From positions 19,655-83,654 of the forward strand of contig CAVVJW010000036.1 of assembly GCA_963748665.1 (NCBI GenBank): DNA of 64,000 bases, written 5' to 3'. The translations under genes were made by a program, and so were the position numbers. The notes under the pieces are model-generated. The model was not told the DNA's origin, made no database searches, and was given only the letters and a program-made list of their open reading frames with translations. This DNA comes from Ignavibacteriota bacterium. Its GTDB lineage: Bacteria > Bacteroidota > Ignavibacteria > Tepidaquicellales > Tepidaquicellaceae. This document shows positions 1 through 64,000 of the stretch, piece after piece; positions within the stretch are counted from its first letter, which is position 1; the number at the start of each line of letters is the position of its first letter.

Positions 1-195
1 GCGCTTGCACTGGAATACCAACTGGCAGCCGACATTGTAGGTACAACTATAGCACCGTCAACTGAACATCTCATCAGATTAGGAGCAATTGCATTAATAC
101 GTACATTTTTAAATTACTTCCTTAACAGGGAAGTGAAAGAAGAAATGGAATTAAGAAAAACAATTATAGAAAAAGGAATGGTGGATGATAAGTAA
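1..195 (+). CDS. 3' end of an upstream membrane-protein gene (DUF1622-like C-terminus), partial at window edge
   Basis: Frame 1 is open from base 1 to TAA at 193-195 (ALALEYQLAADIVGTTIAPSTEHLIRLGAIALIRTFLNYFLNREV...). It is absent from the ORF track because the start lies outside the window. The family call is from memory of the DUF1622 pattern. Confidence 0.4.
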   Translation, partial: ALALEYQLAADIVGTTIAPSTEHLIRLGAIALIRTFLNYFLNREVKEEMELRKTIIEKGMVDDK

Positions 196-300
196 TCCTG
201 GCAAAAGAATACATTATATAGATAAAACAAAATAATACTGTTCCAGTGATTTAAAACAGATCCAAAATACGCTATTTTTAAAATTAAATAAAGAAAAAAC

Positions 301-2723
301 ATGAAAAAAGAAGATTTAAAAAAATCCACAGGAAAAGTAACAGTCGATAATGCACGAGTCGACAGGCTGAAAGAACAGCACATGAGCACGCCTCAGGAGA
401 TTGATAATGAGCGTATAAGGATTATGGCAGAGGTTTACGAAGGTACAGCCGGCTACCAGCAGATTCTCCGAAGGGCTAAATTCTTCGAGCAAGTGATTGA
501 AAGGAAGAAGTTGTACATCGACGAGAATATCATTGTGGGTAGTATGGCAAGTACTGTTAATGGTATTTACACCTATCCTGAATGGAATGTACAATGGATG
601 AAAGAAGAGAATACCGTTGAAAACTCAAAAACCGAAGAGGACCGAAAGGCAAATAAATGGGCACTTGAATATTGGGACAAGTGGGCATTAAGACCACGTG
701 CCGACGAAATCTTTATTAAAAAATATGGTTATGACCCCGATCCTGTTTACCAGTCAGGGCTTGTTGCTGAATTTATGTCGTGGCCCGGTGGCGGCGGTAA
801 CCTCAATTACCCCAGGGTTTATAACGAAGGACTTGCCAGCATGATGGCTGAAGTGAAAGAAAGGCAGATGGCTCTCGATATGCGTTTGCCGAATGCTTCA
901 AAGTTCTATTTCTACGAAGCAAGTCTCATTACCATGAAGGCTGTTATCCGTTTAGCACATCGTTATGCTGAACTGGCCCGCGAAATGGCGGCAAAAGAGA
1001 AGAACGAAACCCGTAAAGCAGAACTTTTAGCTATTGCCGAAACCTGCGAATGGGTTCCGGAACACCCGGCACGCAACCTGCGCGAAGCCATTCAGTGCCA
1101 TTTCCTCTGCCATATCTGTGCCGAAATCGAACAGGTGGGATGCGGATATTCCGAAGCTTACCTGGGCCAGAACTTGGAGCCTTTCTATAAACGCGATCTG
1201 GAAGCCGGTTTAACAAGCCCCGAAGAGGCAACCTATTTATTGAAACTTCTTTTTATAAAGCTGAACGAAATAGGTTATTATTACGGAGCAAAAGTGGCTC
1301 TGCAAAACTCTGCCGACCTGGGTCAGAGTATTTCCCTCGGAGGTTTTACCCTGGATGGTGAAGATGCAACTGCGGCTATGGACTTCCATATCCTTGATGC
1401 TGCAAATTATCTTCATTTGCCACAGCCCCCGCTCACCTGTGTTTACACCGAAAAGATGAGTGGCAAATTCCTGGAAAAGGTTCTCGATGTAATAGGTACG
1501 GGTATCGGAATGCCCCAGTTTGTAAATGGAAATGTGATGATGTTGCGGGCTTTAAACCTATTTGCCGATTCCGAAAAAGGGCTTACACTCGAAAAAGCCA
1601 GACGCACCTGTATCGGAGCTTGTGTAGGAAGTTATATCCCATACGAAACCGGACACCCGGTTGAAGGACAACCAAATCTTGGAAAAGTACTTGAACTTAC
1701 CCTGAACGATGGTTTCGATCCACGTCTGAAAAAACAGATCGGACCAAAGACCGGAAATCCGGAGAAATTTAAAAATTTCGAAGAATTGTATTCAGCCTTT
1801 GAGAAACAACTCCAGTTCTGCGAAGATACGCTGAGAAGAGAAGCCTGGATCGCCAGTATTCTGTGTGCCGAATACCTGCCTGTTACCTGGCGTTCGCTTC
1901 TTACCGGTGGCTGTATTGAAAAAGGCACCGAAGTATGGAATGGAGGAGCCAATTATTACACCGTTGCCCAGATTGTTGTGGGTGGTATTGATGCTTCGAA
2001 CGGGTTAATGGCTGTTAAAAAACTGGTTTACGACGATAAAAAAATAACCATGGCCGAGTTGTTAAAAGCGCTGGCAGCCAACTTTGAAGGAGAATATAAA
2101 CAAATAGGTAAAATGTGTTACGAGGCTCCCAAAGCATGGTAACGACATTCCCGAAATGAACCGTTTCACCCGCAGGGTATATAACTCTATTTACCAGGCA
2201 TTCCAGAATGTAGAAGGAGGAGGTAATTACATCAGCAAAGACATCAAATCGGCACCCGATGCTTATACCAAGAGTATCCACAACCTGATGGGGCTTGGTA
2301 ACCGGGGCATTGCCTACCGGTAAAAAAGCCGGGGTTGCACTTTCCGATGGCAGTTTGTCGGCTATGCCGGGCACCGATGTCAACGGACCTACCGCATTGG
2401 TGATGTCTGCGGCAAAAAGTATGGATTCCATCAAGTTCACTGCAACGCACATGAACATGAAACTCCCTCCTGAACAATTGAAAACACGCAAGGGCAGAGA
2501 AAATGTTCTGAATCTGGTTAAAACCTATTTCGACAATGAAGGTTATCATATTCAGTTCAATGTGCTCGATACCAATATCCTGAGAGATGCGCAAAAACAT
2601 CCGGAAAAATACCGTGACCTGGTGGTTCGTGTAGCCGGTTTCAGCGCCTTCTTCACCAAACTGCACGTGGGCGTGCAGAACGAGGTCATCGAACGGACCC
2701 TGCAGAGTTTCGAACAGCATTAA
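301..2723 (+). CDS. Glycyl radical enzyme (PFL fold), copy 1; frame broken twice as assembled
   Basis: ORFs 301-2142 and 2295-2723 plus a bridging frame 2135-2290 (..PKHGNDIPEMNRF..) reconstruct about 807 aa. Glycyl-radical motif RVAGF at 2628-2642. Cys loop IGACVGSY at 1609-1635. Long conserved blocks are shared with the GRE at 34924-37410 (RYAELAREMAA..IAETCEWVPEHPARNLREA). Breaks at about 2134 and in the G4 run 2290-2293. Confidence 0.9.
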
Positions 2724-2742
2724 GAATTTAAGAAGTTACAAA

Positions 2743-2778
2743 GTAAGGCATGGCGATGTGTCATGCCTTACTTTTTTC
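2743..2778 (+). terminator. Rho-independent-type hairpin directly after GRE1
   Basis: gtaaggcatg (2743-2752) / catgccttac (2762-2771), a 10-bp stem, followed by tttttt. Confidence 0.8.
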
Positions 2779-2818
2779 CGATTAAAAAAGTTTTAGTAAA
2801 AACACTAAAAAATATATT

Positions 2819-3986
2819 ATGAGTACAGATACAGGACAAAAGCGCGTTGCCATTATGGTAGGTGCCGGTTACATTCCCGGAATAAATGCTGTAGTTGCAG
2901 GTGCCTCACTTGCTGCCGGTAAATTAGGATGGGAGTTGGTGGGCATCCTCGATGGATTTGAAGGTATTCTTCATCCCGAAAAATACCCCGAATGGCGGAT
3001 TAATTCCGATCGATCCCCGGAAATTGAACCTCGATCCAAATACAAGCAGTGTTCTGGGCCAGTCGGCACGGATTGATCCGTTCAATGTTCGCACCATCAA
3101 CGAATTGGAAATGGTTGAGGAAGTGGATATGTCGGATGAATTACTGAAAAAATTAAAAGCGGAAAAGATTGATGCAGTTATTTCGATAGTTGGCGGAAAA
3201 GGTATGAGTATTCTTTACCAGCTTCACAAAAAAGGTTTGAATACAGTATGTGTTCCCCGTTCCATCGAAAACGAAATTGCATCCACTTCGGTATCATTCG
3301 GGTTTAACACGGCACTTACTTTTACCATCGATATGCTCGACCGTGCACGCCTGGCGGCAAGGGCTGCCCATAAAATTGCAGTGGTTGAGGTACAGGGAGA
3401 GGAAGCCGGATGGATTGCCTTACAAGCAGGTATTGCAGTTGCTGCCGATGCGGTGCTGATTCCTGAGATTCCGGTGGATCTTAAGCATGTAGCAACACAC
3501 CTGAAAGCTAAGATGTCAGGCAAAAAGTCCTGGGGTTTGGTAGTTGTGGCGCAAGGCGCAAAATTAATCAATCAGAAGAAAAATGAAGAAAAAGTTTCAT
3601 CACTTAAAGCTTCGTTATCGCCACTGGCAACCAGCGATTCCAACAGTGAATACGTGATTCATAAGTCAGGTCAGGCAGCACAGGCTGTGGCTGAAGGATT
3701 GCAACTGCGTATAGCCGAGGAAACTTTTCCGATGGTAATTGGTCCCTGGGTCAGAGGCGGTTCACCTTCGGCGGTCGATCGCCAATTGGGTGTAGCTTAT
3801 GGTGCAGGAGCAATTCAGGCACTGGAAGCCGGCAGTAACGGGGTAATGGTGTCGTTTGTTCCACCTGATGTTAAGTTCGTTCCGCTTGCTGAAGCCATCA
3901 ACAAAGTAAGGACAATACCCGCTGAAAGCATGTTTTTTCAGGTTGCAAATTCACTTGATATTTACTTTGGAAATAAGGAGGCATAA
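2819..3986 (+). CDS. PFK-family (phosphofructokinase-fold) protein with degenerate kinase motifs, paralog A; one frame break
   Basis: ORFs 2819-3076 and 2952-3986 join at the C4 run 2986-2989 (HPEKYP|NGGLIPIDP). PfkA-like core is present: IDAVISIVGG, CVPRSIENEIAST, FGFNTAL, KIAVVEVQGEEAGW, VRGGSPS. But GGD is GAGY, GGDGS is GGKGM and MGR is QGE. Confidence 0.8.
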
Positions 3987-3988
3987 TT

Positions 3989-4945
3989 ATGACAAATCAA
4001 GCAAAAAATATATTGGAGGTAACAGGAACAGTACTGAATATCCAACGGTATTGCAGCCACGACGGTCCCGGCACACGTACAAACGTTTTCATTAAGGGTT
4101 GTTCCCTGCGATGCAAATGGTGCGGAAATCCGGAAAGTATCCGGATGAAGCCGGAAGTTTCGTACGACCCAAAAAAATGTGACGGAAAGAAGTGCAGTAT
4201 TTGTCTGAAAGCACCATTCCCCGAAGGCGGTTTTTATTTTGCAGAGGGTGATGATACAAAGGTAAAAGTCAACTGGCAGTTGGCCGCAGGAGTAAAACTG
4301 GAAATTGCCTCACTTTGCCCCACCGGTGCACTCGAAATGTTTGGTAAAACCATGACCGTTGGAGAAGTAATGGACGAAGTGGAAAAAGACTCCTCCATTT
4401 ACCGAAATACCGGCGGAGGTATGACGATAAGCGGCGGCGAGGTAATGCTTCAGCCGGATTTTGCTGCAGCTTTGCTGCAGGAAGCACACAACCGCGGCAT
4501 TAATACTGCCATTGAAACAGCCTGCAATGCACCATGGTCTTTCCTTGAGAAAGTACTTCCTCATGTTGATACAATGCTTCACGACCTGAAACTGATGAAT
4601 TCAGAACGACATAAAAAATGGACAGGGGTGGGCAACGAGCGAATTCTGGCAAACTTCAAAAAAGCTTATGAAACGTTTCCTGACATAGATTTTATTGCCC
4701 GTACGCCGCTAATTCCCGGTGTAAATGCAGATGAGGAACATATACGTGGTGTACTGGAATTCATAAAACCGCACAAAAACGTGATTGATTACGAATTGCT
4801 GCCCTACCACCGTTTTGGGCTTGGTAAGTATGAATCTCTTGGTGTAGTTTACGAACTCGACGATTACAAAACACCTTCGGATGAAGTAGTAAAAAGGTTT
4901 CAGGCTATGATCGATGAAGCGTTTGGACGGACTCAAGTAAAATAA
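3989..4945 (+). CDS. Glycyl-radical enzyme activating enzyme (radical SAM), copy 1
   Basis: 318 aa. Activase signature CSHDGPGTRTNVFIKGCSLRCKWCGNPE (CX3CX2C), plus an auxiliary Cys cluster CDGKKCSIC...LCPTGA. Starts 2 nt after the paralog A stop. Confidence 0.9.
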   Translation: MTNQAKNILEVTGTVLNIQRYCSHDGPGTRTNVFIKGCSLRCKWCGNPESIRMKPEVSYDPKKCDGKKCSICLKAPFPEGGFYFAEGDDTKVKVNWQLAAGVKLEIASLCPTGALEMFGKTMTVGEVMDEVEKDSSIYRNTGGGMTISGGEVMLQPDFAAALLQEAHNRGINTAIETACNAPWSFLEKVLPHVDTMLHDLKLMNSERHKKWTGVGNERILANFKKAYETFPDIDFIARTPLIPGVNADEEHIRGVLEFIKPHKNVIDYELLPYHRFGLGKYESLGVVYELDDYKTPSDEVVKRFQAMIDEAFGRTQVK

Positions 4946-5009
4946 AAGAAATCAAAACGGAATATTGGTAAAAACAGTAAAATAAAATTTCAGATTAAAA
5001 GGAAATTAT

Positions 5010-6137
5010 ATGATTAAGAATTTAGGTCACGCAGGTACACATAGACGCATTGCTATCAATATTGGGTCAGGGTTCGTCCCGGGAACAAATGCAGTTGTTA
5101 TGGGTGCGGCCATTGCAGGTGGTAAACTGGGGTGGGAGATGATCGGCATCCGGGATGGATTTGAAGGACTTCTTTTTCCAGACCGGTATCCCAATGGCGG
5201 ATTGCTTGCACTCAGCCCCGAACTGATTGAGAACCTCGATCCCGCCACCGGAGGAATCCTTGGCCAGGCGCCAAGAGTTGATCCATTTCATACAACTTCT
5301 TTTAATGGCGGAGAGATTGATTTTTCTGATAAAATATTAACAAGGTTTAAGGAAGCAGACATAGATGCGTTAATTTCAATCGTGGGTGAACAGGGGCTTG
5401 GCATTCTCCAGAATCTGCATCATAAAGGGCTTCATACAGTTTGCATTCCACGTTCGATTGAGAACGACATTGCTTCAACTGCTGTATCGTTCGGGTTTAA
5501 CAGCGCCCTCAGTGTTACTATAGAAATGCTTAATAAGGCTTATCAGGCTGCCAAATCTGCCCGTAAGATTGCAGTAGTGGAAGTTCCGGGTGAGCAGGCA
5601 GGATGGATTGCGTTGCAGGCAGGTATTGCCGTACGTGCCGATGCTGTTCTGATGCCTGAAATTCCGTGCGACCTGAAAAACCTTGCTATGCGATTAAAAG
5701 ACAAAATATCTGACCGTAGGTCTTACGGTCTTGTAGTGGTTGCAGAAGGAGCTAAATTAATTGATTATCCTGAAAACCCTGATGACCAGTCATCCGCAAT
5801 TTCACCGGAAACAATAGCGATTGGCCAAGTGGCTGGCACTGTTGCGTCAAGGCTTCAAAAACTGATAACTGAAGAGACTTATCCGTTGGTAATTGGTGCT
5901 TGGGCAAGGGGTGGGAATCCAACTGCAACTGACCATCAACTTGGGATGGCATACGGCGCGGGATCAGTTCAGGTACTGAAAGCTGGACAAAATGGGGTAA
6001 TGGTATCTTTTATACCACCCGATATCGGATTTGTGCCGCTGAAAAATGTTGTTGACAAAGTGAGAACGGTACCAGCTGAAAGCGAATTTATGAGAATTGC
6101 TCAGTCACTTGGTATCTACCTTGGAAACCGCTTATAA
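5010..6137 (+). CDS. PFK-family protein with degenerate kinase motifs, paralog B (intact)
   Basis: 375 aa. Motifs GSGFVPGTNAVV, IVGEQGLGIL, CIPRSIENDIAST, KIAVVEVPGEQAGW, ARGGNPT. Same architecture as paralogs A, C and D. Confidence 0.8.
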   Translation: MIKNLGHAGTHRRIAINIGSGFVPGTNAVVMGAAIAGGKLGWEMIGIRDGFEGLLFPDRYPNGGLLALSPELIENLDPATGGILGQAPRVDPFHTTSFNGGEIDFSDKILTRFKEADIDALISIVGEQGLGILQNLHHKGLHTVCIPRSIENDIASTAVSFGFNSALSVTIEMLNKAYQAAKSARKIAVVEVPGEQAGWIALQAGIAVRADAVLMPEIPCDLKNLAMRLKDKISDRRSYGLVVVAEGAKLIDYPENPDDQSSAISPETIAIGQVAGTVASRLQKLITEETYPLVIGAWARGGNPTATDHQLGMAYGAGSVQVLKAGQNGVMVSFIPPDIGFVPLKNVVDKVRTVPAESEFMRIAQSLGIYLGNRL

Positions 6138-6163
6138 GCAGAACATGATGTTGTGGATGGAGA

Positions 6164-7420
6164 ATGAAAAAATCTGAACTTAAAGAAACGAAATCAAAAA
6201 GCGACAACTTTAATTCAAAAAGTTTAACGATGGAAAATATCAAAATATCAGAAGATGTTTACGAAAAACTGGCAGATGCGCTTGATGCACTTCCAGCCGG
6301 TTTTACCAGAACTCCCTCTAAATCGGAAATAAAACTTATCAAGATGGTCTTTTCTCTTGAGGAGGCTTTTGTTGCAAGTACTTTAAGCCGCAAGCTCGAG
6401 ACAGCTGACGAAATTGCCAAACGGCTTGTTCTTCCCGTAGATAAAGTGACCGAATTGCTCGAGGGAATGATACCTCGTCGTATGGTAAAAGCTGACACGC
6501 TTGCCCTTGAGACAGGTGTTAAAGGACTTGGGAAAGTAGAAGCAAAACCTGGTCAGACAAAAGAAGAGAGCGTGAAGAAATACAGACTCTTTCCTTTCCT
6601 TGTTGGCTGGTATGAATCGTATCTACAGGAGGTTAAGCCTGAGACTCCAGAATTTGCAAGAATTTTTGAGCAATATGTTATAGAAGGCGGAGGCGAAAAA
6701 ATCTTTGCCCCGCGTCCAGGACCGCAGGGCACCATCCCATACCGTGGCTCTCTAAAACCTGAGTGGCTAAAAAAGGAACCTCACAACGATATTGACGCCC
6801 ACTTCCAGCGGCACGACCGTTTCCTTGTACTCGATTGTGTGTGCAAGAAAGAGAAAGCTGCTGCTCACGGACATAGCTGCCACATGCCCAACAAGCGATG
6901 TGGTTTCGTAGGTATGCCTCCCGTGGTTCCTCTCTCTGAAAATGTGCTAAATCGCGAAGAAGCCATCAAACTCTGGAATGAGTTAGATGCCATGGGAACA
7001 ATGATGATTCAGGGTTTCTATGGATTCACAATGGGAGCGGAGGAACCTCAGTTCGTCGGCGGCTGTCACTGCTGCGGTTGTTGCTGCACAATATTGCAGG
7101 GAGGTCGTATGGGCAAACTTACTGAATCTGTTGAGAGATCGAATTACCGTGTAGTGAAGGATTATGACAAATGTACAAACTGCGGGGAGTGTATCAGGCG
7201 CTGCCAGTTCTTTGCACATAAATGGGAAAAAACTAAAGATGGAAAAATATCGGTTTATGACAGAGATAAATGCGTCGGATGTGGATCCTGCGGTCAGGGA
7301 TGTTTATCGGGTGCGCTCCACCTTGAACCGGTTTCCGAGGAGGAATGGTTACAAGTTCCTTCAAGTTTTATTGGATGGGAAGAAGCGCGATTAAAGAATA
7401 TGGGAATGATTAAGGAATAA
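6164..7420 (+). CDS. Cys-rich Fe-S protein 1 (N-terminal helical domain plus C-terminal 2x[4Fe-4S] ferredoxin motifs); family unassigned
   Basis: CTNCGECIRRC...CVGCGSCGQGC (two CX2CX2CX3C motifs). Additional CVCKKE..C..C and CHCCGCCC (7064-7087) clusters. The N-terminus DVYEKLADALDALPAGF is shared with 10150-11275. The true start may be ATG 6230 (MENIKISEDVY). Confidence 0.7.
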   Translation: MKKSELKETKSKSDNFNSKSLTMENIKISEDVYEKLADALDALPAGFTRTPSKSEIKLIKMVFSLEEAFVASTLSRKLETADEIAKRLVLPVDKVTELLEGMIPRRMVKADTLALETGVKGLGKVEAKPGQTKEESVKKYRLFPFLVGWYESYLQEVKPETPEFARIFEQYVIEGGGEKIFAPRPGPQGTIPYRGSLKPEWLKKEPHNDIDAHFQRHDRFLVLDCVCKKEKAAAHGHSCHMPNKRCGFVGMPPVVPLSENVLNREEAIKLWNELDAMGTMMIQGFYGFTMGAEEPQFVGGCHCCGCCCTILQGGRMGKLTESVERSNYRVVKDYDKCTNCGECIRRCQFFAHKWEKTKDGKISVYDRDKCVGCGSCGQGCLSGALHLEPVSEEEWLQVPSSFIGWEEARLKNMGMIKE

Positions 7421-7524
7421 AATAATATTAATTCAAAACAAATATAAGACCTGAATAATCAGATATAGTTTTATAAAAATTACACCTATTAAATAAAGGA
7501 TCATTAAATAAAAAGAGAAATGTT

Positions 7525-7602
7525 ATGATTAAAACGCCTTTGGATGAAGTAGTAAAAAAGTTTCAGGCTATGGTTGACGAGGCATTTGGAAGAATTACTT
7601 AA
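7525..7602 (+). pseudogene. Relic of the 3' end of a GRE-activase gene
   Basis: MIKTPLDEVVKKFQAMVDEAFGRIT* matches the activase-1 C-terminus YKTPSDEVVKRFQAMIDEAFGRTQVK. Nucleotide similarity to 4866-4945 is visible (ggatgaagtagtaaaaa.gtttcaggctatg). Confidence 0.7.
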
Positions 7603-7660
7603 AACATTTCAACATCAATAAATTAAATAAAAGTCCATACCTTGTCAGAGTTGATTGACA

Positions 7661-7682
7661 GGGCAGGGCTCAATAACAAAAA
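7661..7682 (+). promoter_or_regulatory. Candidate shared cis-element (22-mer), copy 1, 36 nt upstream of permease 1
   Basis: gggcagggctcaataacaaaaa matches 14259-14280 (ggccaggtctgaataacaaaca) at 19 of 22 positions. Confidence 0.25.
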
Positions 7683-7717
7683 GGCAGGTTTGAATTTGTA
7701 TAATAATATTAAAAAAA

Positions 7718-8596
7718 ATGACAGTTAGCACCATTTTTAATGTTGTAGTTATAATCTACTCGATGTCCAATTTGGCTTCACTGGGGATGGAACTCAATAT
7801 ACGTGAAACCATCAGGTCGCTGAGCAACTTCAGGCTTATCATTTTTATCTTGTTTTTCGGTTGGATTGCAGGACCGGTTTTTGCACTACTTCTTGCAAAA
7901 GTCCTTCCGATGGATACTTCCTACGGCACAGGACTGATTATTTCCAGCCTTGCTCCGGTTGCACCGTTCTTTCCAATTCTGATGCGAAAATCAAACTCAG
8001 ATAAAGACTTTGCGGGCGCACTAATGCCATTAGCCATGGTTGCCACGGTGGTCCTGCTGCCTTTAATTGGTTCATTTATGATTAAGGGCCTTACGGTTAA
8101 TATGTGGTCTTTGGCCAAACCACTTCTACTGTTGATATTGTTGCCGCTTGTTAGTGGAATTTTGCTAAGATTGTATGCAATCCGTTTTACCGACAAAATT
8201 TTTCCTGCTATGAAGCGTCTTGCCGGTATCACTACTTTGATTGCAATGCTTTTTGTACTGGTACTTTATTTTCCTGACTTCATCAGTATACTCGGTAGTT
8301 TTGCCATTGGCGCTCACATTATCTTTGTGTTCGGAATTATGTTTATTTCGTATTACTTAAGCTTCGGTCTAAAAAAGAATCAGGCCAGTGCCATAGCCTT
8401 GGGTATGGGTAGCAGGAATCCTGCCGCAATGCTGGTAGTGTATATGGCCTTACAAATCACAGATCCAAAGATGTTGCTCATGATACTGCTTGCTGGTCCG
8501 ATACCGGGAATTGCATCCTATTTTATGACAAAATATTTTGGTTCAAAAAACGTTAAAAAACAATTTATAAAATCCAAAAATGTAGAAAATTATTGA
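7718..8596 (+). CDS. BASS/ACR3-fold (bile acid:Na+ symporter family-like) permease 1
   Basis: 292 aa, polytopic. Contains LGMELN..., SSLAPVAPFFP and GMGSRNPAAML patterns typical of the SBF/BASS fold. Paralog of 11333-12211. Confidence 0.55.
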   Translation: MTVSTIFNVVVIIYSMSNLASLGMELNIRETIRSLSNFRLIIFILFFGWIAGPVFALLLAKVLPMDTSYGTGLIISSLAPVAPFFPILMRKSNSDKDFAGALMPLAMVATVVLLPLIGSFMIKGLTVNMWSLAKPLLLLILLPLVSGILLRLYAIRFTDKIFPAMKRLAGITTLIAMLFVLVLYFPDFISILGSFAIGAHIIFVFGIMFISYYLSFGLKKNQASAIALGMGSRNPAAMLVVYMALQITDPKMLLMILLAGPIPGIASYFMTKYFGSKNVKKQFIKSKNVENY

Positions 8597-8856
8597 ATAT
8601 GGAGAAAACGGGATTAAGCTTCAAAGCAAAATTAAAATTTTATACTTGTAAGGGCAGTGGTGATTGTATAAAGGCATGTCCTGAGAAAGCAATAAGTGAA
8701 GGTCCTCAGCGTATGCCTTCAGCAGTATGTCTTTCCAGCGGAAAGTATGAGATGTTACCAGGGAGAGCGATTATTGATGAAAACAAATGTACAGGTTGTG
8801 GTGATTGTGTACCGGTATGCCCTAATCATGCAATTGAAATGGCAGCAGTGTCATAG
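8593..8856 (+). CDS. Small 2x[4Fe-4S]-type ferredoxin
   Basis: CTGCGDCVPVCP and CKGSGDCIKACP motifs. The track start TTG 8593 overlaps the permease stop. ATG 8599 is the more likely start. Confidence 0.65.
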   Translation: MNMEKTGLSFKAKLKFYTCKGSGDCIKACPEKAISEGPQRMPSAVCLSSGKYEMLPGRAIIDENKCTGCGDCVPVCPNHAIEMAAVS

Positions 8857-8952
8857 GGATATTATTTATGGTCAGCCGATAAATATACTTCGGTTGGCTG
8901 AATTCTGAACTTTTAGATTATTACAGAATAAAGAAAGGGATAGAAAATTATT

Positions 8953-10153
8953 ATGATTAAACATGTTGGACACGGGGGTATTATCCGCCGCATTGCGATA
9001 AATGTAGGTGCAGGATATCTTCCGGGAATAAATACCATTATTACAGGAGCCTCCCAGGCAGCCGGTCAGTTGGGATGGGAGATTGTCGGAATCCGCGATG
9101 GCTTCGAAGGCTTGTTGCACCCTGATCGTTATCCTGATGGCGGATTGCTTACACTCAGCCCACAATTGGCTGCAATACAGGATCCCTCCGAAGGAGGCAC
9201 TCTTGGCCAGGCACCAAAGGTAGATCCGTTTAACGACACCACTCATAATAAAGATGGCGTTGATCATTCTGATGAAATATTAAAAAGGCTGAAAGAAGAA
9301 AACATTGACGCATTAATTTCAGTTGTTGGGAACCAGGGACTCGAGATCCTGTATAAGCTCTCATCGAAAGGGATTACATACGGTATGTATTCCAAAATCA
9401 ATAGAGAATGACATTCCTGTTACTTCGGTTTCTTTTGGATTTAACAGTGCGATGAGCTTTACGATAGAAATGCTGATGCGTGCCAGACAAGCGGCAATAT
9501 CTGCCAGAAAGATAGCTGTGGTGGAAGTAATAGGTGAGCATGCAGGGTGGTTGGCACTCCAGTCAGGTATAGCAATTTCTGCTGATGCGGTGTTGCTGCC
9601 GGAAATACCTTGTAATCTTAATATGCTGGCACGGAGGCTGGACGAAAAGATTTCTTCCAGGAGACCATACGGATTGGTAGTAGTTGCCGAAGGCGTAAAA
9701 CTATACAAAAAACCACAGGAAGTTAAATCTGATTCAACACGTATAGTTTCACTTCCACCGGAGGCAACCGGCGAAGCAAGTGAACAAGTAATGATTACGT
9801 CTGAAAAGACAGCCGAGACACTTGCAGGGGAACTCCAGTTGCTTATTGACAGAGAAACTTATCCACTTATTGTCGGACCATGGGCAAGAGGCGGATCGCC
9901 CACTGCCGTTGACCTGCAACTGGGTATGGCATATGGTGCAGGGGCTATTCAGGCATTGAAAGCCTCAAAGAATGGGGTAATGGTTGCTTTTGTCCCTCCT
10001 GAAATTCAATACGTGCCATTGGAAGAAATAATTAACAAAGTAAGAACCGTTTCTGCCAACAGTGAATTCCTGAAGATTGCAGGATCACTTGGTATCTATT
10101 TCGGAAACTTTTCTTCAAAGAAAACTTTACAATCAGAGGAGGTAAAAAAATGA
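8953..10153 (+). CDS. PFK-family protein with degenerate kinase motifs, paralog C; one frame break
   Basis: ORFs 8953-9411 and 9323-10153 join at the G3 run 9370-9372 (LSSKG|LHTVCIPKSIENDIPVT). Motifs GAGYLPGINTII, VVGNQGLEIL, VVEVIGEHAGW, ARGGSPT. Confidence 0.8.
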
Positions 10154-11275
10154 ACAATTCCGATATATCAATAGATGTTTACGAAAGACTTGCCAATGTA
10201 CTGGATGCAACGCCTCAGGGCTTTCCAAGGATGAAATCAGGCGTGGAAATAAAACTGCTCAGGCTGGTTTTTTCTCCCGAGGAAGTTTCTCTTGCAAGTT
10301 ACCTGTCCACAACCTATGAATATCCTGCTGTAATTGCCAGACGTGCTGGCATTGGTGAGGATGATGCCATCGTTATATTATCAGGCCTTATTTCAAGGAA
10401 ACTTGTTCGTATGCAAGGTCCGCCATCTTACCCGGGTATGCCTGCTCCCCCTCCCGGAAAAGATTCGCTCTTCCGGCTTGGTCCTTTTATGATAGGATGG
10501 TACGAAGCATGTATGCGTGTAGAAGGCAAAGAATTTGCCGAACTATTTCATCAATATATGGAAGAGGGTGGCAGTGAAAAAATCCTCGCTCCACGTCCCG
10601 GTGTATTAGGTGTAGTTCCCGTACGGGGATCTCTCAAGCCAGAATTGATGGCAACGATGGAACCGCACCTCGATATTGACGCTCATTTAAAGCGGCACGA
10701 TCGTTTTCTGGTAATGGATTGTGTGTGTAAAAGGGAGATGGAGGCCCTTGGGAAAAGATGATAGCCGCTATCCGTTAAAACGCTGCGGATTTTTAGGACT
10801 TCCTTCAAGTGTACCGCTCGGAGAACATGTACTCAGCCGGGAAGAAGCGGACCAGCTTCTTCGAAAGCTCGAAAAAATGGGGCATGTAAGCAATGCAGCT
10901 TACGGATTTCAGATGAGCGCTGAAAGCCCGCAGTACGTGGGGGGCTGCAACTGTGACCGTTACGCTTGCGGGGTATTTAACAATCACTTTCCCAGCCAGG
11001 CTTCAAACTACCGCGTAGTCAAAGACTACAAAAAATGTACTGCCTGTGGTATTTGTATCGATCGCTGTCCCACGTATGCGCATATCGATGGTAATCGTGA
11101 GGACGGTATGCCGGAATATATTCGCGAAAAGTGCATAGGTTGTGGTGTCTGCGTTATTGCGTGCGATCCTGAGGCGCTTGAATTGGAGCCGGTATCGGCA
11201 GACGAGTGGTTTTATACTCCTTCAAGTTTGGAGGAATGGGAAGAACTACGAATTAAAAATTTGGAAACAAAATAA
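10150..11275 (+). CDS. Cys-rich Fe-S protein 2 (paralog of 6164-7420); one frame break
   Basis: ORFs 10150-10761 and 10721-11275 join at the A4 run 10753-10756 (CVCKREMEALGK|DDSRYPLKRCGF). CTACGICIDRC...CIGCGVCVIAC. The ATG overlaps the paralog C stop (ATGA). Confidence 0.7.
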
Positions 11276-11332
11276 TTTATTTATAAAAATTGAATCAAAC
11301 ACAAATAAAATAATAATTTTAAAAAATAGATA

Positions 11333-12211
11333 ATGGACAATTTCATTCAAATTTGTACCTCTTTATTCGGTCCGGTGGTATTAATATTCACCGTATCTAA
11401 CCTGTTTGCCATGGGCTTACAAGTAAAAATGCCCGAAGTCCTCCAAGTGTTTAAAAACAAAAAATCACTTTTGTTGATATTCATATGGGGCTGGATAGCA
11501 GGGCCTGCGTTAGCTTGGCTTATAAAAATAATTCTTCCTTTGGAAGAGCCATACGTTATAGTATTATTACTCGCCAGTCTGGCACCAAGCGCACCATTCC
11601 TTCAGGTGATGGTTGTAAAAAGCCGCGGGGACATGGGCTTTGCAGGAGCTTTCATACCGCTGGTTGCAGTTGGTACTGTTGTGCTGATGCCATTGATGGC
11701 TCCCCTATTAATAAAGGGACTGACAATCAGCACCTGGGCACTCGCTAAACCGCTACTCCTGACCATACTTATACCGCTGATCATCGGAGCTGCGATAAGG
11801 AATTATTCAGATAAAGTTGCAACTAAGATTTTCCCGGCATCTAAGCTGATTGCCCTTATTTCCACATTAACGACTATCATGTTGTGCTTTATAATATACG
11901 GTCCAGCGATGCTCAACACGGCGGGCAGCTTTGCCCTCCTGTCAATAACACTGTTTATGGTAGTAATGGGACTGATAACTTATCGCTTCGGTTTCGGCCT
12001 GAAACGGGCACAGAGTAGTGTGATGTCACTGGGAATGGGCACTCGTAATATCGCAGCGGTTTTAGCCGGAGCTCTTGCCATTCCAAACGCTGATCCGCGT
12101 ATAGTAACTATGGTTATTATGTACACTTTGTGGTCCTTTATACTTGCCCTTATTGTAGCTAATATTTATGGTAGACTCGCAGACAAGTCAGGTGAAACAA
12201 ATGAGAATTAA
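11333..12211 (+). CDS. BASS/ACR3-fold permease 2
   Basis: 292 aa. Collinear with 7718-8596 (ASLAPSAPFLQ, GMGTRNIAAVLAG). Confidence 0.55.
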   Translation: MDNFIQICTSLFGPVVLIFTVSNLFAMGLQVKMPEVLQVFKNKKSLLLIFIWGWIAGPALAWLIKIILPLEEPYVIVLLLASLAPSAPFLQVMVVKSRGDMGFAGAFIPLVAVGTVVLMPLMAPLLIKGLTISTWALAKPLLLTILIPLIIGAAIRNYSDKVATKIFPASKLIALISTLTTIMLCFIIYGPAMLNTAGSFALLSITLFMVVMGLITYRFGFGLKRAQSSVMSLGMGTRNIAAVLAGALAIPNADPRIVTMVIMYTLWSFILALIVANIYGRLADKSGETNEN

Positions 12212-12562
12212 AGTATATAGTTAAGAGTGAAAACGTGCACAAAATGATAATGAAAGAATTCCACCACTTAGGCACTAAGGACACGACGTAGCAAGAACTT
12301 TAAACAAAGAAAAGATTTGCATACTGAAAAGAGACAATTGTGACTGAATTATACTGATTAAGAGGTTTTTAGGGTTAGAGATTAATTGAATACGGATTTA
12401 CACAGATTTAACGAATATACACTGATTTTAAAGGTTTAAAAATATAAATTTATTAATTGTTACATAGAAAATTAGAGAAGAGATATAAATGAATTACACG
12501 AATTTTACGATTTACATAAATTGGAAGAACGAATCGCAAGTGATTTATTTGAGTTTTAATAA

Positions 12563-13666
12563 ATGAAAATAAAGCAAAAAAAAATTATGATTAAGCAAAC
12601 TCAGGACAACTCAGTTTATGATATTACCATAAGACTATTAATCCTTTTATTAATCGTTGCCTGGTGTCTGATGATTATATATCCATTTATCAGTGTCATA
12701 TTATGGAGTCTTATACTCGCACTGGCAATGCATCCGTACCACAGCAAACTGTCAAAAAAAATGGGCGGGAAACCCAAACTTGCATCTTTTATAATAGTTG
12801 TCTCCATTCTGATAATTGTTATACTTCCCACGGGTCTATTAATTTATTCACTTGCTGACGAAGTTAAGGCATTTAAAGCAAATTATTTTAACGGTACAAT
12901 CATCATTCCTCCTCCCACAGAAAACGTTAAAGAATTTCCAATAATCGGAGGAAAACTTTTTGAGTTCTGGCAAAATTTATCTGCTAACATAGAACCAATG
13001 CTGATTAAGTATAAGACACAACTTTTAGATATTGGAATCAAGGTAGGAAAGGGAATATTGAGTGCGGCAGGCAGTGTAATTCAGATTTTATTGTCTCTTA
13101 TTATTGCCGGTATATTGTTGAATGTCGGCGGAATAGGAGAATCTATACGAAAATTTTTCAGGAAGGTGGGCGGCAATAAAGGTGACGAACTTGCTGACCT
13201 TACGCTCAAGACAGTCGGCAGTGTAGTTAAAGGCATTCTTGGAGAAGCACTCCTTCTCGCTCTGATGCACGGAGTTGTTTTCATGCTTGCAGGCATTCCC
13301 TATGCAGGAATATGGACGTTGGCGGTGTTTGTCATGGCGACACTTCAAATACCAATATATTTTGTAACAGTACCAATAATGATTTATATTTTTGGGACGA
13401 AAGATTTAATGCCTGCGATATTATGGGTCTCGACCATGGTAGCGGTCAGTGCTTCAGACAACTTTCTCACACCGCTTATGCTTGGTAAACGTGCTCCTGT
13501 ACCAATGCTGGTGATATATATAGGCGTGATTGGCGGATTCATTTTTTCTGGTTTTATAGGACTTTTTACGGGAGCAATAGTTATGTCAGTTGGTTATAAT
13601 TTATTTGTCGGATGGATTAATTCAAACGATGCGGAAGTTCAGGAAATAGAGGCAGTAAATAAATAA
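12563..13666 (+). CDS. AI-2E family (PerM/UPF0118) transporter
   Basis: 367 aa, polytopic. The C-terminal pattern SDNFLTPLMLGKRAPVPMLVIYIGVIGGFIFSGFIGLFTGAIV is typical of the family. Confidence 0.75.
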   Translation: MKIKQKKIMIKQTQDNSVYDITIRLLILLLIVAWCLMIIYPFISVILWSLILALAMHPYHSKLSKKMGGKPKLASFIIVVSILIIVILPTGLLIYSLADEVKAFKANYFNGTIIIPPPTENVKEFPIIGGKLFEFWQNLSANIEPMLIKYKTQLLDIGIKVGKGILSAAGSVIQILLSLIIAGILLNVGGIGESIRKFFRKVGGNKGDELADLTLKTVGSVVKGILGEALLLALMHGVVFMLAGIPYAGIWTLAVFVMATLQIPIYFVTVPIMIYIFGTKDLMPAILWVSTMVAVSASDNFLTPLMLGKRAPVPMLVIYIGVIGGFIFSGFIGLFTGAIVMSVGYNLFVGWINSNDAEVQEIEAVNK

Positions 13667-13692
13667 CACGAATTACAAACAAAACATACAAT

Positions 13693-14205
13693 ATGATGAA
13701 AATAAAAGAAAATTTACCTGAAGGAAAACAAACAGTACTTGGGCTTTATGTAACAGCGAAGGAAGCTTACGAGCAATGGATTGAAAATCCAGAGAAGATA
13801 AAGATTATTGACGTTCGCACTCCCGAAGAATTTATTTTTGTGGGTTATCCGGCGATGGCATGGAAAATTCCTGTTGGTACACAATCGTATGTCTGGGATG
13901 CTGAAAATGAAAAGTTCCCGATGTGTCTTCTGCCTGATTTTGTTTCCAGAGTGAAGGAAATTGCAAAACCAACTGATACAATAATGGTCACGTGCCGTTC
14001 AGGAGGACGAAGCGCAATTGCAGTCAATCTGCTTGCCAAAGAAGGATTCACACAGGCATTTAACGTTGTTGACGGCATAGAAGGTGATTTGGTGGATGAT
14101 GAAACCAGCGTATTTCATGGGCAGAGACTGAAGAATGGCTGGAAGAATTCAGGATGTCCTTGGACGTTTAAACTGACACCCGACATGTTGATACTTCCGC
14201 GATAA
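13693..14205 (+). CDS. Single-domain rhodanese (sulfurtransferase)
   Basis: 170 aa. Contains IIDVRTPEEF and the active-site loop CRSGGRS. Confidence 0.8.
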   Translation: MMKIKENLPEGKQTVLGLYVTAKEAYEQWIENPEKIKIIDVRTPEEFIFVGYPAMAWKIPVGTQSYVWDAENEKFPMCLLPDFVSRVKEIAKPTDTIMVTCRSGGRSAIAVNLLAKEGFTQAFNVVDGIEGDLVDDETSVFHGQRLKNGWKNSGCPWTFKLTPDMLILPR

Positions 14206-14258
14206 TATAAATTGTAAGATGAAAAAGATAAAATTATATTTTAAATAATTTAATGGGC

Positions 14259-14280
14259 GGCCAGGTCTGAATAACAAACA
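14259..14280 (+). promoter_or_regulatory. Candidate shared cis-element (22-mer), copy 2, 50 nt upstream of the DszB-like gene
   Basis: 19 of 22 identity with 7661-7682. Confidence 0.25.
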
Positions 14281-14329
14281 ATTGCTCAAACCACTGGTCA
14301 GGTTACGAGCAACATAAAGGATATAGATA

Positions 14330-15530
14330 ATGAGCAAAGAAACTGAAAAAGTTAAAGTTACAACTTTTGAAAACACAAAGTTGAACGTGGTTAAGTTGAA
14401 TTGGAAAGAGGTGTATTACACCAATTGTCCGCTGGTGTCTGCCAGTAACGTGGATGAAGGCCTGGGCCTGACCAAGAAAGAGTATAAGAAGATCGGGGTG
14501 AAGTTTGCCTACATGCGTTCGACCCCTGAAACCGATTGGTATCCCCACTACATTCACAATCAGGAAAATCTTATCCGCTTCGGTGGTTTGTTTCCACCTA
14601 TCGAAGTCCACGCAGATATCCGTCGGACCAAACTTCTGGGGGTAACACAGATGCCGGCCGAAGGCGGCGTTATGATGGTACGCGCCAAGGACGATATCTA
14701 CCGGATGGCTGATTTAAAAGGCAAAAAGATCGGCATTTCCAAGAGTATGAACCAGATCAAAAACGACTGGTGGCGCATTCAGGAACACCAGGGGATCGAG
14801 TTGATGCTTCGGATGAACGGCATGACCATGGACGATATTGAATTGGTTGAGTTTCCTTACGCAGATGACTGGTATAATCTACCGGAAATGATGAAAGCAA
14901 CCATGGAACAATCGATTGATCTGTGGCTGGCGCGTGACCACAAGCGCGACCTGGCTTTCCGTCCGCTGGAAACCGCCCTGGAAAAAGGAATCATCGATGC
15001 GATGTACATGCAAACCAAGCCGCTTCAGCAGGTCATCTGAGGCGACGGGTAAGTTTGCAGCAATCGAGGACCTCTCCCGCTATCCTGACTGGCGCCTTCA
15101 GGTGGCTAACATTCCTGCGGCTATCACGTGTACCGATGTCATGGCCAAGGAACACCCTGAACTCGCTGTTACATTTATGAAAGGTATGATCCGGGCCGGT
15201 CGCTGGGCAAATCAGAACAAGTATGCTGCAGCTGAAATTCTCGACCAGCAGACCTTCTACCGCGACATCGAGGCTACTTACCAGGGCATTAGAGATGTTG
15301 ACCTGGTGCCCAACCTTTCACCTTTGAATCTCGCCGCTGTTAATATCGGTAAAGAATTTATGCTAAGTCATGGTTACATCAAGAATGATTTTGATGTAAA
15401 CGAATGGGCTGCCCCTGAATTCCTGGAAAAAGCAGCAAGAGAATTATTGGAAGAAGAATGGAAGAAACGATCAACGGCAAAACTTCCACAAACAGCAGGA
15501 ACATTGGAATCAGGCGGAAGAATTGGGTAA
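14330..15530 (+). CDS. DszB-like (2'-hydroxybiphenyl-2-sulfinate desulfinase family / SsuA-fold) protein; one frame break
   Basis: ORFs 14330-15040 and 14916-15530 join at about 15038. Recalled Rhodococcus DszB blocks match: YTNCPLVSA (YSNCPVPNA), IRFGGLFPPI (TRFGGEIPPL), TKLLGVT, DLKGKKIGISKS (DLAGRRIGVSAS), EATGKFAAIEDL, NEWAAPEFLEKA (DQWAAPEFLNNS). Confidence 0.65.
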
Positions 15531-15582
15531 TAAATAAGTCGTGTAAAACAAAATTAATTTGCCAACTTAAAAACAAATAATT

Positions 15583-15777
15583 ATGGCAAAGGAAATAAAA
15601 AAAAGCGACGGTCCGGCCTGTGCATGCGGCAGGGGTGACCTGTATGATGAATGGAAGAAGTTGAATGAAGGCAAAAAGGAAGAAGGTTTTGAATCAACTG
15701 ACCCCAAACGTTCAGATGATGTTGTCAAAGACGAACATAAGCAGGAACAGGCCAAAAATGAAACAAAGAATGAGTAA
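15583..15777 (+). CDS. Small charged hypothetical protein (64 aa)
   Basis: ORF only. Lys/Glu-rich with a CACGRG element, sitting in an operon-like position. No family recognised. Confidence 0.3.
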   Translation: MAKEIKKSDGPACACGRGDLYDEWKKLNEGKKEEGFESTDPKRSDDVVKDEHKQEQAKNETKNE

Positions 15778-15917
15778 AGATTAAGATTGAGTGGCGCCAA
15801 AGATATTAAATTAATGGTTGGTGCCATTTTAAAAATGAACTCTATCGGCAGAGTTATGGGCAGAACAAAGTTTCAGAATATACATGTAAAATTTATAAAC
15901 CATGTTAATGTAAGAAT

Positions 15918-16727
15918 ATGAGTGTAGAAATCAAAACAGATAGTTTTTCAACGATACTGGTTGACAGGAGAGATAACGGATTGGTAGTAGTAACACTAAA
16001 CAGACCAGAAGAAGGTAACGCCGTTAACACAGATATGGGGCTTGAACTTCTTGATCTCTGGACTGACCTTGTACGCAACAATGACGGACTCCGCTGCGTC
16101 ATATTAACCGGAGCAGGTGAAGAAGCATTTTGTGCCGGCGGAGATATGAAGCAACGAAAAGGAATGTCGGAATATGCATGGCGGCATCAACACGAGATAT
16201 TCGAGCAAGCTTTATGGACTATGATGGAATGTCCTGTTCCGGTCATAGCTGCTGTCAACGGCAAAGCATTTGGCGGCGGGCTTGAAATGATTCTTGCAGC
16301 CGATTTTGCATATGGAGTTGACAATGCCAAGTTATGGTTCCCGGAAGTGATGATAGGAATACTGCCTGGTGTGGGCGGCACAACTACATTGCCGCGTATA
16401 GTTGGAGAGCATCGTGCTAATGAAATCATATTAGCAGGTGGTGCATTTGGTTCTGCCGAAGCGCTGGAATGGGGTATATTCAATCGTGTTTGCAGTATAA
16501 AAGAATTGATGCCGGCTGCGATTGCAACTGCCGAAACTATAGCAGGTAACGCTCCTCTGGCAGTGCGTCAAGCCAAGAAAGCAATACACGAAGGTCTGCA
16601 AATGGATGTACGTACTGCACTTCGTTACGAAGTCGAATGTTACAACCGTCTGACGGGAACTGAAGACAGAGCAGAAGGTACACTGGCATGGAACGAAAAA
16701 CGCAAACCCGTTTTTAAAGGACGGTGA
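15918..16727 (+). CDS. Enoyl-CoA hydratase/isomerase (crotonase) family protein
   Basis: 269 aa. Contains NRPEEGNAVN, FCAGGDMK and AAVNGKAFGGGLEMILAADFAY. Confidence 0.85.
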   Translation: MSVEIKTDSFSTILVDRRDNGLVVVTLNRPEEGNAVNTDMGLELLDLWTDLVRNNDGLRCVILTGAGEEAFCAGGDMKQRKGMSEYAWRHQHEIFEQALWTMMECPVPVIAAVNGKAFGGGLEMILAADFAYGVDNAKLWFPEVMIGILPGVGGTTTLPRIVGEHRANEIILAGGAFGSAEALEWGIFNRVCSIKELMPAAIATAETIAGNAPLAVRQAKKAIHEGLQMDVRTALRYEVECYNRLTGTEDRAEGTLAWNEKRKPVFKGR

Positions 16728-16786
16728 ATTTGTACCCGAACATAACAAGTATAAAATATTAAATTTTTAAAATTAAAATATAAAAA

Positions 16787-18496
16787 ATGAAAGTAATTAT
16801 TATCGGAGGAGTTGCAGGCGGAGCATCGTGTGCAGCACGTCTGCGCAGGCTTGATGAAGAAGCCGAAATTTTAATGGTAGAAAAAGGACCTTACATTTCG
16901 TACGCAAACTGCGGACTGCCTTACCACGTGGGTGGTGTGATTGAAAAAGAATCCAACCTTCTGTTGGCAAATGAACAGATGTTCCATGCGATGTTTAATA
17001 TAGAAGTACGAACACGCTGTGAGGCTGTCGAAATTTCACCGAAGGAAAAGACTGTAAAGTTGAAAGATTTAATTAAGGGCGAGATCACTACTCATTCTTA
17101 TGATAAACTTGTTCTTTCCCCGGGTGCTGTTTCTTTTCATCCGTCATTACCGGGCATTGACCTTCCCGGTATTTTTCACGTGAGAACTGTTCCTGACGTA
17201 AGAGAAATACGTGAGTGGGTTGAAAAAGGAAATCCGTTTCTTGCAGGAATGTACAAGTATTCAGGATTTCAGGCGATGAGACCTAAGACGCGGGCAGTTG
17301 TTGTTGGCGGAGGGTTCATCGGACTTGAGATGGCAGAAAATCTTGTGCATCGTGGTTTTGAAGTAACGCTTTTACAGAGGGGAGACCAGGTATTGGCTCC
17401 TATGGATTTAGAAAATGCACGTGTAGTTGAATCTCTGTTAGTAAAGCACGGTGTTAAACTTGCTCTAAACGACGGAGCCGCAGGTTTTAAACAGGCTGAG
17501 AACGGTGCCATAAATGTAGAAACTGATTCAGGAAAAACATATAAGGCTGACGTAGTTATACTTGCCATAGGTGTCCGTCCTGATACAACTCTGGCAAAAA
17601 TGGCAGGACTAGAAATAGGTGAACGCGGAGGAATCCGTGTAGATGAACATATGCGTACAAGCGACACGGATATATTTGCAGTAGGTGATGCGGTTGAAGT
17701 TAAAGATTTTGTTACGGGGCAATGGAGTTTGGTTGCTTTGGCAGGACCTGCAAACCGTCAGGGACGTATTGCAGCAGACGTTATCGCAGGACGCAATTCA
17801 ACTTATCGCGGTACACAGGGTACTTCAATTATAGGTCTGTTCGGAGCCGCTGCTGCCTGGACCGGGGTCAGCGAAAAGACACTAATAAAAAACGGTGATA
17901 CAGATTATGAAAAGATATACCTGTATCCTAATTCACATGCAGGTTATTACCCTGGTGCTAAAACAATTGCAATGAAAGTTATATTCAGAAAATCAGATGG
18001 CAGACTTTTGGGGGCACAGGCGCTCGGTTTTGACGGAGTTGATAAACGTATAAGTGTAATAGCTGGAATGCTGCAAATGGGTGCTTCAATATACGACCTT
18101 GAAGAAGCAGAACTTTGTTACGCTCCCCAGTTTGGAAGCGCAAAAGATCCTGTAAACTTTGCGGGTATGGTTGCTGCTGATGTTCTCAGAAACGATATGC
18201 CTCTTACACACTGGGATACTGCAAGAAACGGATTCCTTCTGGATGTACGGGAACCTATGGAATTAGCAGTAGAGAATGTTCCTGGTGCGGTAAACATTCC
18301 AATGGGTCAGATAAGAGCACGTCTTGATGAACTACCGCGGGACAAAGAGATAAATGTAATTTGCCGTTCAGGCGGACGCGCTTACTATGTTACGCGGATT
18401 CTATTGCAGAATGGCTTTAAAGCTAAAACTATATCTGGCGGCATGATTTCACTCGCACATAATTATCTGCTTGATGCTAAATTGAAAGAGGAGTAG
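16787..18496 (+). CDS. CoA-disulfide reductase / NAD(FAD)-dependent persulfide reductase with C-terminal rhodanese domain
   Basis: 569 aa. Contains IIGGVAGGASCAARL, the redox Cys in SYANCGLPY, and a C-terminal rhodanese loop CRSGGRAY. Confidence 0.85.
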   Translation: MKVIIIGGVAGGASCAARLRRLDEEAEILMVEKGPYISYANCGLPYHVGGVIEKESNLLLANEQMFHAMFNIEVRTRCEAVEISPKEKTVKLKDLIKGEITTHSYDKLVLSPGAVSFHPSLPGIDLPGIFHVRTVPDVREIREWVEKGNPFLAGMYKYSGFQAMRPKTRAVVVGGGFIGLEMAENLVHRGFEVTLLQRGDQVLAPMDLENARVVESLLVKHGVKLALNDGAAGFKQAENGAINVETDSGKTYKADVVILAIGVRPDTTLAKMAGLEIGERGGIRVDEHMRTSDTDIFAVGDAVEVKDFVTGQWSLVALAGPANRQGRIAADVIAGRNSTYRGTQGTSIIGLFGAAAAWTGVSEKTLIKNGDTDYEKIYLYPNSHAGYYPGAKTIAMKVIFRKSDGRLLGAQALGFDGVDKRISVIAGMLQMGASIYDLEEAELCYAPQFGSAKDPVNFAGMVAADVLRNDMPLTHWDTARNGFLLDVREPMELAVENVPGAVNIPMGQIRARLDELPRDKEINVICRSGGRAYYVTRILLQNGFKAKTISGGMISLAHNYLLDAKLKEE

Positions 18497-18506
18497 AAAA
18501 AATAAG

Positions 18507-18749
18507 AAAAGAACTTATTTTGAGTCGCACTTTTCTTGTTCATACGATGTGAAAAAATTCTATGCGACAGGAGACGTGTTTAAAAATTTCAGTAATTTAA
18601 AGATTGCCGATTTAAAACACTCATACAGATTAGGGTTACGGTTTGTCTTTGAACCGAATGAGAAAATAAACCTGCGTGTTGATTTTGCAAAAACAAAAGA
18701 AGGAAGCGGAGTTGGTTTTTCAATGGGTGAGGCTTTTAAAATTTGTTAG
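18507..18749 (+). pseudogene. Internally deleted relic of an Omp85-family gene (paralog of 21844-23049)
   Basis: 18507-18570 matches 22245-22310 and 18563-18749 matches 22866-23049 (FYATGDVFKNFSNLK...RVDFAKTKEGSG). About 570 nt is missing between short ttcta(c/t)g..acagga microhomologies. Confidence 0.75.
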
Positions 18750-18836
18750 AAGAGATAAGCAAAAATAACAATGAATCGGAATTAAGGAAGAAAATACATA
18801 ATAAAGTTTATGATAAAAAATATAGATAATTATTAA

Positions 18837-19994
18837 ATGGAAATTACTAACTTTGTTTGGGGCGGACCTGTTCACAAATTGCAGCTTAGACTGAAACTGG
18901 AAAAAGAACCTGCGTCTGTCGTCAAAAGAAAAATAATATTCTTTTCATTATTTGCATGGATTCCTCTTTTATTAATATGCATTGTACAATCAACTGCCTG
19001 GAATCCTTCGCTTAAAATATCTCTGCTTACAGACTACGTGGTATGGGCAAGGTTTTTTGTGGCATTACCCATACTTTTTATGTCAGAAAGTTTAATTAAT
19101 CTGCACGTCGGAGATTCGCTCGCCCATTTCTTAAAATCCGGTATTATTGCCGAAAACAATATTTCAGAATATGAATCCCTTCTGACTAAACTGAATAAAA
19201 TCAAGGATTCAAAAATCACAGAAATAATAATTCTGATTTCAGCGTATGCAATTGTGCTTTTATTCTGGTGGAACGCAGACCAGAAAAAGTTTCTTTTAAC
19301 ATGGCTTTTTGACAGCAAAGGAGTAATGAACGCTGCAGGTTACTGGTATTATTTTGTGAGCGCTCCGCTATTTTCTTTCTTTCTGTACAGAATGTTATTT
19401 AAATTTTTTCTGTGGGTAGGATTCCTTTTTAAAATATCGAAAATGGATTTAAACCTGTATCCGACTGACCCTGATTTATGTGCAGGATTAAGATTCCTCG
19501 GGGTTGCGCAGATATTCTTTGGTTTGATCGGACTTGCACAAAGCTGCGTTGCTTCGGCAGAGATTGCAAAATGGATATTAACGAATAATTATCAATTATC
19601 CGACTATTATGTTATTATTGCCTCAAACATACTTGTATCCACTTTTTTGTTCTTCTCGCCCATACTTTTATTTATGGGAAAACTCAGCAGGACAAAATTA
19701 AAAGGCATGATGGATTACGGAGTAGTCGCACATAAATATATACGTTCGTTTGACAACAAATGGGTTAAAGGGAATAATCCGGATAAAGAACAAATACTCG
19801 GAACTTCAGATATTCAGTCACTTGCTGATCTGTTTAACAGTTATCAGGTTGTTGAGAAAATGAGATTGATTCCAATGGATATGTATCAGATAATATATTT
19901 AATACTGATTGTCGGTGTACCGTTTTTGCCATTGATAACATTTGTGATTCCATTAAATGAAATTTTCAAAATTCTTTTAGAACATTTCTTTTGA
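18837..19994 (+). CDS. Polytopic membrane protein, unknown function
   Basis: 385-aa ORF with several hydrophobic segments. No family recognised. Confidence 0.5.
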   Translation: MEITNFVWGGPVHKLQLRLKLEKEPASVVKRKIIFFSLFAWIPLLLICIVQSTAWNPSLKISLLTDYVVWARFFVALPILFMSESLINLHVGDSLAHFLKSGIIAENNISEYESLLTKLNKIKDSKITEIIILISAYAIVLLFWWNADQKKFLLTWLFDSKGVMNAAGYWYYFVSAPLFSFFLYRMLFKFFLWVGFLFKISKMDLNLYPTDPDLCAGLRFLGVAQIFFGLIGLAQSCVASAEIAKWILTNNYQLSDYYVIIASNILVSTFLFFSPILLFMGKLSRTKLKGMMDYGVVAHKYIRSFDNKWVKGNNPDKEQILGTSDIQSLADLFNSYQVVEKMRLIPMDMYQIIYLILIVGVPFLPLITFVIPLNEIFKILLEHFF

Positions 19995-20058
19995 TGTTTT
20001 TAATAGAATTGAATAATGAATGGAGCTTTACATTTATAGAAAATAAAATAGACATATT

Positions 20059-20427
20059 ATGATAATAGTCAGGTTCAAAATGATTATGAATCCTAAGAAC
20101 ATAACAGAACTTTTAAATGTCATTAGGAACATATCTCAGGACGTTCGGAAAGAAGAAGGGTGTATCGATAATTTTATTTTTCAGAGTCTTAACGATGAAA
20201 ACGAACTTATTATGATTGAATACTGGAAGACAAAGACCCTCTTGAATAAACACTGGAAGACAACAAACTTCAGTGCTTTACTGGGTTTTCAAAATCTCCT
20301 CAACCAACCGATGAACATAGAAATCAATAATGTTTCCGGAACTCTTGGTCTGGCGGAAATAGAAAAATCAAGAATCGGGAATAAAGCAAAGAGTTTTGAA
20401 AAAGGTCTTAAAGTTTACAAAGAATGA
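20059..20427 (+). CDS. ABM (antibiotic-biosynthesis-monooxygenase/Dabb-fold) domain protein, paralog 1
   Basis: 122 aa. EEGCIDNFIFQSLNDENELIMIEYWKTKTLLNKHWKTTNF fits the ABM pattern E.W.s...H..t..f. Confidence 0.55.
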   Translation: MIIVRFKMIMNPKNITELLNVIRNISQDVRKEEGCIDNFIFQSLNDENELIMIEYWKTKTLLNKHWKTTNFSALLGFQNLLNQPMNIEINNVSGTLGLAEIEKSRIGNKAKSFEKGLKVYKE

Positions 20428-21260
20428 AACTCGCCGCCCCAAGCAGTGTGGTATCTTGTTTATAAATTATCCTTTCGTAGCAAGCGGCGGGGAATTAAAC
20501 CCCATTGATTAACATTGAAAAGTTCTGATGCAGGGTTTTCCGCCAAGAAAGCATCAGAGATGACACAAAACATGTATCAGATTAAATATATTCTCTTTAA
20601 ATCTTTAAGAGAAATAACTAAAGCACTTACAATTGATGAAAATCAAATGAAATTGATAAAAAACGATAGACCAAAATTTCTAAAGTGTCCCAATGCATAA
20701 AACAAGAGAGACAGTGTAAAATACCACATTTTAGGAAGCAATATTAAAACTTACATTAGTATCAAAAAATAATAGATTCCCGCCAGGGGCTTTTTCACAA
20801 ATACTAAGAAGGACTGAATAAAAAATACAATTAACGAATAGTGACTAATTTGTCATAAAATGAGGGATAAAATTAAAATTAATTAGAAGCCAATTACGAT
20901 ATTGCAGCTAAATGACAATTTTAAATCTTATATAATTTTACAATACATTCGCATAAGCGGACGGTATATCTTTATAATCAGGAACTTAACTCACGGGATA
21001 CCGTGTCATTCCACGAAATATAGAAATGATTTCGTTTTTATTCAAACCAAATAAAACAAATAATAAGTGTTTTAACATAATTTTATTAAATTAGCGCTTT
21101 TCTTTTTCTACAATTATTGGTACAGATATTGCTTATATAATTGAATATTAATTAATCATTTATATTCATTAAATTTCGAATATGGAAATGAAAACTAAAA
21201 CAGAAAAGTCAGTGTATGTCTTTTATAATTTTTGATTTCTAATTTTCAACAAACAAAATT

Positions 21261-21653
21261 ATGATTATTGTAAAGTTTAATATGCTGATGAATCCGAAGA
21301 ACAGTAATGAAATTTTAAATGCTGTTAAGATTATTTCACAAAGTGTACAAATTGAGGAAGGGTGTATTGATATTTTTACATTCCGGAGTTTTGATAATGA
21401 AAATGAACTAATAATTATTGAATACTGGAAATCAATGTCTCTTTTAAAGAAACACTGGAAAACGTCTAACTTCGGTGCTTTACTGGGAATACAGAGTCTT
21501 CTGAGCCTCCCGATTAAAGTTGAAATCAACAAAGTAACAAGATCACTTGGTCTGAAAGAAGTTGAAAAAGTAAGAACAGATAAAAAAACAGGTGGAATTG
21601 AAAAAGGTCTTACGATTACGAATACTAAGAAAACGGTGATTCCAAATAAATGA
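21261..21653 (+). CDS. ABM-domain protein, paralog 2
   Basis: 130 aa. Collinear with 20059-20427 (EEGCIDIFTFRSFDNENELIIIEYWKSMSLLKKHWKTSNF). Confidence 0.55.
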   Translation: MIIVKFNMLMNPKNSNEILNAVKIISQSVQIEEGCIDIFTFRSFDNENELIIIEYWKSMSLLKKHWKTSNFGALLGIQSLLSLPIKVEINKVTRSLGLKEVEKVRTDKKTGGIEKGLTITNTKKTVIPNK

Positions 21654-21843
21654 ATAAAGTAAAATCAGGATAATACTTTTTATAAACATTGACGGCAAGT
21701 GAGTAATCTGCATTTGCAAAAAATGTTCGGACGAATATGTACAGTGAACAATAGTGAATTTTATAACATTTTATAGTAAAAATTTTTAACTTATAAAAAC
21801 AAAATATTATGAATATATTTTGCAAACATATTATTAAAATAAA

Positions 21844-23049
21844 ATGAAAACCCTGCTCAGAAGTTTTTTTATAGCGGTTTTGTCTCTGGTGTTTATTGCG
21901 AATTTTAGTTTTGCACAAGGTGAACTTGACAGCAATAAAACAAAAAACCGAAAAGATACTACGGTATCTAAAAAAGAAGATAAGAAAATATTGGTAAGCG
22001 CTAAAGAGGAAGATAAACTTGATACGACTGCGTTCAAAGTAAACGAATTAAAAGTAATAGGATATCCCTATGCATTCTACACTCCTGAAACACAACTTGC
22101 ATTTGGATTGGGCGGAATGATATATTTCAGAACAGCCTTACAGCCCGCACAAAAACCCTCTAAAATTACAATTGCAGGGTATTATACAACGAATAATCAG
22201 TATCTGATATCGCTTAAGCCAAGGCTTTATTTTCCCGGGAAAAAAAGAACTTATTTTGAGTCGGATTTTTCTTATTCATACGATGTAATGAAATTCTACG
22301 GAACAGGAAACTCCACACCGGACATAGACAGTGCAAGTTATAAATCATCTTCGTTCGGTATATACGTCGAAACACAAGCAAAAGGTTTTCTGGTAGATGC
22401 ATTACAGGTTGGGCTTGTATTTGATTACGTTAACGTTGTAATGGAAGATAAAATGGGAAATCCAAACCTCTATGACAGCACAACCGTTGGAATAAACGGC
22501 GGTAAGGTAGGAGGCATAGGGGTAAGCTGGTCTTATGATAACAGAGATAACATATCATATCCTTCTTCGGGAGGGCTGCACAAAGTATCAGGATTATTTT
22601 ACGGGAAATTACTTGCCAGTGATTACACTTATAACAGGTACAGATTTGACTTCAGGCAGTATGTAGCGCCGTACAAAGATCATATACTTGCATTTAATTT
22701 ATACACTGACTTAAGTACGGGCTCGCCGCCATTTTACTTTATGCCTGCACTCGGAGGTTCCGCAAGAATGAGGGGCTGGTTCGAAGGCAGATTCCGTGAA
22801 AAGAACTATATTACCTGGCAGGCAGAATACAGAAAAATACTTTTCTGGAGGATAGGTATTGCAGCATTTTATGCCACAGGAGACGTGTTTAAGAATTTCA
22901 GTAATTTAAAGTTTAATGAGTTGAAGCAGTCGTACGGATTCGGATTACGGTTTGTCTTTGACCCAAAGGAGAAAATAAATCTCCGTGTTGACTTCGCAAA
23001 GACCAAAGAAGGAAGCGGAGTATATTTTTCAATGGACGAAGCGTTTTAG
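21844..23049 (+). CDS. Omp85/bacterial surface antigen (D15) family outer-membrane protein
   Basis: 401 aa. Signal peptide, beta-strand alternation, and a C-terminal ...VDFAKTKEGSGVYFSMDEAF. Confidence 0.6.
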   Translation: MKTLLRSFFIAVLSLVFIANFSFAQGELDSNKTKNRKDTTVSKKEDKKILVSAKEEDKLDTTAFKVNELKVIGYPYAFYTPETQLAFGLGGMIYFRTALQPAQKPSKITIAGYYTTNNQYLISLKPRLYFPGKKRTYFESDFSYSYDVMKFYGTGNSTPDIDSASYKSSSFGIYVETQAKGFLVDALQVGLVFDYVNVVMEDKMGNPNLYDSTTVGINGGKVGGIGVSWSYDNRDNISYPSSGGLHKVSGLFYGKLLASDYTYNRYRFDFRQYVAPYKDHILAFNLYTDLSTGSPPFYFMPALGGSARMRGWFEGRFREKNYITWQAEYRKILFWRIGIAAFYATGDVFKNFSNLKFNELKQSYGFGLRFVFDPKEKINLRVDFAKTKEGSGVYFSMDEAF

Positions 23050-23056
23050 GAGAGTT

Positions 23057-23336
23057 TAAGAAGTCAGAAGTCAGAAGTCAGAAGTCGGAATTTAGAAGTC
23101 AGAATTTAGAAGTCAGAAGAGAGAAAAAATATTGAGACACGAATTTCAGGAATCAGAAGTCAGAAGTTAGAAGAGAGAAAAATATTGAGACACGAATTTA
23201 CACGAATCAGAAGCCAGAAGTCAGAATTTAGAAGAGAGAAAAATATTGAGACACGAATTTCACGAATCAGAAGTTAGAAGTCAGAGAGAGAAAAATACTG
23301 AGACACGAATTTCACGAATCAGAAGTCAGAAGTTAA
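23057..23336. repeat. Tandem repeat array: AGAAGTC heptads plus four units of 52-61 bp
   Basis: Heptads (aagtcag x4) at 23060-23090. The unit agaagagagaaaaatattgagacacgaatttcacgaatcagaagtcagaag recurs, with gagacac at 23134, 23187, 23248 and 23300. Confidence 0.85.
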
Positions 23337-23338
23337 GG

Positions 23339-23462
23339 ATTAAATGTATAAATAAATGAAATATCTTTTAAATTATTCAGAAAGGAAATTTAAATATGAA
23401 ATTAAATGTATATATTAATGAAATATCTTTTAAATTATTCAGAAAGGAAATTTTAATATGAA
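23339..23462 (+). repeat. 62-bp tandem duplication of the sulfatase RBS/start region
   Basis: 23339-23400 and 23401-23462 are near-identical (attaaatgtata.ata.atgaaatatcttttaaattattcagaaaggaaattt.aatatgaa). Each copy carries an ATG (23396 and 23458). Confidence 0.85.
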
Positions 23463-25830
23463 GCAGAAAAAAGAATTAAACCGTGAAGTTCTTCCGATAC
23501 CGGATAAAGCTTATAAAGGTCTTATCACGTATGATGCAAAAGACCCTGATATGAAATTTCCGCCTATTGAACAACTGCGCCCGCCAGATGGTGCGCCTAA
23601 CGTTCTTGTCGTACTTATCGATGATGCAGGATTCGGTTCTACGAGTGCATTCGGAGGTCCCTGCCATACACCAAATGCAGAAAAACTTGCAGCAGAAGGT
23701 CTGAAATATAATCGTTTTCATACAACTGCTTTATGTTCTCCTACAAGACAGGCACTATTAACGGGACGCAATCACCATTCAGCAGGAATGGGCGGTATTA
23801 CGGAAATTGCAACAGGTGCACCGGGTTACTGTTCAGTTCTGCCTAATACTATGTCCCCGCTTGCACAAACACTTAAACTTAATGGTTATTCAACTGCACA
23901 ATTCGGTAAGTGCCACGAGGTACCTGTGTGGCAAACAAGCCCTGCGGGTCCGTTTAATCAATGGCCTACAGGCGGCGGCGGTTTTGAATACTTCTACGGA
24001 TTTATAGGCGGAGAAGCAAATCAATGGTACCCGTCACTTTTCGAAGGTACAACCCCTGTTGAACCTGAAAAGACACCTGAGGAAGGTTATCATCTTATGG
24101 AAGATATGACAGACAAAACACTGGCATGGATTGGACAACAGAAGGCGCTTGCCCCTGATAAACCATTCTTTATTTATTTTGCTCCGGGTGCTACACATGC
24201 CCCGCATCACGTTCCGAAAGAATGGGCAGATAAATACAAAGGTAAGTTTGATGCAGGATGGGATAAACTTACGGGAAGAGACATTTGCACGTCAGAAAAA
24301 ACTCGGCGTTATTCCAAAAGACTGCGAACTAACTGCACGTCATAAAGAAATTCCTTCGTGGGACGAAATGCCCGAAGCATTCAAACCAGTGCTGCGCAGA
24401 CAAATGGAAGTCTATGCCGGTTTTATGGAATACACTGACCATCACGTGGGACGCTTGTTCGATTTCATAAGCAAACTCGGTATTATGGAAAACACTCTTA
24501 TTTATTATATAATCGGTGATAACGGTGCATCTGCAGAAGGTTCTATTAATGGCTGTTTTAACGAAATGAGTTATTTCAACGGACTGCAGTCTTTCGAAAC
24601 ACCTGAATATTTAACGGAGAGAATAGATAAACTTGGCGGACCGGAATCATACAACCACTATGCAGTAGGCTGGGCTCACGCAATGAACACTCCTTATCCA
24701 ATGGACTAAACAGGTTGCTTCTCACTGGGGCGGAACACGCAACGGTACTATCGTTCACTGGCCAAAAGGAATTAAGTCAAAGGGTGAGATTACGCTCACA
24801 GTTCTCTCACGTAATCGACGTGGCTCCAACGATACTTGAAGCTGCAGGATTACCTGAACCGCATTCCGTAAACGGTGTTCAGCAAAAACCTCTTGAAGGT
24901 GCAAGCATGCTTTATTCTTTTGACGATGCAAAAGCAGCAGAGCAGCACGAGACTCAATATTTTGAAATGTTCGGCAACCGCGGCATATACCACAAAGGCT
25001 GGACTGCCGTAACGAAACACGTTACACCATGGATTCAGGCACCGAGTATTCCGCTTGACGACGACGTATGGGAACTTTACGATACAACAAAAGACTGGAG
25101 CCAGGCAAAAGACCTTTCAAAGGAAATGCCTGAGAAGCTTCACGAACTTCAGCGCCTGTGGATCATAGAAGCAACCCGCTATAATGTGCTTCCAATAGAC
25201 GACAGAATATTTGAGAAATTAAATCCCGATACGGCAGGCAGACCTGTACTTATAAAAGGAAATACACAGCTCCTTTTTGGCGGTATGGGGCGTTTATCCG
25301 AGAATTGCATTCTTAATCTGAAAAATAAATCACATTCAGTAACTGCTGAAATCGTAGTTCCAGAAGGCGGAGCCGAAGGAGTTATTATTGCTCAGGGTGC
25401 AGATATTGGCGGCTGGAGTTTATACGCAAAAGGCGGTAAACTCAAGTACTGTTATAATTGGGGCGGACTAAAACACTTTTATGTTGAAGGAACAACTCCA
25501 ATTCCTGCGGGTGAACATCAGGTGCGTATGGAATTTGAATATGCAGGCGGTGGTTTGGGCAAGGGTGGAAAAGTTACACTGTTCACTGACGGCAAGAAAG
25601 TCGGCGAAGGTAAGATTGCTGCTACATTAGCAATGATATTTTCAGCCGATGACGGATGCGATGTTGGGAAAGATACCGGTTCTCCTGTTTCTGATGATTA
25701 TGGCTCGAAAGGGAACCACTTCAACGGAAAGGTTAAAGGAATACAACTTGCTATAGCAGATTCAGCAATAGATGAAGATCATTTAATTAATCCTGAAGAT
25801 GCCATAAGAATGGCAATTGCAAGACAATAA
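23458..25830 (+). pseudogene. Cys-type (formylglycine) arylsulfatase 1, about 790 aa, three frame breaks as assembled
   Basis: ORFs 23458-24345, 24131-24709 and 24715-25830 plus a bridging frame (QWTKQVASHWGGTRNGTIVHWPKGIKSKGEI). Contains LIDDAGFG and CSPTRQALLTGRNHH. Breaks at about 24271, 24700 and 24792. Confidence 0.85.
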
Positions 25831-25840
25831 AAAAATAACA

Positions 25841-25878
25841 AACTGACGGTCAGTTATTTATTTTAACTGCCGTCAGTT
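25841..25878 (+). terminator. Long hairpin after sulfatase 1
   Basis: aactgacggtcagtt (25841-25855) pairs with aactgccgtcagtt (25865-25878). There is no clean T-tract. Confidence 0.5.
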
Positions 25879-25925
25879 ATATAAATCACAAAAGAATATT
25901 TATTAAAATTTAAAATTTACTAAAA

Positions 25926-26774
25926 ATGAAAAGTACAATTATTTTAATCCTGGTTGTTTTTTTTACAACGAGTGCTTTTGCACAATGGGATGATTCAAAA
26001 TTATCTGTGACGGAAAAACCAACGAACAGGTTGAGTCAGGTCATAGAAAAACAGGCAAATACTCCTGACAAAACTGCACCAAAGGAAAGAGATTTTACTT
26101 TTGCGGTTAATCCGAATTTCTGGACAATAGCAATAGGCGGACAAGTAGGTCTTCCAAACACAGAGTTATATAATTTCAACCTGAAATTTACCGATGCAAT
26201 AGGAGACCTGAAAATGGCTGCAATGCTTGCGGGCAGGTTTAAGTATAAATCAGTAAGTTTGTTATACGATATGGCATACGTTAATTTAAGCCCGAGCCTT
26301 TCTATCCCCATTTCTCAATCAGGAAGATACATAAATGGTACTTCACAGTTTAAAGAATTTGTTGGTGATTTCACAATAGGTTACAGAGTCCCGGTTCCGG
26401 ATAAGAATGTACAACTTGATGTGTATGGAGGAACAAGAGTATGGTCAATAGACAGAACACTTAACTTAACGTCAACGGGCGGACTTGAAAGCACATATAA
26501 TCAAAGTAATACCTGGGTAGATCCTGTTTTTGGTGTGTTAGCGAATATCGATTTTGCAAAAAACTGGTTTACATACGTGAAAGGAGATCTGGGCGGATTT
26601 GGAGCAGGGTCTGAATTTACTACTATGTTTTTGATGGGTGCCGGCTACAGGTTTGATGAACACTGGAATACATCTTTAGGACTGAAAAGCCTTTATGTAA
26701 ATTATATAAAAGAGAACAGCACCTGGATTGTATCACAAACAGGGCTTTTATTGAGCGTAGGTTACAGATTATAA
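25926..26774 (+). CDS. Outer-membrane beta-barrel protein, unknown family
   Basis: 282 aa. Signal peptide MKSTIILILVVFFTTSAFAQ, alternating strands, and an aromatic-rich C-terminus ...LLLSVGYRL. Confidence 0.5.
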   Translation: MKSTIILILVVFFTTSAFAQWDDSKLSVTEKPTNRLSQVIEKQANTPDKTAPKERDFTFAVNPNFWTIAIGGQVGLPNTELYNFNLKFTDAIGDLKMAAMLAGRFKYKSVSLLYDMAYVNLSPSLSIPISQSGRYINGTSQFKEFVGDFTIGYRVPVPDKNVQLDVYGGTRVWSIDRTLNLTSTGGLESTYNQSNTWVDPVFGVLANIDFAKNWFTYVKGDLGGFGAGSEFTTMFLMGAGYRFDEHWNTSLGLKSLYVNYIKENSTWIVSQTGLLLSVGYRL

Positions 26775-26796
26775 GTTATAGAGAAAACGAATTAAG

Positions 26797-26830
26797 CCCT
26801 CAGCAGATAAAGAGATTTTCTGAGGGTTTT
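26797..26830 (+). terminator. Rho-independent-type terminator
   Basis: ccctcag (26797-26803) / ctgaggg (26820-26826) followed by tttt. Confidence 0.65.
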
Positions 26831-26905
26831 ATAATAGCAAATTTATAACGTATAGTAACCACTTAGATTTAATTTATAAACAAACAAAAAATAACAATTA
26901 AAATT

Positions 26906-27691
26906 ATGTTGGAAAATTCGTTATACATACTTAATATCTGGCAGATATGTGGTCTTTTCTTTCTCGGAATATTATTTTTCGCATACCTTGGATATAAAAC
27001 TGATAGTAGATCTTTAAACAGGGAAAAAGATGGTAACGGATTTGAGTCTGCAAAGACAGGGCTAATAACCTTGCTTTCACTTATAATGGGTTTCACTTTC
27101 GGAATGTCGGGCGAAAGATATCTGGATTATAAAAAGTCGATGATAGAAGAGGTTAACTGTATATACGGAGCCGCATTGAAATCGGACCTTTATCCGGAAC
27201 CTTACCGCTCGGAACTGAAAAAATATTTTTCCGAATATACTGAGGCAAGAATAAATTTTTACGATGCGGGAACTGACTTAGAAAAACTTAGTGAATCAAA
27301 AAGAATTTCTGCCTATGCCTGGAGAAAAATCTGGGGGCTTACATCCGGTCTTATACAGGACCCTAAATTTGAAACTACAAATATACTGATGATTCCATCG
27401 CTTAAGTTAATGTATGATGCAGCAATCACAAGGGAAGCGACACTCAGGTCGAAGGTCCCGATATGGACTCTACTGGTCATTGTTATAATTACAATCCTTG
27501 CTATTTATATTACAGGTTACGGCTGTAATAGTTTACGCAAAAAAGAAATTATATATATTCTGTCTTTTGCTGTATCTATAACACTTGTTACTTTTATAAT
27601 TCTTGACCTTGACAGACCGGACAGCGGGTTGATAAAACCAAGTGTAGAGCAGGATGCAATGATAGAACTCAGAAAAATTTTTATCGAGTAA
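26906..27691 (+). CDS. DUF4239-like membrane protein, paralog 1
   Basis: 261 aa. N- and C-terminal TM segments flank a helical region (GERYLDYKKSMIEEVNCIYGAALKSDLYPEPYRSELKKYFSEYTEARINFY). Collinear with 61379-62179. Confidence 0.5.
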   Translation: MLENSLYILNIWQICGLFFLGILFFAYLGYKTDSRSLNREKDGNGFESAKTGLITLLSLIMGFTFGMSGERYLDYKKSMIEEVNCIYGAALKSDLYPEPYRSELKKYFSEYTEARINFYDAGTDLEKLSESKRISAYAWRKIWGLTSGLIQDPKFETTNILMIPSLKLMYDAAITREATLRSKVPIWTLLVIVIITILAIYITGYGCNSLRKKEIIYILSFAVSITLVTFIILDLDRPDSGLIKPSVEQDAMIELRKIFIE

Positions 27692-27838
27692 AATCTATAA
27701 AATATGGTTTAATTGATTCTATAACTTTTATCAAATACTCAGATGTACTAACAATATGAGAAGGGACAAAACCAAAATGAGTAAAGCGGCTATTTCAATA
27801 TTGACATAAAGTAAAAAATAAAATCTAAAAAATTAAAC

Positions 27839-28681
27839 ATGGAAAATTCATTAAGAAATTTTCAGGGAAAGTCTTATAAGGGACAAAACCTTGCCAATAA
27901 TGATTTCAGTGGAACCGATATCCGTGGTGCAGATTTTACCGGTGCTGTACTTATAAATGCGAATTTTTCTAAATGCAGAACCGGACTAAAAACTTCTTCA
28001 GCAGTTATGGTGTTTATTTTTGCATTATTATTATCTCTTCTTTCCGGTTACATCGCTATGATTGCTGGTGCAACTTTTCAAGTTCTAATCAAATCACCTG
28101 ACCCTAATCTTGTCATTGCAGGATATATTTTGCCCGGTTTGATACTGTTTTTTATAATAATGGCAATATGGAAGGGGGGTAAATTAACCTTTTTAGTAAT
28201 AACCATTACAATTGTTGTGATTCTTTTATTAGGGAATCTTTTCCTTATGACAGGTACCGGAACGGGATTGGGTTCAACATATGGCTCTATGGTACTGATT
28301 CTTTTTGTGGTAATGTTGACTGTGGGAACTATTGCCAGAGCTACAGCAGGAACACTTTCCTCTAATATTATCTTCCTGATTGTAGCAATTGGAGGCGGTA
28401 TGTTTGGTAAAAGCGTTGGAGGTGGTATAGGTACTGTTGTTGTTGCAATTGCTTGTGCCATCATCAGCAAACGTGCTTTGGCAGATAAGAAAAAATTTCC
28501 ATGGCTGAATAAAATTGCTGTGTCTGTGGGTTTATATTTTGGAACTTCCTTTAAAGGAGCAGACCTTACAGGTGCAGATTTTTCAGATTCGACGATTAAT
28601 AATACAAACTTTACAGGTGCAAAACTTTCAGGAGTAAAATGGGAAAATTCAAAAAAAACATTTAATCTTGAAGATGTATAA
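27839..28681 (+). CDS. Pentapeptide-repeat protein with a central polytopic membrane segment
   Basis: NLANNDFSGTDIRGADFTGAVLINANFS at the N-terminus and FKGADLTGADFSDSTINNTNFTGAKLSG at the C-terminus flank about 5 TM helices. Confidence 0.7.
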   Translation: MENSLRNFQGKSYKGQNLANNDFSGTDIRGADFTGAVLINANFSKCRTGLKTSSAVMVFIFALLLSLLSGYIAMIAGATFQVLIKSPDPNLVIAGYILPGLILFFIIMAIWKGGKLTFLVITITIVVILLLGNLFLMTGTGTGLGSTYGSMVLILFVVMLTVGTIARATAGTLSSNIIFLIVAIGGGMFGKSVGGGIGTVVVAIACAIISKRALADKKKFPWLNKIAVSVGLYFGTSFKGADLTGADFSDSTINNTNFTGAKLSGVKWENSKKTFNLEDV

Positions 28682-28719
28682 ATTTAATTTTTATTAAACC
28701 ATATAAAAGATTTTATAAT

Positions 28720-29989
28720 TTAAAAATCATAATAAAAAGTGAATGCAAATCTGTTTGCAACTCCAGACTCACCTTTTTTATTTTTTGAATAACCGATATT
28801 ATACTCCCCGCCCATCCTGAAACCGAATATTGAGAACCAGAACACATTAGCGGAAATGTAATTTCCTGAGGAGAATGCACTTTCGGGCTCATAGTCTTTG
28901 TTAATCAAATTTACTGATCCATATATTAATGATGCTGTTATATTAATTTTCGGAAATCTGCTTGTCAGTGCCAGAAATCCGCCATACGAACCCAGCATTT
29001 CATAATCTCCTGTATTAGGATTTAAAATAATATCAGATGTGTTGTCCTGTGAAAGTTTCAAAAAACTTGTAATACCTCTTCCGACGAGTGCCTGAAACAT
29101 TATGCTATAGTTCTTAAAAAAGTTTATCTTGCTGCTTAATAATCCGCCATATCCTGTAACATCTCCAAGATCTCCGGATAATTTCCTGACTGATATGTTG
29201 CGAAGAATACCTGCCAATTGTAAATGCCCGAAATTGAATTTTTTTGAAACACTGGAAGCAATATCGGGAATAACCTGCGAAGCATCCTCAATAGAAACAG
29301 TGTCAGGGATTGAGATTTTTACGTTTGGAGATTCTATGCTGCCCTTGAACAACCATCCGTCTGGTTGTTTCCTTAAATAAACGAATCTGCACAGACCTTA
29401 ATAAAACTGCTGTAGGGGGTCCGTCAGCATCAACTGTATTCGGAATAGACCTGTTATCACTGAAAACCGTCCACGCTTGTCCTCCAAGTATAAAATTTGT
29501 ACTGCCATAAGCGAACCTTAAACGTAAATGATTTCCGTCAGTGGCAAAATCAGTCTCCAGTTTCATATTTACTTTGCCTACCCCTGTTTGGACATTAGAT
29601 TCAACACCAAACCTTGTGAGATTTGCTGTCATAAAAAAGTTTGGTTCATTTTTATTCTCGCTGCCTACAGGAATTTTATTTACTGAAAATGAAGTTCCAC
29701 CTTTCAGACCGTTAAAGTCGTAAGCCCCGAAAAGACGTATTGATGCGTAAATACGGAGATTAGATTTTCCGTTCTTTGACTCTACGAAAAAACCGCTGCT
29801 GTCGGGCGAGTCCTGAGGATGACGGTCTGCAGATAAGGAATCCCTGGCTGATATTTTTTTAACAAGTGTATCTTTTTTAATTCCTGAATTTTTAGAATGT
29901 GTGAGTGCCGTATCCTGTTGAGAATACGACAAGGTAATTTTAAAAACAATTAATAATAAAACAATAAAAGTAATCTTTATGATTTTCAT
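28720..29989 (-). CDS. Outer-membrane porin-like beta-barrel; one frame break
   Basis: ORFs 29303-29989 (signal peptide) and 28720-29352 join near 29376. C-terminus ...RFAFTFYYDF. Confidence 0.5.
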
Positions 29990-30118
29990 TTTGATATTTC
30001 AATTAAAAGCATTTTTCTGTTCATACCGGAAATTAATAAATATTAAGAAGGATAAATATCCCAATAATTAAAATAACAAACTAATCCGCCGAAAGCATCG
30101 GGGTATCTTTAACATTGT

Positions 30119-30308
30119 GCCGCCCCTACGGGGCTTATATTTTTTTAGACTCTTTTCGCTATTGATATTTCGCCCCTACGGGGCTCTTTCAAATCTTACG
30201 GGTTTATTCTGTGTCGCCCCTACGGGGCTTATATTTTTTAGACTCTTTTTGCTATTGATATTTCGCCCTACGGGGCTCTTTCAAATCTTACGCGTTTATT
30301 CTTATTGT
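30119..30308. repeat. 2 x ~94-bp tandem repeat, each unit carrying two GCCCC-TAC-GGGGC hairpins
   Basis: cgcccctacggggc occurs at 30121, 30171 and 30215, and cgccctacggggc at 30264. The flanking sequence is repeated with a 93-94 nt period. Confidence 0.85.
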
Positions 30309-30585
30309 TCTTACTGAACTTCTTACAACTTTAAATTTGAAATTTCTCTTATTGCTTTTTAAATTCTTTGTACAACTTAGTGTCTTCGTGACTTTGTGTC
30401 ATAATATTTTGTCATTCCTATGTTACTTCTTACAATTAAAATTTTAAATTTTTCTTATTGCTCTTTAAATTCTTTGTGCTACTTTGTCGAAGACTCGCCG
30501 TGGAGAGTGTCTTTGTGTCTTCGAGTCTTTGTGTCATAATATTTTGCCATTCCTACAGAACTTCTTACAATTTAATTTTATTTGG
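30309..30585. repeat. Tandem repeat, units about 107 and 135 bp
   Basis: acttcttacaa occurs at 30318, 30425 and 30560. The units share ttcttattgc.ttttaaattctttgt...ctttgtgtcataatattttg.cattcc. The second unit has an insertion of about 25 bp. Confidence 0.8.
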
Positions 30586-30593
30586 CTGAAAAT

Positions 30594-31367
30594 TTATTTC
30601 GCTTTATCTTTGATGCTGCCTATACCAAAGAAGGGCGGTGAAAACACCATTAAACCGAGTTCAACACCCGCTCCTTTTTTACTGCCAAATGCATCATTGT
30701 ATGTCAATGCGATATTTATGCGGTCTTCAGGTTCCCATCTCAATCCTACCCTGTATTTAGCAGAAGTATTTAAATCACCCTCAGCACCAAAAATCTCACC
30801 AACAAGCGAATACTTCATATTGAAAGGATACCACGCCAAACGAGTTGAATAAGTATAAGTCCATACAGTGGCTTTTTCTTCTCCGTGGTCTATTGTTACA
30901 CTTCCTCCCGGCATAATATCCCAGGAAAGTCTGTTGTTAAAGAATGGTATTGTTATAGGCGCAGTAACCCAGAAAGTTTTAAAAGCGTCATTTAACTTGT
31001 CATTACCGTCCAGATAACCCGGTTCTAACCCTGTCCCCAGTTTAAACGCGGCACCTCCGGTTTTGGCTTTGTTCTCATAGAACATATACTTCGCAGAAAG
31101 AGAGGTTGAGTATCCGTCATCGGTTGAAGGGTCAGCATCATTGTTATAAATAAACGCTGCGGCTGAAAACTCAAATCCGGGTAAAAGGGAAAATGTGGAC
31201 ATAAAGATTCCCTGACGTTCGCCGTATGTAAGAATAGCAGTAACCGTACCGTGCGGTTTTGATATCCAACTGTCGGAATTATACTGCTGTCCCTGAACAT
31301 TGTTGAATGCAAAAACTGCAATCAAAAACAATATAATACCTGTGACTCTTAACGTTTTAACTTTCAT
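30594..31367 (-). CDS. Outer-membrane beta-barrel protein, unknown family
   Basis: 257 aa with a signal peptide and beta-strand periodicity. Confidence 0.45.
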   Translation of the reverse strand: MKVKTLRVTGIILFLIAVFAFNNVQGQQYNSDSWISKPHGTVTAILTYGERQGIFMSTFSLLPGFEFSAAAFIYNNDADPSTDDGYSTSLSAKYMFYENKAKTGGAAFKLGTGLEPGYLDGNDKLNDAFKTFWVTAPITIPFFNNRLSWDIMPGGSVTIDHGEEKATVWTYTYSTRLAWYPFNMKYSLVGEIFGAEGDLNTSAKYRVGLRWEPEDRINIALTYNDAFGSKKGAGVELGLMVFSPPFFGIGSIKDKAK

Positions 31368-31479
31368 AGTTTTTTCCTCAATCTAATATTAATTATTTTT
31401 TTAAATCCCTGACTTTTTCGCAGGTCTGGTTATAAAACATTATACGCACTTACTTATTGAATAAATTTATTTTTAAAAC

Positions 31480-31505
31480 TTATTTCACATTCTCTTTTTC
31501 CCATA
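31480..31505. repeat. Direct repeat, left copy (duplicate of the last codons of the amidohydrolase gene)
   Basis: ttatttcacattctctttttcccat versus 37500-37524 ttatttcacattttctttttcccat: 24 of 25 identical. Confidence 0.8.
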
Positions 31506-31715
31506 TTTGGGTACAGAATGTGTATTCACAAAATCCTGATGCGCTGGCAACAATGATACTCTAAAGAGACTTATTAATAAGACAAACAATATAAATTTTG
31601 CGGTTTTCATTCCATGTTTTCTGTTGATAATATTATCCCCTTATTATCCCTTAATTTATTCATAAATTAATAAACTGTCTTTTTGTTTTCAAAACAAAAA
31701 TATCCTCCTTATATA

Positions 31716-32661
31716 TTAATTATTTTTTCTGCCAAACGCTTCATCTATGATTGATTGAAGATGTGCAAGCGATTCCTGTGTTGGCGGTTGAAAATCAGCT
31801 AACTCATATACCTGCCCAAGATATCCGTATTTTGTTTCTCCGAAACGCATATAAGGCAGTAACTCATAATCAACTACATTCTTATAAGGTTTTATGAATT
31901 CCAGCACGGCGCGAACGTGCTCTTCATCATCATTCACACCTGGTATTATCGGTGTGCGTGCGATGAACTTCTTATCAGGAAATGTCTCGTAAGCTCTTCT
32001 TTGATTTTCAAGAATTCGTTTGTTATCAACACCTGTCCATTTTTTGTGGCGTTCAGGAATTGTACATTTGTGATCGTGAAGCACGAAATCTACATGAGGT
32101 AATACTTTTTCTACGAAAGACCAGGGAACATTGAAAGCTGTTTCGATTGCAGTATTAATTCCACGACCATGTGCTTCTTTAAGAAGTGCAGATGTGAAAT
32201 CAGGCTGAACTAGACATTCTCCGCCGCTGAACGTCAATCCACCGCCTGATTGCCTGTAAAAGCTGCAATCTGCTTCCACCTCGGCAAGTACTTCATGAAC
32301 AGTCATAAGTTTGCCAAACATACACAGCGCCTGTGTCGGACAAGCCGAAATGATTTCTTCAGAGCAATCGGATGCAAGATCCCAGTTCACTTTAATTTTA
32401 TCATCTTCACCATCTGTTGCGTAAAATGCTCCTTCAGGAAAGGGAGGCTTCAGACAAAGTCCGCATTGTTTCGCGCCTATGCATTTCGCGGGATTATATG
32501 CAAGCTCAGATTTTAGTTTAATGCTCTCAGGGTTACTGCACCATTTGCACCTGAGCGAACACCCCTTCAAAAACACAGTGGTTCGGATGCCGGGCCCGTC
32601 GTGCAGACTGAAATGTTGTACATTCAGAACGATTCCTTATTGGTTGATCTTTTGTGCTCAA
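31716..32661 (-). CDS. Glycyl-radical enzyme activating enzyme, copy 2; 5' end uncertain or frame-broken
   Basis: Track ORF 31716-32576 begins inside the conserved motif. The same frame continues upstream as GIVLNVQHFSLHDGPGIRTTVFLKGCSLRCKWC up to a TAA at 32637-32639. A TTG at 32661 (shifted by one base, overlapping the PFK-fold D stop) would give MSTKDQPI.. if there is one break near 32638. Confidence 0.75.
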
Positions 32662-33825
32662 AGTACCATTTCCCTTCCAAGAGAAACTCCAAGCATCTGG
32701 GTTATCTTGATGAACGTGCTGTCTGTTGGTACCGTACGTATTTTATTAATGCATTCAGCAAGAGAAACAAACTTAAGCTCCGGCGGTTGGAAATACTACC
32801 ATAACACCACTTTGATCGTTGTCTATAGCACGTACAGCTCCTGTACCGTAACCTAAAGCAAGCTGAATGTCAACAACTGTCAGACCTCCGGCCTGTACGA
32901 GTTGATTCAGAACAATATGTTGTAGTATCAAGATCTAAGATTCTTCTCAACTCAAGAGCAACATTAGTTGAGGCAAACCCGGATTTATCTATTATAAAAT
33001 TACCGTCACCTTCTGTTGAAAGAGGGGATAACGAAGCATTAAAGTCGCTGATTTTAATTTTTTCATCAGCAAGGCTCTTCACGACAGGTCTTGCTCCTTC
33101 AGCAACCACCACCAAACCATAACTTTTCCCATTCTTTATCTTCTCATTGAAATGATTAGCTATAATATTGATGTCGTAAGGAATTTCAGGAATCAAAACA
33201 GCGTCTGCTAACGAAGCCAATCCAGCTTGTAAAGCAAGCCATCCGGCATTAGCTCCCGGGACTTCCACGACAGCAATTTTATGCGAAGCAATGGCTGCCT
33301 TTTTTATCCGGTCAAGCAATTCCGTTGTGTGGTTAAGCGCACTATTAAATCCGTAAGAAAGTTGTGTTGCCCATATATCATTCTCAATTGATTTTGGAAT
33401 GCATACAGATCTCATTCCTTTGCGGTTTAGCTTTAACAGTAGTACTCAAAGACCTGCCTTCAACCACAGAAATAACCGCATCAATTTTATTTGTCTTTAA
33501 GCTTGCAAGAATTTTTTCCGACCGATCTTCTTCTTCAACTATACCGTCTTTAATCGTTGTTCTAACGTTAAAAGGAGTCTGAACTGAAGGCATTGGAAAT
33601 TAAAGGTCTGCCGTTTATATTATCCTCTATCGGCTGCGGTATCCTAACGATTCCTCCGAATGGATATCTTTCTGGAAAAAGCAATCCGTTAAAACCATCA
33701 TGAATTCCATAAACTTCCCATCCGAGTTTATCAGCAGCTATTTGAACTCCTGCAATTACATGATTGATTCCGGGAACGAAGCCGCCGCCAATATTGATCG
33801 CCACCCGTTTTATTTTATTGTTCAT
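32658..33825 (-). pseudogene. PFK-family protein with degenerate kinase motifs, paralog D; at least 4 frame breaks as assembled
   Basis: Fragments 33568-33825, 33384-33593 and 32870-33415 plus two further frames down to TGA 32658-32660. Contains GGGFVPGINHVIAG, CIPKSIENDIWAT, KIAVVEVPGANAGW, LVQAGGLTVVDIQLALGYGTGA and INKIRTVPTDSTFIKITQMLG. Breaks at about 33580, 33400, 32914 and 32788. Confidence 0.75.
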
Positions 33826-33870
33826 TTTTATTGAATTTTAATAATCAAGTTTTAAAATCATATTTCTCAG

Positions 33871-34686
33871 TTAATGTTTTGATTTCAATTCTTCCATCCT
33901 ATTTCTGATCACAGACCTTAGGTCTTCACCAAATCCGGTAAGAACACCTCCATCAACAGCAATCATTTGACCTGTTATTGTTGCTGCACGATCGCTTGCC
34001 AGAAAACTGGTCAGTTCTCCTATTTCTTCTATGGTCGTAAAACGTCCAAGAGGAATCAGACGTTTAATTGTTGACTGCCGGTACTCATGCGTAGTATTTG
34101 CTTCCATCAAAGGAGTTTGAACTCCACCCGGGCATATTGAATTTACCGTTATATTTGAATCTGCAAGCTCCCATGCCAGGTGCTGTGTTAATCCAGACAC
34201 ACCATGTTTAGATACTGTATAATCAAGGCCTCCAAAAAAAGTCATCCTTACACCTGCAACGGAACCAATGTTTACAATGCGGCCCTTGCCCTGTTTTATC
34301 ATTTGCGGAATGACAGCCTGACAACAAAGGAATACACCTTTCAAATTGACACCTAAAACACGATCCCACTGATTTTCCGGTATATCTATAGCCAGGGTGG
34401 GAGGACCTTCAATACCGGCATTATTAACAAGTATATCGATGGCTCCAAATGCTTCAATGGTTTTGAAGGCTAATAAAGCAACATCACTTTTCACACTTAC
34501 ATCAGCACCCACCCCAATAGCTTTTCCGCCTGCAGCAATAATCTTTTGCACTACTTCATTGCATTCTTCAGCTTTTCTTGAGTTTACTACAACATTTGCA
34601 CCCTCGCGGGCCAATACCAAAGCGATTCCTTCGCCAATGCCACGTCCCGATCCGGTTACGATGGCTGTTTTTCCTTTTAGTTCCAT
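33871..34686 (-). CDS. Short-chain dehydrogenase/reductase (FabG-like SDR)
   Basis: 271 aa. Contains TGSGRGIG, NNAG and the catalytic YTVSK. Confidence 0.85.
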   Translation of the reverse strand: MELKGKTAIVTGSGRGIGEGIALVLAREGANVVVNSRKAEECNEVVQKIIAAGGKAIGVGADVSVKSDVALLAFKTIEAFGAIDILVNNAGIEGPPTLAIDIPENQWDRVLGVNLKGVFLCCQAVIPQMIKQGKGRIVNIGSVAGVRMTFFGGLDYTVSKHGVSGLTQHLAWELADSNITVNSICPGGVQTPLMEANTTHEYRQSTIKRLIPLGRFTTIEEIGELTSFLASDRAATITGQMIAVDGGVLTGFGEDLRSVIRNRMEELKSKH

Positions 34687-34869
34687 ATTTTTTTATTTGG
34701 GTTTAATATTTTAATATTTATTGATTATTGAACCTGTAAGCCCTGATATATCAAGCTAATTCGTAACATGAAGGCTCAGATTTTTACCTATCTTAATTCG
34801 ACTGTCAGGTAGTTGTCAAATAACATCACTATCAGGCAACATTTATTCTTTTTTAAATTTTTAAACGTA

Positions 34870-34913
34870 TAAACAAAGTGGGGTGAAGAAATTCGTCCGT
34901 TTCTGCACCCCAC
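34870..34913 (-). terminator. Hairpin directly after GRE2
   Basis: gtggggtg (34878-34885) / caccccac (34906-34913). On the minus strand it is followed by tttgttt. Confidence 0.65.
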
Positions 34914-34923
34914 AATACATTAA

Positions 34924-37410
34924 TTATACATTCTCTTCAGTTCTGGCAATAATTTCTGCCTGCTGTGCCGGAGAAAGATCAACAAAATAAGCAGAGTATC
35001 CTGCAACACGTACTATGAGATTCCTGTATTTTTCAGGATCTTTTTGTGCAGCAATCATTGTCTCTTTGTTAATAATGTTGAATTGTATGTGCCAGTGTTT
35101 CAAATCGCACCAGGTGCGAATGATATGCACTATACGCTTGATGCCTTCGGGACCTGCAATAGTGGCCGGAGTAAACTTAAGGTTAATCAGGTCGCCGCCT
35201 CTTTCACGATAGCTTAAGTTCCGTGTGCGTGCCATAGAATTCAGCAACACTGTCGGTCCTTTGGTATCCATGCCATGACTGGCAGAAATTCCTTCTGACA
35301 GAAATTCACTTGCCTTTCTTCCATTGGGTGTTGCCCAGGAAACCTTTCCTGCAGGCATGTGGAAGGTAACGGGGATCTGGCGCATGATGAAGTACTGATC
35401 GTGAGGTTTGGAATTGGCTTTTAAAAACTCCAACGTCATGGTTTCAATTTCAAAACCAATGGCATCTACCCATTCGATTCCATTACCATATTTGGGCGCA
35501 TTCAGGCATAACTGACGAACCACTTCATGTCCTTCCCAATTGGCTTCAATGGCAGTAAGCAACTGATCCCAAGTAAGCTTTTTGGTGTCGTAAATCAGGT
35601 GCTTTACTGCTGCCAGACTATCTATCATGGTTGCTTTTCCAAGTATCTCAAGACAGGAATGATCAATGGCACCCGGAAAATATTCACCATGCGAATGCAG
35701 GTCGCGGCAATGTTCCATTGCGATATCGCTGAGCATGGAAGTCTGCGGGCAGGCAAAATACGTAGGCTTGATCCGCAGGGCAGTGTATTGCTGAAGCAAT
35801 GAATGTTTACACAGGTTCAAAAATTGCTTGCAGAACGCATTCCAGAAGTCTTCATAAGTGACGAAATTTCGGGGGTCACCGGTTTGCAGACCAAACTGAA
35901 TATCTTTGAAAATCTTCATCTTGCCGTTACGAACCGTCATTTCCAAGGCAGCACCTGCATTTGCTAAACCATTACCCGTGCAACCGGTTTCGCGATTGAT
36001 CAGGCGGTTCTCACAGCAACCTGAGATGTTCCAGTCGTTGGCTTCCTGCATAGTAGCACCGGCTGCCAAATAGAATGGTATAACATTCTCATCGTTCAGA
36101 AGCTTTGGATAACCCTTACCATCCTGAAGAACTTCAGCAATGTAATGTAAAAGTCTTTCAGGAGTATTGGCATGAATCCTGACACAGGGTTCGGGACAAG
36201 TGATCTGCAATCCACGGGTTGATTCAAGGATCAGATAAGTAAGTTCGTTTGTGGCATCGAGGCCTTCCGGGGTTTTCCCGCCAAGGCAAACATCCTCAAA
36301 CTTGGAAAAACCTTCGGTACCGGCTGCCATTACAGGGTTCAATTTTATTTCTGTACACTGGAACATGTTCAGCCATACGCAATGCAGCAATTCTATGGCA
36401 GATTCTTCTGTGATAAGGCCTTCAGCCATATCCTTGCGATAAAACGGCAGGAAATACTGATCCCAGCGACCCTGTCCCATGGCACTCGAAGTATGTTCTA
36501 TGCGGTTAAACATTTGTCCCCACCATTGTGCCTGCAAAGCTTCACGGAAGTTGCGTGCAGGGTGTTCAGGCACTTGTTCGCATGTTTCAGCGATCTCAAT
36601 CAATTCTTTTTTGCGCTGAGCATCCTTTTCGTTTGCAGCCATTTCCCTGGCAAGTTTTGCGTAGCGGTTCGACCAAATGGTCATGGCATCACATGTCAGA
36701 ATTACTGCCTCAAGGAAAGGACCTTTCTTGCTGATATCACTGGGGTTGGATAATTTTTTCAGTTTTTCCTGCGCTTCTTCTTTGATGCCTTTTACGCCCT
36801 TTGTCAGTATCTTATTCCAATCCGATGTCCAGTTTTGTGAATGGCGCATGGTGGAACTACCCAGAACAATGGCTGTTGCCATTATAGTATTGTTGCGATC
36901 AGGTCCGTACATCACAAAACGGGTAGGTTCGGGCAATGCCTTTACATAATTGGTAGCATAATCTTTTCCTGTCCAGTAAGGTGTGAGAAATTCCGTAATT
37001 ATTTTCTCATCTTCCTCGGTAACGACTACTTCGCCGGCTTTGCCTTTATTTTTTCTGAACATTTCCACACCGGCAGGCATAACACTGCCATCTAATTCAG
37101 GGTATGCAATGCCCCATCTGCCATGCCAGGTGTTCGGGCGTCCTACGATAAGCTCACCGGGGAAGATGGAGATAAGGGCGGTTTCGGCATAATGCTTTTC
37201 AGCCATAGCCCAGCGCAGACTAATGGGTTGACCCACGGTTTCCTTCATCGATTCGGTGAAGGCTACAGCCCGATCCAAAGATACGCGTGGCGGACCATAT
37301 GATTTTATTGTTTCATACATTTTCAGTACCCTGTCGGATACTTTGCCGTGTAAAACATTTCTTCCTGTTTCAATTGCCTGTTCTTGTGCCGATAAATGTT
37401 TGGTTTCCAT
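34924..37410 (-). CDS. Glycyl radical enzyme, copy 2 (intact, 828 aa)
   Basis: RVAGYSAYF glycyl-radical motif (Gly804 codon at 34999-35001). Cys loop ISGCCENR (GCCE = 36010-36021). Also NAPKYGNGIEWVD and ATPNGRKA. Confidence 0.92.
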   Translation of the reverse strand: METKHLSAQEQAIETGRNVLHGKVSDRVLKMYETIKSYGPPRVSLDRAVAFTESMKETVGQPISLRWAMAEKHYAETALISIFPGELIVGRPNTWHGRWGIAYPELDGSVMPAGVEMFRKNKGKAGEVVVTEEDEKIITEFLTPYWTGKDYATNYVKALPEPTRFVMYGPDRNNTIMATAIVLGSSTMRHSQNWTSDWNKILTKGVKGIKEEAQEKLKKLSNPSDISKKGPFLEAVILTCDAMTIWSNRYAKLAREMAANEKDAQRKKELIEIAETCEQVPEHPARNFREALQAQWWGQMFNRIEHTSSAMGQGRWDQYFLPFYRKDMAEGLITEESAIELLHCVWLNMFQCTEIKLNPVMAAGTEGFSKFEDVCLGGKTPEGLDATNELTYLILESTRGLQITCPEPCVRIHANTPERLLHYIAEVLQDGKGYPKLLNDENVIPFYLAAGATMQEANDWNISGCCENRLINRETGCTGNGLANAGAALEMTVRNGKMKIFKDIQFGLQTGDPRNFVTYEDFWNAFCKQFLNLCKHSLLQQYTALRIKPTYFACPQTSMLSDIAMEHCRDLHSHGEYFPGAIDHSCLEILGKATMIDSLAAVKHLIYDTKKLTWDQLLTAIEANWEGHEVVRQLCLNAPKYGNGIEWVDAIGFEIETMTLEFLKANSKPHDQYFIMRQIPVTFHMPAGKVSWATPNGRKASEFLSEGISASHGMDTKGPTVLLNSMARTRNLSYRERGGDLINLKFTPATIAGPEGIKRIVHIIRTWCDLKHWHIQFNIINKETMIAAQKDPEKYRNLIVRVAGYSAYFVDLSPAQQAEIIARTEENV

Positions 37411-37499
37411 TTTATCAATCCTATATTTTTTAAAATTAATAATTCTTCAATGTTGATTAATATTCATTATAATGAAATTTACTGAGTTCAGATAAATTA

Positions 37500-37524
37500 T
37501 TATTTCACATTTTCTTTTTCCCAT
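37500..37524. repeat. Direct repeat, right copy (genuine 3' end of the amidohydrolase gene)
   Basis: Matches 31480-31505. The two copies bracket the GRE2 cassette (about 6.0 kb). Confidence 0.8.
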
Positions 37525-38585
37525 TTTCTCACTTTTACTCTTGCATCATCGAACAATCTTTCATAGTTTCCTATGCAGACTTTATATGTGATTTCTTCGC
37601 CAAGTGCTTTCCAGAGCGGGTCGTATGCGTGATAAACGTTTAACTGTTTTTCCTGTTTATCAGGAGCAACATTGTCAGTACCAAACATAAACTTGTCAGG
37701 ATACTTTGTAATTACTTCGGTGGTTTTAGCTATCGATTTTTCTGATGACATCAGCCATTTAGCAGTTTCGTCCCAGGAAAGGTCAAAATAGAAATTCCTG
37801 TACGCGGGGTCTTCAAGCATTTCTAAAAATAGATTTCCCATATCTTCTATTGGTCTTACTACTCTGCCCAAACCAAGATGTGCCCAGACTATCGTTGTAT
37901 TAGGATGTCTTTTTACAAGGTCCTGCATACCTGTTAAATAATTTGGTTTACCCGGTTTCGGGAAAGGATTATCGATATCGTTATGTACAATAGCAAGCAA
38001 ACCCGATTCAGCACAGAACTCAAGAATCCTGTCAAGCGCAGGGTCATAAAAACTGGCTACATCACCTGACACCTTTGATGATACGAATTCTTTATGAATA
38101 GAAAATTCTCCTATACCTGAAAATACTCCGGGAAAAGTTTTCAGGACTCTTTTAATATGGTCTGCTGCGTACATATCCGAAACATTAAACCCAATAATCA
38201 TCGGGTCAAGACGTGCCTGTTTTTCTTTGGGCAGTTTCAAATATTCTGCTGCGATATAAGCATCGCAAAAAGAATAATAATATAACGGAGCATCTGTGTC
38301 AAGATAGTATGTAGGAGCAAAATCTTTTGTTACGCGGTAAGACCAAATCTGCTGAAGAGGAAGTCCGAACACGGTTGAGCGCCCGACTTTATCTCCCATT
38401 ATTGAATCCACATAAAACTCCATACCAATTCCTTCCTGAACGTAATTTGTTAAGTGGAAGTGTGCATCGTGGAATAAATATTTTCCTTTATTGTCCTGTG
38501 CATTAACAAAGTTTATATTAGAAAATACGCAAAGCATGATAGTAACCACTATCAATTTGAGGAGTAAAAATGATTTATTATTCAT
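37500..38585 (-). CDS. Secreted metal-dependent amidohydrolase-family (TIM-barrel) hydrolase
   Basis: 361 aa. Signal peptide, an HFH motif (DAHFHLTNY), and later VHND and AHLG motifs. Confidence 0.6.
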   Translation of the reverse strand: MNNKSFLLLKLIVVTIMLCVFSNINFVNAQDNKGKYLFHDAHFHLTNYVQEGIGMEFYVDSIMGDKVGRSTVFGLPLQQIWSYRVTKDFAPTYYLDTDAPLYYYSFCDAYIAAEYLKLPKEKQARLDPMIIGFNVSDMYAADHIKRVLKTFPGVFSGIGEFSIHKEFVSSKVSGDVASFYDPALDRILEFCAESGLLAIVHNDIDNPFPKPGKPNYLTGMQDLVKRHPNTTIVWAHLGLGRVVRPIEDMGNLFLEMLEDPAYRNFYFDLSWDETAKWLMSSEKSIAKTTEVITKYPDKFMFGTDNVAPDKQEKQLNVYHAYDPLWKALGEEITYKVCIGNYERLFDDARVKVRKWEKENVK

Positions 38586-38631
38586 AATAATTTAATCAAA
38601 GTTTCAAAATTTTTTAAATATACTAAAAGTT

Positions 38632-40068
38632 TTAAAAGTTAACCATAAAGTCCGTATGGAATATACTGCCTGTAGCACCTAATGAATATGGGAGCGATAA
38701 GGCACCGACAGGACTTTTGTACATATATATGTATTGAAAATTCCAGCGAAATGCCTGATTTTTCCACGGAAAGAAATTTATACCAAGCCGTGTATCCCAG
38801 GGATTACCGTATCCTCCAAAAACCTGTGAGAAAGTAGAATACACCTGGAGACTTTTTTGTATTGCCATATAAGAAGCCATTAACTGAAATCCCTTGTCAT
38901 AAAGAGTGCCGAAACCGAGTGAGTCCAAACCATCACCCGTAAATTTATTTAACCATCTGTAATAAAATTCGCCCTCAAGTGCAAATCCTTTATATTTGAA
39001 CCCGGCATCAATGGTTGACATGTTGTAAGTGGCAGTTTTTATATTTATGCCACTGCCAAAAAGTTCAGGTGTAAAAATTGGAGACCCGTCTGAAACACGC
39101 AGTTGTACATTCTCGAATCCGTCAGAATTTGGCTGGCTCTCACGATCTTCAACGCTATAAGTAAAATGACCTGCAATCCTGGTAGCAATTTTATTATGAT
39201 TTTCAAAATCACCAAAATTTGACCTCATACCATACTCACCTGTAGTTGGAAAAAACGTCAATGCACCTGAAAATGTTTTCAATGTGGCATCAAGCTGCCC
39301 GGCATCAACTCCAAACTGACTGATATTGTTGCCGCCCATAATGTAGTAATTTAGTTTTTCTGTAATCCTACCGTTAACCCAGAGACCTGTTGTATAAGAT
39401 GGTCTGAAGAATTCATCTGCTATGAGGCGGTTATCTACAGTGAGCCAGAAAGGAAAGTTGCCTTCCGTACTGCGCACACCCGGAAGTGAATTTATACCTG
39501 CACCAAAATTAAAGTTATCATTTATTCTGTATTGCAGGTTCCCTGCTACAACCACCTGCGAAAGCTGCCCAAGTGATGTGTTACTCGTCCAGACATAGAA
39601 GAGATACCTGAAATCAGGATCCATAACCCAGCCAAAGAATTTAATATTTACTTTATTAAGTTGTATATCCTGTCTTCTTTTAATATCCGTAACTTTTCCA
39701 AACGTGTTAGTATAAGTTTCATTAAGCTGCTTCTGGTTTAAATAGCGTATGTATGAAAACACGCCGAAGTTGAGAGAACCTTTTTCAGCATTAACAACTG
39801 TAAAACCTGAATTAGGGGTATAGTCACCTAATGTCTTACCAGAATCCTTTGCATTATACGTTGTTAATTTGTTCAACGTCAATTTACCGGGATTCGATTC
39901 TTTCATTGAAAACCCCGGTTTGTTATCTGCAAACCGGGTATAATCTGTTGATTGATTGTTCACATCCCGTAAATTTATGTTTATGTCGTCTTTCTGACTG
40001 TATGTATTACTTGTAAACAGAAATATAATAAAAAATACGAACAATATATTTATTCTTCTATGCCTCAT
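38632..40068 (-). CDS. Outer-membrane porin, paralog of 40093-41494
   Basis: 478 aa. Signal peptide, C-terminal ...HTDFMVNF, and blocks shared with its neighbour. Confidence 0.55.
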   Translation of the reverse strand: MRHRRINILFVFFIIFLFTSNTYSQKDDININLRDVNNQSTDYTRFADNKPGFSMKESNPGKLTLNKLTTYNAKDSGKTLGDYTPNSGFTVVNAEKGSLNFGVFSYIRYLNQKQLNETYTNTFGKVTDIKRRQDIQLNKVNIKFFGWVMDPDFRYLFYVWTSNTSLGQLSQVVVAGNLQYRINDNFNFGAGINSLPGVRSTEGNFPFWLTVDNRLIADEFFRPSYTTGLWVNGRITEKLNYYIMGGNNISQFGVDAGQLDATLKTFSGALTFFPTTGEYGMRSNFGDFENHNKIATRIAGHFTYSVEDRESQPNSDGFENVQLRVSDGSPIFTPELFGSGINIKTATYNMSTIDAGFKYKGFALEGEFYYRWLNKFTGDGLDSLGFGTLYDKGFQLMASYMAIQKSLQVYSTFSQVFGGYGNPWDTRLGINFFPWKNQAFRWNFQYIYMYKSPVGALSLPYSLGATGSIFHTDFMVNF

Positions 40069-40092
40069 TTATAATAATATAAAAAAAATTAT

Positions 40093-41494
40093 TTAAAATA
40101 ATATATCCGAACCCAGAGAAAATGTGGGTCCTGTTTGTCCTGCAACATAGTACCCGAATGATGAACTTGCCGAAGATTTATCAACATAAATAAAATGGGC
40201 ATTCAGTCTCCATGCTCTTACGTGCAGAGGAAAATAATTCAGACCGAGTGATATTTCGTATGGATTCCTTTCAAATTCATCGAACATATAAGACCCGGAA
40301 ACATAAGCGTTTAAAGTCTTTGGGATTACCATATGCGACATATCAACCTGCACCATCTGGTCAAAAATTGAGTTTCTCCATCTGGCAGGGTCATAAATTG
40401 TTCCTGTATAATGAAATTTCGAAAGGTCTCTGAAAAAGTACTGTGCCTGAAAAAAGAAACCCTTGTATTTGAATCCGAGGTCAACAGAGCCCATATTAAA
40501 ATCACAAGATAAAAGCTGTACACCCGGCTGGAGGGAAGACCTTTCGAACAGATTAACTCCGTCAGAAAGTTTTACCTGAGTATTTCCCGATGTAGAATCG
40601 CTTGCCGGACTTTGCTTCGAATCACGAAAATTAACGAATGATACACCAAATCTTGATGCAAGTATCTGATGATTCTCAAAATCATGATGTCCTCCGCGCG
40701 GACCGAATTCGCCTGTAGTCGGCATCCACATAAGACTTGCGCTTGCGGAAAGGTCACGGGTAAGAGCGTCTGATTTTGCTCCCAGAATACTGAGGTTATC
40801 ACCAACCGAAATATTATAATGTACTCTTGGAAGAACTTCACCATATGCCCAGACAGACTCTGTGAAACCGGGCCTTAGAGACTCATCACCCAGTTGTCTG
40901 TCAGTTCCGTTCCAGTACGGAAACGAACCTTGCAGCGACCTTATTCCAAGGTTTGGTGAAACACCCGCCCCTATTTTGAGCCAATCAGCTACTCTATACT
41001 GCAGATTACCGAATAAAAGAGTTTGCTGTGTGGTACCAAGTCCCCAGACTGTAAGGTTATATCTTAAATCTTGTACCCCTAAAAACCCTGTCAGCCATAT
41101 CATTCCTCTGTGAAAATAAATATCATTTCTTCCTTTTACTCCACGCATTCTTCCCTGGTTATCAGCATAAGTATCTTCATTAGGAATCTGGTCAATCCAT
41201 CTAACCATACCGTATCCGCTGATGTTTAAACTTCCAAATTTTGTTTTCACTAATATCAAAACCTCTGCCGGGAGTGAACTCACCTGCAATCCAGTTTTGA
41301 TAAGTAGTATCTTTTGTTAATATTTGTTTTACTGCCGATAATGTATCATCACCGTAAACATTTGTTTGGGGTTCCTCCTGAGAATATGCAATAACAGGTA
41401 ACAATCCAATAATGAAAATTAAAACAACTAAATTCATTATAACTGAATTATATAAATTTGAATGCAGATTAATGTTGTGTATTTTTAGATTCAT
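40093..41494 (-). CDS. Outer-membrane porin; one frame break
   Basis: ORFs 41201-41494 (signal peptide) and 40093-41289 join at the A4 run 41258-41261. C-terminus ...SLGSDILF. Confidence 0.55.
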
Positions 41495-41535
41495 ACTTTT
41501 GTTACTTTAATAAAGTTAATTTAATTTATGTTTTT

Positions 41536-41570
41536 TGTATAAAAGAATCCGGTGATTATTCACCGGATTC
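41536..41570 (-). terminator. Rho-independent terminator of the glutaminase gene
   Basis: gaatccggtga (41545-41555) / tcaccggattc (41560-41570), an 11-bp stem, followed by ttttata on the minus strand. Confidence 0.8.
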
Positions 41571-41600
41571 TTTATTCAATTTCATATTGTCTGTAACGTA

Positions 41601-42638
41601 TTATTTCGGCTCTATTAAATACGGATTAACTTTCAACTGTTCAATTACATACTTGATTACGAGTTGTGCTTTAACACTGTTACCTGCTTTATCAAGCGGA
41701 GGTGAAATTACGGCTATTCCGAATTTTCCGGGTACAACGGCGATTAAACATCCGCCGACACCGCTCTTTGCAGGAACGCCTGCATTGTAAAACCATATAC
41801 CCGCATCGTCATAAAGTCCTGCGGTTGACATTACAGGAAGAGTGTACATTACGGTTTCAGGTGACACACATACAACTTTTGTAATAGGGTTTTTACCGCC
41901 GTTTGCAAGTGTGGCTGCCATAATTCCTGCATCCTTTGCGCTTACATTGATTGCACATTGCTTAGTGTAAATATCTGTTGACTGTACAGGGTCAAAATAC
42001 ATCCTGCCGTAAGCAAGAAGAAGATGAGCAATTGCCTGATTGCGTAAATTATCACCGGCTTCGCTTATATAGACAGGCATATTAAGACTTAACTGACGGC
42101 CTGCAAAATCACTATGAACTTTCAGAATGCTTGCCCATTTGGATGCAGAATCAGGACCGTTTATAAGACTTGTTGAAGCAATCGCACCGGGATTGACCAG
42201 AGGATTAATTTCTTTTCCTCTCATTCTTTCGACGGCAACGATTGAATTAAACACCTCACCAGTTGCATCAACACCAATTTTATCCTGAACAAACTGATGT
42301 CCTTGCTCTTCGATTACTTTTGCCATCGTGAATACTTTTGAAACACTCTGGATTGAAACCATTGATGTAATATCACCCAATTCGAAAACCTGTCCATCGA
42401 CAGTTACGAGTGAAATTCCGAATATGTTCGGGTCAACGGTTGCAAGTTCTTTGATGTAATCCGCATTGGCACCTTCTTTTACATCTTTGAATTTTTCATA
42501 AGCATCTTTAAGAACTTTGTCTATGTTGGATTTTGTTAAAAGATTTTCCTGTGCATTTGCTACGTTTGCCAGACACAGTGTATAAACCATTAGAGTAAGG
42601 ATAATAAACTTACCCATTAAATTAATTTGCCTTTTCAT
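41601..42638 (-). CDS. glsA: Glutaminase A, with signal peptide
   Basis: 345 aa. NADYIKELATVDPNIFGISLVTVDGQVFELGD and SIQSVSKVFT (Ser-x-x-Lys) are typical of GlsA. Confidence 0.85.
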   Translation of the reverse strand: MKRQINLMGKFIILTLMVYTLCLANVANAQENLLTKSNIDKVLKDAYEKFKDVKEGANADYIKELATVDPNIFGISLVTVDGQVFELGDITSMVSIQSVSKVFTMAKVIEEQGHQFVQDKIGVDATGEVFNSIVAVERMRGKEINPLVNPGAIASTSLINGPDSASKWASILKVHSDFAGRQLSLNMPVYISEAGDNLRNQAIAHLLLAYGRMYFDPVQSTDIYTKQCAINVSAKDAGIMAATLANGGKNPITKVVCVSPETVMYTLPVMSTAGLYDDAGIWFYNAGVPAKSGVGGCLIAVVPGKFGIAVISPPLDKAGNSVKAQLVIKYVIEQLKVNPYLIEPK

Positions 42639-42684
42639 TTTATTTTAATTTTATGTTATAAAAATTTTTATTACAGGCTGTTAT

Positions 42685-43879
42685 TTAAAAATTAATTACT
42701 TTTGAGAAATTATACTTGAATGCAACACGAATCTGTGGATTATCAGACCAGTATCCGTCGTAGTTATCTCTTCTTGCATATAGGAATTCAATACCTGCCA
42801 TCATATTATCAACAGGATAATACAACAGGTTTATTAAAGCATATTGTCCTGTTTTATATGCATTCCCGGACTGACCGTCTGAATTTGTAACCTGGTTTGC
42901 AGAATAACCGACTGAAGTGCTGAACTGTTTACTCCAGTTTACATCAACGAAAGCAACCACACCTGCGATTGGTAATGCTACACCAATTAAAGGCTGAGTT
43001 AGGTTTCCAACTTGTTTTTTAAAAGCAACGTCAACAGGTGCATCGTTCATATAGTTTTCCATACCTTCACCATAGTTACCCATTAATCTTAGAACGGCTT
43101 TCTTGCCAATGTTTATATTTGTACTTAAGGCTGCACCCCAGCGAGTTGCTGTACCTGATAATTTGTAAAATGCTGTGTCGTTAATATCTGTCCATTTAAG
43201 ACTACCAACGATACCTCCGAATTGAATGTAACCAAAGTCTCCTGTGTATCTGTAATGCGCAGTTAAATCGGGAAGTTGAAACTGCGGTTTCACTGTTGAT
43301 AATTCAACTCTGCCCGCGTAATCGCCACCGTCACCGCTCGCTCCAGGATTTTCGAGTGCAAAAGTAAGGTCATTTTGTTTATCCATTAACGGCATATACC
43401 TGACCTGTATGTTTCTGAAGAAAAGCATACCTGTCGGTCCCCAGTATTCGAGTGAATTCGGGAATACGTCACTGTCCATAAAGGCACTGTTTGTCTGACC
43501 TGCACCGAAGTGACCTAATTGTCCGTAAGCGTGTCTTAATCTGATAGTGGTCTGACCCTGATCACCGCCAACACCAAACATATCGAATTCAAACTTGGTT
43601 TTAAATTCACCTAAAGCTGTTTGCATACTGCTTTTTACACCTAAGCGTGACTGTCTGCCGCTTGCAAAAAATTTGCCGTTAGGTGCAAATTCTTTGTCAT
43701 AACTTGGTAGTCTTGATGCTCTTAGCGCATCGTAATATGTCGGGTTTACAGTGTTAACATTGTATCCCATATCGGTCATAACAAAACCGTAAACTTCGAA
43801 ACTGTTCTTCCCTGTTTGTGCTGATAGACTAACGGCAATTAAGACAGAAGAATACAATAAGTAAAGTTTTTAATTTCAT
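42685..43879 (-). CDS. Outer-membrane porin; 5' frame break
   Basis: Track ORF 42685-43857 lacks a signal peptide. ATG 43879 gives MKLKTLL.. and joins after one extra base near 43860. C-terminus ...AFKYNFSKVINF. Confidence 0.55.
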
Positions 43880-44192
43880 TTTCTCATCCTTTCTTTTATT
43901 TATTTGTTTATTTGTAATTTTTTAAACATATACAATTAAATTATTTATATTTAATATTCTTTTATTTAATCCCTAAAATATTCACAATAATCGTGCCAAT
44001 AATATTCAGGGCAATAAATATTAAAGATGCCATAAATCTTACAATAAAACAAATTAACTGATATCTTTTTAATGAAATAAATGAATTTTATCAGTGATAT
44101 TTGGTGGACTTCCACGGAATACCGTGACTTATTTTTACATAACTGTTAAACTGAAAAAAACATAACTAATTTAAAAGAACTAAAAAATAGTA

Positions 44193-45669
44193 TTACCAGA
44201 CACCTGCACCGAGTTCGAATGTGTATCCAAGGTTTTTGATTAACGGGAAACCTGTATTTTTAATTCCTATTCTTAAGCCCCAGAAATCTGTGAGAAAACT
44301 TAAAAATTTTAAAGGCGAAAAAATTACGTTTGCGCGGAACTTAAGACCTGTTTCAAGAACAAAATCTTCTTTACGGGAAGAGATACCGAGAGAATCAACT
44401 TTGTGATTTGATTCCACTCCTGCCGAAAAATACGGGTCCATAAATCGTGATGCTGAAGGAGTGATTAAAATATTGTATCCAAAATCCTTTAACTTCTCTC
44501 CCTGGAGATAAACCCTGTTAACCATCCATCCGCCTATTATCGGAGTTTCAACATTTTTTACGATGAGTAACGGAAATGTAAGAGAAACACCCCAGGCGTT
44601 ATCATATCTGGCATTTACTGCAAAAGATTTTATGAGCATATCACTTTCAAACCAGGAGAATAAGGATTTTTTATCTGTATCTTTTTTTACCAAAGGCCAT
44701 TTCTCGGCCGAGTAGCCTGACATGTCGTGTTCAAGTTTTTTATCAGGACGTGCACTAACTGACTTTGGCATAGGACGCAATTCGTAGATTGCATTGTCGG
44801 GAGAGTACTCACCATTGACAGAATATCTGGCTTTTAAAGGGCTGTCGTCAGGTAGAGGCGGAAATACGCGGTGTTCAGGTCTTCTGATTTTTGCCATATA
44901 ACTTTGAAACTCGGCAGTAAAGAGAGAACCTGTTCGAATTATATCACGCATACCCCAGGCGTCGTTCGTTCTTACGTTGACGTCGTATCCGGGAGTATAG
45001 ACACCGTCCCCGTTGATGTCTGTGCAACTTGCGTGTTTGCCTTCTTCTACAAGAATATGAAACGGCAGTTTAAGTTCGGTAGATAAATTGTCAATTTTAT
45101 ATATGTTGTCGTACCAGGGTAGTGCGTGTGCCTTCGCAATAACCTGAATGAGTATAAGCCTGTATCTGTATGCAGTATCAAGTTTAAATTTCTCAACATA
45201 AATTTTGAATTGCGCCTGCTCGGTGTCGTGGTTATGTCCGCCGAGTCCGGCTTCGTGTCTGTAGTAATGTGAATAATCGATATCGATTGCCGATACCTTT
45301 GATAAATCAATTATATAATTATTAATATCTGTTTTATCTTTAGTAGTAACGTTACCCGTAGCATTTTTGGTTTTGAGAATATTTCTGAACTGATAGTAAA
45401 CAACGGGCTTTCCGGAGTCCTGTTCAAACGGGAAAAAAGCAGGGATGCGAATATCTTTGCCGGATTGATTCTTTAGTTCGGGTTCATCGGGCGAATACCA
45501 GAATATCGGGTGCGCAATAGGAAGCGAGTTCGAGGTATGTCATTTCTGATTTGCTTCCTGCCCATATAACGAATGCTTTATCAACTAAAACGCTGTCTTT
45601 CTTCTGGGCGAAAGACATAAGCGGCAAGCACAATAATGTAAAAAAAATATAAAATATTTTTTTATTCAT
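44193..45669 (-). CDS. Secreted hypothetical protein (about 490 aa); one frame break
   Basis: Signal-peptide ORF 45484-45669 joins a frame that I checked is open from 45539 to 44193 (it has no start codon before 44951). Contains CTDINGDGVYTPGYD. No family recognised. Confidence 0.5.
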
Positions 45670-45687
45670 TGATAAATATTTTATTTG

Positions 45688-45724
45688 TTTAAAAATTAAT
45701 CTCCCCGCCGAACAGCGGGGAGAT
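45688..45724 (-). terminator. Rho-independent terminator of 45758-46408
   Basis: atctccccgc (45699-45708) / gcggggagat (45715-45724), followed by taattttt on the minus strand. Confidence 0.8.
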
Positions 45725-45757
45725 TAAATTAAATAATTCCGGTGATTTAATTAAATA

Positions 45758-46408
45758 CTATTTCCCGAACCTGAAAACAAGACCGCCGCCAAGACCGAAC
45801 TGAAGCATTGTAGAATTTGTGCTGACTCCATAACCTGCACCGCCAGTTCCGAGATATAAACCGCCGCCGGCACCCTGAACAGCAGAAAGAAGATGCATTT
45901 GCAGTTTTATTCCTACCTGCTTCGAAACCATAATGTTCACTCCGCCTTTTAACTGCCAGGCAAAATTTGTTGATGAAGATTCCGCACCTATAAGCAAAGA
46001 ATCACTATTATTTTCCATTATTGCCATTCCAAACATTGCTCCCACAAAAGGTACGATAGCGGGATTGCTCAGTCTCAAATATCTCGTACCGCCAAGCATT
46101 ATGTAATTAGCACCAAGTTTAAAGGTTTTTGTTTCCAATGATGTAAGATAATATGTAGATGGAACATCCGTATCCTGTCTGAAGTAAGCGAGTTCAATAC
46201 CGTAATCCTTTGCGGGCAGATATTCAAGACCTGCACCCCATAAGAGGTTTCCTTTAATGGTGCCGTTATAGTAGTTATATCCGTTTGTTACCTCAATATT
46301 ATCATCGAGAGTATAGAAAGAATATGCATTCAAAGCAACATTCTGCGAGTTTGCTTTTAAAGCAGTAAGCAGTACTATTACAAAAACAAGTGTAATTAAT
46401 TTTTTCAT
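45758..46408 (-). CDS. Small outer-membrane beta-barrel protein (OmpW/OmpA-barrel-like)
   Basis: 216 aa. Signal peptide, Gly/aromatic-rich strands, and C-terminal ...GGGLVFRFGK. Confidence 0.55.
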   Translation of the reverse strand: MKKLITLVFVIVLLTALKANSQNVALNAYSFYTLDDNIEVTNGYNYYNGTIKGNLLWGAGLEYLPAKDYGIELAYFRQDTDVPSTYYLTSLETKTFKLGANYIMLGGTRYLRLSNPAIVPFVGAMFGMAIMENNSDSLLIGAESSSTNFAWQLKGGVNIMVSKQVGIKLQMHLLSAVQGAGGGLYLGTGGAGYGVSTNSTMLQFGLGGGLVFRFGK

Positions 46409-46494
46409 ATTTTTAATTTGTTTAAATTGTAAAAAATATTATATCTTATCAAAATTATTTAAAGTGCTATCAAGCTGCTGTTTAAACCATTATT

Positions 46495-46983
46495 TTATCT
46501 AATTAAAGGTATTTCCGATGCCAGTTCATATTTTATCGCGGCTCTTATTTTATTTTCCATCTGAATGTATCTTACAACCTTCAATGCGGGTAATACATCC
46601 AAAAGTTTATTTGAATATTTTCCTTTTATTTCTGCTTCTTTATTGTCTATCGCAATCAATTCGGTTAGCATTTTTCTTGATACTTCATCTGTAACCGTTT
46701 GGTTATTGTAATAACCCGCATAATCAAGGATTAAATTTCCGAGTCTTTCGTTAACACTCTGAAGTTCCGCCTGATATTCTTCGTACACGGGGAGGAACGA
46801 TTTAGTTTGCTCGGCTGTCAAATCCATATACGCAAGAACTAATTTCTTTTTGTCGGCTTTAACATCATCAATTAATTTCTTCATATCCTTGCTGTCATCT
46901 GTTTGCGAGAATAAAGAAGATGAGCCTGATAATAATACGAATACGATGAGTAGTTTTAAGAAAACGGTAAACATATTTTTCAT
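46495..46983 (-). CDS. Periplasmic helical hypothetical protein
   Basis: 162 aa with a signal peptide and predicted helical content. No family recognised. Confidence 0.45.
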   Translation of the reverse strand: MKNMFTVFLKLLIVFVLLSGSSSLFSQTDDSKDMKKLIDDVKADKKKLVLAYMDLTAEQTKSFLPVYEEYQAELQSVNERLGNLILDYAGYYNNQTVTDEVSRKMLTELIAIDNKEAEIKGKYSNKLLDVLPALKVVRYIQMENKIRAAIKYELASEIPLIR

Positions 46984-47011
46984 AAATATTTTCTTTTAAG
47001 TTTTATTTTTT

Positions 47012-47051
47012 GATTTAAGAAAACCTACCCGGTTAAGAACCGGATAGGTTT
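47012..47051 (-). terminator. Hairpin after 47072-47692
   Basis: aaacctacccggtt (47021-47034) / aaccggataggttt (47038-47051), with 1 mismatch. Confidence 0.5.
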
Positions 47052-47071
47052 ATTTAATTATTAATTTTTAT

Positions 47072-47692
47072 TTAGAAGCCTTGTTTCCATCCGTACGATA
47101 GTTTAATACCTATCCACGATTCAGATACATCTTTTCCTGTAACTTCTGAAGTTGTTGCAAAACCATAATTGTAAGAGGCACCCAACAATATGTCTGAACG
47201 ACCATCAACATTGAAAATAACACCCAGTTCAGGCTGAAGTGCAAAACTCCAGTTGTAATCAGTTACTTCATAAATACCCAGTTGCAGTCTTCTGCTGGAA
47301 TACAAAGCACCCAGGTTAGCGCCTATATAAGGTCTGGTTTTACTCTTTCCAAAATAATATTGTGCACCAACGAGCATTGGAAATGTGTTAATGTATCTGT
47401 TCTGCAAACCCGATACATCTGCGTTTGTAAGAGCAATGAGTTCATCCGTTTCTTTATAGAAAACGTTCCATGCGAAACTTAAACTGACAGATGTATTTCT
47501 GTTTACAAACCTTTTATAGTTTAATTCCAAACCATAATAACTTACGTTGGAAACATAATCTTTTGAGTCGGGAAGAGGTACGGCGAAATTATACCCGAGA
47601 AAGAATTCGTTTCCATACTGAGCATTTGATTTCGCGGGCGAAAAAATCACAAATGCTATAATTACGAATAATACGTATTTAATATTTTTCAT
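47072..47692 (-). CDS. Small outer-membrane beta-barrel protein
   Basis: 206 aa. Signal peptide and C-terminal ...KLSYGWKQGF. Confidence 0.55.
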   Translation of the reverse strand: MKNIKYVLFVIIAFVIFSPAKSNAQYGNEFFLGYNFAVPLPDSKDYVSNVSYYGLELNYKRFVNRNTSVSLSFAWNVFYKETDELIALTNADVSGLQNRYINTFPMLVGAQYYFGKSKTRPYIGANLGALYSSRRLQLGIYEVTDYNWSFALQPELGVIFNVDGRSDILLGASYNYGFATTSEVTGKDVSESWIGIKLSYGWKQGF

Positions 47693-47721
47693 TTTAATAA
47701 AATTTTAATTTAAAAATTAAT

Positions 47722-48337
47722 TCAATTTACCTTTAAATAAGGTGATTGCGAAAATACTCTGTTTATGCCCTCTGAAACTCTTGCTTGTGTTGTACTTACA
47801 TCACCTGTAGCAACACCGTTAAGTATTCCCATCCAGACAGCCGGTGATTTTCCGTCCCGTTGATAAACTCTCTTGTCAATCATTGTAGTTATAACAGTAC
47901 CAAGTGAAACGGTATAAACCGTAGAATACGGATAATAGTAACCGTAACCATAACCATAGTATCCGCCCGGATAGTAATATTCAACATAATACGTTGTTGA
48001 ACTTGTTATAGCATTTGTAACGACAATGTCTGCACTGTCTAAGGTTCTGTAATACGTGTGTAACCTAAACTTTAGAGGTTAGCGGCAACTCTTGAAATAA
48101 TAGTGTTGTCGTATACCTTATCGGTTCGCTCCCGGAACCAAGATGTTCTACATCGTTCCGCATAATGTAAGTTCTGTAGTTTTTGTAACTGCTAAGGTCT
48201 GTTTTGTGCAATGTAAGGTAAACATCGTACTCTTCAGGATTCGTGCTTCCATAAGGGTAGCAGGAATACAAAGTCATTGATGAAGCCAGAACCAAAACCG
48301 CCATCAATAATCCAAAAACGAATTTTCTTTTCTTCAT
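47722..48337 (-). CDS. DUF4136-like lipoprotein with a Tyr/Gly-rich segment; frame breaks
   Basis: ORF 48065-48337 (lipobox-like TLYSC) joins frames reading DKVYDNTIISRVAANL.. and ..HTYYRTLDSADIVVTNAIT..YYYPGGYYGYGYGYYYP.. down to TGA 47722-47724. Confidence 0.5.
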
Positions 48338-48349
48338 TTTAATGTTTTT

Positions 48350-48635
48350 TTAATTTATAAATGAGTATTACTATTTCTTAAAATACGATCTTATGTCCGG
48401 ATATAATATATCAGTTTCCGGATTGTGAGATTTTAAATTCTCCGTTATCATTTTCATATATTTTTCTTTAACACCTGCAATACAATACTTTAACTCCCTT
48501 ACGTTGAACTCCATAATTATTTCAATTAGTTATTCATTCCCGTTAAGTCAATATATTTTATGGACTGCGATCTAAAATTAATATTTTTAAATCAGATTAT
48601 CTACTCATTTTTTTAAGTATTCAATCTCGAATTAA
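48350..48635 (-). pseudogene. Degraded duplicate of the SulP 3' (STAS-domain) end
   Basis: 48351-48632 aligns by eye with 48866-49150 (for example acgatcttatgtccggatataatatatcagtttccggatt versus atgatcttatatccgggtagaatatatcagtatccagatt). Multiple stops are present. Confidence 0.7.
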
Positions 48636-48871
48636 GTTAAAATATTCAATTTAATATTCATCTTTACTTGCAAATTATGTGCCAATAATTTTAATAAAGA
48701 GAAAGCGTTATCAGGCTTAAAACCTCTTTATTTAATTATTATTGAGTTAATTTATCCTTATAAATAACAATTTCACTTTTTATTTCGCGGAATCCCACGG
48801 TATTCCGTGTTACAATTCGTAAAAAATAGAGAAATACTGTTTCCCGTGTCTTAATTTAATGTTTTATTAAT

Positions 48872-50525
48872 TTATAAATGATTAAAACTGTTTTTAAAAT
48901 ATGATCTTATATCCGGGTAGAATATATCAGTATCCAGATTATTAGATTTTAAATTTTCCGATATCATTTTCATATATTTGTCTTTAACACCGGAAAATAA
49001 AAATTTAATTCCTTTACCGTTTAGTTCTCTAATAATGTCAATTAAACAATGCAACCCTGTTAAGTCAATATAGTTTATGGGTCTTGCATCTAAGATTAGC
49101 ACCTTCAAATCAGATTTACTTCTCGTTTTTTTTAGTATTCTATCTCTGAAGTAATCTGCGTTAAAAAACACTAATGATGAATTATACCTGTAAATCATTA
49201 CGCTGCTTATTATTAGGTTTTTATTATCTTCGTTAATTTCTTCTGTGGAATCTTTTTCATAATCATATACCAGTTCGTATTCCTGCGGTTTTGAAGTTCT
49301 TTCTATCAACTGAATAAAACTCAGAATAATTGCTAAAACGATTCCCTGATAAACTCCGATTAGCACTACTCCTGCCATACAAACCATTGCTACCCTGTAT
49401 TCTTTTTTACTGAAATTTCTGATACCAAATAAATCTTTCATCTTAAACATACCGCTTGCAGCGTCAATAATAATTGCTCCAAACACAACAGATGGAATAA
49501 GAGCAAATTCTTTTGATAAGAAGACTATTACGAGGAACATTGCTATAGCGGCAATTATATTAACCAGTTTCGTCTTTCCGCCTACAACAGCATTCACAGC
49601 AGAACGCGAAGAAGCAGCCCCAATAGGGTAACCTTTAAAAAACCCTATGATAATATCGGCAAGACCCATCGCGAAAAACTCGCGATTGGGGTTAAAAGAA
49701 TTTTTATCCTTTGAGAAAGTCTGCGCGACAGGAATCTCACCCGTATAGGTAACAAAAAGAATTGCCGCCGATGCAGCAATTATTTCCGAATAATGATTTA
49801 TGAAAACATTTATATCAGGAAAAACAAAGACAGGATATGCATTCATAATCTCCTGAGTAAGTTTTATTCCGTATTCACTGAGATTAAAATATCTGGCGAA
49901 CACAACAGATAATAAAAGAAGTATTAACTGAGAAGGTATTTTAGAAGAAATCTTTTTAAGTACGATAAGTATAGCCAGAGATATTATACCTGTGATTACA
50001 GTAGGTAAATGAATAAGATTAAACTTAACTAACAAATCCCATAATTCCATTATGGGGTTAACACCCGATAATTTCAAACCTGTAAATTTCCCTAACTGAC
50101 CGATAATCAGAATTAATGCTATTCCATTCAGGTATCCGATTAAAATCGGCTTCGATAAAAAATTTGAAATGAACCCGAGTTTGAGAAAACCTGCCACAAA
50201 CATCAATATACCTGTAGTAATCGATATCAACACAATTAGTTGAAGAGTAAGTTCGCTGTTTCCTGCTGAGATAGTGAAAACGACTGTTGCGAGTAAAGTT
50301 ACAGCAACAGAATCGGGTCCTATTATAGTTTCTTTTGAACTTCCAAGTAAGAAATAACATATAAAAGCAAAAATCGCAGTGTATATTCCGGATTCAGGAG
50401 GAAGGTGAACTATCTCAGAATAAGCAATAGCGGCAGGTAATGTAAGTGCGGCAACTGAAATCCCGCCAATTAAATCGCCTTTTAAGAAACTTAGATTTGT
50501 ATTTATAAAATATCTCTTTCAACAT
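48872..50525 (-). CDS. SulP-family anion transporter with C-terminal STAS domain; one frame break
   Basis: The track ORF 48872-50233 frame is open upstream (GDLIGGISVAALTLPAAIAYSEI...). ATG 50525 (MLKEIFYKYKSKFLK) joins at the T4 run 50480-50483. Confidence 0.8.
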
Positions 50526-50568
50526 TCAGTAAAGAATCTATTTAAGAATATGCATATACTATTCCCGT

Positions 50569-50961
50569 TTACTGGAAAAATTTATATATTATGTTTACTA
50601 CTGAAGCAATAGCAATAACAATTAAAGCATATCCTATATACATACCAAGCGGTGTTCTTTCTTCGTATTTAAAAACAGGTTCCATCAGTTTCTTATGCGT
50701 GATTTTATTTTCTCTGATTGCAAGAATCATTGAAACTATACCGAGAATTATTAATGCGAGACCGATAAATTTTGAATTCTTGAATGTACTCTGTCCGCCA
50801 GTCTTATCCGCAACCTCGTATATTCCTATACCGAATCCTATCAATGACAGTGCTGTCCTTACCCATGCCATCATCGTCCGTTCGGATGCGGCATGACTTC
50901 TTTCTTTTGCAAGTTCTGTGTTAATGTTTGCCGGGTTTGATTTATTTTCTTCTTCGTTCAT
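50569..50961 (-). CDS. DUF202 (YidH-like) membrane protein
   Basis: 130 aa. Contains ASERTMMAWVRTALSLIGFG and three TM segments. Confidence 0.7.
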   Translation of the reverse strand: MNEEENKSNPANINTELAKERSHAASERTMMAWVRTALSLIGFGIGIYEVADKTGGQSTFKNSKFIGLALIILGIVSMILAIRENKITHKKLMEPVFKYEERTPLGMYIGYALIVIAIASVVNIIYKFFQ

Positions 50962-51020
50962 ATTTATAAAAAGTATTTAAATTTTCATTTTATTTTATTC
51001 ACTGCTTAAACCATTTGTGT

Positions 51021-51072
51021 AAAAAATAAATGTGAGCCCTGATATCTGTTTTGCTGATATCATTGCTCACAT
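51021..51072 (-). terminator. Nested hairpin terminator of 51102-51784
   Basis: atgtgagc (51030-51037) / gctcacat (51065-51072), with an inner gatatc pair. Followed by ttatttttt on the minus strand. Confidence 0.7.
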
Positions 51073-51101
51073 AAAAGTTTTGAATTTCGGTATTCTACAA
51101 A

Positions 51102-51784
51102 CTATTTTACTATATTATCTCTTATCATATTATCAACCAATGCTCTTGCGAGTGAGGTTGATGATTCTTTCAGATTAGTCACGTTCATTGTTTCTGATTT
51201 TGCCGCCCAGAGAAGGTCGTCAGCATTAATGTCGAATAATCTTGTTTCGATATAAACATTTTTTGTTTCAACATAATATCCCGGTGTACTTACAACACCG
51301 TAAGTATTATACGAGTAACCGTAGAATCCGCGGTATCCGCCGTAATATCCGCCGTATCCGCCGTAGTATGCGGGCTGGTAATATGTCTGACCCGGAACAT
51401 ACTGTGTCTTTTCTTTTACATCAAGCAATGATACTACAATGGCTCCGTCATAACCGCCGTCTGTCAGCATTTTAATAAGCTTCATCACGTTTTGTAGAAT
51501 CAATCTGACCGTCCTGATTTTTACCGGTCTTGGTAAGGTCCAGAATACTTGAACTGGTTGTACTATTGATTTTTTGATAACTTAATTCTTTCACAATCGC
51601 TGATTCAACTGTATTTCTTTTAATCAGTATCATTAGAAATTGCGACAACAAGAATTTTTTTGAAAACTTTTCCTTTGTAACTTGGTTTCGTCCACGTGCC
51701 TGATATATCCGTAACAGAACCGGTACAGGAACTAAGAACTATTGCCATTACAAACAGAACTGAAACTAATAATAATTTTTTCAT
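51102..51784 (-). CDS. Lipoprotein with a Tyr/Gly-rich segment (DUF4136-like, related to 47722-48337); two frame breaks
   Basis: ATG 51784 gives MKKLLLVSVLFVMAIVLSSC (lipobox). A middle frame reads IKRNTVESAIVKELSYQK... ORF 51102-51503 contains YYGGYGGYYGGYRGFYGYSY. Breaks at about 51630 and 51490. Confidence 0.55.
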
Positions 51785-52096
51785 TTTTGTATTCCTTTGT
51801 ATTTGTTTTTTGATAATGTTTAATCTATACTTATTTTAAAAATTTAAAACTATTCAAAAATCCAACACAGAGTACATCCGCATTGCGTCATAAGTATTGT
51901 AACCTTAGTATAAAGTTAAAAAAGGTTACTTATAGTTTTATTATTTAAAATGAATATCAATCAATATAATTCATTTTATTTAACAGAATCTTATTTGGAA
52001 AAAGGATTGCTAAGAATCAGTACTAACTAATCAACCTGCGGGCTATGGTTTGTTTTGAGGAAATTTTGTTTTAATCGTTTTACAAAATTCGTCAGG

Positions 52097-54400
52097 TTAT
52101 TTCACCGTTAACTTTTCTATGTAGTTTAACAGTTTGATTCCATCTTGGTTTGACGGGTACTTCTTCTTGATTTCTTCTGCAAATTTCCTTGCAGTCCGGT
52201 ATTCCTGCTTCTTAATATAAAAATCAGATAACGCATATAATATTTCAAATTCATCGGGGGAAAATGAATAAGCTTTCATCAGGTTCGATTCAGCTTTTGA
52301 AAAATTTTGAAGGTATTGATAAATAATTCCAAGGTTATAATATATTTTCTTGTTGGAAGAATTTATTATTACCCCTTTTTCAAGAACGTCTGCAGCTTCA
52401 TTGTACTTTTTTTGCTCGGCATAAAGCAAACCGAGGTAATAGTAACCTTCAGAATATTCAGGATGATTTTTTATCAGGTTTATAAAAAGTTTTTCTGCAT
52501 TTTCAAAAGCCCCGGTATTGTAATATAACATCGCCAGATTCGATTTTGCGGGATAAAACATACTGTCCATTTTTATCGCATTGTTATATAAGAAAATTGC
52601 TTTCGGATAATGGCCCCTATCAGCATAGAAATTACCAAGATTGTATTTACCAGTCGGAAAATCTTCTGTATATAATATTGTGGAAAGATATTCTTCTAAT
52701 ATTTTTGAAAGCAGTTCAAATTGCTCCGTTGTAAAGTTCTCTTTTGTTACTGCTGATAGTTTAGAGGCAGCTGCAATTCGTACCATTTTTACCGGGTCAT
52801 TCAGCAGATTAACTATATTATGCACAAAAACAGCCGTACTATTGCTGCTGTATGCGTAAATTGCTGCTTCACGCATAAGAGGCTCTGCAGCGGTCAGCAT
52901 TTCCTGTATTAATGAAACCGCATCAGGATTATTAATGTAAGCAGAAAGATATTGTATAGCAGTAGCTCTTACAATTTCAGGGTAAAGGTCGCTCTTAATT
53001 ATCCTTATCAAAGATGTGTCGGTACCGGCTTTTTGGAGTGACCCCTCTATAAGCGCAATTTCGTATGTGTATTTTCTGTTTTCACCAAAATACTTTTCTA
53101 TATAATTCTCAGACCATTGATTACTCTTGTCAGCATGACAGGTGTTGCAAGCATTTGGGACATTATATTTTATCGATAAATCAGGACGTGGAATCCTTAA
53201 ACTGTGGTCTCTCCTGAAATCAATCCCCATGTAATATCTGCCCGGCATGTGACAATTAACGCAAAGCACCCCTTCACCAACAGGGACTTTTTCTCCGAAT
53301 ATATTGGTTACGGGGTTTCCTGTTTCATTCTTATATTTATGGAAATGATGTCTGTAGGTATCGAATTCTTCGGTTTTATGGCATTGAGTGCAAAGAGCGT
53401 TGCCTTCAAATTTGAATTTTAAGCTGTGCGAATCATGGCAGTCACTGCACTTAACGTCATGCATATACATTTTGCTTTGAATGAATGATCCATACTCATA
53501 ATTTTCTTCAAGTATTTGACCATCTGCATAGTAAGCAGGTGTGGAAATGTTTGAAGGACGATATTTATTGAAATAATTACTTTCGATATGTCCATCAGGA
53601 CCAAAAGAAGTTCTTCTTGAATGACACGGTGCACAAGCATCAACGTATTGCTTAGATGTCGTTCCTCTTGTTTTCAATACTAATCCTTTGGTATCTTCAC
53701 TCTCTTCTGAGCCCTTGCCTGTCTTTGCCCATACAAGATGTTTAGAACCCGGACCGTGGCATGATTCGCAGTTTACATCAATATCTGACCATGTTGTGCC
53801 GTAAGAATCGTTTTCGGGATTATAGTTTTTTTGAAGGTTTGTTGAATGACATTCTGCGCACATACCGTTCCAGTTCTGTGACTGATTCGTCCAATAAAAG
53901 TAACTGTGAGGTATAAGCTCCTCAGAACTGTAAACCATTGAAGCCATATCGAACCACTTCTTTTTCTCCGTATCCCATGCTATAGGCAGACACTGATATT
54001 TGCCTTTTTCAAAAGGAACAAGATACTGCTGAAGCGGCTTAATGCCGAATGTATATTTCACTTCATATTCAGCCATGTTTCCGCCCTCACCTTTTGTGAA
54101 GACAAAGAATTTTCCGTCTCTTTTATAAAATTTATGTTTTGTTCCGCTCAATTCCAATTCAGCATTGTTGAAATCACCGAGGACAGTACTATCAGATGCG
54201 GCATCCATTGAATTATCGTGATTGGATTTTTTCCATAAATTATATTCACGTATGTGACAGCTTATGCACTCTTTTCCCCCGACAAAAACCGCCTTCTCAT
54301 CCGGTATTTTCCTGTTTATTTTTTGCATCAGCAGGGATAAGGGAATCATAAGAATTATTATTAAAATAGAAACTATGCCTGTTTTTTTCCAGTTGTCCAT
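52097..54400 (-). CDS. Octahaem c-type cytochrome fused to C-terminal TPR repeats
   Basis: 767 aa with eight CxxCH motifs (CISCH, CAECH, CESCH, CAPCH, CSDCH, CTQCH, CVNCH, CNTCH). The C-terminal third is TPR-like (YYNLG..Y...A...). Confidence 0.8.
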   Translation of the reverse strand: MDNWKKTGIVSILIIILMIPLSLLMQKINRKIPDEKAVFVGGKECISCHIREYNLWKKSNHDNSMDAASDSTVLGDFNNAELELSGTKHKFYKRDGKFFVFTKGEGGNMAEYEVKYTFGIKPLQQYLVPFEKGKYQCLPIAWDTEKKKWFDMASMVYSSEELIPHSYFYWTNQSQNWNGMCAECHSTNLQKNYNPENDSYGTTWSDIDVNCESCHGPGSKHLVWAKTGKGSEESEDTKGLVLKTRGTTSKQYVDACAPCHSRRTSFGPDGHIESNYFNKYRPSNISTPAYYADGQILEENYEYGSFIQSKMYMHDVKCSDCHDSHSLKFKFEGNALCTQCHKTEEFDTYRHHFHKYKNETGNPVTNIFGEKVPVGEGVLCVNCHMPGRYYMGIDFRRDHSLRIPRPDLSIKYNVPNACNTCHADKSNQWSENYIEKYFGENRKYTYEIALIEGSLQKAGTDTSLIRIIKSDLYPEIVRATAIQYLSAYINNPDAVSLIQEMLTAAEPLMREAAIYAYSSNSTAVFVHNIVNLLNDPVKMVRIAAASKLSAVTKENFTTEQFELLSKILEEYLSTILYTEDFPTGKYNLGNFYADRGHYPKAIFLYNNAIKMDSMFYPAKSNLAMLYYNTGAFENAEKLFINLIKNHPEYSEGYYYLGLLYAEQKKYNEAADVLEKGVIINSSNKKIYYNLGIIYQYLQNFSKAESNLMKAYSFSPDEFEILYALSDFYIKKQEYRTARKFAEEIKKKYPSNQDGIKLLNYIEKLTVK

Positions 54401-54401
54401 T

Positions 54402-54944
54402 CTATGCGTACGTTACTTGTGATTTATCAAATCTTTTTCTCGAGATCTTGTTCCCAATATCTACTTTTACAATTCCATTTTCTATTAATACCGGAAAATA
54501 ATCCAGGGCCGAAGGTGCAGGCGGATTTAGTACTTCACCGTCAATTTTAAATGCCGAAGAATGACACGGACAGACAAATTGTTTTTTACCATCTTCCCAG
54601 TTTATTGAACATCCGAGATGTGTGCATCTGAGAGATAGTGCAAGAAACCCCCCATCAAGAAGCCGTGCCAGATAAAACCGCTTGTTTCTGAACGCTGTTA
54701 CAGAATTCTTTTGAAACGACTCCACAGCTCCGGCTTCTGTAAGCTGTTTAGGTTCTGTCTTGCGGCTATTTTCTTTTCCTGAAAACAAGAAGCCCAAGAA
54801 TACTGCTGCAAATTCAAACACCGCAACAGCCATAAGTCCTTTCCATAATTTTTTCAGAAAATCACGCCTGCTCTCATCTCTTGGAGGCAGGGGAATATTT
54901 GCTGCTTTTTTTGTCTTTAAGTTTTTATTATTCAGCTTTTTCAA
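54402..54944 (-). CDS. Rieske [2Fe-2S] protein
   Basis: 180 aa. Tat-like SRRDFLKKL and CTHLGC...CPCHSS. Confidence 0.85.
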   Translation of the reverse strand: MKKLNNKNLKTKKAANIPLPPRDESRRDFLKKLWKGLMAVAVFEFAAVFLGFLFSGKENSRKTEPKQLTEAGAVESFQKNSVTAFRNKRFYLARLLDGGFLALSLRCTHLGCSINWEDGKKQFVCPCHSSAFKIDGEVLNPPAPSALDYFPVLIENGIVKVDIGNKISRKRFDKSQVTYA

Positions 54945-54954
54945 TTATTCCTTT

Positions 54955-56298
54955 TTATATGTTCCATGAAAATGTTAATGACATATCAACTCCACGGAAA
55001 AATATCCCAATAAGGGTAAAAATTATGAAAGATGTTAATATAAATATAAATAGCGACTGTACTTTCTCTGTGGAATTCAATTCATATTTCTTAGAAACAA
55101 ATTTGTAAAATCCCCAAATTATAGCAATAGTAATTATCAGCGGAATAAGTCCGTTACTAATAAAAGAATTTACGGATGGCATGAGTGTTTCAAAGTCGGG
55201 TACGTATTCATTTACAATTACAAGCAAAGTGCTTGTAAGAAATGATACTACTGCAGAAAACTTTGCAGCTTTCTTTCCTTTCTCGGAATAAAACCAGAAA
55301 CCTGTCGGTTCCTCTTTTATTTTTATAAAAGGGAGTAATGCAAGCGCAGCCATAATAGCCATAGGAATAACGAATGCGGCAACAAAAGGATGAAAGTGCA
55401 TAAGCAGTTCTTGTATGCCTGCAAAATACCAAGGTGCTTTTGTCGGATTAAGGCTGTAATCAGGATTAGCTCTTCCCAGCAGGGGAGCGTTGAAAAAAAC
55501 AGAAAATATCAATATTACCGCCGTTAGTGCCAAAGCTGTTATGAATTCCCTGTAAATAAGGTCAGGATATGACGGAACTTGAATTTCTTCTTCGTTTGAC
55601 GAGGGAAGTATTATCCCCCCCGCTTTTCTTACCCGCCAAAAATGATAGAGCGACAATACCACAAGTAAAAAAGGAATCACCGCAGTATGAAGATTGTAAA
55701 ATATCAGTAATGTACTTTGATTAATCTCATCACCGCCTAGAATCATTTTTTTAACTCCTGTTCCAATTAAAGGAATGTAATCAAGAAGATTAGTACCCAC
55801 TGTAACAGCCCAGTATGCCAGCTGATCCCACGGTAAAAGATAACCTGTAAAATTTGAAAAGATGACAAAAATAAATAATCCGAGTCCGATTAACCAGTTA
55901 ACCTTTCTTGAAGCAAGAAAACCACCCGTAAAAAATACTCTAAGAAGATGAAGTAAAACTATTATTACGATAAAAACTCCGCACCAGTGATGTATATTTC
56001 TGACCAACTGTCCAAATAATACACTGTTCTGTATCATTAATATTGAATCGTAAGCTTTATGGGGAAAAGGTTCGTAATATAACCTTAGCATAACTCCGGT
56101 TATAATTTGTAGTATTATTAAATACGCAGCCATTCCTCCAAGCCCGAATGTACGAGTGAATGATATTGCTCTTTTATTAACATACTTCGGATGTAAATGT
56201 AATATTATTTCCGGTATTCTCTTGGATTTATTGTTTTTGAACATATCTTCTTTCAATTGCATGTTATTTATCTGAAGCGGGATATCCTCAGAATCCAA
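54955..56298 (-). CDS. Cytochrome b (b6/subunit-IV-type fusion) of a Rieske/cyt b complex
   Basis: 447 aa, polytopic. Contains LVRNIHHWCGVFIVIIVLLHLLRVFFTGGF and LPWDQLAYWA. Confidence 0.8.
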   Translation of the reverse strand: MDSEDIPLQINNMQLKEDMFKNNKSKRIPEIILHLHPKYVNKRAISFTRTFGLGGMAAYLIILQIITGVMLRLYYEPFPHKAYDSILMIQNSVLFGQLVRNIHHWCGVFIVIIVLLHLLRVFFTGGFLASRKVNWLIGLGLFIFVIFSNFTGYLLPWDQLAYWAVTVGTNLLDYIPLIGTGVKKMILGGDEINQSTLLIFYNLHTAVIPFLLVVLSLYHFWRVRKAGGIILPSSNEEEIQVPSYPDLIYREFITALALTAVILIFSVFFNAPLLGRANPDYSLNPTKAPWYFAGIQELLMHFHPFVAAFVIPMAIMAALALLPFIKIKEEPTGFWFYSEKGKKAAKFSAVVSFLTSTLLVIVNEYVPDFETLMPSVNSFISNGLIPLIITIAIIWGFYKFVSKKYELNSTEKVQSLFIFILTSFIIFTLIGIFFRGVDMSLTFSWNI

Positions 56299-56415
56299 TT
56301 TTTATTAAATATATGTTTCTAAACACCATTCTTATATTTCTCCGCAATTTAATTTACATTTTAATTTTAATTTTAATAAGACCCCTTAAATTGATATTTT
56401 AAAACTCAAATACTT

Positions 56416-56600
56416 TTAAAAATCAAATATAAACTTTAAATGAATCTGCGGGTTATTCGAAAAGTATCCGTAATAATAATCACTTCTTGCGTATAAGAAT
56501 TATATTTTCGCCATAAAATTATAAACAGTATAATATAAATAAAATTTACAGTTACATATTGTCCCTGCTTATATACTCCCGGGGCTTATCCAGCAGATAG
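56416..56600 (-). pseudogene. Degraded relic of a porin 3' end (paralog of 42685-43879)
   Basis: 56416-56600 aligns by eye with 42685-42870 (..gaatctg.gg.ttat...a..agtatccgt..ta.t.atc.cttcttgc.tata.gaatt...catattgtcc.g.tt.tata...tcccgg). No open frame remains. Confidence 0.6.
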
Positions 56601-56619
56601 CGGTTTATATTGACTTTAT

Positions 56620-57624
56620 TTACTCACTTTCCTTTAACCGTTTAACACCTTCAAGAAGCGGATGCCATCCGTAAACAAGTGTTACCATAAATCCATCCAT
56701 TCGCAGTGCATCAGAGGCATTATCGTTAATTGTTGATTTGTAACCAAAAGTTAGGTTCAGGTTATCATTAATCTGGTATCCCAGTGTTAATCCGAGACCA
56801 ATATTGTTAAGTTTTGTTCCCTTTGATGTATCTATAGTTGCCTGACCACCGTTAAACCATGCACCATCAAGCGATGCCCAGAAGTTATGAGTAATATCTC
56901 GCGAAATATGAGCATCTAATTGAAAGATAGGGTCCGTCTTCATCGTCTTTCCAAGATAATTATTGTTATTTCCGAAAAGCCATACTGCAGGTATGAACTC
57001 CAGAGTCGTACGCTTGCCCGGTACCCACGGACCTATTTGCCAGATAATCGGTGTGCCTATTCTTCCATACCAACGATTCTGTCCAATGTTTAACGCCTGT
57101 TCACTGTTGTATTCGCCCACAGGAAAAGCTATATCCATCAGAAAGTCAAGAGAGAATCCCGGTTCATAACGCAATACATCCGGAATACTTCTTTGAACTT
57201 TTTTACCGATTAAATTAATATTAAACTCAAGCATCGGGTCGCCAAATCCTTTTGCAGGCGGCTCTGAGGACGTTAATCCGGCTACCGTAACATCTCCTGA
57301 AATACGGCCTACCGGGAATATTACTGAAAGCATAGTTGACCTATCGAACAATGGTAAAAATTTCGCGTACCCAAACATTGCCATCGTTGCATTTACGTTA
57401 CCCCCCGCTTTTACGTTATGTGAGGGGTCAAACGGATTTGTATTACCGCTGATTGATTCAATAATCAACGGTACACCGTTAGCCCCCGCTAAAGTCTTCC
57501 AATAAAAACGTGCAGGTACCTGTGAGAAGCTTTGCTCTGGAATCAACACTGTTATCGATAGCAGAAAAATAACAGCATACAATTTAAAGATCATTTTTAT
57601 TTTTGATAAGATATAATCTTTCAT
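56620..57624 (-). CDS. Outer-membrane transporter-type beta-barrel (MetA-pathway/phenol-degradation-like family, tentative)
   Basis: 334 aa with a signal peptide. The pattern FYWKTLAGANGVPLI...GNTNPFDP is recalled from that family. Confidence 0.4.
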   Translation of the reverse strand: MKDYILSKIKMIFKLYAVIFLLSITVLIPEQSFSQVPARFYWKTLAGANGVPLIIESISGNTNPFDPSHNVKAGGNVNATMAMFGYAKFLPLFDRSTMLSVIFPVGRISGDVTVAGLTSSEPPAKGFGDPMLEFNINLIGKKVQRSIPDVLRYEPGFSLDFLMDIAFPVGEYNSEQALNIGQNRWYGRIGTPIIWQIGPWVPGKRTTLEFIPAVWLFGNNNNYLGKTMKTDPIFQLDAHISRDITHNFWASLDGAWFNGGQATIDTSKGTKLNNIGLGLTLGYQINDNLNLTFGYKSTINDNASDALRMDGFMVTLVYGWHPLLEGVKRLKESE

Positions 57625-57674
57625 AAGTTTACCTTCTATATTTATAAAGCGTTAATTTTTTATCAACTGTTCTA

Positions 57675-59561
57675 TTACTTTGGTTTGGCCAGCATATTCT
57701 GCGGCGGTACAAACTGTCGTTCATAAATAAGCGGCGGGAAGCCAGCTTCAACCGGTACACGCTGCGGAAGCGCATCATCCAAAGTTTCAAACGGAGAACG
57801 GCTCGGAATTATAACATTATTATTTTTTACATATTCATCCCAGAGTTTAAGTAGAGCTGCTAATTTTTCAGGCTGCTCTTTTGCAAGATCTTTTCGTTCT
57901 CCTTTATCAGAAGCTAAATTGAAAAGTTCCCATTCTTCCGTACCAAGCGGTTTATATTCCCATCGGATTTTCCAATCTCCCTGTACTAAAGCACGGTTAC
58001 CGAATATTTCCCATGCAATGTAATCCTTTTCAGTTCGTGGTGATTCTGTTTTACCCGATAACATCGGAAGCCAGGATTTACCAATCAGTGGAGGCAGTTC
58101 ACGGCCGTCTTCAAATTTCTCGGGATATTTAACATTTGCAATTTCGAGTAAAGTCGGCATTATATCTGCAACGTGCATCTGCCCGTGGTTTATGCTTCCT
58201 GGAGTACGTTTGACGTTGGGACCACTTACAATAAGAGCATTCCTTACACCGCCTTCTCCTACCCAGCCTTTATACTGACTGAATGGCGTCATTGAGACCT
58301 GCGCCCACATTGGACCATAAGCGACATACGATCCCGGATCACCCCATGCATTTGGGTCGGTAACTGACCAATTCGCTGCTGCAAAAAGAAAATTAAGAGT
58401 ACCCGGTGTTCCGGCAATACTTTTGAAAAGATCTGTTCCTTCAGCTCCATTATCACCGAAGAATATAAAGATAGTGTTTTCATATTCACCGATTTTCTTC
58501 AGGTAGTCAATCAATCTTCCTATGTGAAAATCCATATTTTCAACCATACCTGCGTAGAGCTCCATTTTCTTGCCGAGCATTGCTCTTGCTGCAGGAGCCA
58601 GGACTATCGGATCCGGAAGGAACCACATTCTTTCAGCAAGCTGAGTACCGGCAGGCATAATACCAAGTTCAATTTGTTTTTTTAGTCGTTCCTGTCTTAC
58701 CGCATCCCAACCCTTATCGTATTCGGCAACGTGACGATTGCGCCAATCTTTGGGAAGATGATAAGGATCATGAGGTGCCTGATGCGACACGTATGCAAAA
58801 AACGGTTTCCCGTCTTTTCTGTTATTTTCAATAAATCCAATCATCTTATCAGTGTATGTTTCTGTGGCGTAATAATCACCGGGAAGTTCGGTAAGATATT
58901 TTCCATCCTCTGTATAAGTTGATTTTGGAGAGGTTGCTGTGAAGTTTGTCATATCCCAATAACTTCCTGCTCCATCCAGCAATGCAAAATCACGCTCAAA
59001 ACCTCTGGCTGACGGTATCAAATCAGGTGATTTTCCCATATGCCATTTACCAGCCATGTAAGTATGATAACCGGATTGCTTAAGCAAAAGAGGCAAGGTA
59101 GTAACTTGTTTGTTCAGGTGACCTTCATAACCTTTCACACCATTCTGGTTAGGTGCAGTCCATTCACCCATATTGCCAAGTCCGTTTAAGTGAGTATCAA
59201 CACCGCTCAATAGCATAGACCTTGTCGGCGAACAACTTGCGTGTGTGTAGAAGTTAGTAAAACGTGTTCCTGCATTTGACAGTCTATCCAAATTTGGTGT
59301 TTTGATTTCACTGCCAAAAGAACCCATATCAGAATAGCCCATATCATCTGCCAGAATTATTACAATGTTTGGCCGGCGCTGTTTCTCTTGTGCAAAACCA
59401 TTTGATGAAGCAGTAATTAATATCATTACCACAATAATGAATGTGAGATGAATAATTTTCAGTAACCGGCTTAAACTTTTTAGTTTTTTGTTTTCCGGAA
59501 ACCTATAACCAATAACCTCAGAATCGTTTGAAAATTTCAAATTTCTTACTTCTTTTACCAT
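57675..59561 (-). CDS. Cys-type arylsulfatase 2
   Basis: 628 aa. Contains ILADDMGYSDMG, CSPTRSMLLSG and GKWHMG. The real start may be internal, because the signal peptide follows residue 27. Confidence 0.85.
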   Translation of the reverse strand: MVKEVRNLKFSNDSEVIGYRFPENKKLKSLSRLLKIIHLTFIIVVMILITASSNGFAQEKQRRPNIVIILADDMGYSDMGSFGSEIKTPNLDRLSNAGTRFTNFYTHASCSPTRSMLLSGVDTHLNGLGNMGEWTAPNQNGVKGYEGHLNKQVTTLPLLLKQSGYHTYMAGKWHMGKSPDLIPSARGFERDFALLDGAGSYWDMTNFTATSPKSTYTEDGKYLTELPGDYYATETYTDKMIGFIENNRKDGKPFFAYVSHQAPHDPYHLPKDWRNRHVAEYDKGWDAVRQERLKKQIELGIMPAGTQLAERMWFLPDPIVLAPAARAMLGKKMELYAGMVENMDFHIGRLIDYLKKIGEYENTIFIFFGDNGAEGTDLFKSIAGTPGTLNFLFAAANWSVTDPNAWGDPGSYVAYGPMWAQVSMTPFSQYKGWVGEGGVRNALIVSGPNVKRTPGSINHGQMHVADIMPTLLEIANVKYPEKFEDGRELPPLIGKSWLPMLSGKTESPRTEKDYIAWEIFGNRALVQGDWKIRWEYKPLGTEEWELFNLASDKGERKDLAKEQPEKLAALLKLWDEYVKNNNVIIPSRSPFETLDDALPQRVPVEAGFPPLIYERQFVPPQNMLAKPK

Positions 59562-59969
59562 GCTAGTACTCCTTCATAAATAAAGAATCATTTAATTTCT
59601 TGATATAGACTGTAATGTTATTATTTTTCTAAGAAACACAAACGTGTTTTTAGAAATTTAATTTTATAACTAAACAAATTTATACGATCTAAGTTGTTAA
59701 TACAACATATTTTTCTATACACATATCTTTGCGCATTGCGTCATAAAAAATGTAACCATGAGATAAGCAAAAACATCCGCATTGTGTCATAAGCACATCT
59801 CTCCAAAATAAATATAATATTTAATAGAACACTGATAAACACTGATAAAACGGACTATAACTGATTTTTCTATAGCGTATTTGCTATTACACAAGAAAGA
59901 CAATGATTGGGCGAATCATCGGTTTGTTATGTATAATGAGAATGCCGTATTGGCTAATTATTTTTTTCA

Positions 59970-61340
59970 TTATTCATTTCCGTGACAAACACTAAATATC
60001 TTTCCGCTTCCGCAGGAACACAAATCATTTGCTCCTCTTTTTGCATCATCCGATGCATACAATTTCACTATATCAGAAGGTGCAAGATTTTGATTTAACA
60101 ACTGAACCATAGTACGCATAGCAGGTTGTGTGTGTTTGTAAAAAAGTTCAAGACCTTCGCACAAATAATTTTGACCTTCTTCGCCATCGCGTGAAAGTGC
60201 AAACCTGTCTTTCGGACATCCGCCATTGCATAATTGACGAACCTCACATTTCCTGCATTGTTCAGTGAGTGTATCATACTTATCCATTCCAAATTTTCGT
60301 TGCTGTGGAGAGGCGATAAGGTTCAGCATGTGTGTTTCGTGAATGTTTCCGAGTTTAAACTTTGGTTCAACGAAGTGGTCGCAGGAATAAAGGTCGCCGT
60401 TGTGTTCGAGCGCAGGACCGTATCCGCAGGACGGTGCGTGAATGCAAAGCAGATGCCTGCCAAAATAAGACTCAAGTGTAACGTCGAACATCTGCACAAA
60501 AACTTCTCCGATATCTTTTCGTACCCACTCTTCGAATACGTCAATAAGAAATTGTCCGTATTGCCTGCCGCCGACAGTTCTTTCGGTAACGAGGTTACCT
60601 TCCTGAGTGTAGAGCAGACGCTTACTTCCGGGCTGTTCGCTCCATCCTTTATTTGCTACTTCCAGAGTTTCTTCGGTTGCTCTTTCAACAATTGGTATGA
60701 ACTGAATCCAGTTTGCTTTTAGTTCGTCGCGGAAGAAACGGTAAACGTCGCGTCCGTGGTATTGATTAGCGGCATTGACTGTACAAAGAATATTGAAATC
60801 AACTTTATGTTTTTGCAAATACCTCCAGCCTTTCATAACTTTGTCAAATGTTCCGTTGCCGTTGCGGTCAAGTCTGTACAGTATCGTGAATCTCACGAGG
60901 TCCGTCAACACTTAAGCCTATTAGAAAATTATGCTTTCTTAAAAAATCTGCACCAGTCATCATCGAGCAGTAAACCGTTTGTCTGAAATGTATGCTGAAC
61001 AGACTTGATTGGGTTTCCTGTACTTTTCAACTATTTCCACTGAACGTTTAAAAAACTCAAGCCTCATTAGAGTTGGCTCTCCGCCCTGCCAGGCAACCGT
61101 AACTTCAGGAGTGCGGTGTGACTCAAGCAATTGCTTTATGTAAACTTCAAGAGTATCCATAGACATACGGCTCTTCTCATTCGGATAAAGTGCCTCCTTC
61201 GATAAGAAAAAGCAGTAAGTACAATCTATGTTACACGTTGACCCGCTTGGCTTTGCCAGCAAGTGAAACATCGGCGGAGCATCGGCAGGAAAATCAGTCA
61301 AAGGACTTTTAAAATTATTTTTAGTATCAGTGTTTGTCAA
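59970..61340 (-). pseudogene. Anaerobic sulfatase-maturating enzyme (radical SAM/SPASM) with C-terminal SEC-C motif; three frame breaks as assembled
   Basis: ORFs 60960-61340 (CNIDCTYCF) and 59970-60911 (CRKCEVRQLCNGGCPKDR) lie in the same frame. They are separated by three one-base shifts at about 61002, 60934 and 60882 (VQHTFQTNGLLLDDDWCRFFKK / HNFLIGLSVDGPREIHD). The tail is CSCGSGKIFSVCHG. Confidence 0.8.
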
Positions 61341-61378
61341 ATTATTAATTTAATTTAATTATTAAGATATAACTTACT

Positions 61379-62179
61379 TTAGGGTGTTATCGATACTTTT
61401 GGCGATTCCTCCATAAATGCTCTGACATCAATCAGAGGCTGCTGAGTAACAGGAAGAATACTGCTGTTCGGTCTGTCAAGAGAAACTATCAGCGATATTA
61501 CGAGAGAGAACGTGAGAATCATAACCGGAGTTAGCCAAGACTTTCGGCTTGAGCCTGAAACGGCAACCTGATATCCTACACTGAACATACCGAGTATGAT
61601 TAATATAAAAAGCAGTACCAGAATTACAGTCGGTATTCTTGCCTGCATACCAACAGCAACACGAAGTGCCTGTAAATTTATCATCTCATTCACGGATTCA
61701 ATGTATAATGCTCCGATATCAGAATTCATATCCTTCCTTGCGTTTACTACCGCCATCTCCCAGATTTTATTCTGTATTATGTTTGATTCATTAAGCATTA
61801 CCTGAATCTCCTCAGGTTCATGTTTTTGAGTTGCTAAGTTAATGCGAAGGTCAACATACTTCTTCAGTAGTGTTAATGTTTCCCGGCGGTCCTGTTCCTG
61901 CAGAAAAGCTGACCTCAGCCACGTAGTTCGTATTAAGTTTGCTTCTTCGCGAACAAGTTCTTTTTTTGAATCGTACCTGCTGTAAACTATTCCAAAAGTG
62001 AACACCAGAATAAAACCGAGCAGACCAAGAATAGCCGCCGAATTGTGAGACGTAATTTTCTCTTTGGCTTTTTTCGAATTCTCAGAGTGTGTATTTCCCG
62101 CTTTGAATCCGAGTTCTATAACAGCATAAATAATAATTACAACCGCAGCAAAAAGTACTCCAATTGGAATTGAATCCAT
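61379..62179 (-). CDS. DUF4239-like membrane protein, paralog 2
   Basis: 266 aa. Contains SRYDSKKELVREEANLIRTTWLRSAFLQ. Collinear with 26906-27691. Confidence 0.5.
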   Translation of the reverse strand: MDSIPIGVLFAAVVIIIYAVIELGFKAGNTHSENSKKAKEKITSHNSAAILGLLGFILVFTFGIVYSRYDSKKELVREEANLIRTTWLRSAFLQEQDRRETLTLLKKYVDLRINLATQKHEPEEIQVMLNESNIIQNKIWEMAVVNARKDMNSDIGALYIESVNEMINLQALRVAVGMQARIPTVILVLLFILIILGMFSVGYQVAVSGSSRKSWLTPVMILTFSLVISLIVSLDRPNSSILPVTQQPLIDVRAFMEESPKVSITP

Positions 62180-62387
62180 ATTCTATTATTCCTTCTTTTT
62201 ATGTTTAATAAAATATAAAAATAATTAATATTGTAATATACTTATTGTAAGTATAAAATTTGATTGAATTAAATAATTTAAAAAGTGAAGATATTCAATA
62301 ATACATTAGTATTATACCTAATGCGGAAATTTTTAACTCTTAACTTTACCAGGATGCTTTACACTTAACGGTTTTTAGTAATATTAT

Positions 62388-62415
62388 GACAAGCGAACCA
62401 TAAGGTTCGCTTGTC
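62388..62415 (-). terminator. 12-bp hairpin after sulfatase 3
   Basis: gacaagcgaacc (62388-62399) / ggttcgcttgtc (62404-62415). The T-tract is weak. Confidence 0.55.
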
Positions 62416-62432
62416 TATTATTATAAACATAT

Positions 62433-64000
62433 TTATTGTCTCATCATTATCATTTTCATTGCATGTTCGTCATCTTTTATCAGTTCACCGCTTACATCAA
62501 CTGTTGCACTGAAAAGTTTTCCTGTAAATTTAAATGGTGGTTTATATTTATTCCAGACCGGCGAACCCGCATCAGCACCGCAAACAAAACCGCCGCCTAA
62601 TCCTAATGAAAGAGGCATAGTTAAAGGAATTTCAACCTGCCCAACCAGTTTACCATCGATATAAATCTGACCAAGTCCGGGAGCGCCTTTCCCGTTTGCT
62701 ATATCAGGTTTGCCTGTAACTTCAAATTCGAAACGGAGTTTATGGCGTCCTTCAGGAACGGATACATTTGATTCTACGTGGAAGAAGTTACTCGCTACAT
62801 AGTTATAAACATAATTCAGTTTACCATTCTGTACGTAGAATGCAAAACCTCCCTGTACATCGCCTGCCGAGAAGAGCACACCTTCTGCTCCGCCTTTAGG
62901 AATTTCAACATCTGCAGTTATACTGTGAGGTCTGTTCAGTACGTTCGGACAGGCATTGATAGGTATTGCCTGTGTATCAGGATAATAAGTATAACTGTTT
63001 CTTGCAACTGCAATCTGGGGACGCGGGTCTGCAAACCTTAACGTACCGCGTGAATCAACAGGAAGAACATTGTACTTACCTGCTTCAACATACCAGGTGG
63101 CAATCATTTCAATCAGTTTTGCTTTGTTGTCTTCTGCTAAATTGTAGTTCTCTGCAAAGTCTTTTTCTATATTATAGAGTTCCCAATTTTTAGCATCGAG
63201 TTCGGTTAATTTATCTTTATCTATCGGTGCTCCGAAGAACATACCCGCCTCAGTAAAGGAAGCTCCGGGCCATGGACAAACCGCACGCCAGCCGTCGTGA
63301 TATATTGAGCGGTGTCCCATCATTTCAAAATACTGTGTTATATGTTTGGTCGGAGCATTAGCATCGTTTAATGCTTCAGCAAAACTAAGACCTTCAATCG
63401 GTGATTGTGTTACACCTTTTATTGTTGTAGGTGCTTCGATATTGAGTGCTTCAAGTATAGTTGGGACCATATCGATTGCGTGTGCATATTGTGTACGGAC
63501 TTTACCTTTTTCTTTTATTCCATTAGGCCAGTGCACAATAAACGGATCACTGATACCTCCGCGGTATGTTTCGCGTTTCCAGCGGCGGAATGGCGTATTA
63601 CCTGCAAATGTCCAGCCCCAGGCATAATGATTGAATGTGCTTGGTCCGCCAAGTTCATCTATCATTGCTAAATTTTGCTCGAGTGAATCAGGAACATTGT
63701 TAAAGAATTTATTTTCATTAACGGAACCCGATGGTCCGCCTTCTGAACTGGCACCATTATCAGAGATGAACATAATAATAGTATTATCCCATTCGTTCAG
63801 AGATTTAAGGAAATTGAATAAACGTCCGTAATGATAATCTGTATGCGTAAGAAATCCTGCAAAAACCTCCATCATTCTTGCATACAATTTCTTTTCTCCG
63901 TCGGAGAGAGTATTCCAGTCCTGTACATCAGGGTCGTGCCTGGAAAGTTCAGCGTCCTGCGGAATTATACCAAGTTCTTTCTGCCGCGCAAAAGTAGTTT
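62433..64000 (-). CDS. Arylsulfatase 3 (paralog of sulfatase 1), 5' end outside the window
   Basis: The frame is open to the window edge (..TTFARQKELGIIPQDAELSRHDPDVQDWNTLSDGEKKLYARMMEVFAGFLTHTDYHYGRL..) and is collinear with the C-terminal two thirds of 23458-25830. Confidence 0.8.
   Translation of the reverse strand, partial: TTFARQKELGIIPQDAELSRHDPDVQDWNTLSDGEKKLYARMMEVFAGFLTHTDYHYGRLFNFLKSLNEWDNTIIMFISDNGASSEGGPSGSVNENKFFNNVPDSLEQNLAMIDELGGPSTFNHYAWGWTFAGNTPFRRWKRETYRGGISDPFIVHWPNGIKEKGKVRTQYAHAIDMVPTILEALNIEAPTTIKGVTQSPIEGLSFAEALNDANAPTKHITQYFEMMGHRSIYHDGWRAVCPWPGASFTEAGMFFGAPIDKDKLTELDAKNWELYNIEKDFAENYNLAEDNKAKLIEMIATWYVEAGKYNVLPVDSRGTLRFADPRPQIAVARNSYTYYPDTQAIPINACPNVLNRPHSITADVEIPKGGAEGVLFSAGDVQGGFAFYVQNGKLNYVYNYVASNFFHVESNVSVPEGRHKLRFEFEVTGKPDIANGKGAPGLGQIYIDGKLVGQVEIPLTMPLSLGLGGGFVCGADAGSPVWNKYKPPFKFTGKLFSATVDVSGELIKDDEHAMKMIMMRQ

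Follow-up and report, generated by a model that had tools for sequence, protein, structure and literature searches.

A widespread anaerobic radical-enzyme gene cluster with phosphofructokinase-like partners, probably for the breakdown of organic sulfur compounds

The stretch of DNA we analysed (64,000 nucleotides, hereafter the window) carries two gene groups, each built around a glycyl radical enzyme (GRE), with genes for phosphofructokinase (PFK)-like proteins and a GRE activase close by. The features of the first group, and of its continuation beyond 12211, are as follows.

301-2723, + strand: GRE1 (Pfam PFL-like domain at 301-2142, Gly_radical domain at 2295-2723)
2740-2778, + strand: conserved hairpin between GRE1 and PFK-like A (perfect 15-bp stem, 5-nt loop, U-run)
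2819-3986, + strand: PFK-like A, the activase partner (Pfam PFK on both fragments; frameshift near 2976-2989)
3989-4945, + strand: activase 1, a GRE-activating radical SAM enzyme (Pfam Radical_SAM, Fer4_12)
5010-6137, + strand: PFK-like B, the FES1 partner (intact, 375 aa; Pfam PFK, 202 bits)
6164-7420, + strand: Fe-S protein 1, FES1 (Pfam match at residues 330-384 only)
7531-7593, + strand: relic of an activase 3' end (tblastn)
7718-8596, + strand: SBF/BASS-family permease 1 (Pfam SBF)
8593-8856, + strand: small 2x[4Fe-4S] ferredoxin (Pfam Fer4 families)
8953-10153, + strand: PFK-like C, the FES2 partner (tblastn with the PFK-C of locus L004, 87% identity, two frames; frameshift near 9362-9375)
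10150-11275, + strand: Fe-S protein 2, FES2 (tblastn with L004 FES2, 83-91% identity; frameshift near 10730-10755)
11333-12211, + strand: SBF/BASS-family permease 2 (Pfam SBF)
13693-14205, + strand: single-domain rhodanese (Pfam Rhodanese)
14330-15530, + strand: DszB-like (SsuA-fold) putative desulfinase (tblastn with the L001 homolog, 72-73% identity; frameshift near 15024-15034)
16787-18496, + strand: CoA-disulfide/persulfide reductase fused to a rhodanese domain (Pfam)

The second group lies on the opposite strand.

31716-32672, - strand: activase 2 (67% identity to activase 1; tblastn match to activase residues 13-314; ORF start ambiguous)
32673-33825, - strand: PFK-like D, adjoining activase 2 on its upstream side (fragments found by tblastn in three frames; at least four frameshifts)
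33871-34686, - strand: SDR-family oxidoreductase (NCBIfam SDR families)
34924-37410, - strand: GRE2 (intact, 828 aa)

Open reading frames and Pfam matches confirmed every gene that the initial annotation had named between 301 and 12211, in the order given and on the + strand, as well as a second GRE/PFK-fold/activase locus on the - strand at 31716-37410. The 2-nt gap between PFK-like A and the activase reads TAA-tt-ATG, the ATGA overlap of PFK-like C with FES2 was verified in the sequence, and the activase relic matched activase residues 294-314 with 86% identity, which indicates that the region was rearranged in the past. Permease 1 and the ferredoxin overlap if the latter starts at TTG, but the ATG at 8599 leaves a 2-nt gap. 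For FES1, 6230 is probably the true start. Neither the rhodanese, DszB-like and CoA-persulfide reductase genes past 12211 nor the SDR gene of the second locus had been reported. The same holds for the frameshifts that break GRE1 (near 2111-2133 and 2292-2296), PFK-like A, PFK-like C and FES2, and for the four or more in PFK-like D. Since GRE1 contains two of them, it is read in three frames, and an intact ortholog (L004) aligned to it by tblastn in three collinear HSPs. The frameshift sites inspected in the first locus lie at or beside short homopolymers. Probably, the frameshifts in the window are nanopore assembly errors.

GRE1 reached none of the NCBIfam equivalogs; the best was HypD (495 versus a cutoff of 1100), which was also the best solved-structure match (416 bits). 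The CXE motif of all eliminases and isomerases is absent and replaced by CVG, and a GGGG loop occupies the position of the eliminase His. Two extra invariant cysteines, Cys286 and Cys297, lie in the active-site strands, the latter aligned with Asp278 of HypD. GACVG[ST]Y, WPGGGGNL[ND]Y and RVAGF were the sole motif variants among the GRE1 orthologs scanned. Mean pairwise identity across phyla amounts to 76%, indicating strong purifying selection. Judged by its sequence, GRE1 is a member of an uncharacterised GRE clade and belongs to no characterised family. GRE2, which is about 33% identical to it, does not stand outside the known clusters: it falls within or just beside the IslA/IseG/HpsG clade of sulfonate C-S lyases, on its margin. 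GRE2 matched 5ymr (788 bits), 7kq3 (755) and 6lon (754), scored 964.7 against NF048011 (under the cutoff of 1000), and keeps CXE and both Arg, with Gln replaced by Asn. Its adjacency to the SDR gene recurs in metagenome contigs, and the GRE2-SDR-PFK-like-activase module was found on about 20 independent Illumina metagenome contigs, with GH63 and Zn-ADH genes in the same operon. Activase 1 scored 313 against TIGR02494 (cutoff 174) and 344 against its best NCBIfam equivalog, the HpsH type, below the cutoff of 430.

Co-occurrence in related genomes had been proposed as a check, and we followed it in 79 loci that were seeded with the PFK-like protein only, counting neighbours within +/-10 kb. These loci span more than ten phyla, with carriers among Bacteroidota, Acidobacteriota, Chloroflexota, Desulfobacterota, Verrucomicrobiota, Actinomycetota, Nitrospirota and others. 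GRE1 was present in 70 of them, and of the nine loci lacking it, seven are truncated at the end of a contig. The order GRE1, hairpin, PFK-like A, activase forms a near-universal collinear core: GRE1 adjoins PFK-like A 66 times, and PFK-like A adjoins the activase 68 times with a median gap of 2 nt. Given this core, the association of GRE and PFK-like proteins is not accidental, in agreement with the initial annotation, which had taken it to be functional. In addition, the PFK-like/activase pair adjoins the second GRE clade. Neither of the two results that the initial annotation had named as refuting it (both GREs inside a characterised isofunctional cluster; no co-occurrence with GREs in related genomes) was obtained. 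GRE1, PFK-like A and the activase constitute the minimal unit; one or two extra PFK-like paralogs, each coupled to a novel Fe-S protein, are optional add-ons (PFK-like B followed by FES1 38 times, PFK-like C by FES2 15 times with a median gap of -4). The Fe-S proteins are absent from 18 loci in which GRE1 is present. Nothing beyond the core, regulators, MetK and L-serine dehydratase was seen in loci from Terriglobia (such as L069) or in Flavihumibacter profundi, an isolate. Both copies of the proposed repeat of PFK-fold, Fe-S protein and permease exist in the window, but the permease is not constant (34 of 79 loci).

The hairpin after GRE1 was also borne out. Its fold has a z-score of -4.07, a stem of 8 bp or more is present in 61 of 64 orthologous intergenic regions, and RNAalifold predicted 14 pairs with compensatory changes in ten. 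No Rfam family matched.

PFK-like A is 85-88% identical to its intact L004 counterpart, the best 120 of the 2793 homologs of PFK-like B share 70-87% identity, and intact orthologs occupy the position of PFK-like D in L085 and other loci. All PFK-like proteins missed every cutoff of the NCBIfam PFK families. Comparison with 1zxx and E. coli PfkA revealed which motifs were lost: among 129 PFK-like proteins, none keeps the Asp of GGD or the Asp of GDGS, and Glu mostly takes the place of the Arg of MGR. From this loss of the ATP/Mg2+ aspartates we infer that they are not ordinary kinases. On the other hand, the SIEND loop and the equivalents of Arg72, Glu222 and Arg252 are retained, conservation reaches at least 95% at 96 positions, and 127 of the 129 proteins have Cys145; the 6-phosphate-binding Arg243 and His249 are replaced by Tyr/Phe and Pro. 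Among their partners, FES1 combines a predicted C-terminal domain of the 2x[4Fe-4S] ferredoxin type with about 300 N-terminal residues in which ten Cys and one His are invariant in the alignment (CxC...C...CHCCGCCC). This N-terminal part matched nothing in Pfam, PDB sequences or folds, and AlphaFold modelled FES1 poorly (pLDDT 58). Most of the Cys run is missing from FES2.

Frequent neighbours point to organosulfur catabolism, namely the DszB-like desulfinase, CoA-persulfide reductase (38 of 79 loci), rhodaneses (24 of 79), SBF and SulP transporters and sulfatase. Although common within +/-10 kb, these sulfur genes are missing from some loci. In the PDB, the SsuA-fold protein had DszB as its sole homolog (2de2, E = 1e-10); Cys27, His60, Arg70 and Gly73 of DszB are aligned in it, and the motifs are conserved across homologs. 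The CoA-persulfide reductase matched 3icr (507 bits), 3nta (477) and 8a56 (448) and carries SYANCGLPY and CRSGGR motifs. The SAM synthetase MetK (13 of 79 loci), FNR-like proteins (14) and ferredoxins (12) suggest that the system has an activation and electron supply of its own. GH63 and Zn-ADH genes recur in 31 and 18 of the 79 loci, respectively.

The locus is a widespread, previously undescribed anaerobic radical-enzyme gene cluster, probably serving the breakdown of organic sulfur compounds. Our literature search found no mention of the GRE1/PFK-like/activase/FES system, and a June 2026 review of GREs (PMC13450708) mentions a PFK-like gene for no GRE system. As a joint explanation we tentatively suggest that the window holds two modules of a single, previously undescribed and horizontally mobile type of GRE system, in which PFK-like non-kinase partners gate GRE activation while the island mobilises organosulfur. 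Its core comprises a highly expressed catalytic GRE, the hairpin, and a PFK-like protein translationally coupled to the activase. Having lost the ATP/Mg2+ site and kept the sugar-phosphate-site loops and the invariant Cys, the PFK-like proteins may act as ligand-binding partner subunits of activase, FES1 and FES2, contacts that we propose from gene order and coupling; the three partners would have a 2x[4Fe-4S] ferredoxin-like domain in common. Together they could make up, or control, a special-purpose reductive chain that leads from NAD(P)H or ferredoxin through FES to the activase; this chain would install the glycyl radical, re-install it after loss and, in fuller versions, perhaps also re-reduce GRE1 cysteines. 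In the manner of IslA and HpsG, GRE2 with the SDR might split a small hydroxy-sulfonate into sulfite and a carbonyl product. GRE1, without the eliminase Glu and His and with extra active-site Cys, would catalyse another kind of radical reaction, at a C-S bond or next to it, on an anionic organosulfur compound that the cell imports. Sulfite may be released by the DszB-like desulfinase, rhodanese and CoA-persulfide reductase may handle the resulting reactive sulfur, and SBF, SulP and outer-membrane proteins may move substrates and products. Linking the desulfinase to GRE1 is a guess, since an IslA-type reaction needs no desulfinase afterwards. This account leaves the GH63 and Zn-ADH neighbours unexplained.

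A catalytic role of the PFK-like proteins would be as compatible with their conserved sugar-site loops and invariant Cys as an adaptor role. These proteins could instead act on, or bind, a 6-sulfo- or 6-phospho-sugar such as sulfofructose, the sulfonate analogue of fructose-6-phosphate, with GRE1 cleaving C6-S radically, GH63 freeing the sugar from a glycoside (for example sulfoquinovosyl-glycerol) and Zn-ADH or SDR reducing the keto-sugar. Replacement of Arg243 and His249, which bind the dianionic 6-phosphate, next to retained F6P-site loops would suit a monoanionic sulfonate, GH63 and Zn-ADH are recurrent and in-operon with the GRE2 module, and a January 2026 review (PMC12890257) knows no anaerobic direct desulfonation of sulfoquinovose. 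However, the ATP/Mg2+ site is gone from all 129 proteins, three or four paralogs per locus, each tied to an Fe-S or radical-SAM partner, are unlike a pathway kinase, isomerase or aldolase genes are not recurrent neighbours, and minimal loci lack GH63. We consider this reading rather unlikely.

We also regard it as improbable that GRE1 is a reductive GRE performing a net two-electron reduction by analogy with class III ribonucleotide reductase, of which a thioredoxin- or FTR-like-dependent form is a precedent. Here, the Cys297/Cys286 pair or a Cys of a PFK-like protein would become a disulfide or persulfide at each turnover, and the PFK-like/FES pairs would be ferredoxin-dependent disulfide reductases whose cysteine-rich centre acts like FTR or HdrB clusters. 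The invariant extra cysteines of GRE1, the non-ferredoxin Cys and His of FES1 with their CCG-containing run, and the CoA-persulfide reductase and rhodanese nearby are consistent with such chemistry. Yet GRE1 occurs without any FES in the 18 loci mentioned, FES2 lacks most of the run, FTR and HdrB were matched neither by sequence nor by fold, and the PFK-like/activase pair would be left unexplained, likewise beside the redox-neutral IslA-like GRE2. Finally, six interrupted genes in the first locus, two in the second and the activase relic might suggest a decaying or accidental assemblage of pseudogenes beside ordinary glycolytic PFK genes, but this is highly improbable given the homopolymer positions, the intact genes of L004 and Illumina contigs versus similarly split loci in nanopore MAGs of the same project, the conservation of GRE1, and adjacency rules recurring 15 to 68 times.

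The closest solved or curated relative of GRE1 is the trans-4-hydroxy-L-proline dehydratase HypD, with which it aligns over the full-length PFL-like fold, including the glycyl fingerprint and catalytic Cys; in GRE1, Glu436 is replaced by Gly, His160 by Gly of the GGGG loop and Asp278 by Cys, and the gene context is unlike that of HypD. GRE2 shares CXE, both sulfonate-anchoring arginines and the glycyl fingerprint with isethionate sulfite-lyase (IslA/IseG) and DHPS sulfolyase (HpsG), a reductase (SDR) and activase adjoin it, and a sulfite-releasing logic would fit the island; it differs in the anchoring residue (Asn for Gln; RHSQNW versus RSSIQW) and in the PFK-like gene that precedes the activase. 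The putative desulfinase keeps equivalents of the catalytic residues of DszB, the 2'-hydroxybiphenyl-2-sulfinate desulfinase of the aerobic 4S pathway, but at low identity, with about 400-414 aa versus 365, and it occurs in anaerobes beside GREs without DszA or DszC. The PFK-like proteins are homologous over both domains to ATP- and PPi-dependent 6-phosphofructokinases (PF00365) and keep the catalytic-loop pattern S-I-E/D-N-D, but score about 200 Pfam bits versus about 340-360 for canonical PFKs, and their genes are invariably coupled to genes for Fe-S or radical-SAM proteins. Other GREs, too, have additional Fe-S proteins encoded alongside them (the accessory subunits BSS beta/gamma, MASS beta/gamma/delta and HPAD gamma), whose function is admittedly enigmatic (PMC13450708). 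Those subunits are small, HiPIP- or rubredoxin-like and bound to the catalytic subunit, and matched neither FES protein in sequence, whereas FES1 and FES2 comprise about 395 aa with a 2x[4Fe-4S] domain, a novel Cys-rich region and a PFK-like partner each.

The genes claimed in the initial annotation of the first locus were all found in the ORF listing and by Pfam, on the plus strand and in the same order. The junction of PFK-like A, one of the phosphofructokinase-fold proteins, with the gene of the radical-SAM activating enzyme (activase) reads TAA-tt-ATG, which gives the 2-nt gap described there; ATGA is present at the PFK-like C/FES2 junction, and the relic of an activase 3' end was located at 7531-7593. 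The hairpin expected behind the glycyl radical enzyme (GRE) gene is a perfect 15-bp stem followed by a U-run at 2740-2778. A second GRE/PFK-fold/activase copy does exist on the minus strand (31716-37410), and contains an SDR gene besides.

Genes of the first (plus strand) and second (minus strand) locus
301-2142 and 2295-2723, plus strand, GRE1 in two fragments: PFL-like domain (Pfam PF02901) and Gly_radical domain (PF01228)
2819-3986, plus strand, PFK-like A (ORF listing, Pfam)
3989-4945, plus strand, activase (TIGR02494 score 313 versus a cutoff of 174)
5010-6137, plus strand, PFK-like B (ORF listing, Pfam)
6164-7420, plus strand, Fe-S protein 1, FES1 (ORF listing, Pfam)
7531-7593, plus strand, activase 3' relic
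7718-8596, plus strand, BASS-family (SBF) permease 1 (ORF listing, Pfam)
8593-8856, plus strand, small ferredoxin (ORF listing, Pfam)
8953-10153, plus strand, PFK-like C
10150-11275, plus strand, Fe-S protein 2, FES2
11333-12211, plus strand, SBF permease 2 (ORF listing, Pfam)
31716-32672, minus strand, activase 2
about 32673-33825, minus strand, PFK-like D
33871-34686, minus strand, SDR
34924-37410, minus strand, GRE2

On the 3' side of position 12211, the window encodes an AI-2E transporter, a rhodanese, a DszB-like protein (an SsuA-fold putative desulfinase), an enoyl-CoA hydratase, a CoA-persulfide reductase, two ABM proteins and a sulfatase. The sulfatase gene (23458-25830, plus strand) has an apparent frameshift at 24131-24345 with an SGSH_C-like continuation, and brings a sulfate-ester function to the island. 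Large beta-barrel or porin-like outer-membrane genes, one of them apparently frameshifted, flank the GRE2 module (28720-31367 and 38632-43857, minus strand), and among them lie an Amidohydro_2-family gene (37500-38585) and a gene for 345 amino acids (41601-42638). Compared with the intact locus of a close Bacteroidales relative (L004), the interval between FES1 and PFK-like C carries an insertion (window 7420-7718) that consists of the activase relic, SBF permease 1 and the ferredoxin. This insertion points to a recent recombination event involving copies of the cluster. Shell-protein families of bacterial microcompartments were found in none of the annotated neighbourhoods.

Frameshifts break eight genes over both loci, among them GRE1 (twice), PFK-like A, PFK-like C, FES2, the DszB-like gene and PFK-like D (at least four). 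The sites are at about 2111-2133, 2292-2296, 2976-2989, 9362-9375, 10730-10755 and 15024-15034, and within 32673-33825 for PFK-like D. Every break inspected in the first locus lies at or beside a short homopolymer (such as CCCAAAG, TGGGGC, GAAAAATACCCC, GAAAGGG, GGGAAAAG). Similar gene splitting occurs in many loci of the MFD MAG set, a nanopore-based collection with contigs named 'contig_N' that supplies the majority of the related loci. All genes are intact in the close Bacteroidales relative, as they are on metagenome contigs with the GRE2 module, which we take to be short-read assemblies. Since the breaks sit at homopolymers and intact orthologs exist, we judge them likely to be assembly indels, nanopore error fitting better than decay, with lower certainty for PFK-like D. 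Pseudogene formation is unlikely on the same grounds, PFK-like D again being uncertain. Overlapping ORF pairs elsewhere in the window (for example 23458/24131, 28720/29303, 40093/41201) suggest the same indel problem.

Both enzymes have the features of the GRE superfamily: its domains, the fingerprint with the catalytic cysteine, and an activase encoded nearby. NCBIfam GRE models cover GRE2 and the L004 ortholog of GRE1 over their full length. The glycyl fingerprint, RVxG[FWY]x6-8[FL]x4Qx2[IV]x2R in GREs (PMC13450708), reads RVAGFSAFFTKLHVGVQNEVIER in GRE1, with a Cys loop GACVGSY, and RVAGYSAYFVDLSPAQQAEIIAR in GRE2, with a Cys motif SGCCE. The two proteins are only 33% identical.

The 45 full-length orthologs of GRE1 come from many phyla and share a mean pairwise identity of 76%. 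GRE1 falls into no curated family: its best NCBIfam match, HypD, scores 495 versus a cutoff of 1100, and the ortholog reaches 425 on NF048011 (cutoff 1000). HypD is also the closest solved structure (416 bits). Its Cys loop reads G-C-V-E in the HMMER alignment, whereas GRE1 has G-A-C-V-G, and the only variants found were GACVGSY (57) and GACVGTY (4). That is, the CXE motif, kept in all GRE eliminases and isomerases according to a June 2026 review (PMC13450708), is absent from GRE1, which has C-V-G instead. In the same alignment, with columns counted by hand, the HypD eliminase residue H160 corresponds to an invariant WPGGGGNL[ND]Y loop and D278 to an invariant Cys (QVGCGYSE); Cys286 of GRE1 is invariant too. 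None of the IslA sulfonate anchors R189, Q193 and R678 is kept in GRE1, which has the GGGG loop and, in a hand alignment, an Asp at the R678 position. These comparisons show GRE1 to lie outside the characterised GRE families.

GRE2 matches the IseG, IslA and HpsG structures with 754-788 bits. It keeps CXE and the equivalents of R189 and R678, but has Asn for Q193, with a Gln one position earlier, and scores 964.7 on the HpsG-type NCBIfam model NF048011, below the cutoff of 1000. GRE2 is therefore best placed in the C-S lyase clade as a divergent member, or next to it. When metagenomes were scanned with GRE2 as the seed, GRE2-SDR-PFK-like-activase emerged as a recurrent module, with a PFK-like gene in 22 loci, followed by the activase in 13. 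Genes for SBF, GH63, Zn-ADH and CMD proteins are often nearby. The order of a PFK-like gene and then an activase is thus shared by two GRE clades that are only 33% identical.

A scan of GTDB species representatives with PFK-like seeds only yielded 458 relatives. The best 76 loci, all from MAGs, belong to Bacteroidota, Chloroflexota, Desulfobacterota, Acidobacteriota, Verrucomicrobiota, Actinomycetota, Nitrospirota, Proteobacteria, Ignavibacteria, Hydrogenedentes and Aminicenantes. In a local census of 79 loci, GRE1 was present in 70, the activase in 68 and FES in 61; contig ends truncate seven of the nine loci that lack GRE1. CoA-persulfide reductase was found in 38/79 loci, DszB-like and SBF proteins in 34/79 each, GH63 in 31/79, rhodanese in 24/79, an outer-membrane protein in 20/79, Zn-ADH in 18/79, and SulP and ferredoxin in 12/79 each. 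Other genes that recur in the neighbourhood encode regulators of the sigma54/PAS and LuxR types, an FNR-like reductase (14 loci), SAM synthetase and ABM-domain proteins (13 loci each) and nitroreductase-Fer4 proteins (8). The gene order is strictly kept as well: GRE1 is followed by PFK-like A (n=66), PFK-like A by the activase (n=68, median gap 2 nt), PFK-like B by FES1 (n=38) and PFK-like C by FES2 (n=15, median gap -4). Since 18 loci carry the core without FES, GRE1/PFK-like A/activase constitutes the minimal unit.

Such a minimal core is encoded by the cultured bacteroidotal Flavihumibacter profundi (GCA_020076305.1, JAIQXE010000001.1, 1734268-1756760), the GRE1 of which is 82% identical. 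Its genes are arranged as GerE, GRE1, PFK-like A, activase, cupin, MetK and L-serine dehydratase, and neither an Fe-S partner nor sulfur genes were found within 10 kb of the core. The SAM synthetase MetK lies within or directly 3' of the cluster in its 13 loci (for example at 15375-16556 in the F. profundi locus and 14810-16153 in locus L007). A GRE is expected to consume SAM just once for each activation; for such an enzyme this placement of MetK is unusual, and it may indicate that SAM is used heavily or repeatedly.

Across phyla, the hairpin behind GRE1 keeps both its sequence and its fold: in 61 of the 64 orthologous GRE1/PFK-like A intergenic regions (loci L001-L081) the stem measures 8 bp or more. 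Its consensus is CCGGTACGGCGTGGC-loop-GTCACGCCGTACCGG, with a core GGC.TGGC that is nearly invariant. Of the 14 base pairs predicted by RNAalifold, 10 show compensatory double changes. An Rfam scan of window positions 1-13000 (E <= 1) returned no family for it. In high-GC lineages the U-run is missing and a semi-conserved GAAGTTCCYTGATGAGC comes after the stem. The hairpin probably allows the abundant catalytic subunit to be expressed independently of the accessory genes, and its conserved sequence suggests that it may have some more specific task. Another hairpin, strong and terminator-like but unrelated in sequence, lies 3' of GRE2 (34860-34915, minus strand; GUGGGGUG...CACCCCAC plus U-run).

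The PFK-like proteins are true PF00365 homologs. In an alignment of 129 of them with E. coli PfkA, no protein kept the Asp of GGD or that of GDGS (0/129 each), Arg or Lys occupied the G124 position, the catalytic Asp127 was replaced by Glu in 118/129 and the Arg of MGR by Glu in 95/129. The 6-phosphate ligands Arg243 and His249 have become Tyr/Phe and Pro. Equivalents of Arg72, Asn128/Asp129, Glu222 and Arg252 are still present, and Cys145 occurs in 127/129. Pairwise alignment to 1zxx gave identical losses in the nucleotide/Mg2+ site. All PFK cutoffs of NCBIfam were missed (TIGR02483, 240 versus 430; NF002872, 208 versus 253; TIGR02482, 142 versus 371). We reject a canonical kinase role on the motif loss in 129/129 and the sub-cutoff scores; judged by these motifs, the proteins are no canonical kinases. 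When representatives at 50% identity were examined for fused domains, the long matches proved to be ordinary PFKs with unrelated extensions. In one representative, P0464 (507 aa), a single ORF runs from a GRE C-terminus (end of the PFL-like domain and Gly_radical domain) into a PFK-like N-terminus; it may be a natural fusion or a read-through artefact from a mis-sequenced stop codon.

The Fe-S proteins FES1 and FES2 (about 395 aa) consist of a region of about 300 residues and a C-terminal 2x[4Fe-4S] domain. C203, C205, C217, C224, C279, H280, C281, C282, C284, C285 and C286 are invariant in the N-terminal region, for which no match was found in Pfam (E <= 10), PDB sequences (profile search) or PDB folds. 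FES1 modelled with AlphaFold2 on the basis of 39 homologs reached a mean pLDDT of 58, and with Foldseek this model matched the PDB only in the C-terminal ferredoxin domain. The Fe-S small subunits of BSS, MASS and HPAD, which are HiPIP- or rubredoxin-like, are the only precedent for Fe-S accessories of GREs. The 60 matches listed in the PDB profile search were all to ferredoxin domains and none was to a small subunit of BSS, MASS or HPAD; we regard FES1 and FES2 as not related to those subunits.

The sole PDB homolog of the DszB-like protein (phmmer) is DszB (2de2), and Cys27, His60, Arg70 and Gly73 align. In DszB, Cys27 is reportedly catalytic and the other three residues are said to bind sulfinate. 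Among the homologs, [YF]TNCP is found in 27/29 and H..RFGGL[FY]PP in 23/29. The CoA-persulfide reductase of the window, a bona fide one with a rhodanese domain, resembles CoADR-RHD, Npsr and CoAPR over its full length: it matches 3icr (507 bits), 3nta (477) and 8a56 (448) and contains both active-site Cys motifs, SYANCGLPY and CRSGGR. The organosulfur context of the GRE system is strong, not universal.

The reading we favour, a good possibility that falls short of probable, combines activation partners with organosulfur chemistry. The PFK-like proteins would be ligand-binding partner subunits of the activase and of FES1 and FES2 with their ferredoxin-like 2x[4Fe-4S] domain. They would supply or gate electrons and SAM for radical installation, jointly with MetK, the ferredoxin and the FNR-like protein. 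GRE2 and the SDR would desulfonate a small hydroxy-sulfonate, GRE1 would perform another radical transformation with an organosulfur anion as substrate, the DszB-like enzyme would free sulfite, and rhodanese and persulfide reductase would deal with reactive sulfur. In a further and rather doubtful reading, the PFK-like pseudo-kinases, the activase subfamily and the new Fe-S class form a metabolite-gated reductive machine, and GRE1 performs a new, CXE-free radical C-S chemistry. The pseudo-kinases would then be obligate partner subunits of the other two, and the machine would install the radical and possibly also re-install it or re-reduce the enzyme. If so, and if the DszB-like protein is a desulfinase, sulfur could be stripped independently of O2 from organosulfur compounds out of reach of IslA-type enzymes, to the benefit of soil and sediment anaerobes of more than 10 phyla.

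A large glycoside hydrolase of family GH63 (MGH1-like) accompanies GRE1 and GRE2 modules alike (for example L001 16025-20057, L085 13518-16481, L093 10339-14140), and the gene after it often encodes a Zn-dependent alcohol dehydrogenase. In a sulfo-sugar pathway, this hydrolase would free the sugar and the PFK-like proteins, changed as they are at the 6-phosphate ligands, would bind or convert sulfofructose-like ligands, which we consider unlikely. The cysteines of GRE1 might instead be regenerated by PFK-like/FES reductases, as in an RNR-like reductive GRE. Disulfide-reducing Fe-S centres carry the signatures CPC...CHC in FTR and two CCG motifs in HdrB; FES1 shows CxC, CHC and a run in which CCG occurs, and gave no FTR or HdrB match in sequence or fold, a poor model underlying the fold comparison. 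We regard this scenario as quite improbable. The data show a GRE system that is conserved and mobile and whose accessory genes have no precedent; accident or decay is a most implausible account of it.

Key transformations in anaerobic life depend on GREs, of which whole clades are unassigned. The GRE1 clade is notable among them, being widespread in soil, peat and freshwater-sediment genomes and unusually conserved, at about 76% mean identity across phyla, with accessory proteins on record for no other GRE system. Obtaining active GREs in vitro is the bottleneck of the field, on which a role of the PFK-like and Fe-S proteins in activation would bear; it would also add a further case in which the fold of a glycolytic enzyme is recruited for a partner protein, non-catalytic or re-purposed. 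The sulfur of soils is mainly organosulfur, and CXE-free C-S cleavage by GRE1, if true, would close a gap in the anaerobic sulfur cycle. With F. profundi in culture, the question is directly testable.

The June 2026 GRE review mentions neither a PFK-like or kinase partner nor sulfinate (PMC13450708), and reviews of sulfoquinovose and sulfonate metabolism contain no such GRE. Literature on GREs with PFK, rhodanese, desulfinase or newer sulfonate substrates, or on PFK-like proteins with radical SAM enzymes, yielded nothing relevant. This is a GRE system in which the catalytic clade and the class of accessory proteins are both new. Its closest known counterparts are IslA, IseG and HpsG for GRE2 and the overall logic, and HypD for the fold of GRE1.

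Follow-up and report, generated by a model that had tools for sequence, protein, structure and literature searches.

What do phosphofructokinase (PFK)-fold proteins do when each of their genes stands directly before the gene of an Fe-S protein? This arrangement recurs in the window, the whole 64,000-nucleotide stretch of DNA analysed here, alongside genes for glycyl radical enzymes (GREs). A tblastn search of the window with copy B as the query returned exactly four PFK-like loci, all PF00365 paralogs, in agreement with the four-member family read earlier by eye. The coordinates given then held for copies A, B, and C, while the end of copy D moved by one base (32659 rather than 32658). Copy B matched Pfam PF00365 with E=1.4e-59, and fragments of copies A, C, and D matched it as well (both pieces for A and for C). 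All scores were far below every NCBIfam PFK cutoff (240 bits vs. 430, 544, and 253), the first cutoff being that of TIGR02483, on which copy B scored 240 bits. Members of this family are labeled "6-phosphofructokinase" in public annotation (JGI, NCBI).

Table 1. Positions of the PFK-like genes, their partners, and neighboring genes in the window.
Feature	Coordinates	Strand	Remarks
GRE1, uncharacterised GRE subfamily	301-2723	+	split by frameshift or stop near 2142-2295
PFK-like copy A	2819-3986	+	activase-partner type; one frame change near 2990
GRE-activating enzyme 1 (radical SAM)	3989-4945	+	TIGR02494 313 bits vs. cutoff 174; CX3CX2C motif
PFK-like copy B	5010-6137	+	Fe-S-protein-partner type; intact, 375 aa
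FeS1, undescribed Fe-S protein	6164-7420	+	418-aa ORF; Fer4 families match at residues 330-385
SBF/BASS-family transporter	7718-8596	+	PF01758 E=5e-14; recurs in related loci
Small 2x[4Fe-4S] ferredoxin	8593-8856	+	NCBIfam ferredoxin-type matches
PFK-like copy C	8953-10153	+	Fe-S-protein-partner type; one frame change near 9370
FeS2, FeS1 paralog	10150-11275	+	48-50% identity; one frame change near 10740
Second SBF/BASS/ACR3-like transporter	11333-12211	+	TIGR00841, TIGR00832 weak matches; family conserved in related loci
Rhodanese	13693-14205	+	Pfam/NCBIfam matches; found in 12 related loci
Cytosolic SsuA/NMT1-like protein, frameshifted	14330-15530	+	Pfam/NCBIfam matches; 19 related loci
Enoyl-CoA hydratase	15918-16727	+	Pfam/NCBIfam matches
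CoA-disulfide-reductase-rhodanese fusion	16787-18496	+	Pfam/NCBIfam matches; CoADR in 21 related loci
GRE-activating enzyme 2	31716-32662	-	TTG start overlapping copy D stop
PFK-like copy D	32659-33825	-	activase-partner type, basal group; four frame changes, tblastn pieces
SDR oxidoreductase	33871-34686	-	NCBIfam SDR families; between GRE2 and copy D
GRE2, HpsG-like glycyl radical enzyme	34924-37410	-	828 aa, intact; NF048011 965 bits vs. cutoff 1000

Active-Site Residues and Phylogeny

Motifs were read from the translations and from alignments to PDB 1zxx and E. coli PfkA, and all of the changes quoted in the original prediction were present. GGDxPGxN has become GAGYIPGIN (A), GSGFVPGTN (B), GAGYLPGIN (C), and GGGFVPGIN (D), and GGDGS has become GGKGM (A), GEQGL (B), GNQGL (C), and EGRSL (D). 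TIDND reads SIENE in copy A and SIEND in copies B, C, and D, and MGR reads QGE (A), PGE (B), IGE (C), and PGA (D).

The PF00365 profile search with per-site conservation supported a family match together with a clade-wide loss of catalytic residues among 66 relatives. D103, the canonical Mg ligand, was lost in all 66 (replaced by G/N/A), as were R243 (Y/F) and H249 (P/S/A). D12 was lost in all but one (Y/F/H), and R171, the transition-state arginine, was gone from nearly all, mostly in favor of Glu. The catalytic base position, D127, held Glu in 63 of the 66; G104 was replaced by K/R/Q and T125 by S. R72, N128, D129, and R252 were mostly retained in these relatives, as was K162 in the clade. 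The earlier statement that the donor and Mg ligands are gone thus stands for D103 and, in nearly all relatives, R171, but it does not extend to the nucleotide site as a whole: G11, R72, and the adenine-side positions deviate from E. coli no more than in true PFKs, and the site appears only partly erased. The sugar-phosphate pocket, read earlier as retained in part, has lost two of the four ligands of the fructose-6-phosphate 6-phosphate (R243 and H249).

The residues that are new to the clade (V101, C121, S125, and E127) are themselves at least 95% conserved, which indicates a selected change rather than decay. The cleft loop S125-E127-N128 is conserved to the same degree (at least 95%) and D129 is largely kept, so that the cleft may bind a ligand or may even have taken on a new catalytic role. 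The protein is ~380 aa long with one conserved Cys; its predicted structure was of low quality (pLDDT 58.8, TM 0.33). All 12 true PFKs at 30-38% identity retained every canonical residue that the clade has replaced. In an NJ tree the PFK-like clade was monophyletic, beside true "mixed-substrate" PFKs that keep every canonical residue, with activase-adjacent members basal and Fe-S-protein-adjacent members derived. The four genes appear to be a monophyletic offshoot of the "mixed-substrate" group and to belong to a large family not previously described.

Gene Pairing and Partner Proteins

Each copy in the window precedes an Fe-S enzyme gene at the spacing originally reported: 2 nt between the copy A stop and the activase 1 start, 26 nt between the copy B stop and the FeS1 ORF, an ATGA overlap between copy C and FeS2 (10150-10153), and a TTGA overlap between copy D and activase 2 (32662-32659). 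The adjacency is conserved elsewhere. In 48 related genome loci, all retrieved via the PFK-like protein and counted from the PFK-like gene to its partner, 57 of 57 intact copies were followed directly by an activase (22) or Fe-S protein (35) gene. Distances ranged from -7 to +152 nt (-4 to +13 nt before activases; median 33 nt before Fe-S proteins). Pairing was also present in 25 metagenome loci, and adjacency to an Fe-S protein gene of either kind was kept across phylum labels and GRE types. The same substitutions in 66 relatives and the same adjacency in every intact copy argue against chance.

Distant members (42-52% identity) lay directly upstream of an activase in four further contexts representing three different neighborhoods; in two of the four the PFK-like gene overlapped the activase start, and in one the pair was 5 kb from a GRE gene. 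The GRE-SDR-PFK-activase order of the GRE2 locus recurred in four loci (L074, L076, L077, and L080). Two loci (L013 and L029) carried pairs of a B-type PFK-like gene and an Fe-S protein gene with no GRE or activase within 10 kb, so the job of the pair may be unrelated to GRE activation. An apparent PFK-activase fusion (P0487) is probably an artefact, as its contig has another frameshift in the same gene.

The partner, an Fe-S protein in every case, is more specifically of two kinds: a radical-SAM enzyme that activates GREs, or a new multi-cluster Fe-S protein of ~395 aa. Both activases satisfied the GRE-activase model. Activase 1 has four Cys left in its ferredoxin-like insert; activase 2 is 67% identical to it (residues 13-314) and carries a frameshift a few codons after its start. 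FeS1 matched only Fer4 families in Pfam, in a C-terminal 2x[4Fe-4S] ferredoxin domain, and its first ~300 residues had no match in Pfam or PDB. Its family has 18 conserved Cys, and homologues suggest Met23 at 6230 as the true start. Both FeS2 ORF pieces (10150-10761 and 10721-11275) aligned with this family. The sole region common to the activase and the Fe-S protein was the ferredoxin-like two-cluster domain (hhalign probability 96%).

GRE1 had its best NCBIfam matches far under cutoff (HypD 327 bits vs. 1100), and its intact ortholog (L001:5247-7661) carries the glycine motif RVAGFCAFF and a Cys loop, GACVGT, that lacks Glu at Cys+2. The GRE2 Cys loop is GCCE. In 14 related loci a ferredoxin gene lies just upstream of the PFK-like gene.

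Possible Roles of the PFK-Like Proteins

Because the kinase residues are lost and the gene always precedes an Fe-S protein gene in GRE operons, the PFK-like genes probably encode helper subunits rather than glycolytic enzymes. Our specific reading, put forward tentatively and with slightly less than an even chance of being right, is that the family serves [4Fe-4S] proteins of GRE systems as a dedicated partner subunit and is no longer a canonical ATP- or PPi-dependent phosphofructokinase. Related cassettes also hold a ferredoxin, an FNR-like reductase, and a SAM synthetase, which are supplies needed by an activase and were counted in favor of such a partner. It is extremely unlikely that these are ordinary but divergent ATP- or PPi-dependent enzymes, as the public labels and the strong Pfam match would have it, given the sub-cutoff NCBIfam scores, the replacement of D103, R171, R243, and H249, Glu in place of D127, the absence of Asp104 (the PPi-type marker), and the nearest true PFKs with all of these residues intact. 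Decaying pseudogenes or assembly artefacts without function are also very unlikely. Copies A, C, and D do contain frame changes, as does the partner activase of D, and D has lost some otherwise conserved residues (R252 is apparently replaced, VQAGG); alone among the four, it might be a true pseudogene. However, copy B is intact, and dozens of MAGs carry intact orthologs of every type (55-89% identity) with the motifs conserved. The frame changes are spread over many window genes and sister long-read MAGs, which fits indel error, the probable origin of those in A, C, and D.

A remodeled active site that takes another small molecule of the pathway as its substrate is rather unlikely. E127 could serve as the base, E171 or D129 as metal ligands, and R72, K162, and R252, largely kept like D129 and the conserved cleft loop, could hold an anion. 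Candidate substrates include sugars in sulfonated or deoxy form, C3 sulfonates, and adenosyl by-products of the radical-SAM reaction. A group with a single charge, such as sulfonate, would fit the loss of two of the four 6-phosphate ligands with its aromatic replacements, and HpsG-like GRE2, a cytosolic SsuA-like protein, rhodanese, and SulP lend an organosulfur flavor to the window and to related cassettes. Yet the Mg ligand and transition-state arginine are gone, the cassettes yielded neither a sugar isomerase nor an aldolase, and the gene follows the activase or Fe-S protein rather than the GRE type or pathway genes, with the PFK-activase pair all that three unrelated neighborhoods share. 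Two to three paralogs per cassette, each with its own Fe-S partner, are also hard to reconcile with a single metabolic step. Pure metabolite sensors, in which the PFK-type allosteric body switches the activase or Fe-S protein in response to a glycolytic or pathway metabolite and takes no part in electron transfer, seem unlikely. PFK is well known as an allosteric tetramer, the family includes catalytically dead units with a regulatory role (the alpha subunits of PPi-PFK in plants and, in eukaryotic PFKs, the C-terminal halves), and the cleft is conserved. Against this, R21 and R25, the arginines of the classical effector site, have been lost, and a LuxR-PAS protein and a GAF histidine kinase already serve the cassettes as dedicated regulators, although sequence alone does not separate a sensor from a partner subunit. 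The scaffold or sensing role first proposed for these proteins is a candidate role.

For a partner subunit, we infer a physical complex, an electron-gating role, and a ligand. The ancestral pairing would have been with the GRE-activating radical-SAM enzyme, as in copies A and D, and gene duplication inside the GRE1 cassette would have produced paralogs B and C, with a new type of multi-cluster Fe-S protein as the partner of each. Retaining its oligomeric body and a remodeled, still conserved cleft, the PFK-fold protein may dock the ferredoxin-like cluster domain common to both partners. Docking could organize or gate an electron path from ferredoxin or the FNR-like reductase through the Fe-S protein to the activase, where the radical-SAM cluster would be reduced and the glycyl radical then installed. 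Such gating may respond to a small anionic ligand bound in the cleft.

Comparison with Known Systems

We found no literature description of a PFK-like partner of GRE activases or Fe-S proteins. GRE2 scored 965 bits on the HpsG model and resembles the HpsG/HpsH-type and PFL2-family GRE/activase pairs; the characterized pairs are described as units of two genes and are not known to have a PFK-like gene in between, and no description of one in that position was found in the literature. The "mixed-substrate" PFKs (TIGR02483 group), which depend on ATP or PPi and occur in actinomycetes and their relatives, share with the PFK-like clade the PF00365 fold, 30-38% identity over the full length, the length class, Lys/Arg at position 124, and the C-terminal region. 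The clade differs from them in lacking D12, D103, G104, T125, D127, R171, R243, and H249, in its specific V101, C121, S125, and E127, and, for types A, C, and D, in a "SLSP" insertion. Its genes always adjoin an Fe-S protein gene, whereas two true-PFK loci in the same scan (L049 and L050) do not.

Plant PPi-PFK alpha subunits and the C-terminal halves of eukaryotic PFKs likewise have the PFK fold, have lost catalytic residues, and serve a partner. Such units have a catalytic PFK subunit as their partner and act in the regulation of glycolysis. Here the partner is a radical-SAM activase in some cases and a multi-cluster Fe-S protein in others, and the operon contains no catalytic PFK. GRE accessory subunits are similar in being extra proteins of GRE operons, dispensable for the core enzyme-plus-activase pair of simple GREs. 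Benzylsuccinate synthase beta/gamma and 4-hydroxyphenylacetate decarboxylase gamma, however, are small Fe-S-binding subunits on the GRE itself, whereas the PFK-like protein is ~380 aa long, has a single conserved Cys, and goes with the activase gene, not with that of the GRE.

PFK-like genes in the window

A tblastn search of all 64 kb with the intact copy B as query returned exactly four PFK-like loci (A to D), which bears out the four PF00365 copies of the original prediction. The motif changes and PFK-to-partner spacings that it described also held: the substitutions stand in the per-site alignment and recur clade-wide, and the spacings are 2 nt (A), 26 nt (B), an ATGA overlap (C) and a TTGA overlap (D). 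Copy B shared 56-63% identity with A and C and about 40-55% with the pieces of D. It matched the Pfam profile PF00365 at E=1.4e-59 (202 bits, cutoff 30.9) over profile positions 1-276 of 277, and fragments of A, C and D matched the same profile. The closest PDB matches to B were PFKs, both by sequence and by Foldseek. The PFK-like proteins are thus members of the PFK fold family.

Copy B fell far below the cutoff of every curated NCBIfam PFK model. The top model was TIGR02483, the "mixed-substrate" PFK (240 bits vs. 430), and the other PfkA-type models gave 208 vs. 544 bits (NF010674), 208 vs. 253 (NF002872) and 142 vs. 371 (TIGR02482). The PPi-PFK models scored 33-93 bits against cutoffs of 273-588. 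In a plasmid collection, the matches were exclusively true PFKs at <35% identity.

On the plus strand, the gene order was GRE1 (a glycyl radical enzyme), PFK-A, activase 1, PFK-B, the Fe-S protein FeS1, an SBF transporter, a ferredoxin, PFK-C, FeS2 and a further SBF transporter. The minus strand carried GRE2, SDR, PFK-D and activase 2, and GRE2 scored 965 bits on the HpsG-like model (cutoff 1000). A promoter and terminator scan of positions 1-12700 gave counts no different from shuffled sequence.

Positions and reading-frame condition of the main features in the window
Feature	Position	Strand	Frame changes	Remarks
GRE1	301-2723	+	one	
PFK-like A	2819-3986	+	one	tblastn
Activase 1	3989-4945	+		
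PFK-like B	5010-6137	+	none (intact)	375 aa; tblastn
FeS1	6230-7420	+		likely start Met23, position 6230, from homologues
PFK-like C	8953-10153	+	one	tblastn
FeS2	10150-11275	+	one	
SsuA-like gene			one	
Sulfatase-family genes	23458-25830		probably broken by a frame change	fragmented
Activase 2	31716-32662	-	one	frameshifted a few codons past the TTG start
PFK-like D	33825-32659	-	four	tblastn
GRE2	34924-37410	-	none	HpsG-like
SulP/STAS sulfate permease	48872-50233			
Multihaem cytochrome	52097-54400			767 aa, with TPR repeats
Frame-change sites	2142-2295, ~2990, ~9370, ~10740, 14916-15040, 23458-25830, 32640-33600			

The 31.7-33.8 kb segment, which holds PFK-D and activase 2, contains five frame changes, and the neighbouring GRE2 and SDR genes contain none. 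The nearest relatives come from a single long-read MAG project, and their loci were similarly fragmented in tblastn. Most of the frame changes in the window are probably indel errors. Copy D could be a real pseudogene, because it shows the densest damage together with substitutions at otherwise conserved positions.

Residue changes in the PFK-like clade

We aligned 58 intact relatives from related loci and 8 more distant representatives with 12 true PFKs and E. coli PfkA, numbering residues by the E. coli literature convention (Met1 uncounted). In the Mg-ATP loop GGDGS, D103 was replaced by G, N, A or V in almost all relatives, G104 by K, R or Q and S105 by G. Position 103 was E in window copy B only, and E103 is therefore not conserved. 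D12 became Y, F or H, G124 became R or K, and T125 became S. The catalytic base of the TIDND loop, D127, was replaced by E in 63 of the 66 relatives and in all four window copies; Asp127 was present in 12/12 true PFKs. The transition-state arginine of the MGR motif, R171, was E, A or Q in nearly all members, mostly E. Among the ligands of the F6P 6-phosphate, R162 became K, R243 became Y or F and H249 became P, S or A, leaving R252 as the only one retained. Also kept were G11, N128, D129 and G170, along with R72 in most members and E222, although the last was Gln in 13 of the 22 A-type copies. The PPi-type marker Asp104 was absent, with K, R or Q at this position, R or K at position 124, and D127 and R171 both lost.

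All canonical residues were kept in the 12 true PFKs, which were only slightly more distant (30-38% identity). Within the PFK-like clade, V101, C121, S125 and E127 were each at least 95% conserved, and because the replacement residues are themselves this conserved, the change in the cleft is selected remodelling rather than erosion. The adenine-side positions 41, 73, 77, 82, 107, 108 and 111 were no further from E. coli than they are in true PFKs. The losses fall on the machinery for Mg-triphosphate binding and phosphoryl transfer and on half of the 6-phosphate pocket, in a site that is not wholly erased. By sequence, the PFK-like proteins fail on each of the traits checked here that define ATP-dependent or PPi-dependent PFKs.

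The effector-site arginines R21 and R25 were absent from the clade, and a retained classical effector site for ADP or PEP sensing was rejected on this ground. The near-invariant Val101 and Cys121 are clade-specific and flank the former ATP-phosphate pocket. Types A, C and D contain an insert around residues 255-290 in which an SLSP motif is conserved; in type B this insert is much shorter.

Adjacency to activase and Fe-S protein genes

All four PFK-like genes of the window lie directly 5' of a gene for a GRE activase or a ~395-aa Fe-S protein. This adjacency is conserved elsewhere: across 48 genome loci, all retrieved via the PFK-like protein, 57/57 intact PFK-like ORFs had such a partner immediately downstream (a GRE activase in 22, the Fe-S protein in 35). 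The estimated gap was -4 to +13 nt before activases and -7 to +152 nt (median 33 nt) before Fe-S protein genes. The common cassette order was GRE1, PFK, activase, (ferredoxin), PFK, FeS1, (PFK, FeS2) and SBF transporter, with a smallest form of GRE1, PFK, activase and FeS. Twenty-five metagenome loci showed a matching arrangement.

The most telling cases are distant members of the clade, which were inspected individually and sat directly 5' of an activase gene in four contexts, including a Competibacteraceae MAG and a Thermodesulfobacteriota MAG, and in loci L078 and L080 the PFK-like gene overlapped the activase start. The surroundings of these pairs differed: one had SDR and GH63-like genes nearby, a second had genes for aconitase-X and an AAE transporter, and in L078 the GRE gene lay 5 kb from the pair. 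The conserved unit is therefore the PFK-like gene plus the activase, not a particular GRE or pathway. Two loci (L013 and L029) carried PFK-B/FeS1 pairs without a nearby GRE, so this pair may also work independently.

A single ORF running from the PFK-like protein into the activase (P0487, L076:4032-5864, 610 aa) was considered as a Rosetta-stone fusion. The same ORF is frameshift-truncated and comes from a long-read sample; it is probably an indel artefact and was not counted.

Partner proteins

Activase 1 scored 313 bits on TIGR02494 (cutoff 174), and both window activases carry the radical-SAM CX3CX2C motif (CSLRCKWC). The activases form a tight group of 59-90% identity. In their ferredoxin-like insert, the GRE1-cassette activases (e.g., 3989-4945) keep 4-5 Cys, enough for one auxiliary cluster, and those of the basal GRE-SDR-PFK-activase cassettes (L077:9177-10139, L078:9170-10141) have all 8.

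The ~395-aa Fe-S protein belongs to an undescribed family, whose 18 conserved Cys are arranged as CxC..C..C, CHCCGCCC and two ferredoxin motifs. The first ~300 residues of FeS1 matched nothing in Pfam with the E-value limit relaxed to 10, and nothing in the PDB by sequence or profile. One to three paralogs were present per cassette, some without a PFK-like gene of their own. In a profile-profile comparison of the Fe-S protein with the activase, the ferredoxin-like domains alone aligned (probability 96%), and the Fe-S protein was rejected as a degenerate activase because the alignment was confined to this domain. The ferredoxin-like domain is the sole feature common to both partner types. The PFK-like proteins themselves (~375-400 aa) have one conserved Cys, at position 121, and no cluster motif.

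Predicted models were poor (pLDDT 58.8 for B and 61.4 for FeS1), built from shallow alignments of 38 sequences, mostly >70% identical. Foldseek with these models returned exclusively PFKs for B (TM about 0.33) and exclusively ferredoxin domains for FeS1.

Phylogeny and spread

A wide search covering 1.84 billion cluster representatives placed the E127 signature in a small set of divergent clusters at 42-57% identity, with true PFKs from about 38% downward. In a neighbour-joining tree, the E127 clade was monophyletic and lay beside the mixed-substrate PFKs. Members located 5' of activases in HpsG-like contexts were basal, and the derived group comprised the A type (activase, GRE1 cassette) together with the B and C types (Fe-S protein partners). 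The MAGs with close homologues of B (66-89% identity) carry the labels Bacteroidales, Chloroflexia, delta-proteobacteria, Acidobacteriota, Verrucomicrobiota, Actinomycetes, Aminicenantes and NC10. The occurrence of close homologues under so many phylum labels suggests recent lateral transfer of the cassette, or some mis-binning. Across loci L002-L047, cassette proteins were likewise 66-89% identical between MAGs under at least seven phylum labels.

GRE1 and the wider cassette

The Cys loop of GRE1, GACVG[S/T], lacks the Glu at Cys+2 (window 301-2723; L001:5247-7661) that is present in CutC, glycerol dehydratase, HypD and IslA-type eliminases. Its closest PDB match was CutC, at only 401 bits, and GRE1 belongs to an uncharacterised GRE subfamily. 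Genes of activation supply recurred in the related loci: SAM synthetase was present in 14 of them, an FNR-like FAD/NAD reductase in 10 and a small ferredoxin in 14. All three kinds of gene are part of many cassettes (e.g., L034:13897-15090, L031:6495-7322). Together, they amount to a private SAM and electron supply for the activase.

Sulfur-related genes were also recurrent: rhodanese was present in 12 loci, a CoA-disulfide-reductase-rhodanese fusion in 21, a cytosolic SsuA/NMT1-like protein in 19 and SulP in 11. Regulators of the LuxR-PAS and GAF histidine-kinase types and two unknown families recurred as well. By eye, no N-terminal signal was noticed in the translated SsuA/NMT1-like protein. 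The rhodanese, SsuA-like, fusion, SulP and SBF neighbours (window 13693-18496; L001-L048) suggest an organosulfur substrate for the GRE1 cassette. The missing Glu at Cys+2 and the recurrent cassette genes point to an uncharacterised GRE pathway with its own SAM and electron supply, possibly an organosulfur one.

Discussion

In the window, a GRE operon includes a new accessory family derived from PFK. The finding is robust and the family widespread and mis-annotated; its mechanism we infer. A full-text literature search located no description of it. The non-kinase partner role of the original prediction is supported in part: canonical kinase residues are lost and the pairing with Fe-S genes is strict, and the partners can now be narrowed to a GRE activase or the ~395-aa Fe-S protein. 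As a non-kinase subunit, the PFK-like protein would bind the ferredoxin-like domain of its partner and may organise or gate electron delivery to the activase, possibly controlled by a small anionic ligand that sits in the conserved cleft. The main alternative is that this remodelled cleft has a new catalytic activity, which its conserved S-x-E-N-D loop together with R72 and R252 would allow. That the PFK-like gene tracks the activase and not the pathway argues against this alternative.

Taken to its full extent, the non-kinase partner role would make the PFK-fold pseudoenzyme a third and obligate component in GRE activation systems of a widespread class, docking on the ferredoxin-like domain of the activase and, in the paralogs, the 18-Cys Fe-S protein, with ligand-gated electron delivery for radical-SAM reduction. 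We offer this full version tentatively and consider it rather doubtful. More speculatively, since PFKs are tetramers with active sites at the subunit interfaces, A, B and C could form hetero-oligomers that unite the activase with the Fe-S proteins.

Hundreds of metagenomic and MAG proteins of the clade carry the name "6-phosphofructokinase" in public sources, and pathway reconstructions that count them would wrongly assign a glycolytic step to those organisms. To our knowledge, GRE activation is normally described as requiring the activase, SAM and a generic low-potential reductant alone. That an additional protein is conserved and translationally coupled points to a layer of control or of electron supply that has gone unrecognised, and this component has moved across GRE types and across MAGs of different phylum assignment. 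If it is an obligate third component, it would be the first known accessory factor dedicated to GRE activases, and a glycolytic fold would have been put to a new use. Alongside it stands another uncharacterised system, with a GRE subfamily in which the usual catalytic Glu is missing and a new multi-cluster Fe-S protein family. The neighbouring genes suggest that organosulfur compounds are metabolised anaerobically in soils and sediments.

Among known GRE accessory subunits, the beta and gamma subunits of benzylsuccinate synthase and the gamma subunit of hydroxyphenylacetate decarboxylase are small and have [4Fe-4S] Cys motifs of their own, which the PFK-like proteins do not. In how they would work, the PFK-like proteins most resemble the non-catalytic subunits of plant PPi-PFK and eukaryotic PFK, although their partners are unrelated to those of these subunits.

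Follow-up and report, generated by a model that had tools for sequence, protein, structure and literature searches.

The locus described here raises the question of whether a gene resembling that of the desulfinase DszB, surrounded by genes of sulfane-sulfur transfer, codes for an active enzyme, and which reaction this enzyme may catalyze. DszB itself is the 2'-hydroxybiphenyl-2-sulfinate desulfinase of Rhodococcus (EC 3.13.1.3; PDB 2DE2/2DE3). The gene, referred to as DszBL in the following, is located in a stretch of 64,000 nucleotides from an Ignavibacteriota bacterium, which was analyzed as a whole and is called the window. Its coordinates and those of its neighbors are collected in Table 1.

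Table 1. Positions of DszBL and neighboring features in the window.
Feature	Position	Strand	Remarks
GRE1, uncharacterized glycyl radical enzyme	301-2723	+	Frame disrupted by two one-base insertions (2128, 2290)
PFK-family gene	2952-3986	+	After GRE1
GRE-activating radical SAM enzyme	3989-4945	+	
PFK-like gene and Cys-rich Fe-S protein, two copies	5010-11275	+	Copy 1: 5010-6137 and 6164-7420; copy 2: 8953-10153 and 10150-11275, frameshifted
Second SBF copy	7718-8596		
SBF (bile acid:Na+ symporter family) transporter	11333-12211	+	Family in 23/81 loci
AI-2E family transporter	12563-13666	+	26 bp upstream of rhodanese; homologue in 8/81 loci
Single-domain rhodanese	13693-14205	+	CRSGGRS in the active-site loop; 124 bp before DszBL
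DszBL	14330-15530	+	399 aa after removal of the extra base at 15035
DszBL key codons	14426-14428, 14546-14548, 14576-14578	+	Cys33, His73 and Arg83, followed by Gly85-Gly86
Small conserved ORF	15583-15777	+	64 aa; GPxCACG(R/K)xDLY(D/E)EW, then acidic tail
Crotonase-family enoyl-CoA hydratase	15918-16727	+	Both catalytic Glu motifs (GGGLE, FPEVMIG)
CoA-disulfide/persulfide reductase-rhodanese fusion (CoADR-rhodanese)	16787-18496	+	Redox Cys in SYANCGLPY, rhodanese Cys in ICRSGGRA
Beta-barrel-like outer-membrane protein with signal peptide	25926-26774	+	Family in 23-28/81 loci
Bestrophin-like anion-channel homologue	26906-27691	+	Six loci
GRE2, IseG/HpsG-like glycyl radical enzyme	34924-37410	-	More than 16 kb from DszBL

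The reading frame of DszBL

As assembled, DszBL is not a single open reading frame, but is split into two parts (14330-15040 and, in the +1 frame, 15039-15530) by one extra A at position 15035; deleting this base gives back the sequence QQVSEATGKF, which matches the relatives. The region had been taken as one gene in a preliminary description of the sequence, and the frameshift was missed there. All seven coding-region indels recorded in the window in comparison to relatives, i.e., that of DszBL and at least six others, are one-base insertions, and four of them lengthen a run of the same base, which resembles the signature of systematic consensus errors. Apart from the extra base, the product shares 94-97% protein identity with intact orthologues at dN/dS values of 0.07-0.17, and the range over all DszBL comparisons (0.04-0.17, with dS saturated across phyla) indicates purifying selection. 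Because of the other insertions, the intact relatives and these dN/dS values, the frameshift most likely represents an assembly or sequencing error. A real pseudogene, belonging to a module that decays in this genome whatever the family does elsewhere, would fit with the split as assembled, the location of the inserted A outside any homopolymer run and the presence of several other broken genes nearby. Yet the uniform type of the insertions, the similar fragmentation of other MAG loci and the close relatedness to intact orthologues under selective constraint render this explanation quite unlikely.

Active site and fold

The joined product of 14330-15530 finds DszB as its best sequence match among solved structures (2DE2, E 6e-13; residues 71-368 aligned with 58-360 of DszB), in agreement with the homology proposed in the preliminary description. 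In a pairwise alignment with the complete DszB sequence (2DE2_A, 365 of 365 residues), the overall identity is 29%, and Cys33 (in the motif YTNCP), His73, Arg83 and Gly86 correspond to Cys27, His60, Arg70 and Gly73, the residues named for the active site of DszB (PMC12168087). The preliminary assignment of the Cys, His and Arg contexts is thereby borne out, and all four positions are invariant in 34 family sequences covering a range of 24-88% identity. The fold was compared via the AlphaFold model of an intact orthologue with 94% identity to DszBL (P0001; pLDDT 88.3), for which Foldseek again returned DszB as top PDB match (E 2.4e-19), ahead of the best SsuA match (E 4.4e-14). DszBL is a cytoplasmic protein with neither a signal peptide or hydrophobic N-terminus nor a predicted transmembrane segment. 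As judged from sequence and modeled structure, DszBL belongs to the DszB (sulfinate desulfinase) superfamily as a cytoplasmic protein of the enzyme type, and not to the transport binding proteins.

Distribution and gene context

The DszBL clade comprises proteins of 71-97% mutual identity from at least 555 species-level genomes of many phyla and is sharply set apart, the next full-length relatives being at most 46% identical. A DszB homologue in an apparent anaerobe, regarded as unexpected in the preliminary description, is thus not rare. All 80 clade genomes examined are from uncultured organisms, and since the loci stem from MAGs, the taxon labels and the lifestyles derived from them are uncertain. 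The gene set carries signs of horizontal transfer.

The rhodanese, enoyl-CoA hydratase and CoADR-rhodanese genes reported to flank DszBL were all recovered, and their block is collinear with an Ignavibacteria MAG locus (L013) at 86.7% nucleotide identity. The fusion protein is related over its full length to its best PDB matches, namely CoADR-RHD (3ICR), Npsr (3NTA) and CoA-persulfide reductase (8A56). Among 81 related DszBL loci, homologues of the rhodanese are present in 43 and those of the fusion in 37; one or both occur within 10 kb of DszBL in 63 loci, or in 44 of the 49 with full flanks. Both together are found in only 17, an additional tandem-rhodanese family appears in seven, and no partner gene is universal. 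The crotonase is a minority partner (27/81), and a ferredoxin-nitroreductase occurs in 24 loci. Other variable neighbors are SulP, SBF and AI-2E transporters, porin-like proteins and LuxR, sigma-54 or two-component regulators. The small ORF adjoins DszBL in the window and in nine related loci, mostly upstream, but downstream here and in L013; the matching frames of L013 and of a further locus (L045) contain stops as assembled. This gene context supports a functional sulfur module.

Farther from the core, the order of GRE1, PFK-family gene and radical SAM activase is repeated in related loci, and a GRE1 orthologue is present in 23 of the 81. The two PFK-like/Fe-S units, each followed by an SBF transporter, recur in some of these loci. 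Between the core and the pair of outer-membrane protein and bestrophin homologue lie about 7 kb occupied by other genes. Both glycyl radical enzymes as well as three sulfatase loci and a SulP gene are present in the window, as described before. However, the proposed connection of DszBL to a glycyl radical enzyme of the sulfonate lyase type is not supported for either of them: GRE1 has a GACVG Cys loop without the CxE glutamate and lacks both sulfonate-anchoring arginines of IseG/IslA/HpsG, hence it is not a sulfonate lyase of a known type, and GRE2 is remote and encoded on the opposite strand. At the level of recurrent neighbor families, the 81 loci showed no conspicuous IseG/HpsG-like member.

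Possible function of DszBL

We give roughly equal odds for and against the view, drawn from these comparisons, that DszBL acts as a DszB-type, oxygen-independent desulfinase-like enzyme in conjunction with sulfane-sulfur transfer. By analogy to DszB, the -SO2(-) group of an organic substrate, or a closely related sulfur oxyanion, would be gripped by His73, Arg83 and the backbone of Gly85-Gly86, while Cys33 would protonate the carbon bearing the sulfur group, allowing C-S bond cleavage without oxygen or cofactors and release of sulfite (SO2). It is documented that sulfurtransferases convert sulfinates into thiosulfonates and back, and that the sulfane sulfur of thiosulfonates undergoes reduction to H2S (PMC7545470). 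The most economical pathway would start with the import of an organic thiosulfonate or sulfinate, from which the rhodanese may remove any sulfane sulfur (RSO2S- to RSO2- plus enzyme persulfide); the CoADR-rhodanese fusion would then reduce the persulfide to H2S with NAD(P)H, and DszBL would free the remaining sulfur as sulfite. The outcome would be that sulfur is scavenged, or organosulfur compounds are catabolized, without oxygen in anoxic habitats; a natural pool of sulfinate or thiosulfonate in anoxic freshwater or soil is presupposed. Of the sulfinate or organosulfur module suggested in the preliminary description, the linkage to sulfur-transfer genes is well reproduced, that to the crotonase much less so, and a sulfinate is a putative substrate. 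The model leaves the crotonase, nitroreductase, GRE1 and PFK-like genes unexplained, and the low identity to DszB, the lack of a universal partner gene and the frameshift of the window copy as assembled count against it, as does the fact that the aromatic sulfinate used by DszB is made by oxygenases absent here. The occurrence of the four DszB active-site residues among sulfur-transfer neighbors in at least 555 species genomes suggests an unstudied type of oxygen-free C-S cleavage.

Database entries name the clade only "ABC transporter substrate-binding protein", and a function in the ABC-type import of sulfonates, nitrate or bicarbonate would be in line with weak matches to the NMT1 and SsuA_fam profiles and with more distant relatives adjoining ABC transporter genes. 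This assignment is contradicted by the missing signal peptide, the SsuA_fam score of 58 bits at a cut-off of 163.5, the occurrence of an ABC ATPase-like ORF in none of the 81 loci, with no ABC transporter genes nearby, and the ranking of DszB before all binding proteins in sequence and fold. Moreover, in the loci of the distant relatives the paralogues with signal peptides lack the Cys and the cytoplasmic ones retain it. An importer component is therefore extremely improbable, and the distinction between enzyme and binding protein recommended earlier comes out on the side of the enzyme.

A somewhat unlikely alternative is a non-catalytic cytoplasmic protein, serving either as sulfur-relay carrier with a Cys33 persulfide received from the rhodanese, or as sensor binding sulfur oxyanions such as sulfite or thiosulfate in its pocket. 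The periplasmic-binding-protein fold, the sulfur-relay proteins as steadiest partners, the adjoining gene for a small conserved CxC peptide and the frequent regulators nearby are compatible with such a role, as is the extreme conservation across phyla (71-97%, dN/dS about 0.04), which is typical of constraint by a partner interface. However, the full catalytic and sulfinate-binding set is invariant superfamily-wide, even in quite different gene contexts, binding paralogues of the superfamily lose the Cys, and DszBL has no DNA-binding or signaling domain. The same Cys/His/Arg pocket might also perform another chemistry, e.g., protodecarboxylation of a carboxylate isostere, desulfonation to sulfate or cleavage of a CoA-linked or GRE-derived intermediate. 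Such a deviation could be reflected in the distance from DszB, the clade-specific N- and C-terminal extensions and FPYADDWYN insertion, the linked crotonase, nitroreductase and GRE of unknown function and the SulP and bestrophin-like anion transporters close by; it appears unlikely, as DszBL retains every residue by which DszB binds the sulfinate oxygens, and the most tightly linked genes encode sulfur-transfer rather than CoA or radical enzymes.

Comparison with known systems

The desulfinase-like interpretation is best assessed against DszB, which shares with DszBL the type II binding-protein fold, the cytoplasmic location and the Cys27/His60/Arg70/Gly73 set. DszBL differs in being about 35 residues longer, and in its loci rhodaneses and a persulfide reductase take the place of the oxygenases DszA and DszC, which are absent near DszBL. 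The host genomes additionally carry glycyl radical enzymes and other markers of anaerobes, and hydroxybiphenyl sulfinate is an unlikely substrate. The SsuA/TauA/NMT1-THI5 binding proteins resemble DszBL in overall fold, weak profile matches and database name, but not in the lack of a signal peptide and ABC partners, the score below the family cut-off or the retention of the DszB Cys. A second hydrolytic desulfinase is known from Advenella, the 3-sulfinopropionyl-CoA desulfinase (Acd). It has an unrelated acyl-CoA dehydrogenase fold, and neither acyl-CoA dehydrogenase-like nor CoA-transferase genes are among the recurrent neighbors of DszBL; its action on a CoA thioester could in principle give the crotonase beside DszBL a role. 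The closest parallel to the partner genes is provided by the CoAPR/Npsr rhodanese operons for reactive sulfur species (Enterococcus CoAPR, Shewanella Npsr, Bacillus CoADR-RHD), of which the window fusion is a full-length group member that is likewise accompanied by single-domain rhodaneses. The same arrangement of a persulfide reductase-rhodanese fusion and single-domain rhodaneses is present in cst-type operons. No description of such an operon with a DszB-like gene was found in the literature searched, and the DszBL set differs from the CoAPR/Npsr operons further by adding SulP/SBF transporters and porin-like proteins, in many cases together with a glycyl radical enzyme.

Relationship to DszB and Spread of the Family

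As judged from sequence and predicted fold, DszBL, the DszB-like gene product of the window, is a member of the DszB superfamily. The joined protein has DszB (2DE2) as its top match among all PDB sequences (E 6e-13, 298 residues covered), and its alignment with DszB (a sequence identical to 2DE2_A) gives 29% identity. Cys33, His73, Arg83, and Gly86 are paired there with Cys27, His60, Arg70, and Gly73, the active-site residues of DszB, whose roles, including sulfinate binding by His60, Arg70, and Gly73, have been described (PMC12168087). Cys33, at the position of the catalytic Cys, is part of a YYTNCP motif (codon at 14426-14428), corresponding to the N-terminal Y-(T/S)-x-C-P strand of the superfamily, and is invariant in an alignment of 34 sequences of 24-88% identity, as are His73, Arg83, Gly85, and Gly86; only three other columns are invariant. 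An AlphaFold (AF2) model of P0001, an intact orthologue of 94% identity, was obtained with a pLDDT of 88.3 and a pTM of 0.88 and shows a two-lobe, type II periplasmic-binding-protein-like (NMT1/SsuA-like) fold. A Foldseek comparison of this model with the PDB places three DszB chains (2DE3, 2DE2) first (E ~2e-19, TM 0.67/0.76), followed by SsuA, TauA, and THI5 at E 4e-14 and weaker. The resemblance to DszB claimed in the preliminary description is real, DszB being the best PDB match by sequence and by fold, and the Cys/His/Arg triad recognized there is indeed kept. To the extent that this can be judged from sequence and fold, DszBL works like DszB. An assignment as orthologue of the DszB of the 4S pathway is ruled out, because of the identity value, the lack of DszA and DszC, and the different partners and hosts; no luciferase-like or acyl-CoA-dehydrogenase-like oxygenase occurs among the recurrent neighbor families with a Pfam-scanned representative.

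With a word-indexed search, 3010 proteins were retrieved at E<=1e-5. Among the cluster representatives, the best 120 show 75-96% identity and a length of about 395-415 aa, and carry only the names "ABC transporter substrate-binding protein" or "hypothetical", the former of which is a systematic mis-annotation for this clade. At least 555 genomes, each representing a species, encode DszBL. Those with the best 80 matches are MAGs without exception, labeled as Bacteroidota, Ignavibacteriota, Acidobacteriota, Planctomycetota, Nitrospirota, Chloroflexota, Desulfobacterota, Gammaproteobacteria, Verrucomicrobiota, Kiritimatiellia, and others, with sources including soil, lake, groundwater, peat, river sediment, and wastewater. 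The clade is conserved at 71-97% identity and forms one full-length representative in a library clustered at 50% identity, where no other full-length relative exceeds 46% identity. In comparisons across phyla, protein identity stays at 72-90% despite a saturated dS, and the dN/dS of ~0.04 speaks for very strong constraint. Some Bacteroidales and Ignavibacteria MAGs are separated from the window by a dS of just 0.16-0.28, and a four-gene block is collinear with the related locus L013 at 86.7% nucleotide identity, which points to recent transfer too. No paper on the clade or its gene association was found in the literature, nor was an anaerobic relative found in the best-ranked recent desulfinase literature. 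The clade is a distinct, very widespread, and mis-annotated subfamily in a new genomic context.

Pseudogene, Binding Protein, or Enzyme

As assembled, DszBL is split by a stop in frame 1 at 15040, with the remainder in the +1 frame from 15039, as would be expected of a real pseudogene. Alignment with four relatives reveals an extra A at 15035 (GGTC[A]TCTGAGG), whose deletion restores a 399-aa product reading ...PLQQVSEATGKF... and matching intact orthologues. This is one of seven coding-region indels relative to the closest relatives (2128, 2290, 2991, 9361, 10121, 10745, and 15035), all of which are one-base insertions in the window, four of them lengthening a same-base run; they break the glycyl radical enzyme (GRE) gene GRE1, a phosphofructokinase (PFK)-like gene, an Fe-S gene, and the DszB-like gene, a pattern suggesting an unpolished long-read assembly. 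Since the indels are insertions only, many related MAG loci are similarly fragmented, and the corrected protein is 94-97% identical to intact orthologues at a dN/dS of 0.07-0.17, the frameshift at 15035 is very probably an assembly error. A sulfatase gene and a DcaP-like gene of the window also appear to be split. The 14-mer over the frameshift site (GCAGGTCATCTGAG, 15028-15041) recurs once, at 13083-13096 of L013, and has no further copy in the window or in 168 loci; as a single occurrence in a variable stretch of the L013 gene for the CoA-disulfide reductase (CoADR), it was dismissed as coincidence.

The fold and the database names would agree with a binding protein, the profiles of which match DszBL weakly (NMT1, 24 bits over 64 residues; TIGR01728 SsuA_fam, 58.3 bits against a cut-off of 163.5). 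The N-terminus (MSKETEKVKVTTFENTK) is devoid of a hydrophobic segment or signal peptide, no transmembrane segment is predicted in DszBL, no ABC ATPase ORF with both Walker A and LSGGQ motifs is present in any of 81 related loci, and BPD_transp and ABC_tran families are absent from the recurrent neighbor clusters of these loci. Two relatives of 44-46% identity (P0130, P0124) lie on contigs of just 2-4 kb, and 79 metagenomic loci of distant relatives (28-55% identical; L090-L168) were scanned in their place. ABC ATPase genes are present in 31 and permease genes in 17 of these 79 loci, together with TonB-dependent receptors, a PLP enzyme of Cys/Met metabolism, and a PNPOx-like protein, while none of the partners of the DszBL loci occurs there. 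The 79 loci encode two kinds of homologues, namely cytoplasmic ones retaining a YTICP cysteine and the RxGG motif, often in two tandem copies, and signal-peptide paralogues with a replaced Cys motif (e.g., EITAIAAQKG). DszBL clearly is of the cytoplasmic, Cys-bearing kind, and best matches to Cys-less periplasmic binding proteins, which the preliminary description had named as speaking against an enzyme, were not obtained. A periplasmic binding protein is ruled out by the SsuA_fam score, the absence of a signal peptide, the fold ranking, the ABC-free loci, and the Cys-less secreted paralogues. A sorting rule for this fold follows, by which a Y-T-x-C-P cysteine without signal peptide marks an enzyme and a signal peptide without the Cys a binder; the distant-relative loci may represent a second, different sulfur-scavenging system on the same enzyme fold. 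The sulfurtransferase partners would also suit a sulfur-relay or sensor protein, and the same pocket might carry out a different chemistry, both being less likely readings; the full set of DszB residues, including those for sulfinate binding, argues for a DszB-like desulfinase.

Gene Neighborhood of DszBL

The genes of the set at 13693-18496 are separated by gaps of 26-140 bp. Their conservation was assessed in 81 non-redundant loci, one being the window and the others coming from 80 species genomes, by clustering the ORFs and re-counting with phmmer, with partners counted as homologues within 10 kb of DszBL. The proposed setting of DszBL among rhodanese and CoADR-rhodanese genes proved to be conserved, as a single-domain rhodanese and/or the CoADR-rhodanese fusion is linked to DszBL in 63 of the 81 loci, and in 44 of the 49 with full flanks.

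Partners of DszBL within 10 kb in the 81 loci
Partner	Loci	Remark
Single-domain rhodanese	43
CoADR-rhodanese fusion	37
Crotonase	27
LuxR-type regulator	26	mostly divergent
SulP	25
Ferredoxin-nitroreductase fusion	24	mostly directly downstream of DszBL
Signal-peptide beta-barrel protein	23-28
SBF transporter	23
GRE1 with PFK-like gene and activase	23-24

Further recurring neighbors are tandem rhodanese, DUF202, bestrophin-like, and ZIP-like proteins, OMP families, sigma-54 activators followed by an ABM-domain gene, GAF-kinase/response-regulator pairs, GH63-like and GH13 enzymes, alcohol dehydrogenase, and sulfatases. A second, shorter DszBL paralogue in many loci proved spurious and arose from the way stop-to-stop ORFs were grouped by single-linkage clustering: the neighbor of 280-300 aa is the ferredoxin-nitroreductase fusion, and members of 600-1100 aa are sigma-54 activators or read-through ORFs. 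True extra copies occur only in L043, L048, L049, and L059.

The CoADR-rhodanese protein has a complete Pfam domain set, consisting of a pyridine nucleotide-disulfide oxidoreductase and a C-terminal rhodanese domain, with the N-terminal redox Cys in SYANCGLPY and the rhodanese Cys in ICRSGGRA; the active-site rhodanese Cys is also present in the single-domain rhodanese. It matches 3ICR, 3NTA, and 8A56 over the full length with 507, 477, and 448 bits, respectively.

The small CxC ORF belongs to a family of ~55-65 aa with the motif GPxCACG(R/K)xDLY(D/E)EW and an acidic low-complexity tail. It directly adjoins the DszB-like gene in the window and nine related loci, with the matching frame interrupted by stops as assembled in L013 and L045; it has no family match and is left uncalled as a gene in most records. 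A promoter/terminator scan of 12300-19000 yielded no enrichment versus shuffles. Another recurring feature of the surroundings of the module is small genes with an ABM (antibiotic biosynthesis monooxygenase-like) domain, one of which comes directly after a PAS/sigma-54 activator and upstream of the CoADR-rhodanese gene in six related loci. The window also encodes a signal-peptide beta-barrel protein without Pfam match, a bestrophin-like anion-channel homologue, and a pentapeptide-repeat protein. This trio follows the DszB-like module in L007/L008 and further loci, and is separated from it in the window by ~7 kb with a membrane protein, two ABM-domain genes, an Omp85-like gene, and a sulfatase.

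Features of the window and selected counterparts in related loci
Feature	Position	Strand	Remark
GRE1	301-2723		broken by two insertions; orthologue e.g. L001 1362-3788, plus about 20 loci
PFK-family genes	2952-3986; 5010-6137; 8953-10153; 32870-33415		last one a fragment in the GRE2 locus (minus)
Cys-rich Fe-S proteins	6164-7420; 10150-11275
Single-domain rhodanese	13693-14205	+
DszBL	14330-15530	+	399 aa after removal of one base
Small CxC ORF	15583-15777	+	64 codons; e.g. also L018 9764-9958, L041 9723-9929, L013 11226-11429
Crotonase	15918-16727	+
CoADR-rhodanese fusion	16787-18496	+
ABM genes	20059-20427; 21261-21653		also L065 5209-5640 and five loci
Sulfatase	23458-25830		apparently split
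Beta-barrel, bestrophin-like, pentapeptide-repeat trio	25926-28681		beta-barrel protein 25926-26774
DcaP-like gene	28720-29989		apparently split
GRE2 locus	31716-38585	-
Activase	31716-32576	-
SDR	33871-34686	-
GRE2	34924-37410	-	intact; IseG/IslA/HpsG clade
Amidohydrolase_2 protein	37500-38585	-
SulP	48872-50233	-	N-terminally short
Multihaem cytochrome/TPR protein	52097-54400	-
Cytochrome b	54955-56298	-
MetA-pathway-like OMP	56620-57624	-
Sulfatases	57675-59561; 62433-63887	-
SPASM-domain anaerobic sulfatase-maturase-like gene	59970-60911	-

Glycyl Radical Enzymes and the Wider Window

GRE1 is the GRE of the window that is linked to DszBL in other loci; it is highly conserved, and in every case a PFK-family gene and an activase come after it. 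In both the PDB and NCBIfam, hydroxyproline dehydratase is its best match (about 410-476 bits), far under any equivalog cut-off. Because its Cys loop reads GACVG, it does not contain the CxE glutamate, a feature of 1,2-eliminase GREs. IseG, IslA, and HpsG have this glutamate and, as anchors of the sulfonate, two Arg and one Gln (PMC13450708). In the GRE1 orthologues, the two Arg are replaced by Gly (by Ala in one orthologue) and Asp, and the Gln is aligned with Asn, where the GRE2 reference likewise has Asn, with the Gln one residue earlier. With these active-site residues, GRE1 is excluded as a sulfonate C-S lyase that supplies DszBL or acts in parallel to it.

The second enzyme, GRE2, matches 5YMR with 788 bits and reaches 965 bits with the HpsG-type model of NCBIfam, for which the cut-off is 1000, and its locus is probably a DHPS or isethionate-type desulfonation locus. 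It lies more than 16 kb from the DszBL module, and no IseG/HpsG-like family stood out when the clusters of recurrent neighbor families were viewed. The suggested link of DszBL to sulfonate-cleaving GREs thus stands at the level of a sulfur-rich region, which contains sulfatases, an anSME-like maturase, SulP, and GRE2, and falls as a conserved module, given the residues of GRE1 and the distance of GRE2. A minus-strand stretch at 48872-63887 holds the SulP, cytochrome, OMP, and maturase-like genes together with two sulfatases.

The window contains four PFK-family genes. One follows each GRE, and each of the other two is accompanied by an SBF transporter and by a Cys-rich Fe-S protein that has a GGCHCCGCCC motif and two 4Fe-4S motifs; as this set occurs twice, the unit looks tandemly duplicated. 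No published explanation was found for PFK-family genes beside GREs and Fe-S proteins.

Discussion

DszBL belongs to the DszB superfamily, is cytoplasmic, has all active-site residues of DszB, and is under strong purifying selection. Its gene is linked to those of rhodanese-type sulfurtransferases and of a persulfide reductase, and anion transporters and porin-like proteins are encoded along with them. By analogy to DszB, it would cleave the C-S bond of a sulfinate-type group and release sulfite. Sulfurtransferases are known to interconvert sulfinates and thiosulfonates, the sulfane sulfur of the latter being reduced to H2S (PMC7545470). Based on this chemistry, the three most constant genes may jointly dismantle an organic thiosulfonate or sulfinate without oxygen, yielding H2S, sulfite, and the carbon skeleton. 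This would fit the sulfur-scavenging character of the superfamily, with distant relatives beside importers and Cys/Met enzymes, and also the other contents of the window. The scheme leaves the crotonase and the nitroreductase unexplained, as well as GRE1, the PFK-like/Fe-S pairs, and the small CxC peptide.

It appears rather unlikely, albeit conceivable, that DszBL, the rhodanese, and the persulfide reductase constitute a complete, widespread, oxygen- and cofactor-free pathway by which anaerobes import and split organic thiosulfonates or sulfinates. Substrates might then be products of sulfide reacting with organic matter, H2S, sulfite, and a desulfurized carbon skeleton would be formed, and DszBL would be the first desulfinase outside aerobic fuel desulfurization. 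In a bolder version, the linked GRE1, PFK-like, and Fe-S genes would make the sulfinate from some precursor. Oxygen-free C-S cleavage of oxidized organosulfur compounds is mainly known from glycyl radical sulfonate lyases, sulfolactate/cysteate lyases, and Xsc, and a DszB-type hydrolytic enzyme in so many species would extend the anoxic sulfur cycle by a new route. DszB itself is a biotechnologically important yet slow enzyme, of which DszBL would be an oxygen-independent, cofactor-free relative. The distribution, conservation, and context of DszBL would be new to sulfur-cycle specialists, and the chemistry we infer would act on a putative sulfinate or thiosulfonate.

Compared with known systems, DszBL differs from DszB proper of the 4S dibenzothiophene pathway in that the operon with the flavin monooxygenases DszA and DszC is without counterpart among the Pfam-scanned recurrent neighbor families, and its clade shows no close sequence relationship to the characterized DszB, TdsB, and BdsB, with a gap to all other relatives. 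In contrast to the ABC-transporter binding proteins SsuA and TauA, it has no signal peptide, no adjacent permease or ATPase genes in the 81 loci, and no score above the SsuA_fam cut-off. Of the two GREs, GRE1 lacks the CxE glutamate and both sulfonate-binding arginines of IseG, IslA, and HpsG, whereas GRE2 has kept both arginines and the CxE motif. The CoADR fusion, finally, is a full-length relative of the CoADR-RHD of B. anthracis, the Npsr of Shewanella, and the CoA-persulfide reductase of Enterococcus.

Follow-up and report, generated by a model that had tools for sequence, protein, structure and literature searches.

The second cassette in the 64,000-nucleotide stretch of Ignavibacteriota DNA analysed here (the window) is an oxygen-sensitive radical-enzyme operon that combines a glycyl radical enzyme (GRE), a reductase, a phosphofructokinase (PFK) look-alike without kinase motifs and an activating enzyme (AE) (Table 1). 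No description of this four-gene operon was found in the papers searched. The order that the original prediction had read on the minus strand (GRE2, a hairpin, a spacer given as 240 nt and measured here as 237 nt, the SDR, PFK-fold gene D and AE2) was borne out, as was its view that GRE2 and the SDR are uninterrupted whereas PFK D and the 5' end of AE2 are frame-broken as assembled. The GRE / hairpin / PFK-fold / activase order is also repeated at 0.3-4.9 kb (cassette 1), making this a second cassette with shared logic. Beyond the window, the GRE-SDR plus PFK-like-AE module is syntenic in about 25 genome loci, in hosts from more than ten phyla (Planctomycetota, Acidobacteriota, Cyanobacteria, Verrucomicrobiota, Nitrospirota, Gemmatimonadota, Desulfobacterota and others), and synteny of four genes in that many genomes is beyond chance. 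The same-strand genes upstream of GRE2 (37500..41289), separated by gaps of 24-89 nt, encode proteins in which a signal peptide and C-terminal Phe residues can be read directly, and an Amidohydro_2 homolog also lies near a cluster elsewhere (L011); these upstream genes are possibly co-transcribed with cassette 2.

Table 1. Features of cassette 2 and the genes upstream of it, in window coordinates.
Feature	Position	Strand	Description
GRE2	34924..37410	(-)	Intact 828-aa ORF; PFL-like and Gly_radical domains
Terminator-like hairpin and U-rich tail	34869..34913 (stem 34878-34913)	(-)	Directly 3' of the GRE2 stop
Rest of the 237-nt GRE2-SDR spacer	34687..34868	(-)	Sigma-70-like hexamer pair at 34819-34790
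Classical SDR oxidoreductase	33871..34686	(-)	271 aa, intact; adh_short_C2 match
PFK-fold gene D	32658..33825	(-)	About 387 aa once repaired; four +1 frame breaks; kinase motifs missing
AE2, GRE-activating radical-SAM enzyme	31716..32661	(-)	314 aa after repair; one extra base near 32638
Secreted Amidohydro_2 protein	37500-38585	(-)	Amidohydro_2 E = 3e-11
Two paralogous outer-membrane-like proteins	38632-40068, 40093-41289	(-)	Upstream of GRE2

GRE2 matches two Pfam domains (PFL-like, E = 1.8e-159; Gly_radical, E = 5.5e-29), and its active-site residues are present, with Gly804 in RVAGYSAYF, Cys465 and Glu467 in GCCE, and Arg189 and Arg677. In a PDB search the best solved relatives were IseG, IslA and HpsG (E = 1e-226 to 1e-236, the latter for IseG), whereas the matches to YbiW and PflD were much weaker (about 1e-97 to 1e-99). 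Identity to these three C-S lyases is 44-46% for GRE2 and 44-49% for its family, against 61-73% among the lyases themselves. The family is tight: identity to the window's GRE2 is 69-76% among the members recovered by protein search and 63-76% among those of the genome loci, with a minimum of 63% across more than ten phyla, cyanobacteria included. Residues G805, C468, E470, R189 and R678 (IslA numbering), with roles assigned after PMC8473560 and PMC13450708, are invariant across 119 family members. Gln193, catalytically essential in C-S lyases (PMC13450708), is Asn in all 119, and S190H, I192Q, W374F, V680I and F682 to Ile/Val are further family-wide differences from IslA/IseG. Judged by sequence, the GRE2 family is an uncharacterised, separate clade and a deep sister of IseG, IslA and HpsG. 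IslA/IseG (PDB 7KQ3, 5YMR) provide the best sequence match and have the fold, the motif around the radical Gly, the Cys and Glu of GCxE and the two anion-binding arginines (R189/R678) in common with GRE2, and their activase belongs to the same TIGR02494 subfamily as AE2; cassette 2, however, adds the SDR and PFK-fold genes and is without a TRAP transporter or microcompartment context. HpsG (PDB 6LON) resembles GRE2 in carrying Ile/Val at the F682 equivalent, consistent with a substrate of C3 size or larger, but it is only 44% identical, its Arg-Gln-Arg triad is incomplete in GRE2 and, in contrast to HpsG systems, the GRE2 hosts are not sulfite respirers.

The two cassettes of the window proved less alike than had been claimed. 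The long identical blocks on which GRE1 and GRE2 had been placed in one subfamily do not exist, the longest common peptide being 8 aa and the longest common DNA run 12 nt. In tblastn the two align with 30.5% identity across 453 aa and with 39% across the last 138 aa at the C-terminus, and the best solved relative of GRE1, itself frame-broken as assembled, is HypD (E = 1e-84), so that a single subfamily is refuted. AE1 and AE2 are 67% identical, and the PFK-AE unit is common to two GRE families that share only 30% identity. An origin of the cassettes as recent in-genome paralogs was considered and rejected, since GRE2, SDR and AE2 have orthologs in a Planctomycetota MAG at 75%, 77% and 72% identity, respectively (L001 for the SDR), whereas GRE2 is only 30% identical to GRE1 and AE2 only 67% to AE1. 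The hairpin is strong (-20.5 kcal/mol, z = -4.5, 0/200 shuffles as good) and is followed 3' by a U-rich tail reading UUUGUUUAU; when conservation was checked in orthologous loci it was not conserved, which confines it to this genome and removes it from any shared family syntax. The GRE2-SDR spacer is unusually long, orthologous spacers being mostly about 35-90 nt with a few longer, and its sigma-70-like hexamer pair, matching 10/12 consensus positions, gives only a weak indication.

We then weighed whether the frame breaks reflect the organism or the assembly. PFK D is split across frames -2/-3/-1/-2/-3, with breaks near 33576, 33443, 32923 and 32793, and was repaired by frameshift-aware alignment to four intact relatives, with no in-frame stops. 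AE2 as assembled is without a usable start, the extra base parting its TTG start (32661) from the gene body; deletion of one A restores an ORF whose N-terminus, STKDQPIGIVLNVQHFSLHDGPG, matches orthologs. Repaired AE2 scores 314.9 bits on TIGR02494 (cut-off 174), carries the CSLRCKWC cluster motif and, within that subfamily, comes nearest to the HpsH type. It is unlikely that cassette 2 is dead here, genuine one-base insertions having turned PFK D and AE2 into pseudogenes and left GRE2 and the SDR as intact remnants. Such decay would account for five breaks packed into 1.2 kb (window average roughly 0.26 per kb) next to 3.3 kb of GRE2 and SDR with none, for the broken PFK-like paralogs A and C, and for the low conservation of PFK D, which retains 84% of the sites that at least 90% of the family share (intact orthologs, 84.5-99%); this value is, on the other hand, nearly that of the most divergent intact orthologs. 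However, natural gene decay should leave deletions and stop codons as well as insertions, whereas the 11 breaks resolved in the window, which are spread over six unrelated gene families, are without exception +1 nt and free of in-frame stops, several of them adjoining short homopolymers. Genes outside the cassettes are affected as well: the DcaP porin is broken (resolved as +1), as are the sulfatase and probably the NMT1-like and SulP genes, judged from split Pfam matches only. Similar bursts of breaks also occur in otherwise highly conserved orthologs of sister long-read MAG assemblies (L029, L030, L024 and L035). Since every resolved break is +1 without stops and some lie in unrelated genes, a long-read assembly artefact is indicated, as the original prediction had cautioned; errors of this kind most likely introduced the five extra bases seen in PFK D and AE2, and cassette 2 is therefore probably intact in the organism.

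The PFK fold is clear in the PFK-like proteins (Pfam E down to 1e-60), and the fragments of PFK D match Pfam PFK; against the NCBIfam PFK models, every score fell below cut-off. No member examined has the Mg-ATP loop GGDGS or D103, with family-wide replacement of GGDGS by V-G-x-R/Q-x, D127 by E, R171 by E, R243 by Y and H249 by Q/P. Because the Mg-ATP loop and catalytic and phosphate-binding residues are lost, the PFK-like protein is not a phosphofructokinase. It keeps S125, E127, D129, E222 and R/K252, part of the sugar-binding site, and may on this residue pattern still bind a sugar or even act as an atypical kinase. The gene directly downstream encodes an Fe-S protein (activase or Cys-rich ferredoxin-like) in 95 of 96 cases: among the 74 metagenome cases it is an activase in 43 and a Cys-rich Fer4 protein in 30, and all 22 GRE2-type genome loci have an activase there. 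PFK-to-AE junctions show a 4-nt overlap in 36/57, as do the PFK D stop and AE2 start of the window. In GRE1-type clusters there are two or three PFK-like paralogs, and the partner of each is an Fe-S protein, not a pathway enzyme. We infer that the PFK-like protein would serve the activase as a non-kinase partner, acting as a scaffold or as a subunit that senses a metabolite, although one locus with GRE-SDR-AE and no PFK-like gene within 8 kb (L019) counts against this putative partnership.

Among known proteins, the PF00365 family, including the sulfofructose kinase SqiK, shares the PFK fold and part of the sugar-phosphate site with the PFK-like protein, and hetero-oligomeric PFKs likewise have several paralogs side by side; GGDGS, D103, D127, R171, R243 and H249 are, however, not conserved in the PFK-like protein, which is genetically coupled to Fe-S proteins and not to glycolysis. 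The regulatory alpha subunit of plant PPi-PFK, a non-catalytic PF00365 paralog, is a candidate parallel. GRE systems can need dedicated small proteins from the same operon, with BSS beta/gamma, HPAD gamma and GrcA/YfiD as precedents (PMC13450708, section 4.2), but these are small Fe-S or spare-part GRE binders whereas the PFK-like protein is roughly 385 aa and activase-linked. If the PFK-like protein were instead a real atypical kinase, GRE2 would act on its phosphorylated product, a sugar or polyol phosphate held by both Arg residues and His190, in parallel to the radical glycolysis of YbiW/PflD. The clear fold and retained sugar-site residues agree with this, as does the precedent of YbiW and PflD, GREs that accept sugar phosphates (6-phospho-anhydrohexitols, followed by an FSA-type aldolase; PMC13450708), and of SqiK, a PF00365 kinase acting on a sulfosugar (PMC9594981). 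In two Verrucomicrobiota loci the cassette even lies beside phosphatase, HAD, TAL_FSA, ROK kinase, 6PGD, G6PD and 6PGL genes, reminiscent of the sugar-metabolism clusters and downstream FSA-type aldolase of YbiW/PflD, and GH63-like and glucose-dehydrogenase-like genes are frequent neighbours. An atypical kinase is nevertheless rather unlikely given the missing GGDGS, D103, R171, R243 and H249, the pairing of GRE1-type paralogs with Fe-S proteins and a single module serving two such divergent GREs. The TAL_FSA context is limited to one lineage, and YbiW/PflD, which are 1,5-anhydrohexitol-6-phosphate C-O lyases, fall in a different, far more distant clade and use a PTS, not a PFK-like protein.

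Comparison with orthologous loci confirmed that the SDR is a genuine cassette member, adjoining the GRE2-family gene in nearly every locus holding both. It matches adh_short_C2 (Pfam E = 1e-62) and has the TGxxxGIG (as TGSGRGIG), NNAG and YxxxK (Y156) motifs, and the N-S-R-K after strand beta-2 suggests that it uses NADP(H). The alcohol/carbonyl intermediate previously proposed from its presence is a candidate that fits the data. Near the cassette in orthologous loci we found a GH63/MGH1-like hydrolase (11 distinct loci), a Zn glucose-dehydrogenase-like protein (about 10), CMD-family (18-19) and BKACE (9-10) proteins, an MIP channel (7) and, in L117, an acetoacetate-decarboxylase fragment; the GH63-like, Zn glucose-dehydrogenase-like, MIP, BKACE and CMD neighbours point to sugar or beta-keto-acid chemistry. 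GRE2 might then be a radical dehydratase or lyase for a glucoside-released hydroxy-carboxylate (glycerate from glucosylglycerate, or a 3-hydroxy-4-X-butanoate), its beta-oxo acid product being processed by the SDR, BKACE or CMD-family enzymes. Arg pairs can bind carboxylates, and the best models for the SDR are glucose 1-dehydrogenase, FabG and 3-hydroxybutyrate-dehydrogenase. We regard this reading as quite improbable: the neighbours differ between lineages, the GH63-like protein resembles characterised GH63 enzymes only distantly and has no PDB match at E = 0.01, cheap non-radical routes exist for glycerate, and a 2026 review reports no GRE acting on such hydroxy-carboxylates.

That GRE2 is an HpsG/IslA ortholog (a DHPS or isethionate sulfite-lyase) in an ordinary sulfonate-respiration module is very improbable. 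In its favour, IseG, IslA and HpsG are the top PDB matches, GRE2 retains the pair of Arg residues that bind sulfonate, the window contains SulP, rhodanese and sulfatase genes, and the top NCBIfam model, the HpsG equivalog NF048011, scores 964.7 bits, close to its cut-off of 1000. This score nevertheless falls below the cut-off, the clade is separate, the pocket changes are fixed, cyanobacteria and Acidobacteriota are among the hosts, the window's sulfur genes sit with cassette 1, and the other genome loci showed no homologs of CoADR-rhodanese, SulP, MBL or AhpC less than 10 kb from GRE2. Sulfite-handling genes were likewise not detected at GRE2-type loci in other phyla and, with Gln193 also replaced, a sulfonate substrate is therefore not secure.

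Returning to a GRE with a non-kinase PFK-fold partner, family chemistry allows a sequence of steps to be proposed. AE2 would place a radical on Gly804, which would pass to Cys465 and allow this residue to take a hydrogen off the carbinol carbon of the substrate, a small anionic hydroxy compound gripped by Arg189 and Arg677 and by the family-specific His190, Gln192 and Asn193. Glu467 would deprotonate the substrate hydroxyl, and a group on the neighbouring carbon (sulfite, or another such as hydroxide or phosphate) would depart to leave a carbonyl product. The SDR, probably NADPH-dependent, would reduce this product or, alternatively, make the hydroxy substrate from a carbonyl precursor, while the PFK-like protein, translationally coupled to the activase, may assist it as scaffold or metabolite sensor. 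The gene content, conservation and motifs of the cassette and the nature of its frame breaks are read directly; the substrate class and the parts played by the SDR and PFK-fold protein are what we infer from them.

To conclude, we consider it an even chance that cassette 2 is a copy of a widespread, uncharacterised GRE 1,2-eliminase system that would act on a small anionic hydroxy substrate with the help of a non-kinase PFK-fold partner.

The second glycyl radical enzyme (GRE) cassette lies on the minus strand, and ORF calls, Pfam scans and RNA folding gave the order claimed in the original prediction: GRE2, a hairpin, a spacer, a short-chain dehydrogenase/reductase (SDR), the phosphofructokinase (PFK)-fold protein D and the radical-SAM activase AE2 (see table). 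Since cassette 1 has the same GRE / hairpin / PFK-fold / activase order (GRE1, a hairpin of 15 bp + U6, PFK A, AE1), the predicted layout is accurate. AE2 has the CX3CX2C motif as CSLRCKWC. The SDR carries TGSGRGIG at residue 11, NNAG at residue 88 and Y156-T-V-S-K (adh_short E = 2e-58), the TGxxxGxG, NNAG and Ser-Tyr-Lys signatures of a classical enzyme, in which N-S-R-K after strand beta-2 suggests NADP(H) as the cofactor. The hairpin behind GRE2 folds at -20.5 kcal/mol (z = -4.5, equalled by 0/200 shuffles); a simple terminator scan missed it, the loop limit of the scan being smaller than its loop. That the hairpin belongs to the cassette syntax was not borne out in orthologous loci, and a conserved regulatory element was ruled out by the 10 orthologous GRE-SDR spacers folded, none of which had significant structure. 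The 237-nt spacer of the window is likewise not conserved, orthologous spacers being mostly 36-90 nt.

Features of the two GRE cassettes and of their surroundings in the window
Feature	Position	Strand	Description
GRE2	34924-37410	minus	intact, 828 aa; PFL-like PF02901 E = 1.8e-159, Gly_radical PF01228 E = 5.5e-29
Hairpin after GRE2 stop	34878-34913	minus	13-bp interrupted stem, then UUUGUUUAU
SDR	33871-34686	minus	intact, 271 aa, classical SDR (ORF list, Pfam scans)
PFK D fragments	32658-33825	minus	pieces of a PFK-family gene (Pfam scans)
AE2, ORF as listed	31716-32576	minus	radical-SAM activase; listed start inside conserved N-terminus
Resolved frame breaks	2128, 2291, 2987, 9361, 10747, 29380, 32638 (AE2), 32793, 32923, 33443, 33576 (last four PFK D)		window-wide
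Cassette 1 cluster	301-18496	plus	larger conserved cluster
GRE1	301-2723		first gene of cassette 1
Fer4 proteins	6164-7420, 10150-11275	plus	about 400 aa
AE1-like remnant	7531-7593	plus	21 codons between Fer4 and SBF genes
Outer-membrane-like paralogs	38632-41289	minus	34% identical, no Pfam match
Sulfatases, SPASM-domain maturase-like gene	23458-25830, 57675-59561, 59970-60911, 62433-63887		several sulfatases, at least one split by frame breaks
Multihaem cytochrome/TPR protein, cytochrome b	52097-56298

GRE1 and GRE2 had been placed in one subfamily on account of long identical blocks. The longest peptide common to the two is in fact 8 aa (VPEHPARN), and tblastn gave 30.5% identity over 453 aa, with 39% over the C-terminal 138 aa. 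The best solved relative of GRE1 is the hydroxyproline dehydratase HypD (E = 1e-84), and those of GRE2 are IseG (5YMR), IslA (7KQ3) and HpsG (6LON), with E = 1e-226 to 1e-236. AE1 and AE2 are 67% identical; in a neighbour-joining tree AE1 grouped in one clade with activases of GRE1-type clusters (mean identity 81%), and AE2 among those of GRE2-type clusters. GRE2, SDR and AE2 are each nearer to their Planctomycetota MAG orthologs (75%, 77% and 72% identity, respectively) than to any cassette 1 protein. The identities and the activase tree therefore rule out a recent duplication, and the two cassettes represent separate lineages rather than the recent paralogs considered in the original prediction.

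In a protein search with GRE2, 8,000 candidates were scored and 2,591 of them reached E <= 1e-50. The top 120 matches share 68-76% identity with GRE2 and come, by source name, from taxa that include Phycisphaerae, Syntrophorhabdaceae, Desulfobacterota, Phormidium, Competibacteraceae, Verrucomicrobiota, Acidobacteriota and Eremiobacterota. When one genome was scanned for each species, 29 loci were obtained, four of them cyanobacterial, sharing 62-78% identity with GRE2 (63-76% where the match was full-length). The RVxG motif of the GRE superfamily is present as RVAGYSAYF, with Gly804 invariant in 119/119 members, and the CxE motif of GRE 1,2-eliminases is invariant as G-C465-C-E467 (GRE2 numbering). 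For comparison with the C-S lyases IslA, IseG and HpsG, the three solved sequences were transcribed from search alignments and aligned with family members. The GRE2 family shares 44-49% identity with these three, which are 61-73% identical among themselves, and it forms a branch of its own apart from them. GRE2 scored 964.7 bits on the NCBIfam HpsG equivalog NF048011, just under the cut-off of 1000. By both measures GRE2 lies outside the C-S lyase clade.

In the active site, the alignment numbering agrees with the residue assignments of PMC8473560 and PMC13450708, and in IslA numbering Gly805, Cys468, Glu470, Arg189 and Arg678 are all kept in the family. Position 193, however, where the C-S lyases have a Gln that is catalytically essential in IslA (PMC13450708), is Asn in 119/119 members, leaving the sulfonate-anchoring triad Arg189/Gln193/Arg678 incomplete, with both Arg invariant. 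Further pocket changes are Ser190His (118/119), Ile192Gln, Trp374Phe, Val680Ile and Phe682 to Ile or Val. The residues kept and changed thus point to a predicted CxE 1,2-eliminase whose anion pocket would be akin to, yet systematically unlike, the sulfonate pocket. In a June 2026 GRE review the C-S lyases listed are IslA/IseG and HpsG alone, HpfG is given as a DHPS dehydratase, and no PFK-type partner of a GRE is named (PMC13450708). Our literature searches on a PFK-type partner, on BKACE/CMD/GH63 co-occurrence and on new sulfonate GREs returned no description of the GRE2 family.

Gene order around GRE2 is itself conserved. Genome loci contain two recurring pairs, arranged as GRE-SDR-PFK-AE or PFK-AE-GRE-SDR; the PFK-like and activase (AE) genes are adjacent in every locus with both, and GRE and SDR in nearly all, the exceptions being L033, with a BKACE gene in between, and L018, with just a weak SDR match elsewhere. 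One such locus (L001, GCA_035913315.1) has gene calls for ABM, GRE (832 aa), SDR (279), PFK (386), activase (324), an SBF transporter (299), a GH63/MGH1-like hydrolase (920) and a Zn glucose-dehydrogenase-like protein. In a Thermodesulfobacteriota MAG (L019, 9977-14505) GRE, SDR and activase occur without a PFK-like gene within 8 kb, which shows that not all loci of the family have the latter. Flanking ORFs were clustered, and together with Pfam scans and additional look-ups this identified as neighbours a two-repeat CMD/AhpD-family protein (18-19 loci), the SBF transporter (about 13), the GH63-like hydrolase (11), for which a PDB sequence search returned no matches, the Zn glucose-dehydrogenase-like protein (about 10), BKACE (9-10) and a MIP channel (7), with sigma-54 or two-component regulators also recurrent. 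A sugar-phosphate context is confined to Verrucomicrobiota and absent from other phyla: in two loci (L119 and L014) the genes after the GRE2 cassette are SBF, a histidine phosphatase, a HAD hydrolase and a TAL/FSA-family aldolase, together with a ROK kinase and the pentose-phosphate genes 6PGD, G6PD and 6PGL.

The PFK fold is supported by PF00365 matches of both D fragments (E = 1e-7 and 1.7e-35) and of the intact paralog B (1.4e-59), one of four such paralogs in the window (A, B, C and D). In HMMER alignments to PDB PFKs, however, the Mg-ATP loop 'viggdgs' reads 'svvgpra' in the PFK-like protein, 'tidnd' reads 'svend', 'mgr' reads 'lge' and 'lghvqrgg' reads 'lgplvrgg'. A census of 41 members, numbered on what we take to be the E. 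coli PFK reference sequence, found D103 and G104 lost, D127 and R171 both replaced by Glu, R243 by Tyr and H249 by Gln/Pro, with S125, D129, E222 and R/K252 kept. The family thus lacks the GGDGS/GGDD Mg-nucleotide loop, Asp127 and Arg171/Arg243/His249, and all NCBIfam PFK models score under their cut-offs (TIGR02483, 208.6-250 vs 430.55; NF002872, 201-232 vs 253). As judged from these residues, the protein is predicted to be no phosphofructokinase.

Its genomic partners suggest a different role. A pattern scan of metagenome contigs found 80 loci, and among the 74 PFK-like genes whose downstream sequence was long enough, the next gene encodes a GRE activase in 43, a Cys-rich protein of about 400 aa containing two [4Fe-4S] motifs in 30 and something else in 1. 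In GRE2-type genome loci the activase directly follows the PFK-like gene in 22/22. PFK-to-AE junctions overlap by 4 nt in 36/57, the others having gaps of <=13 nt, and the PFK-AE unit is common to two GRE families that are just 30% identical. From this synteny, that is the partner genes and the sharing of the unit by two GRE families, we infer a role for the PFK-fold protein alongside an Fe-S partner, in activation or electron delivery, and not on the carbon substrate. A residual sugar-binding site may alternatively indicate an unusual kinase or a sensor. A fuller version of the Fe-S-partner role, which we put forward as a speculation more likely to fail than to hold, is that this kinase-less protein is a dedicated partner of GRE activases and of the Cys-rich ferredoxin-like protein, gating or scaffolding radical installation as a novel type of GRE accessory component, and that it serves at least two uncharacterised GRE families, of which that of GRE2 would carry out a new elimination with an anionic substrate in cyanobacteria, Acidobacteriota, Planctomycetota and other environmental phyla.

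The cluster around cassette 1 begins with GRE1, PFK A, AE1, PFK B, a Cys-rich Fer4 protein (418 aa) and SBF, and continues with PFK C, a second Fer4 protein, a second SBF, an AI-2E transporter, a rhodanese, an NMT1-like protein, an enoyl-CoA hydratase and a CoADR-rhodanese. Its core, GRE1-PFK-AE-(PFK)-Fer4, recurs in >50 metagenome loci, often with CoADR-rhodanese, SBF, SulP, GH63-like and ZnGDH genes. GRE1 belongs to another uncharacterised GRE family, with HypD as its best PDB match and scores under all NCBIfam cut-offs. Each Fer4 gene lies directly 3' of a PFK-like paralog. In the encoded proteins the N-terminus is winged-helix-like and is accompanied by a CHCCGCCC motif and by two [4Fe-4S] motifs, with Pfam matches to ferredoxin motifs only. 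The 21-codon remnant is 85.7% identical to AE1 residues 294-314 at the C-terminus, and appears to be left over from a third activase gene. On the minus strand 5' of GRE2 are a secreted Amidohydro_2 protein and two outer-membrane-like paralogs, which may feed cassette 2. The paralogs end in Phe as in outer-membrane beta-barrels, and the 398-aa one has apparently lost its N-terminus through another frame break. The nearest named relatives of the window's cytochrome b are from Ignavibacteria (67-69% identity).

Frame breaks in PFK D and at the 5' end of AE2, with GRE2 and SDR intact, had been predicted from the assembled sequence, and frameshift-aware alignment of intact related proteins to the DNA confirmed them. 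Four +1-nt corrections in PFK D restore 385 codons without a stop, and removal of one A in AE2 restores a 314-aa ORF. The repaired AE2 has a TTG start in a 4-nt overlap with the PFK D stop, an N-terminus (STKDQPIGIVLNVQHFSLHDGPG) that agrees with orthologs, and 314.9 bits on the GRE-activase model TIGR02494 (cut-off 174.35). Further +1 breaks affect GRE1 (two) and PFK A, PFK C, the second Fer4 gene and a DcaP porin (one each). All 11 resolved breaks are single-base insertions, with no deletions and no nonsense codons relative to intact relatives. This uniform direction, the lack of nonsense codons and the unrelated genes hit form the pattern of a systematic consensus error, and we consider an assembly artefact the probable explanation. 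Split Pfam matches show a sulfatase broken and NMT1-like and SulP genes probably so, the last lying outside the 11 because its reference is only 25% identical. No common sequence motif was found at the 11 breaks, whose positions are accurate only to about 10 nt; several adjoin CCC, GGG or TTT runs. Bursts of breaks also occur in related long-read loci in otherwise highly conserved orthologs, for example a GRE in five pieces (L029) and one split into 610 + 119 aa (L035). Against an artefact, however, the five breaks within 1.2 kb of cassette 2 are far over the window average of about 0.26 per kb (a rough count), and PFK D keeps 84% of the family positions conserved at >=90%, compared with 84.5-99% in intact orthologs.

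Given the observed catalytic residues, module and conservation, a reaction can be proposed by extension of established GRE eliminase chemistry. AE2 would cleave SAM to install a radical on Gly804, and the resulting Cys465 thiyl radical would take the carbinol hydrogen of an anionic substrate held by Arg189 and Arg677, together with His190/Gln192/Asn193. Glu467 would take the hydroxyl proton, the vicinal leaving group would then be lost and the product radical would regain hydrogen from Cys465. The SDR would either reduce a carbonyl or supply the hydroxy substrate. As to the anion, we tentatively place a sulfonate first, at somewhat below even chances, on the basis of the closest homologs and the retention of both Arg; this reading is weakened by tblastn, which found no homologs of CoADR-rhodanese, SulP, MBL or AhpC within 10 kb of GRE2 in other GRE2-type loci. 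A hydroxy-carboxylate, to which the GH63/MGH-like, BKACE, CMD and acetoacetate-decarboxylase neighbours would point, is rather unlikely, and a phosphate ester, suggested by the PFK fold and by the pentose-phosphate neighbours in one lineage, slightly more so. Some other anion is the least probable.

To conclude, cassette 2 is a copy of a GRE system that is conserved and for which the literature searched gave us no published description. A GRE eliminase with its activase is in itself a known type and not categorically new; it is the PFK-fold component that appears tied to the activase. GREs catalyse the hardest anaerobic bond cleavages, and every new GRE family so far has led to a new pathway (choline, hydroxyproline, isethionate, DHPS, anhydro-sugars). 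The GRE2 family is large, unusually conserved across phyla including cyanobacteria, and adjoins the clinically and geochemically important C-S lyases with a re-tooled anion pocket. The current annotation of these genes as '6-phosphofructokinase' and 'formate C-acetyltransferase' misleads the metabolic reconstruction of environmental MAGs. Should the PFK-fold protein take part in activation, the two-component picture of GRE systems would change, and this would account for some activases failing in vitro.
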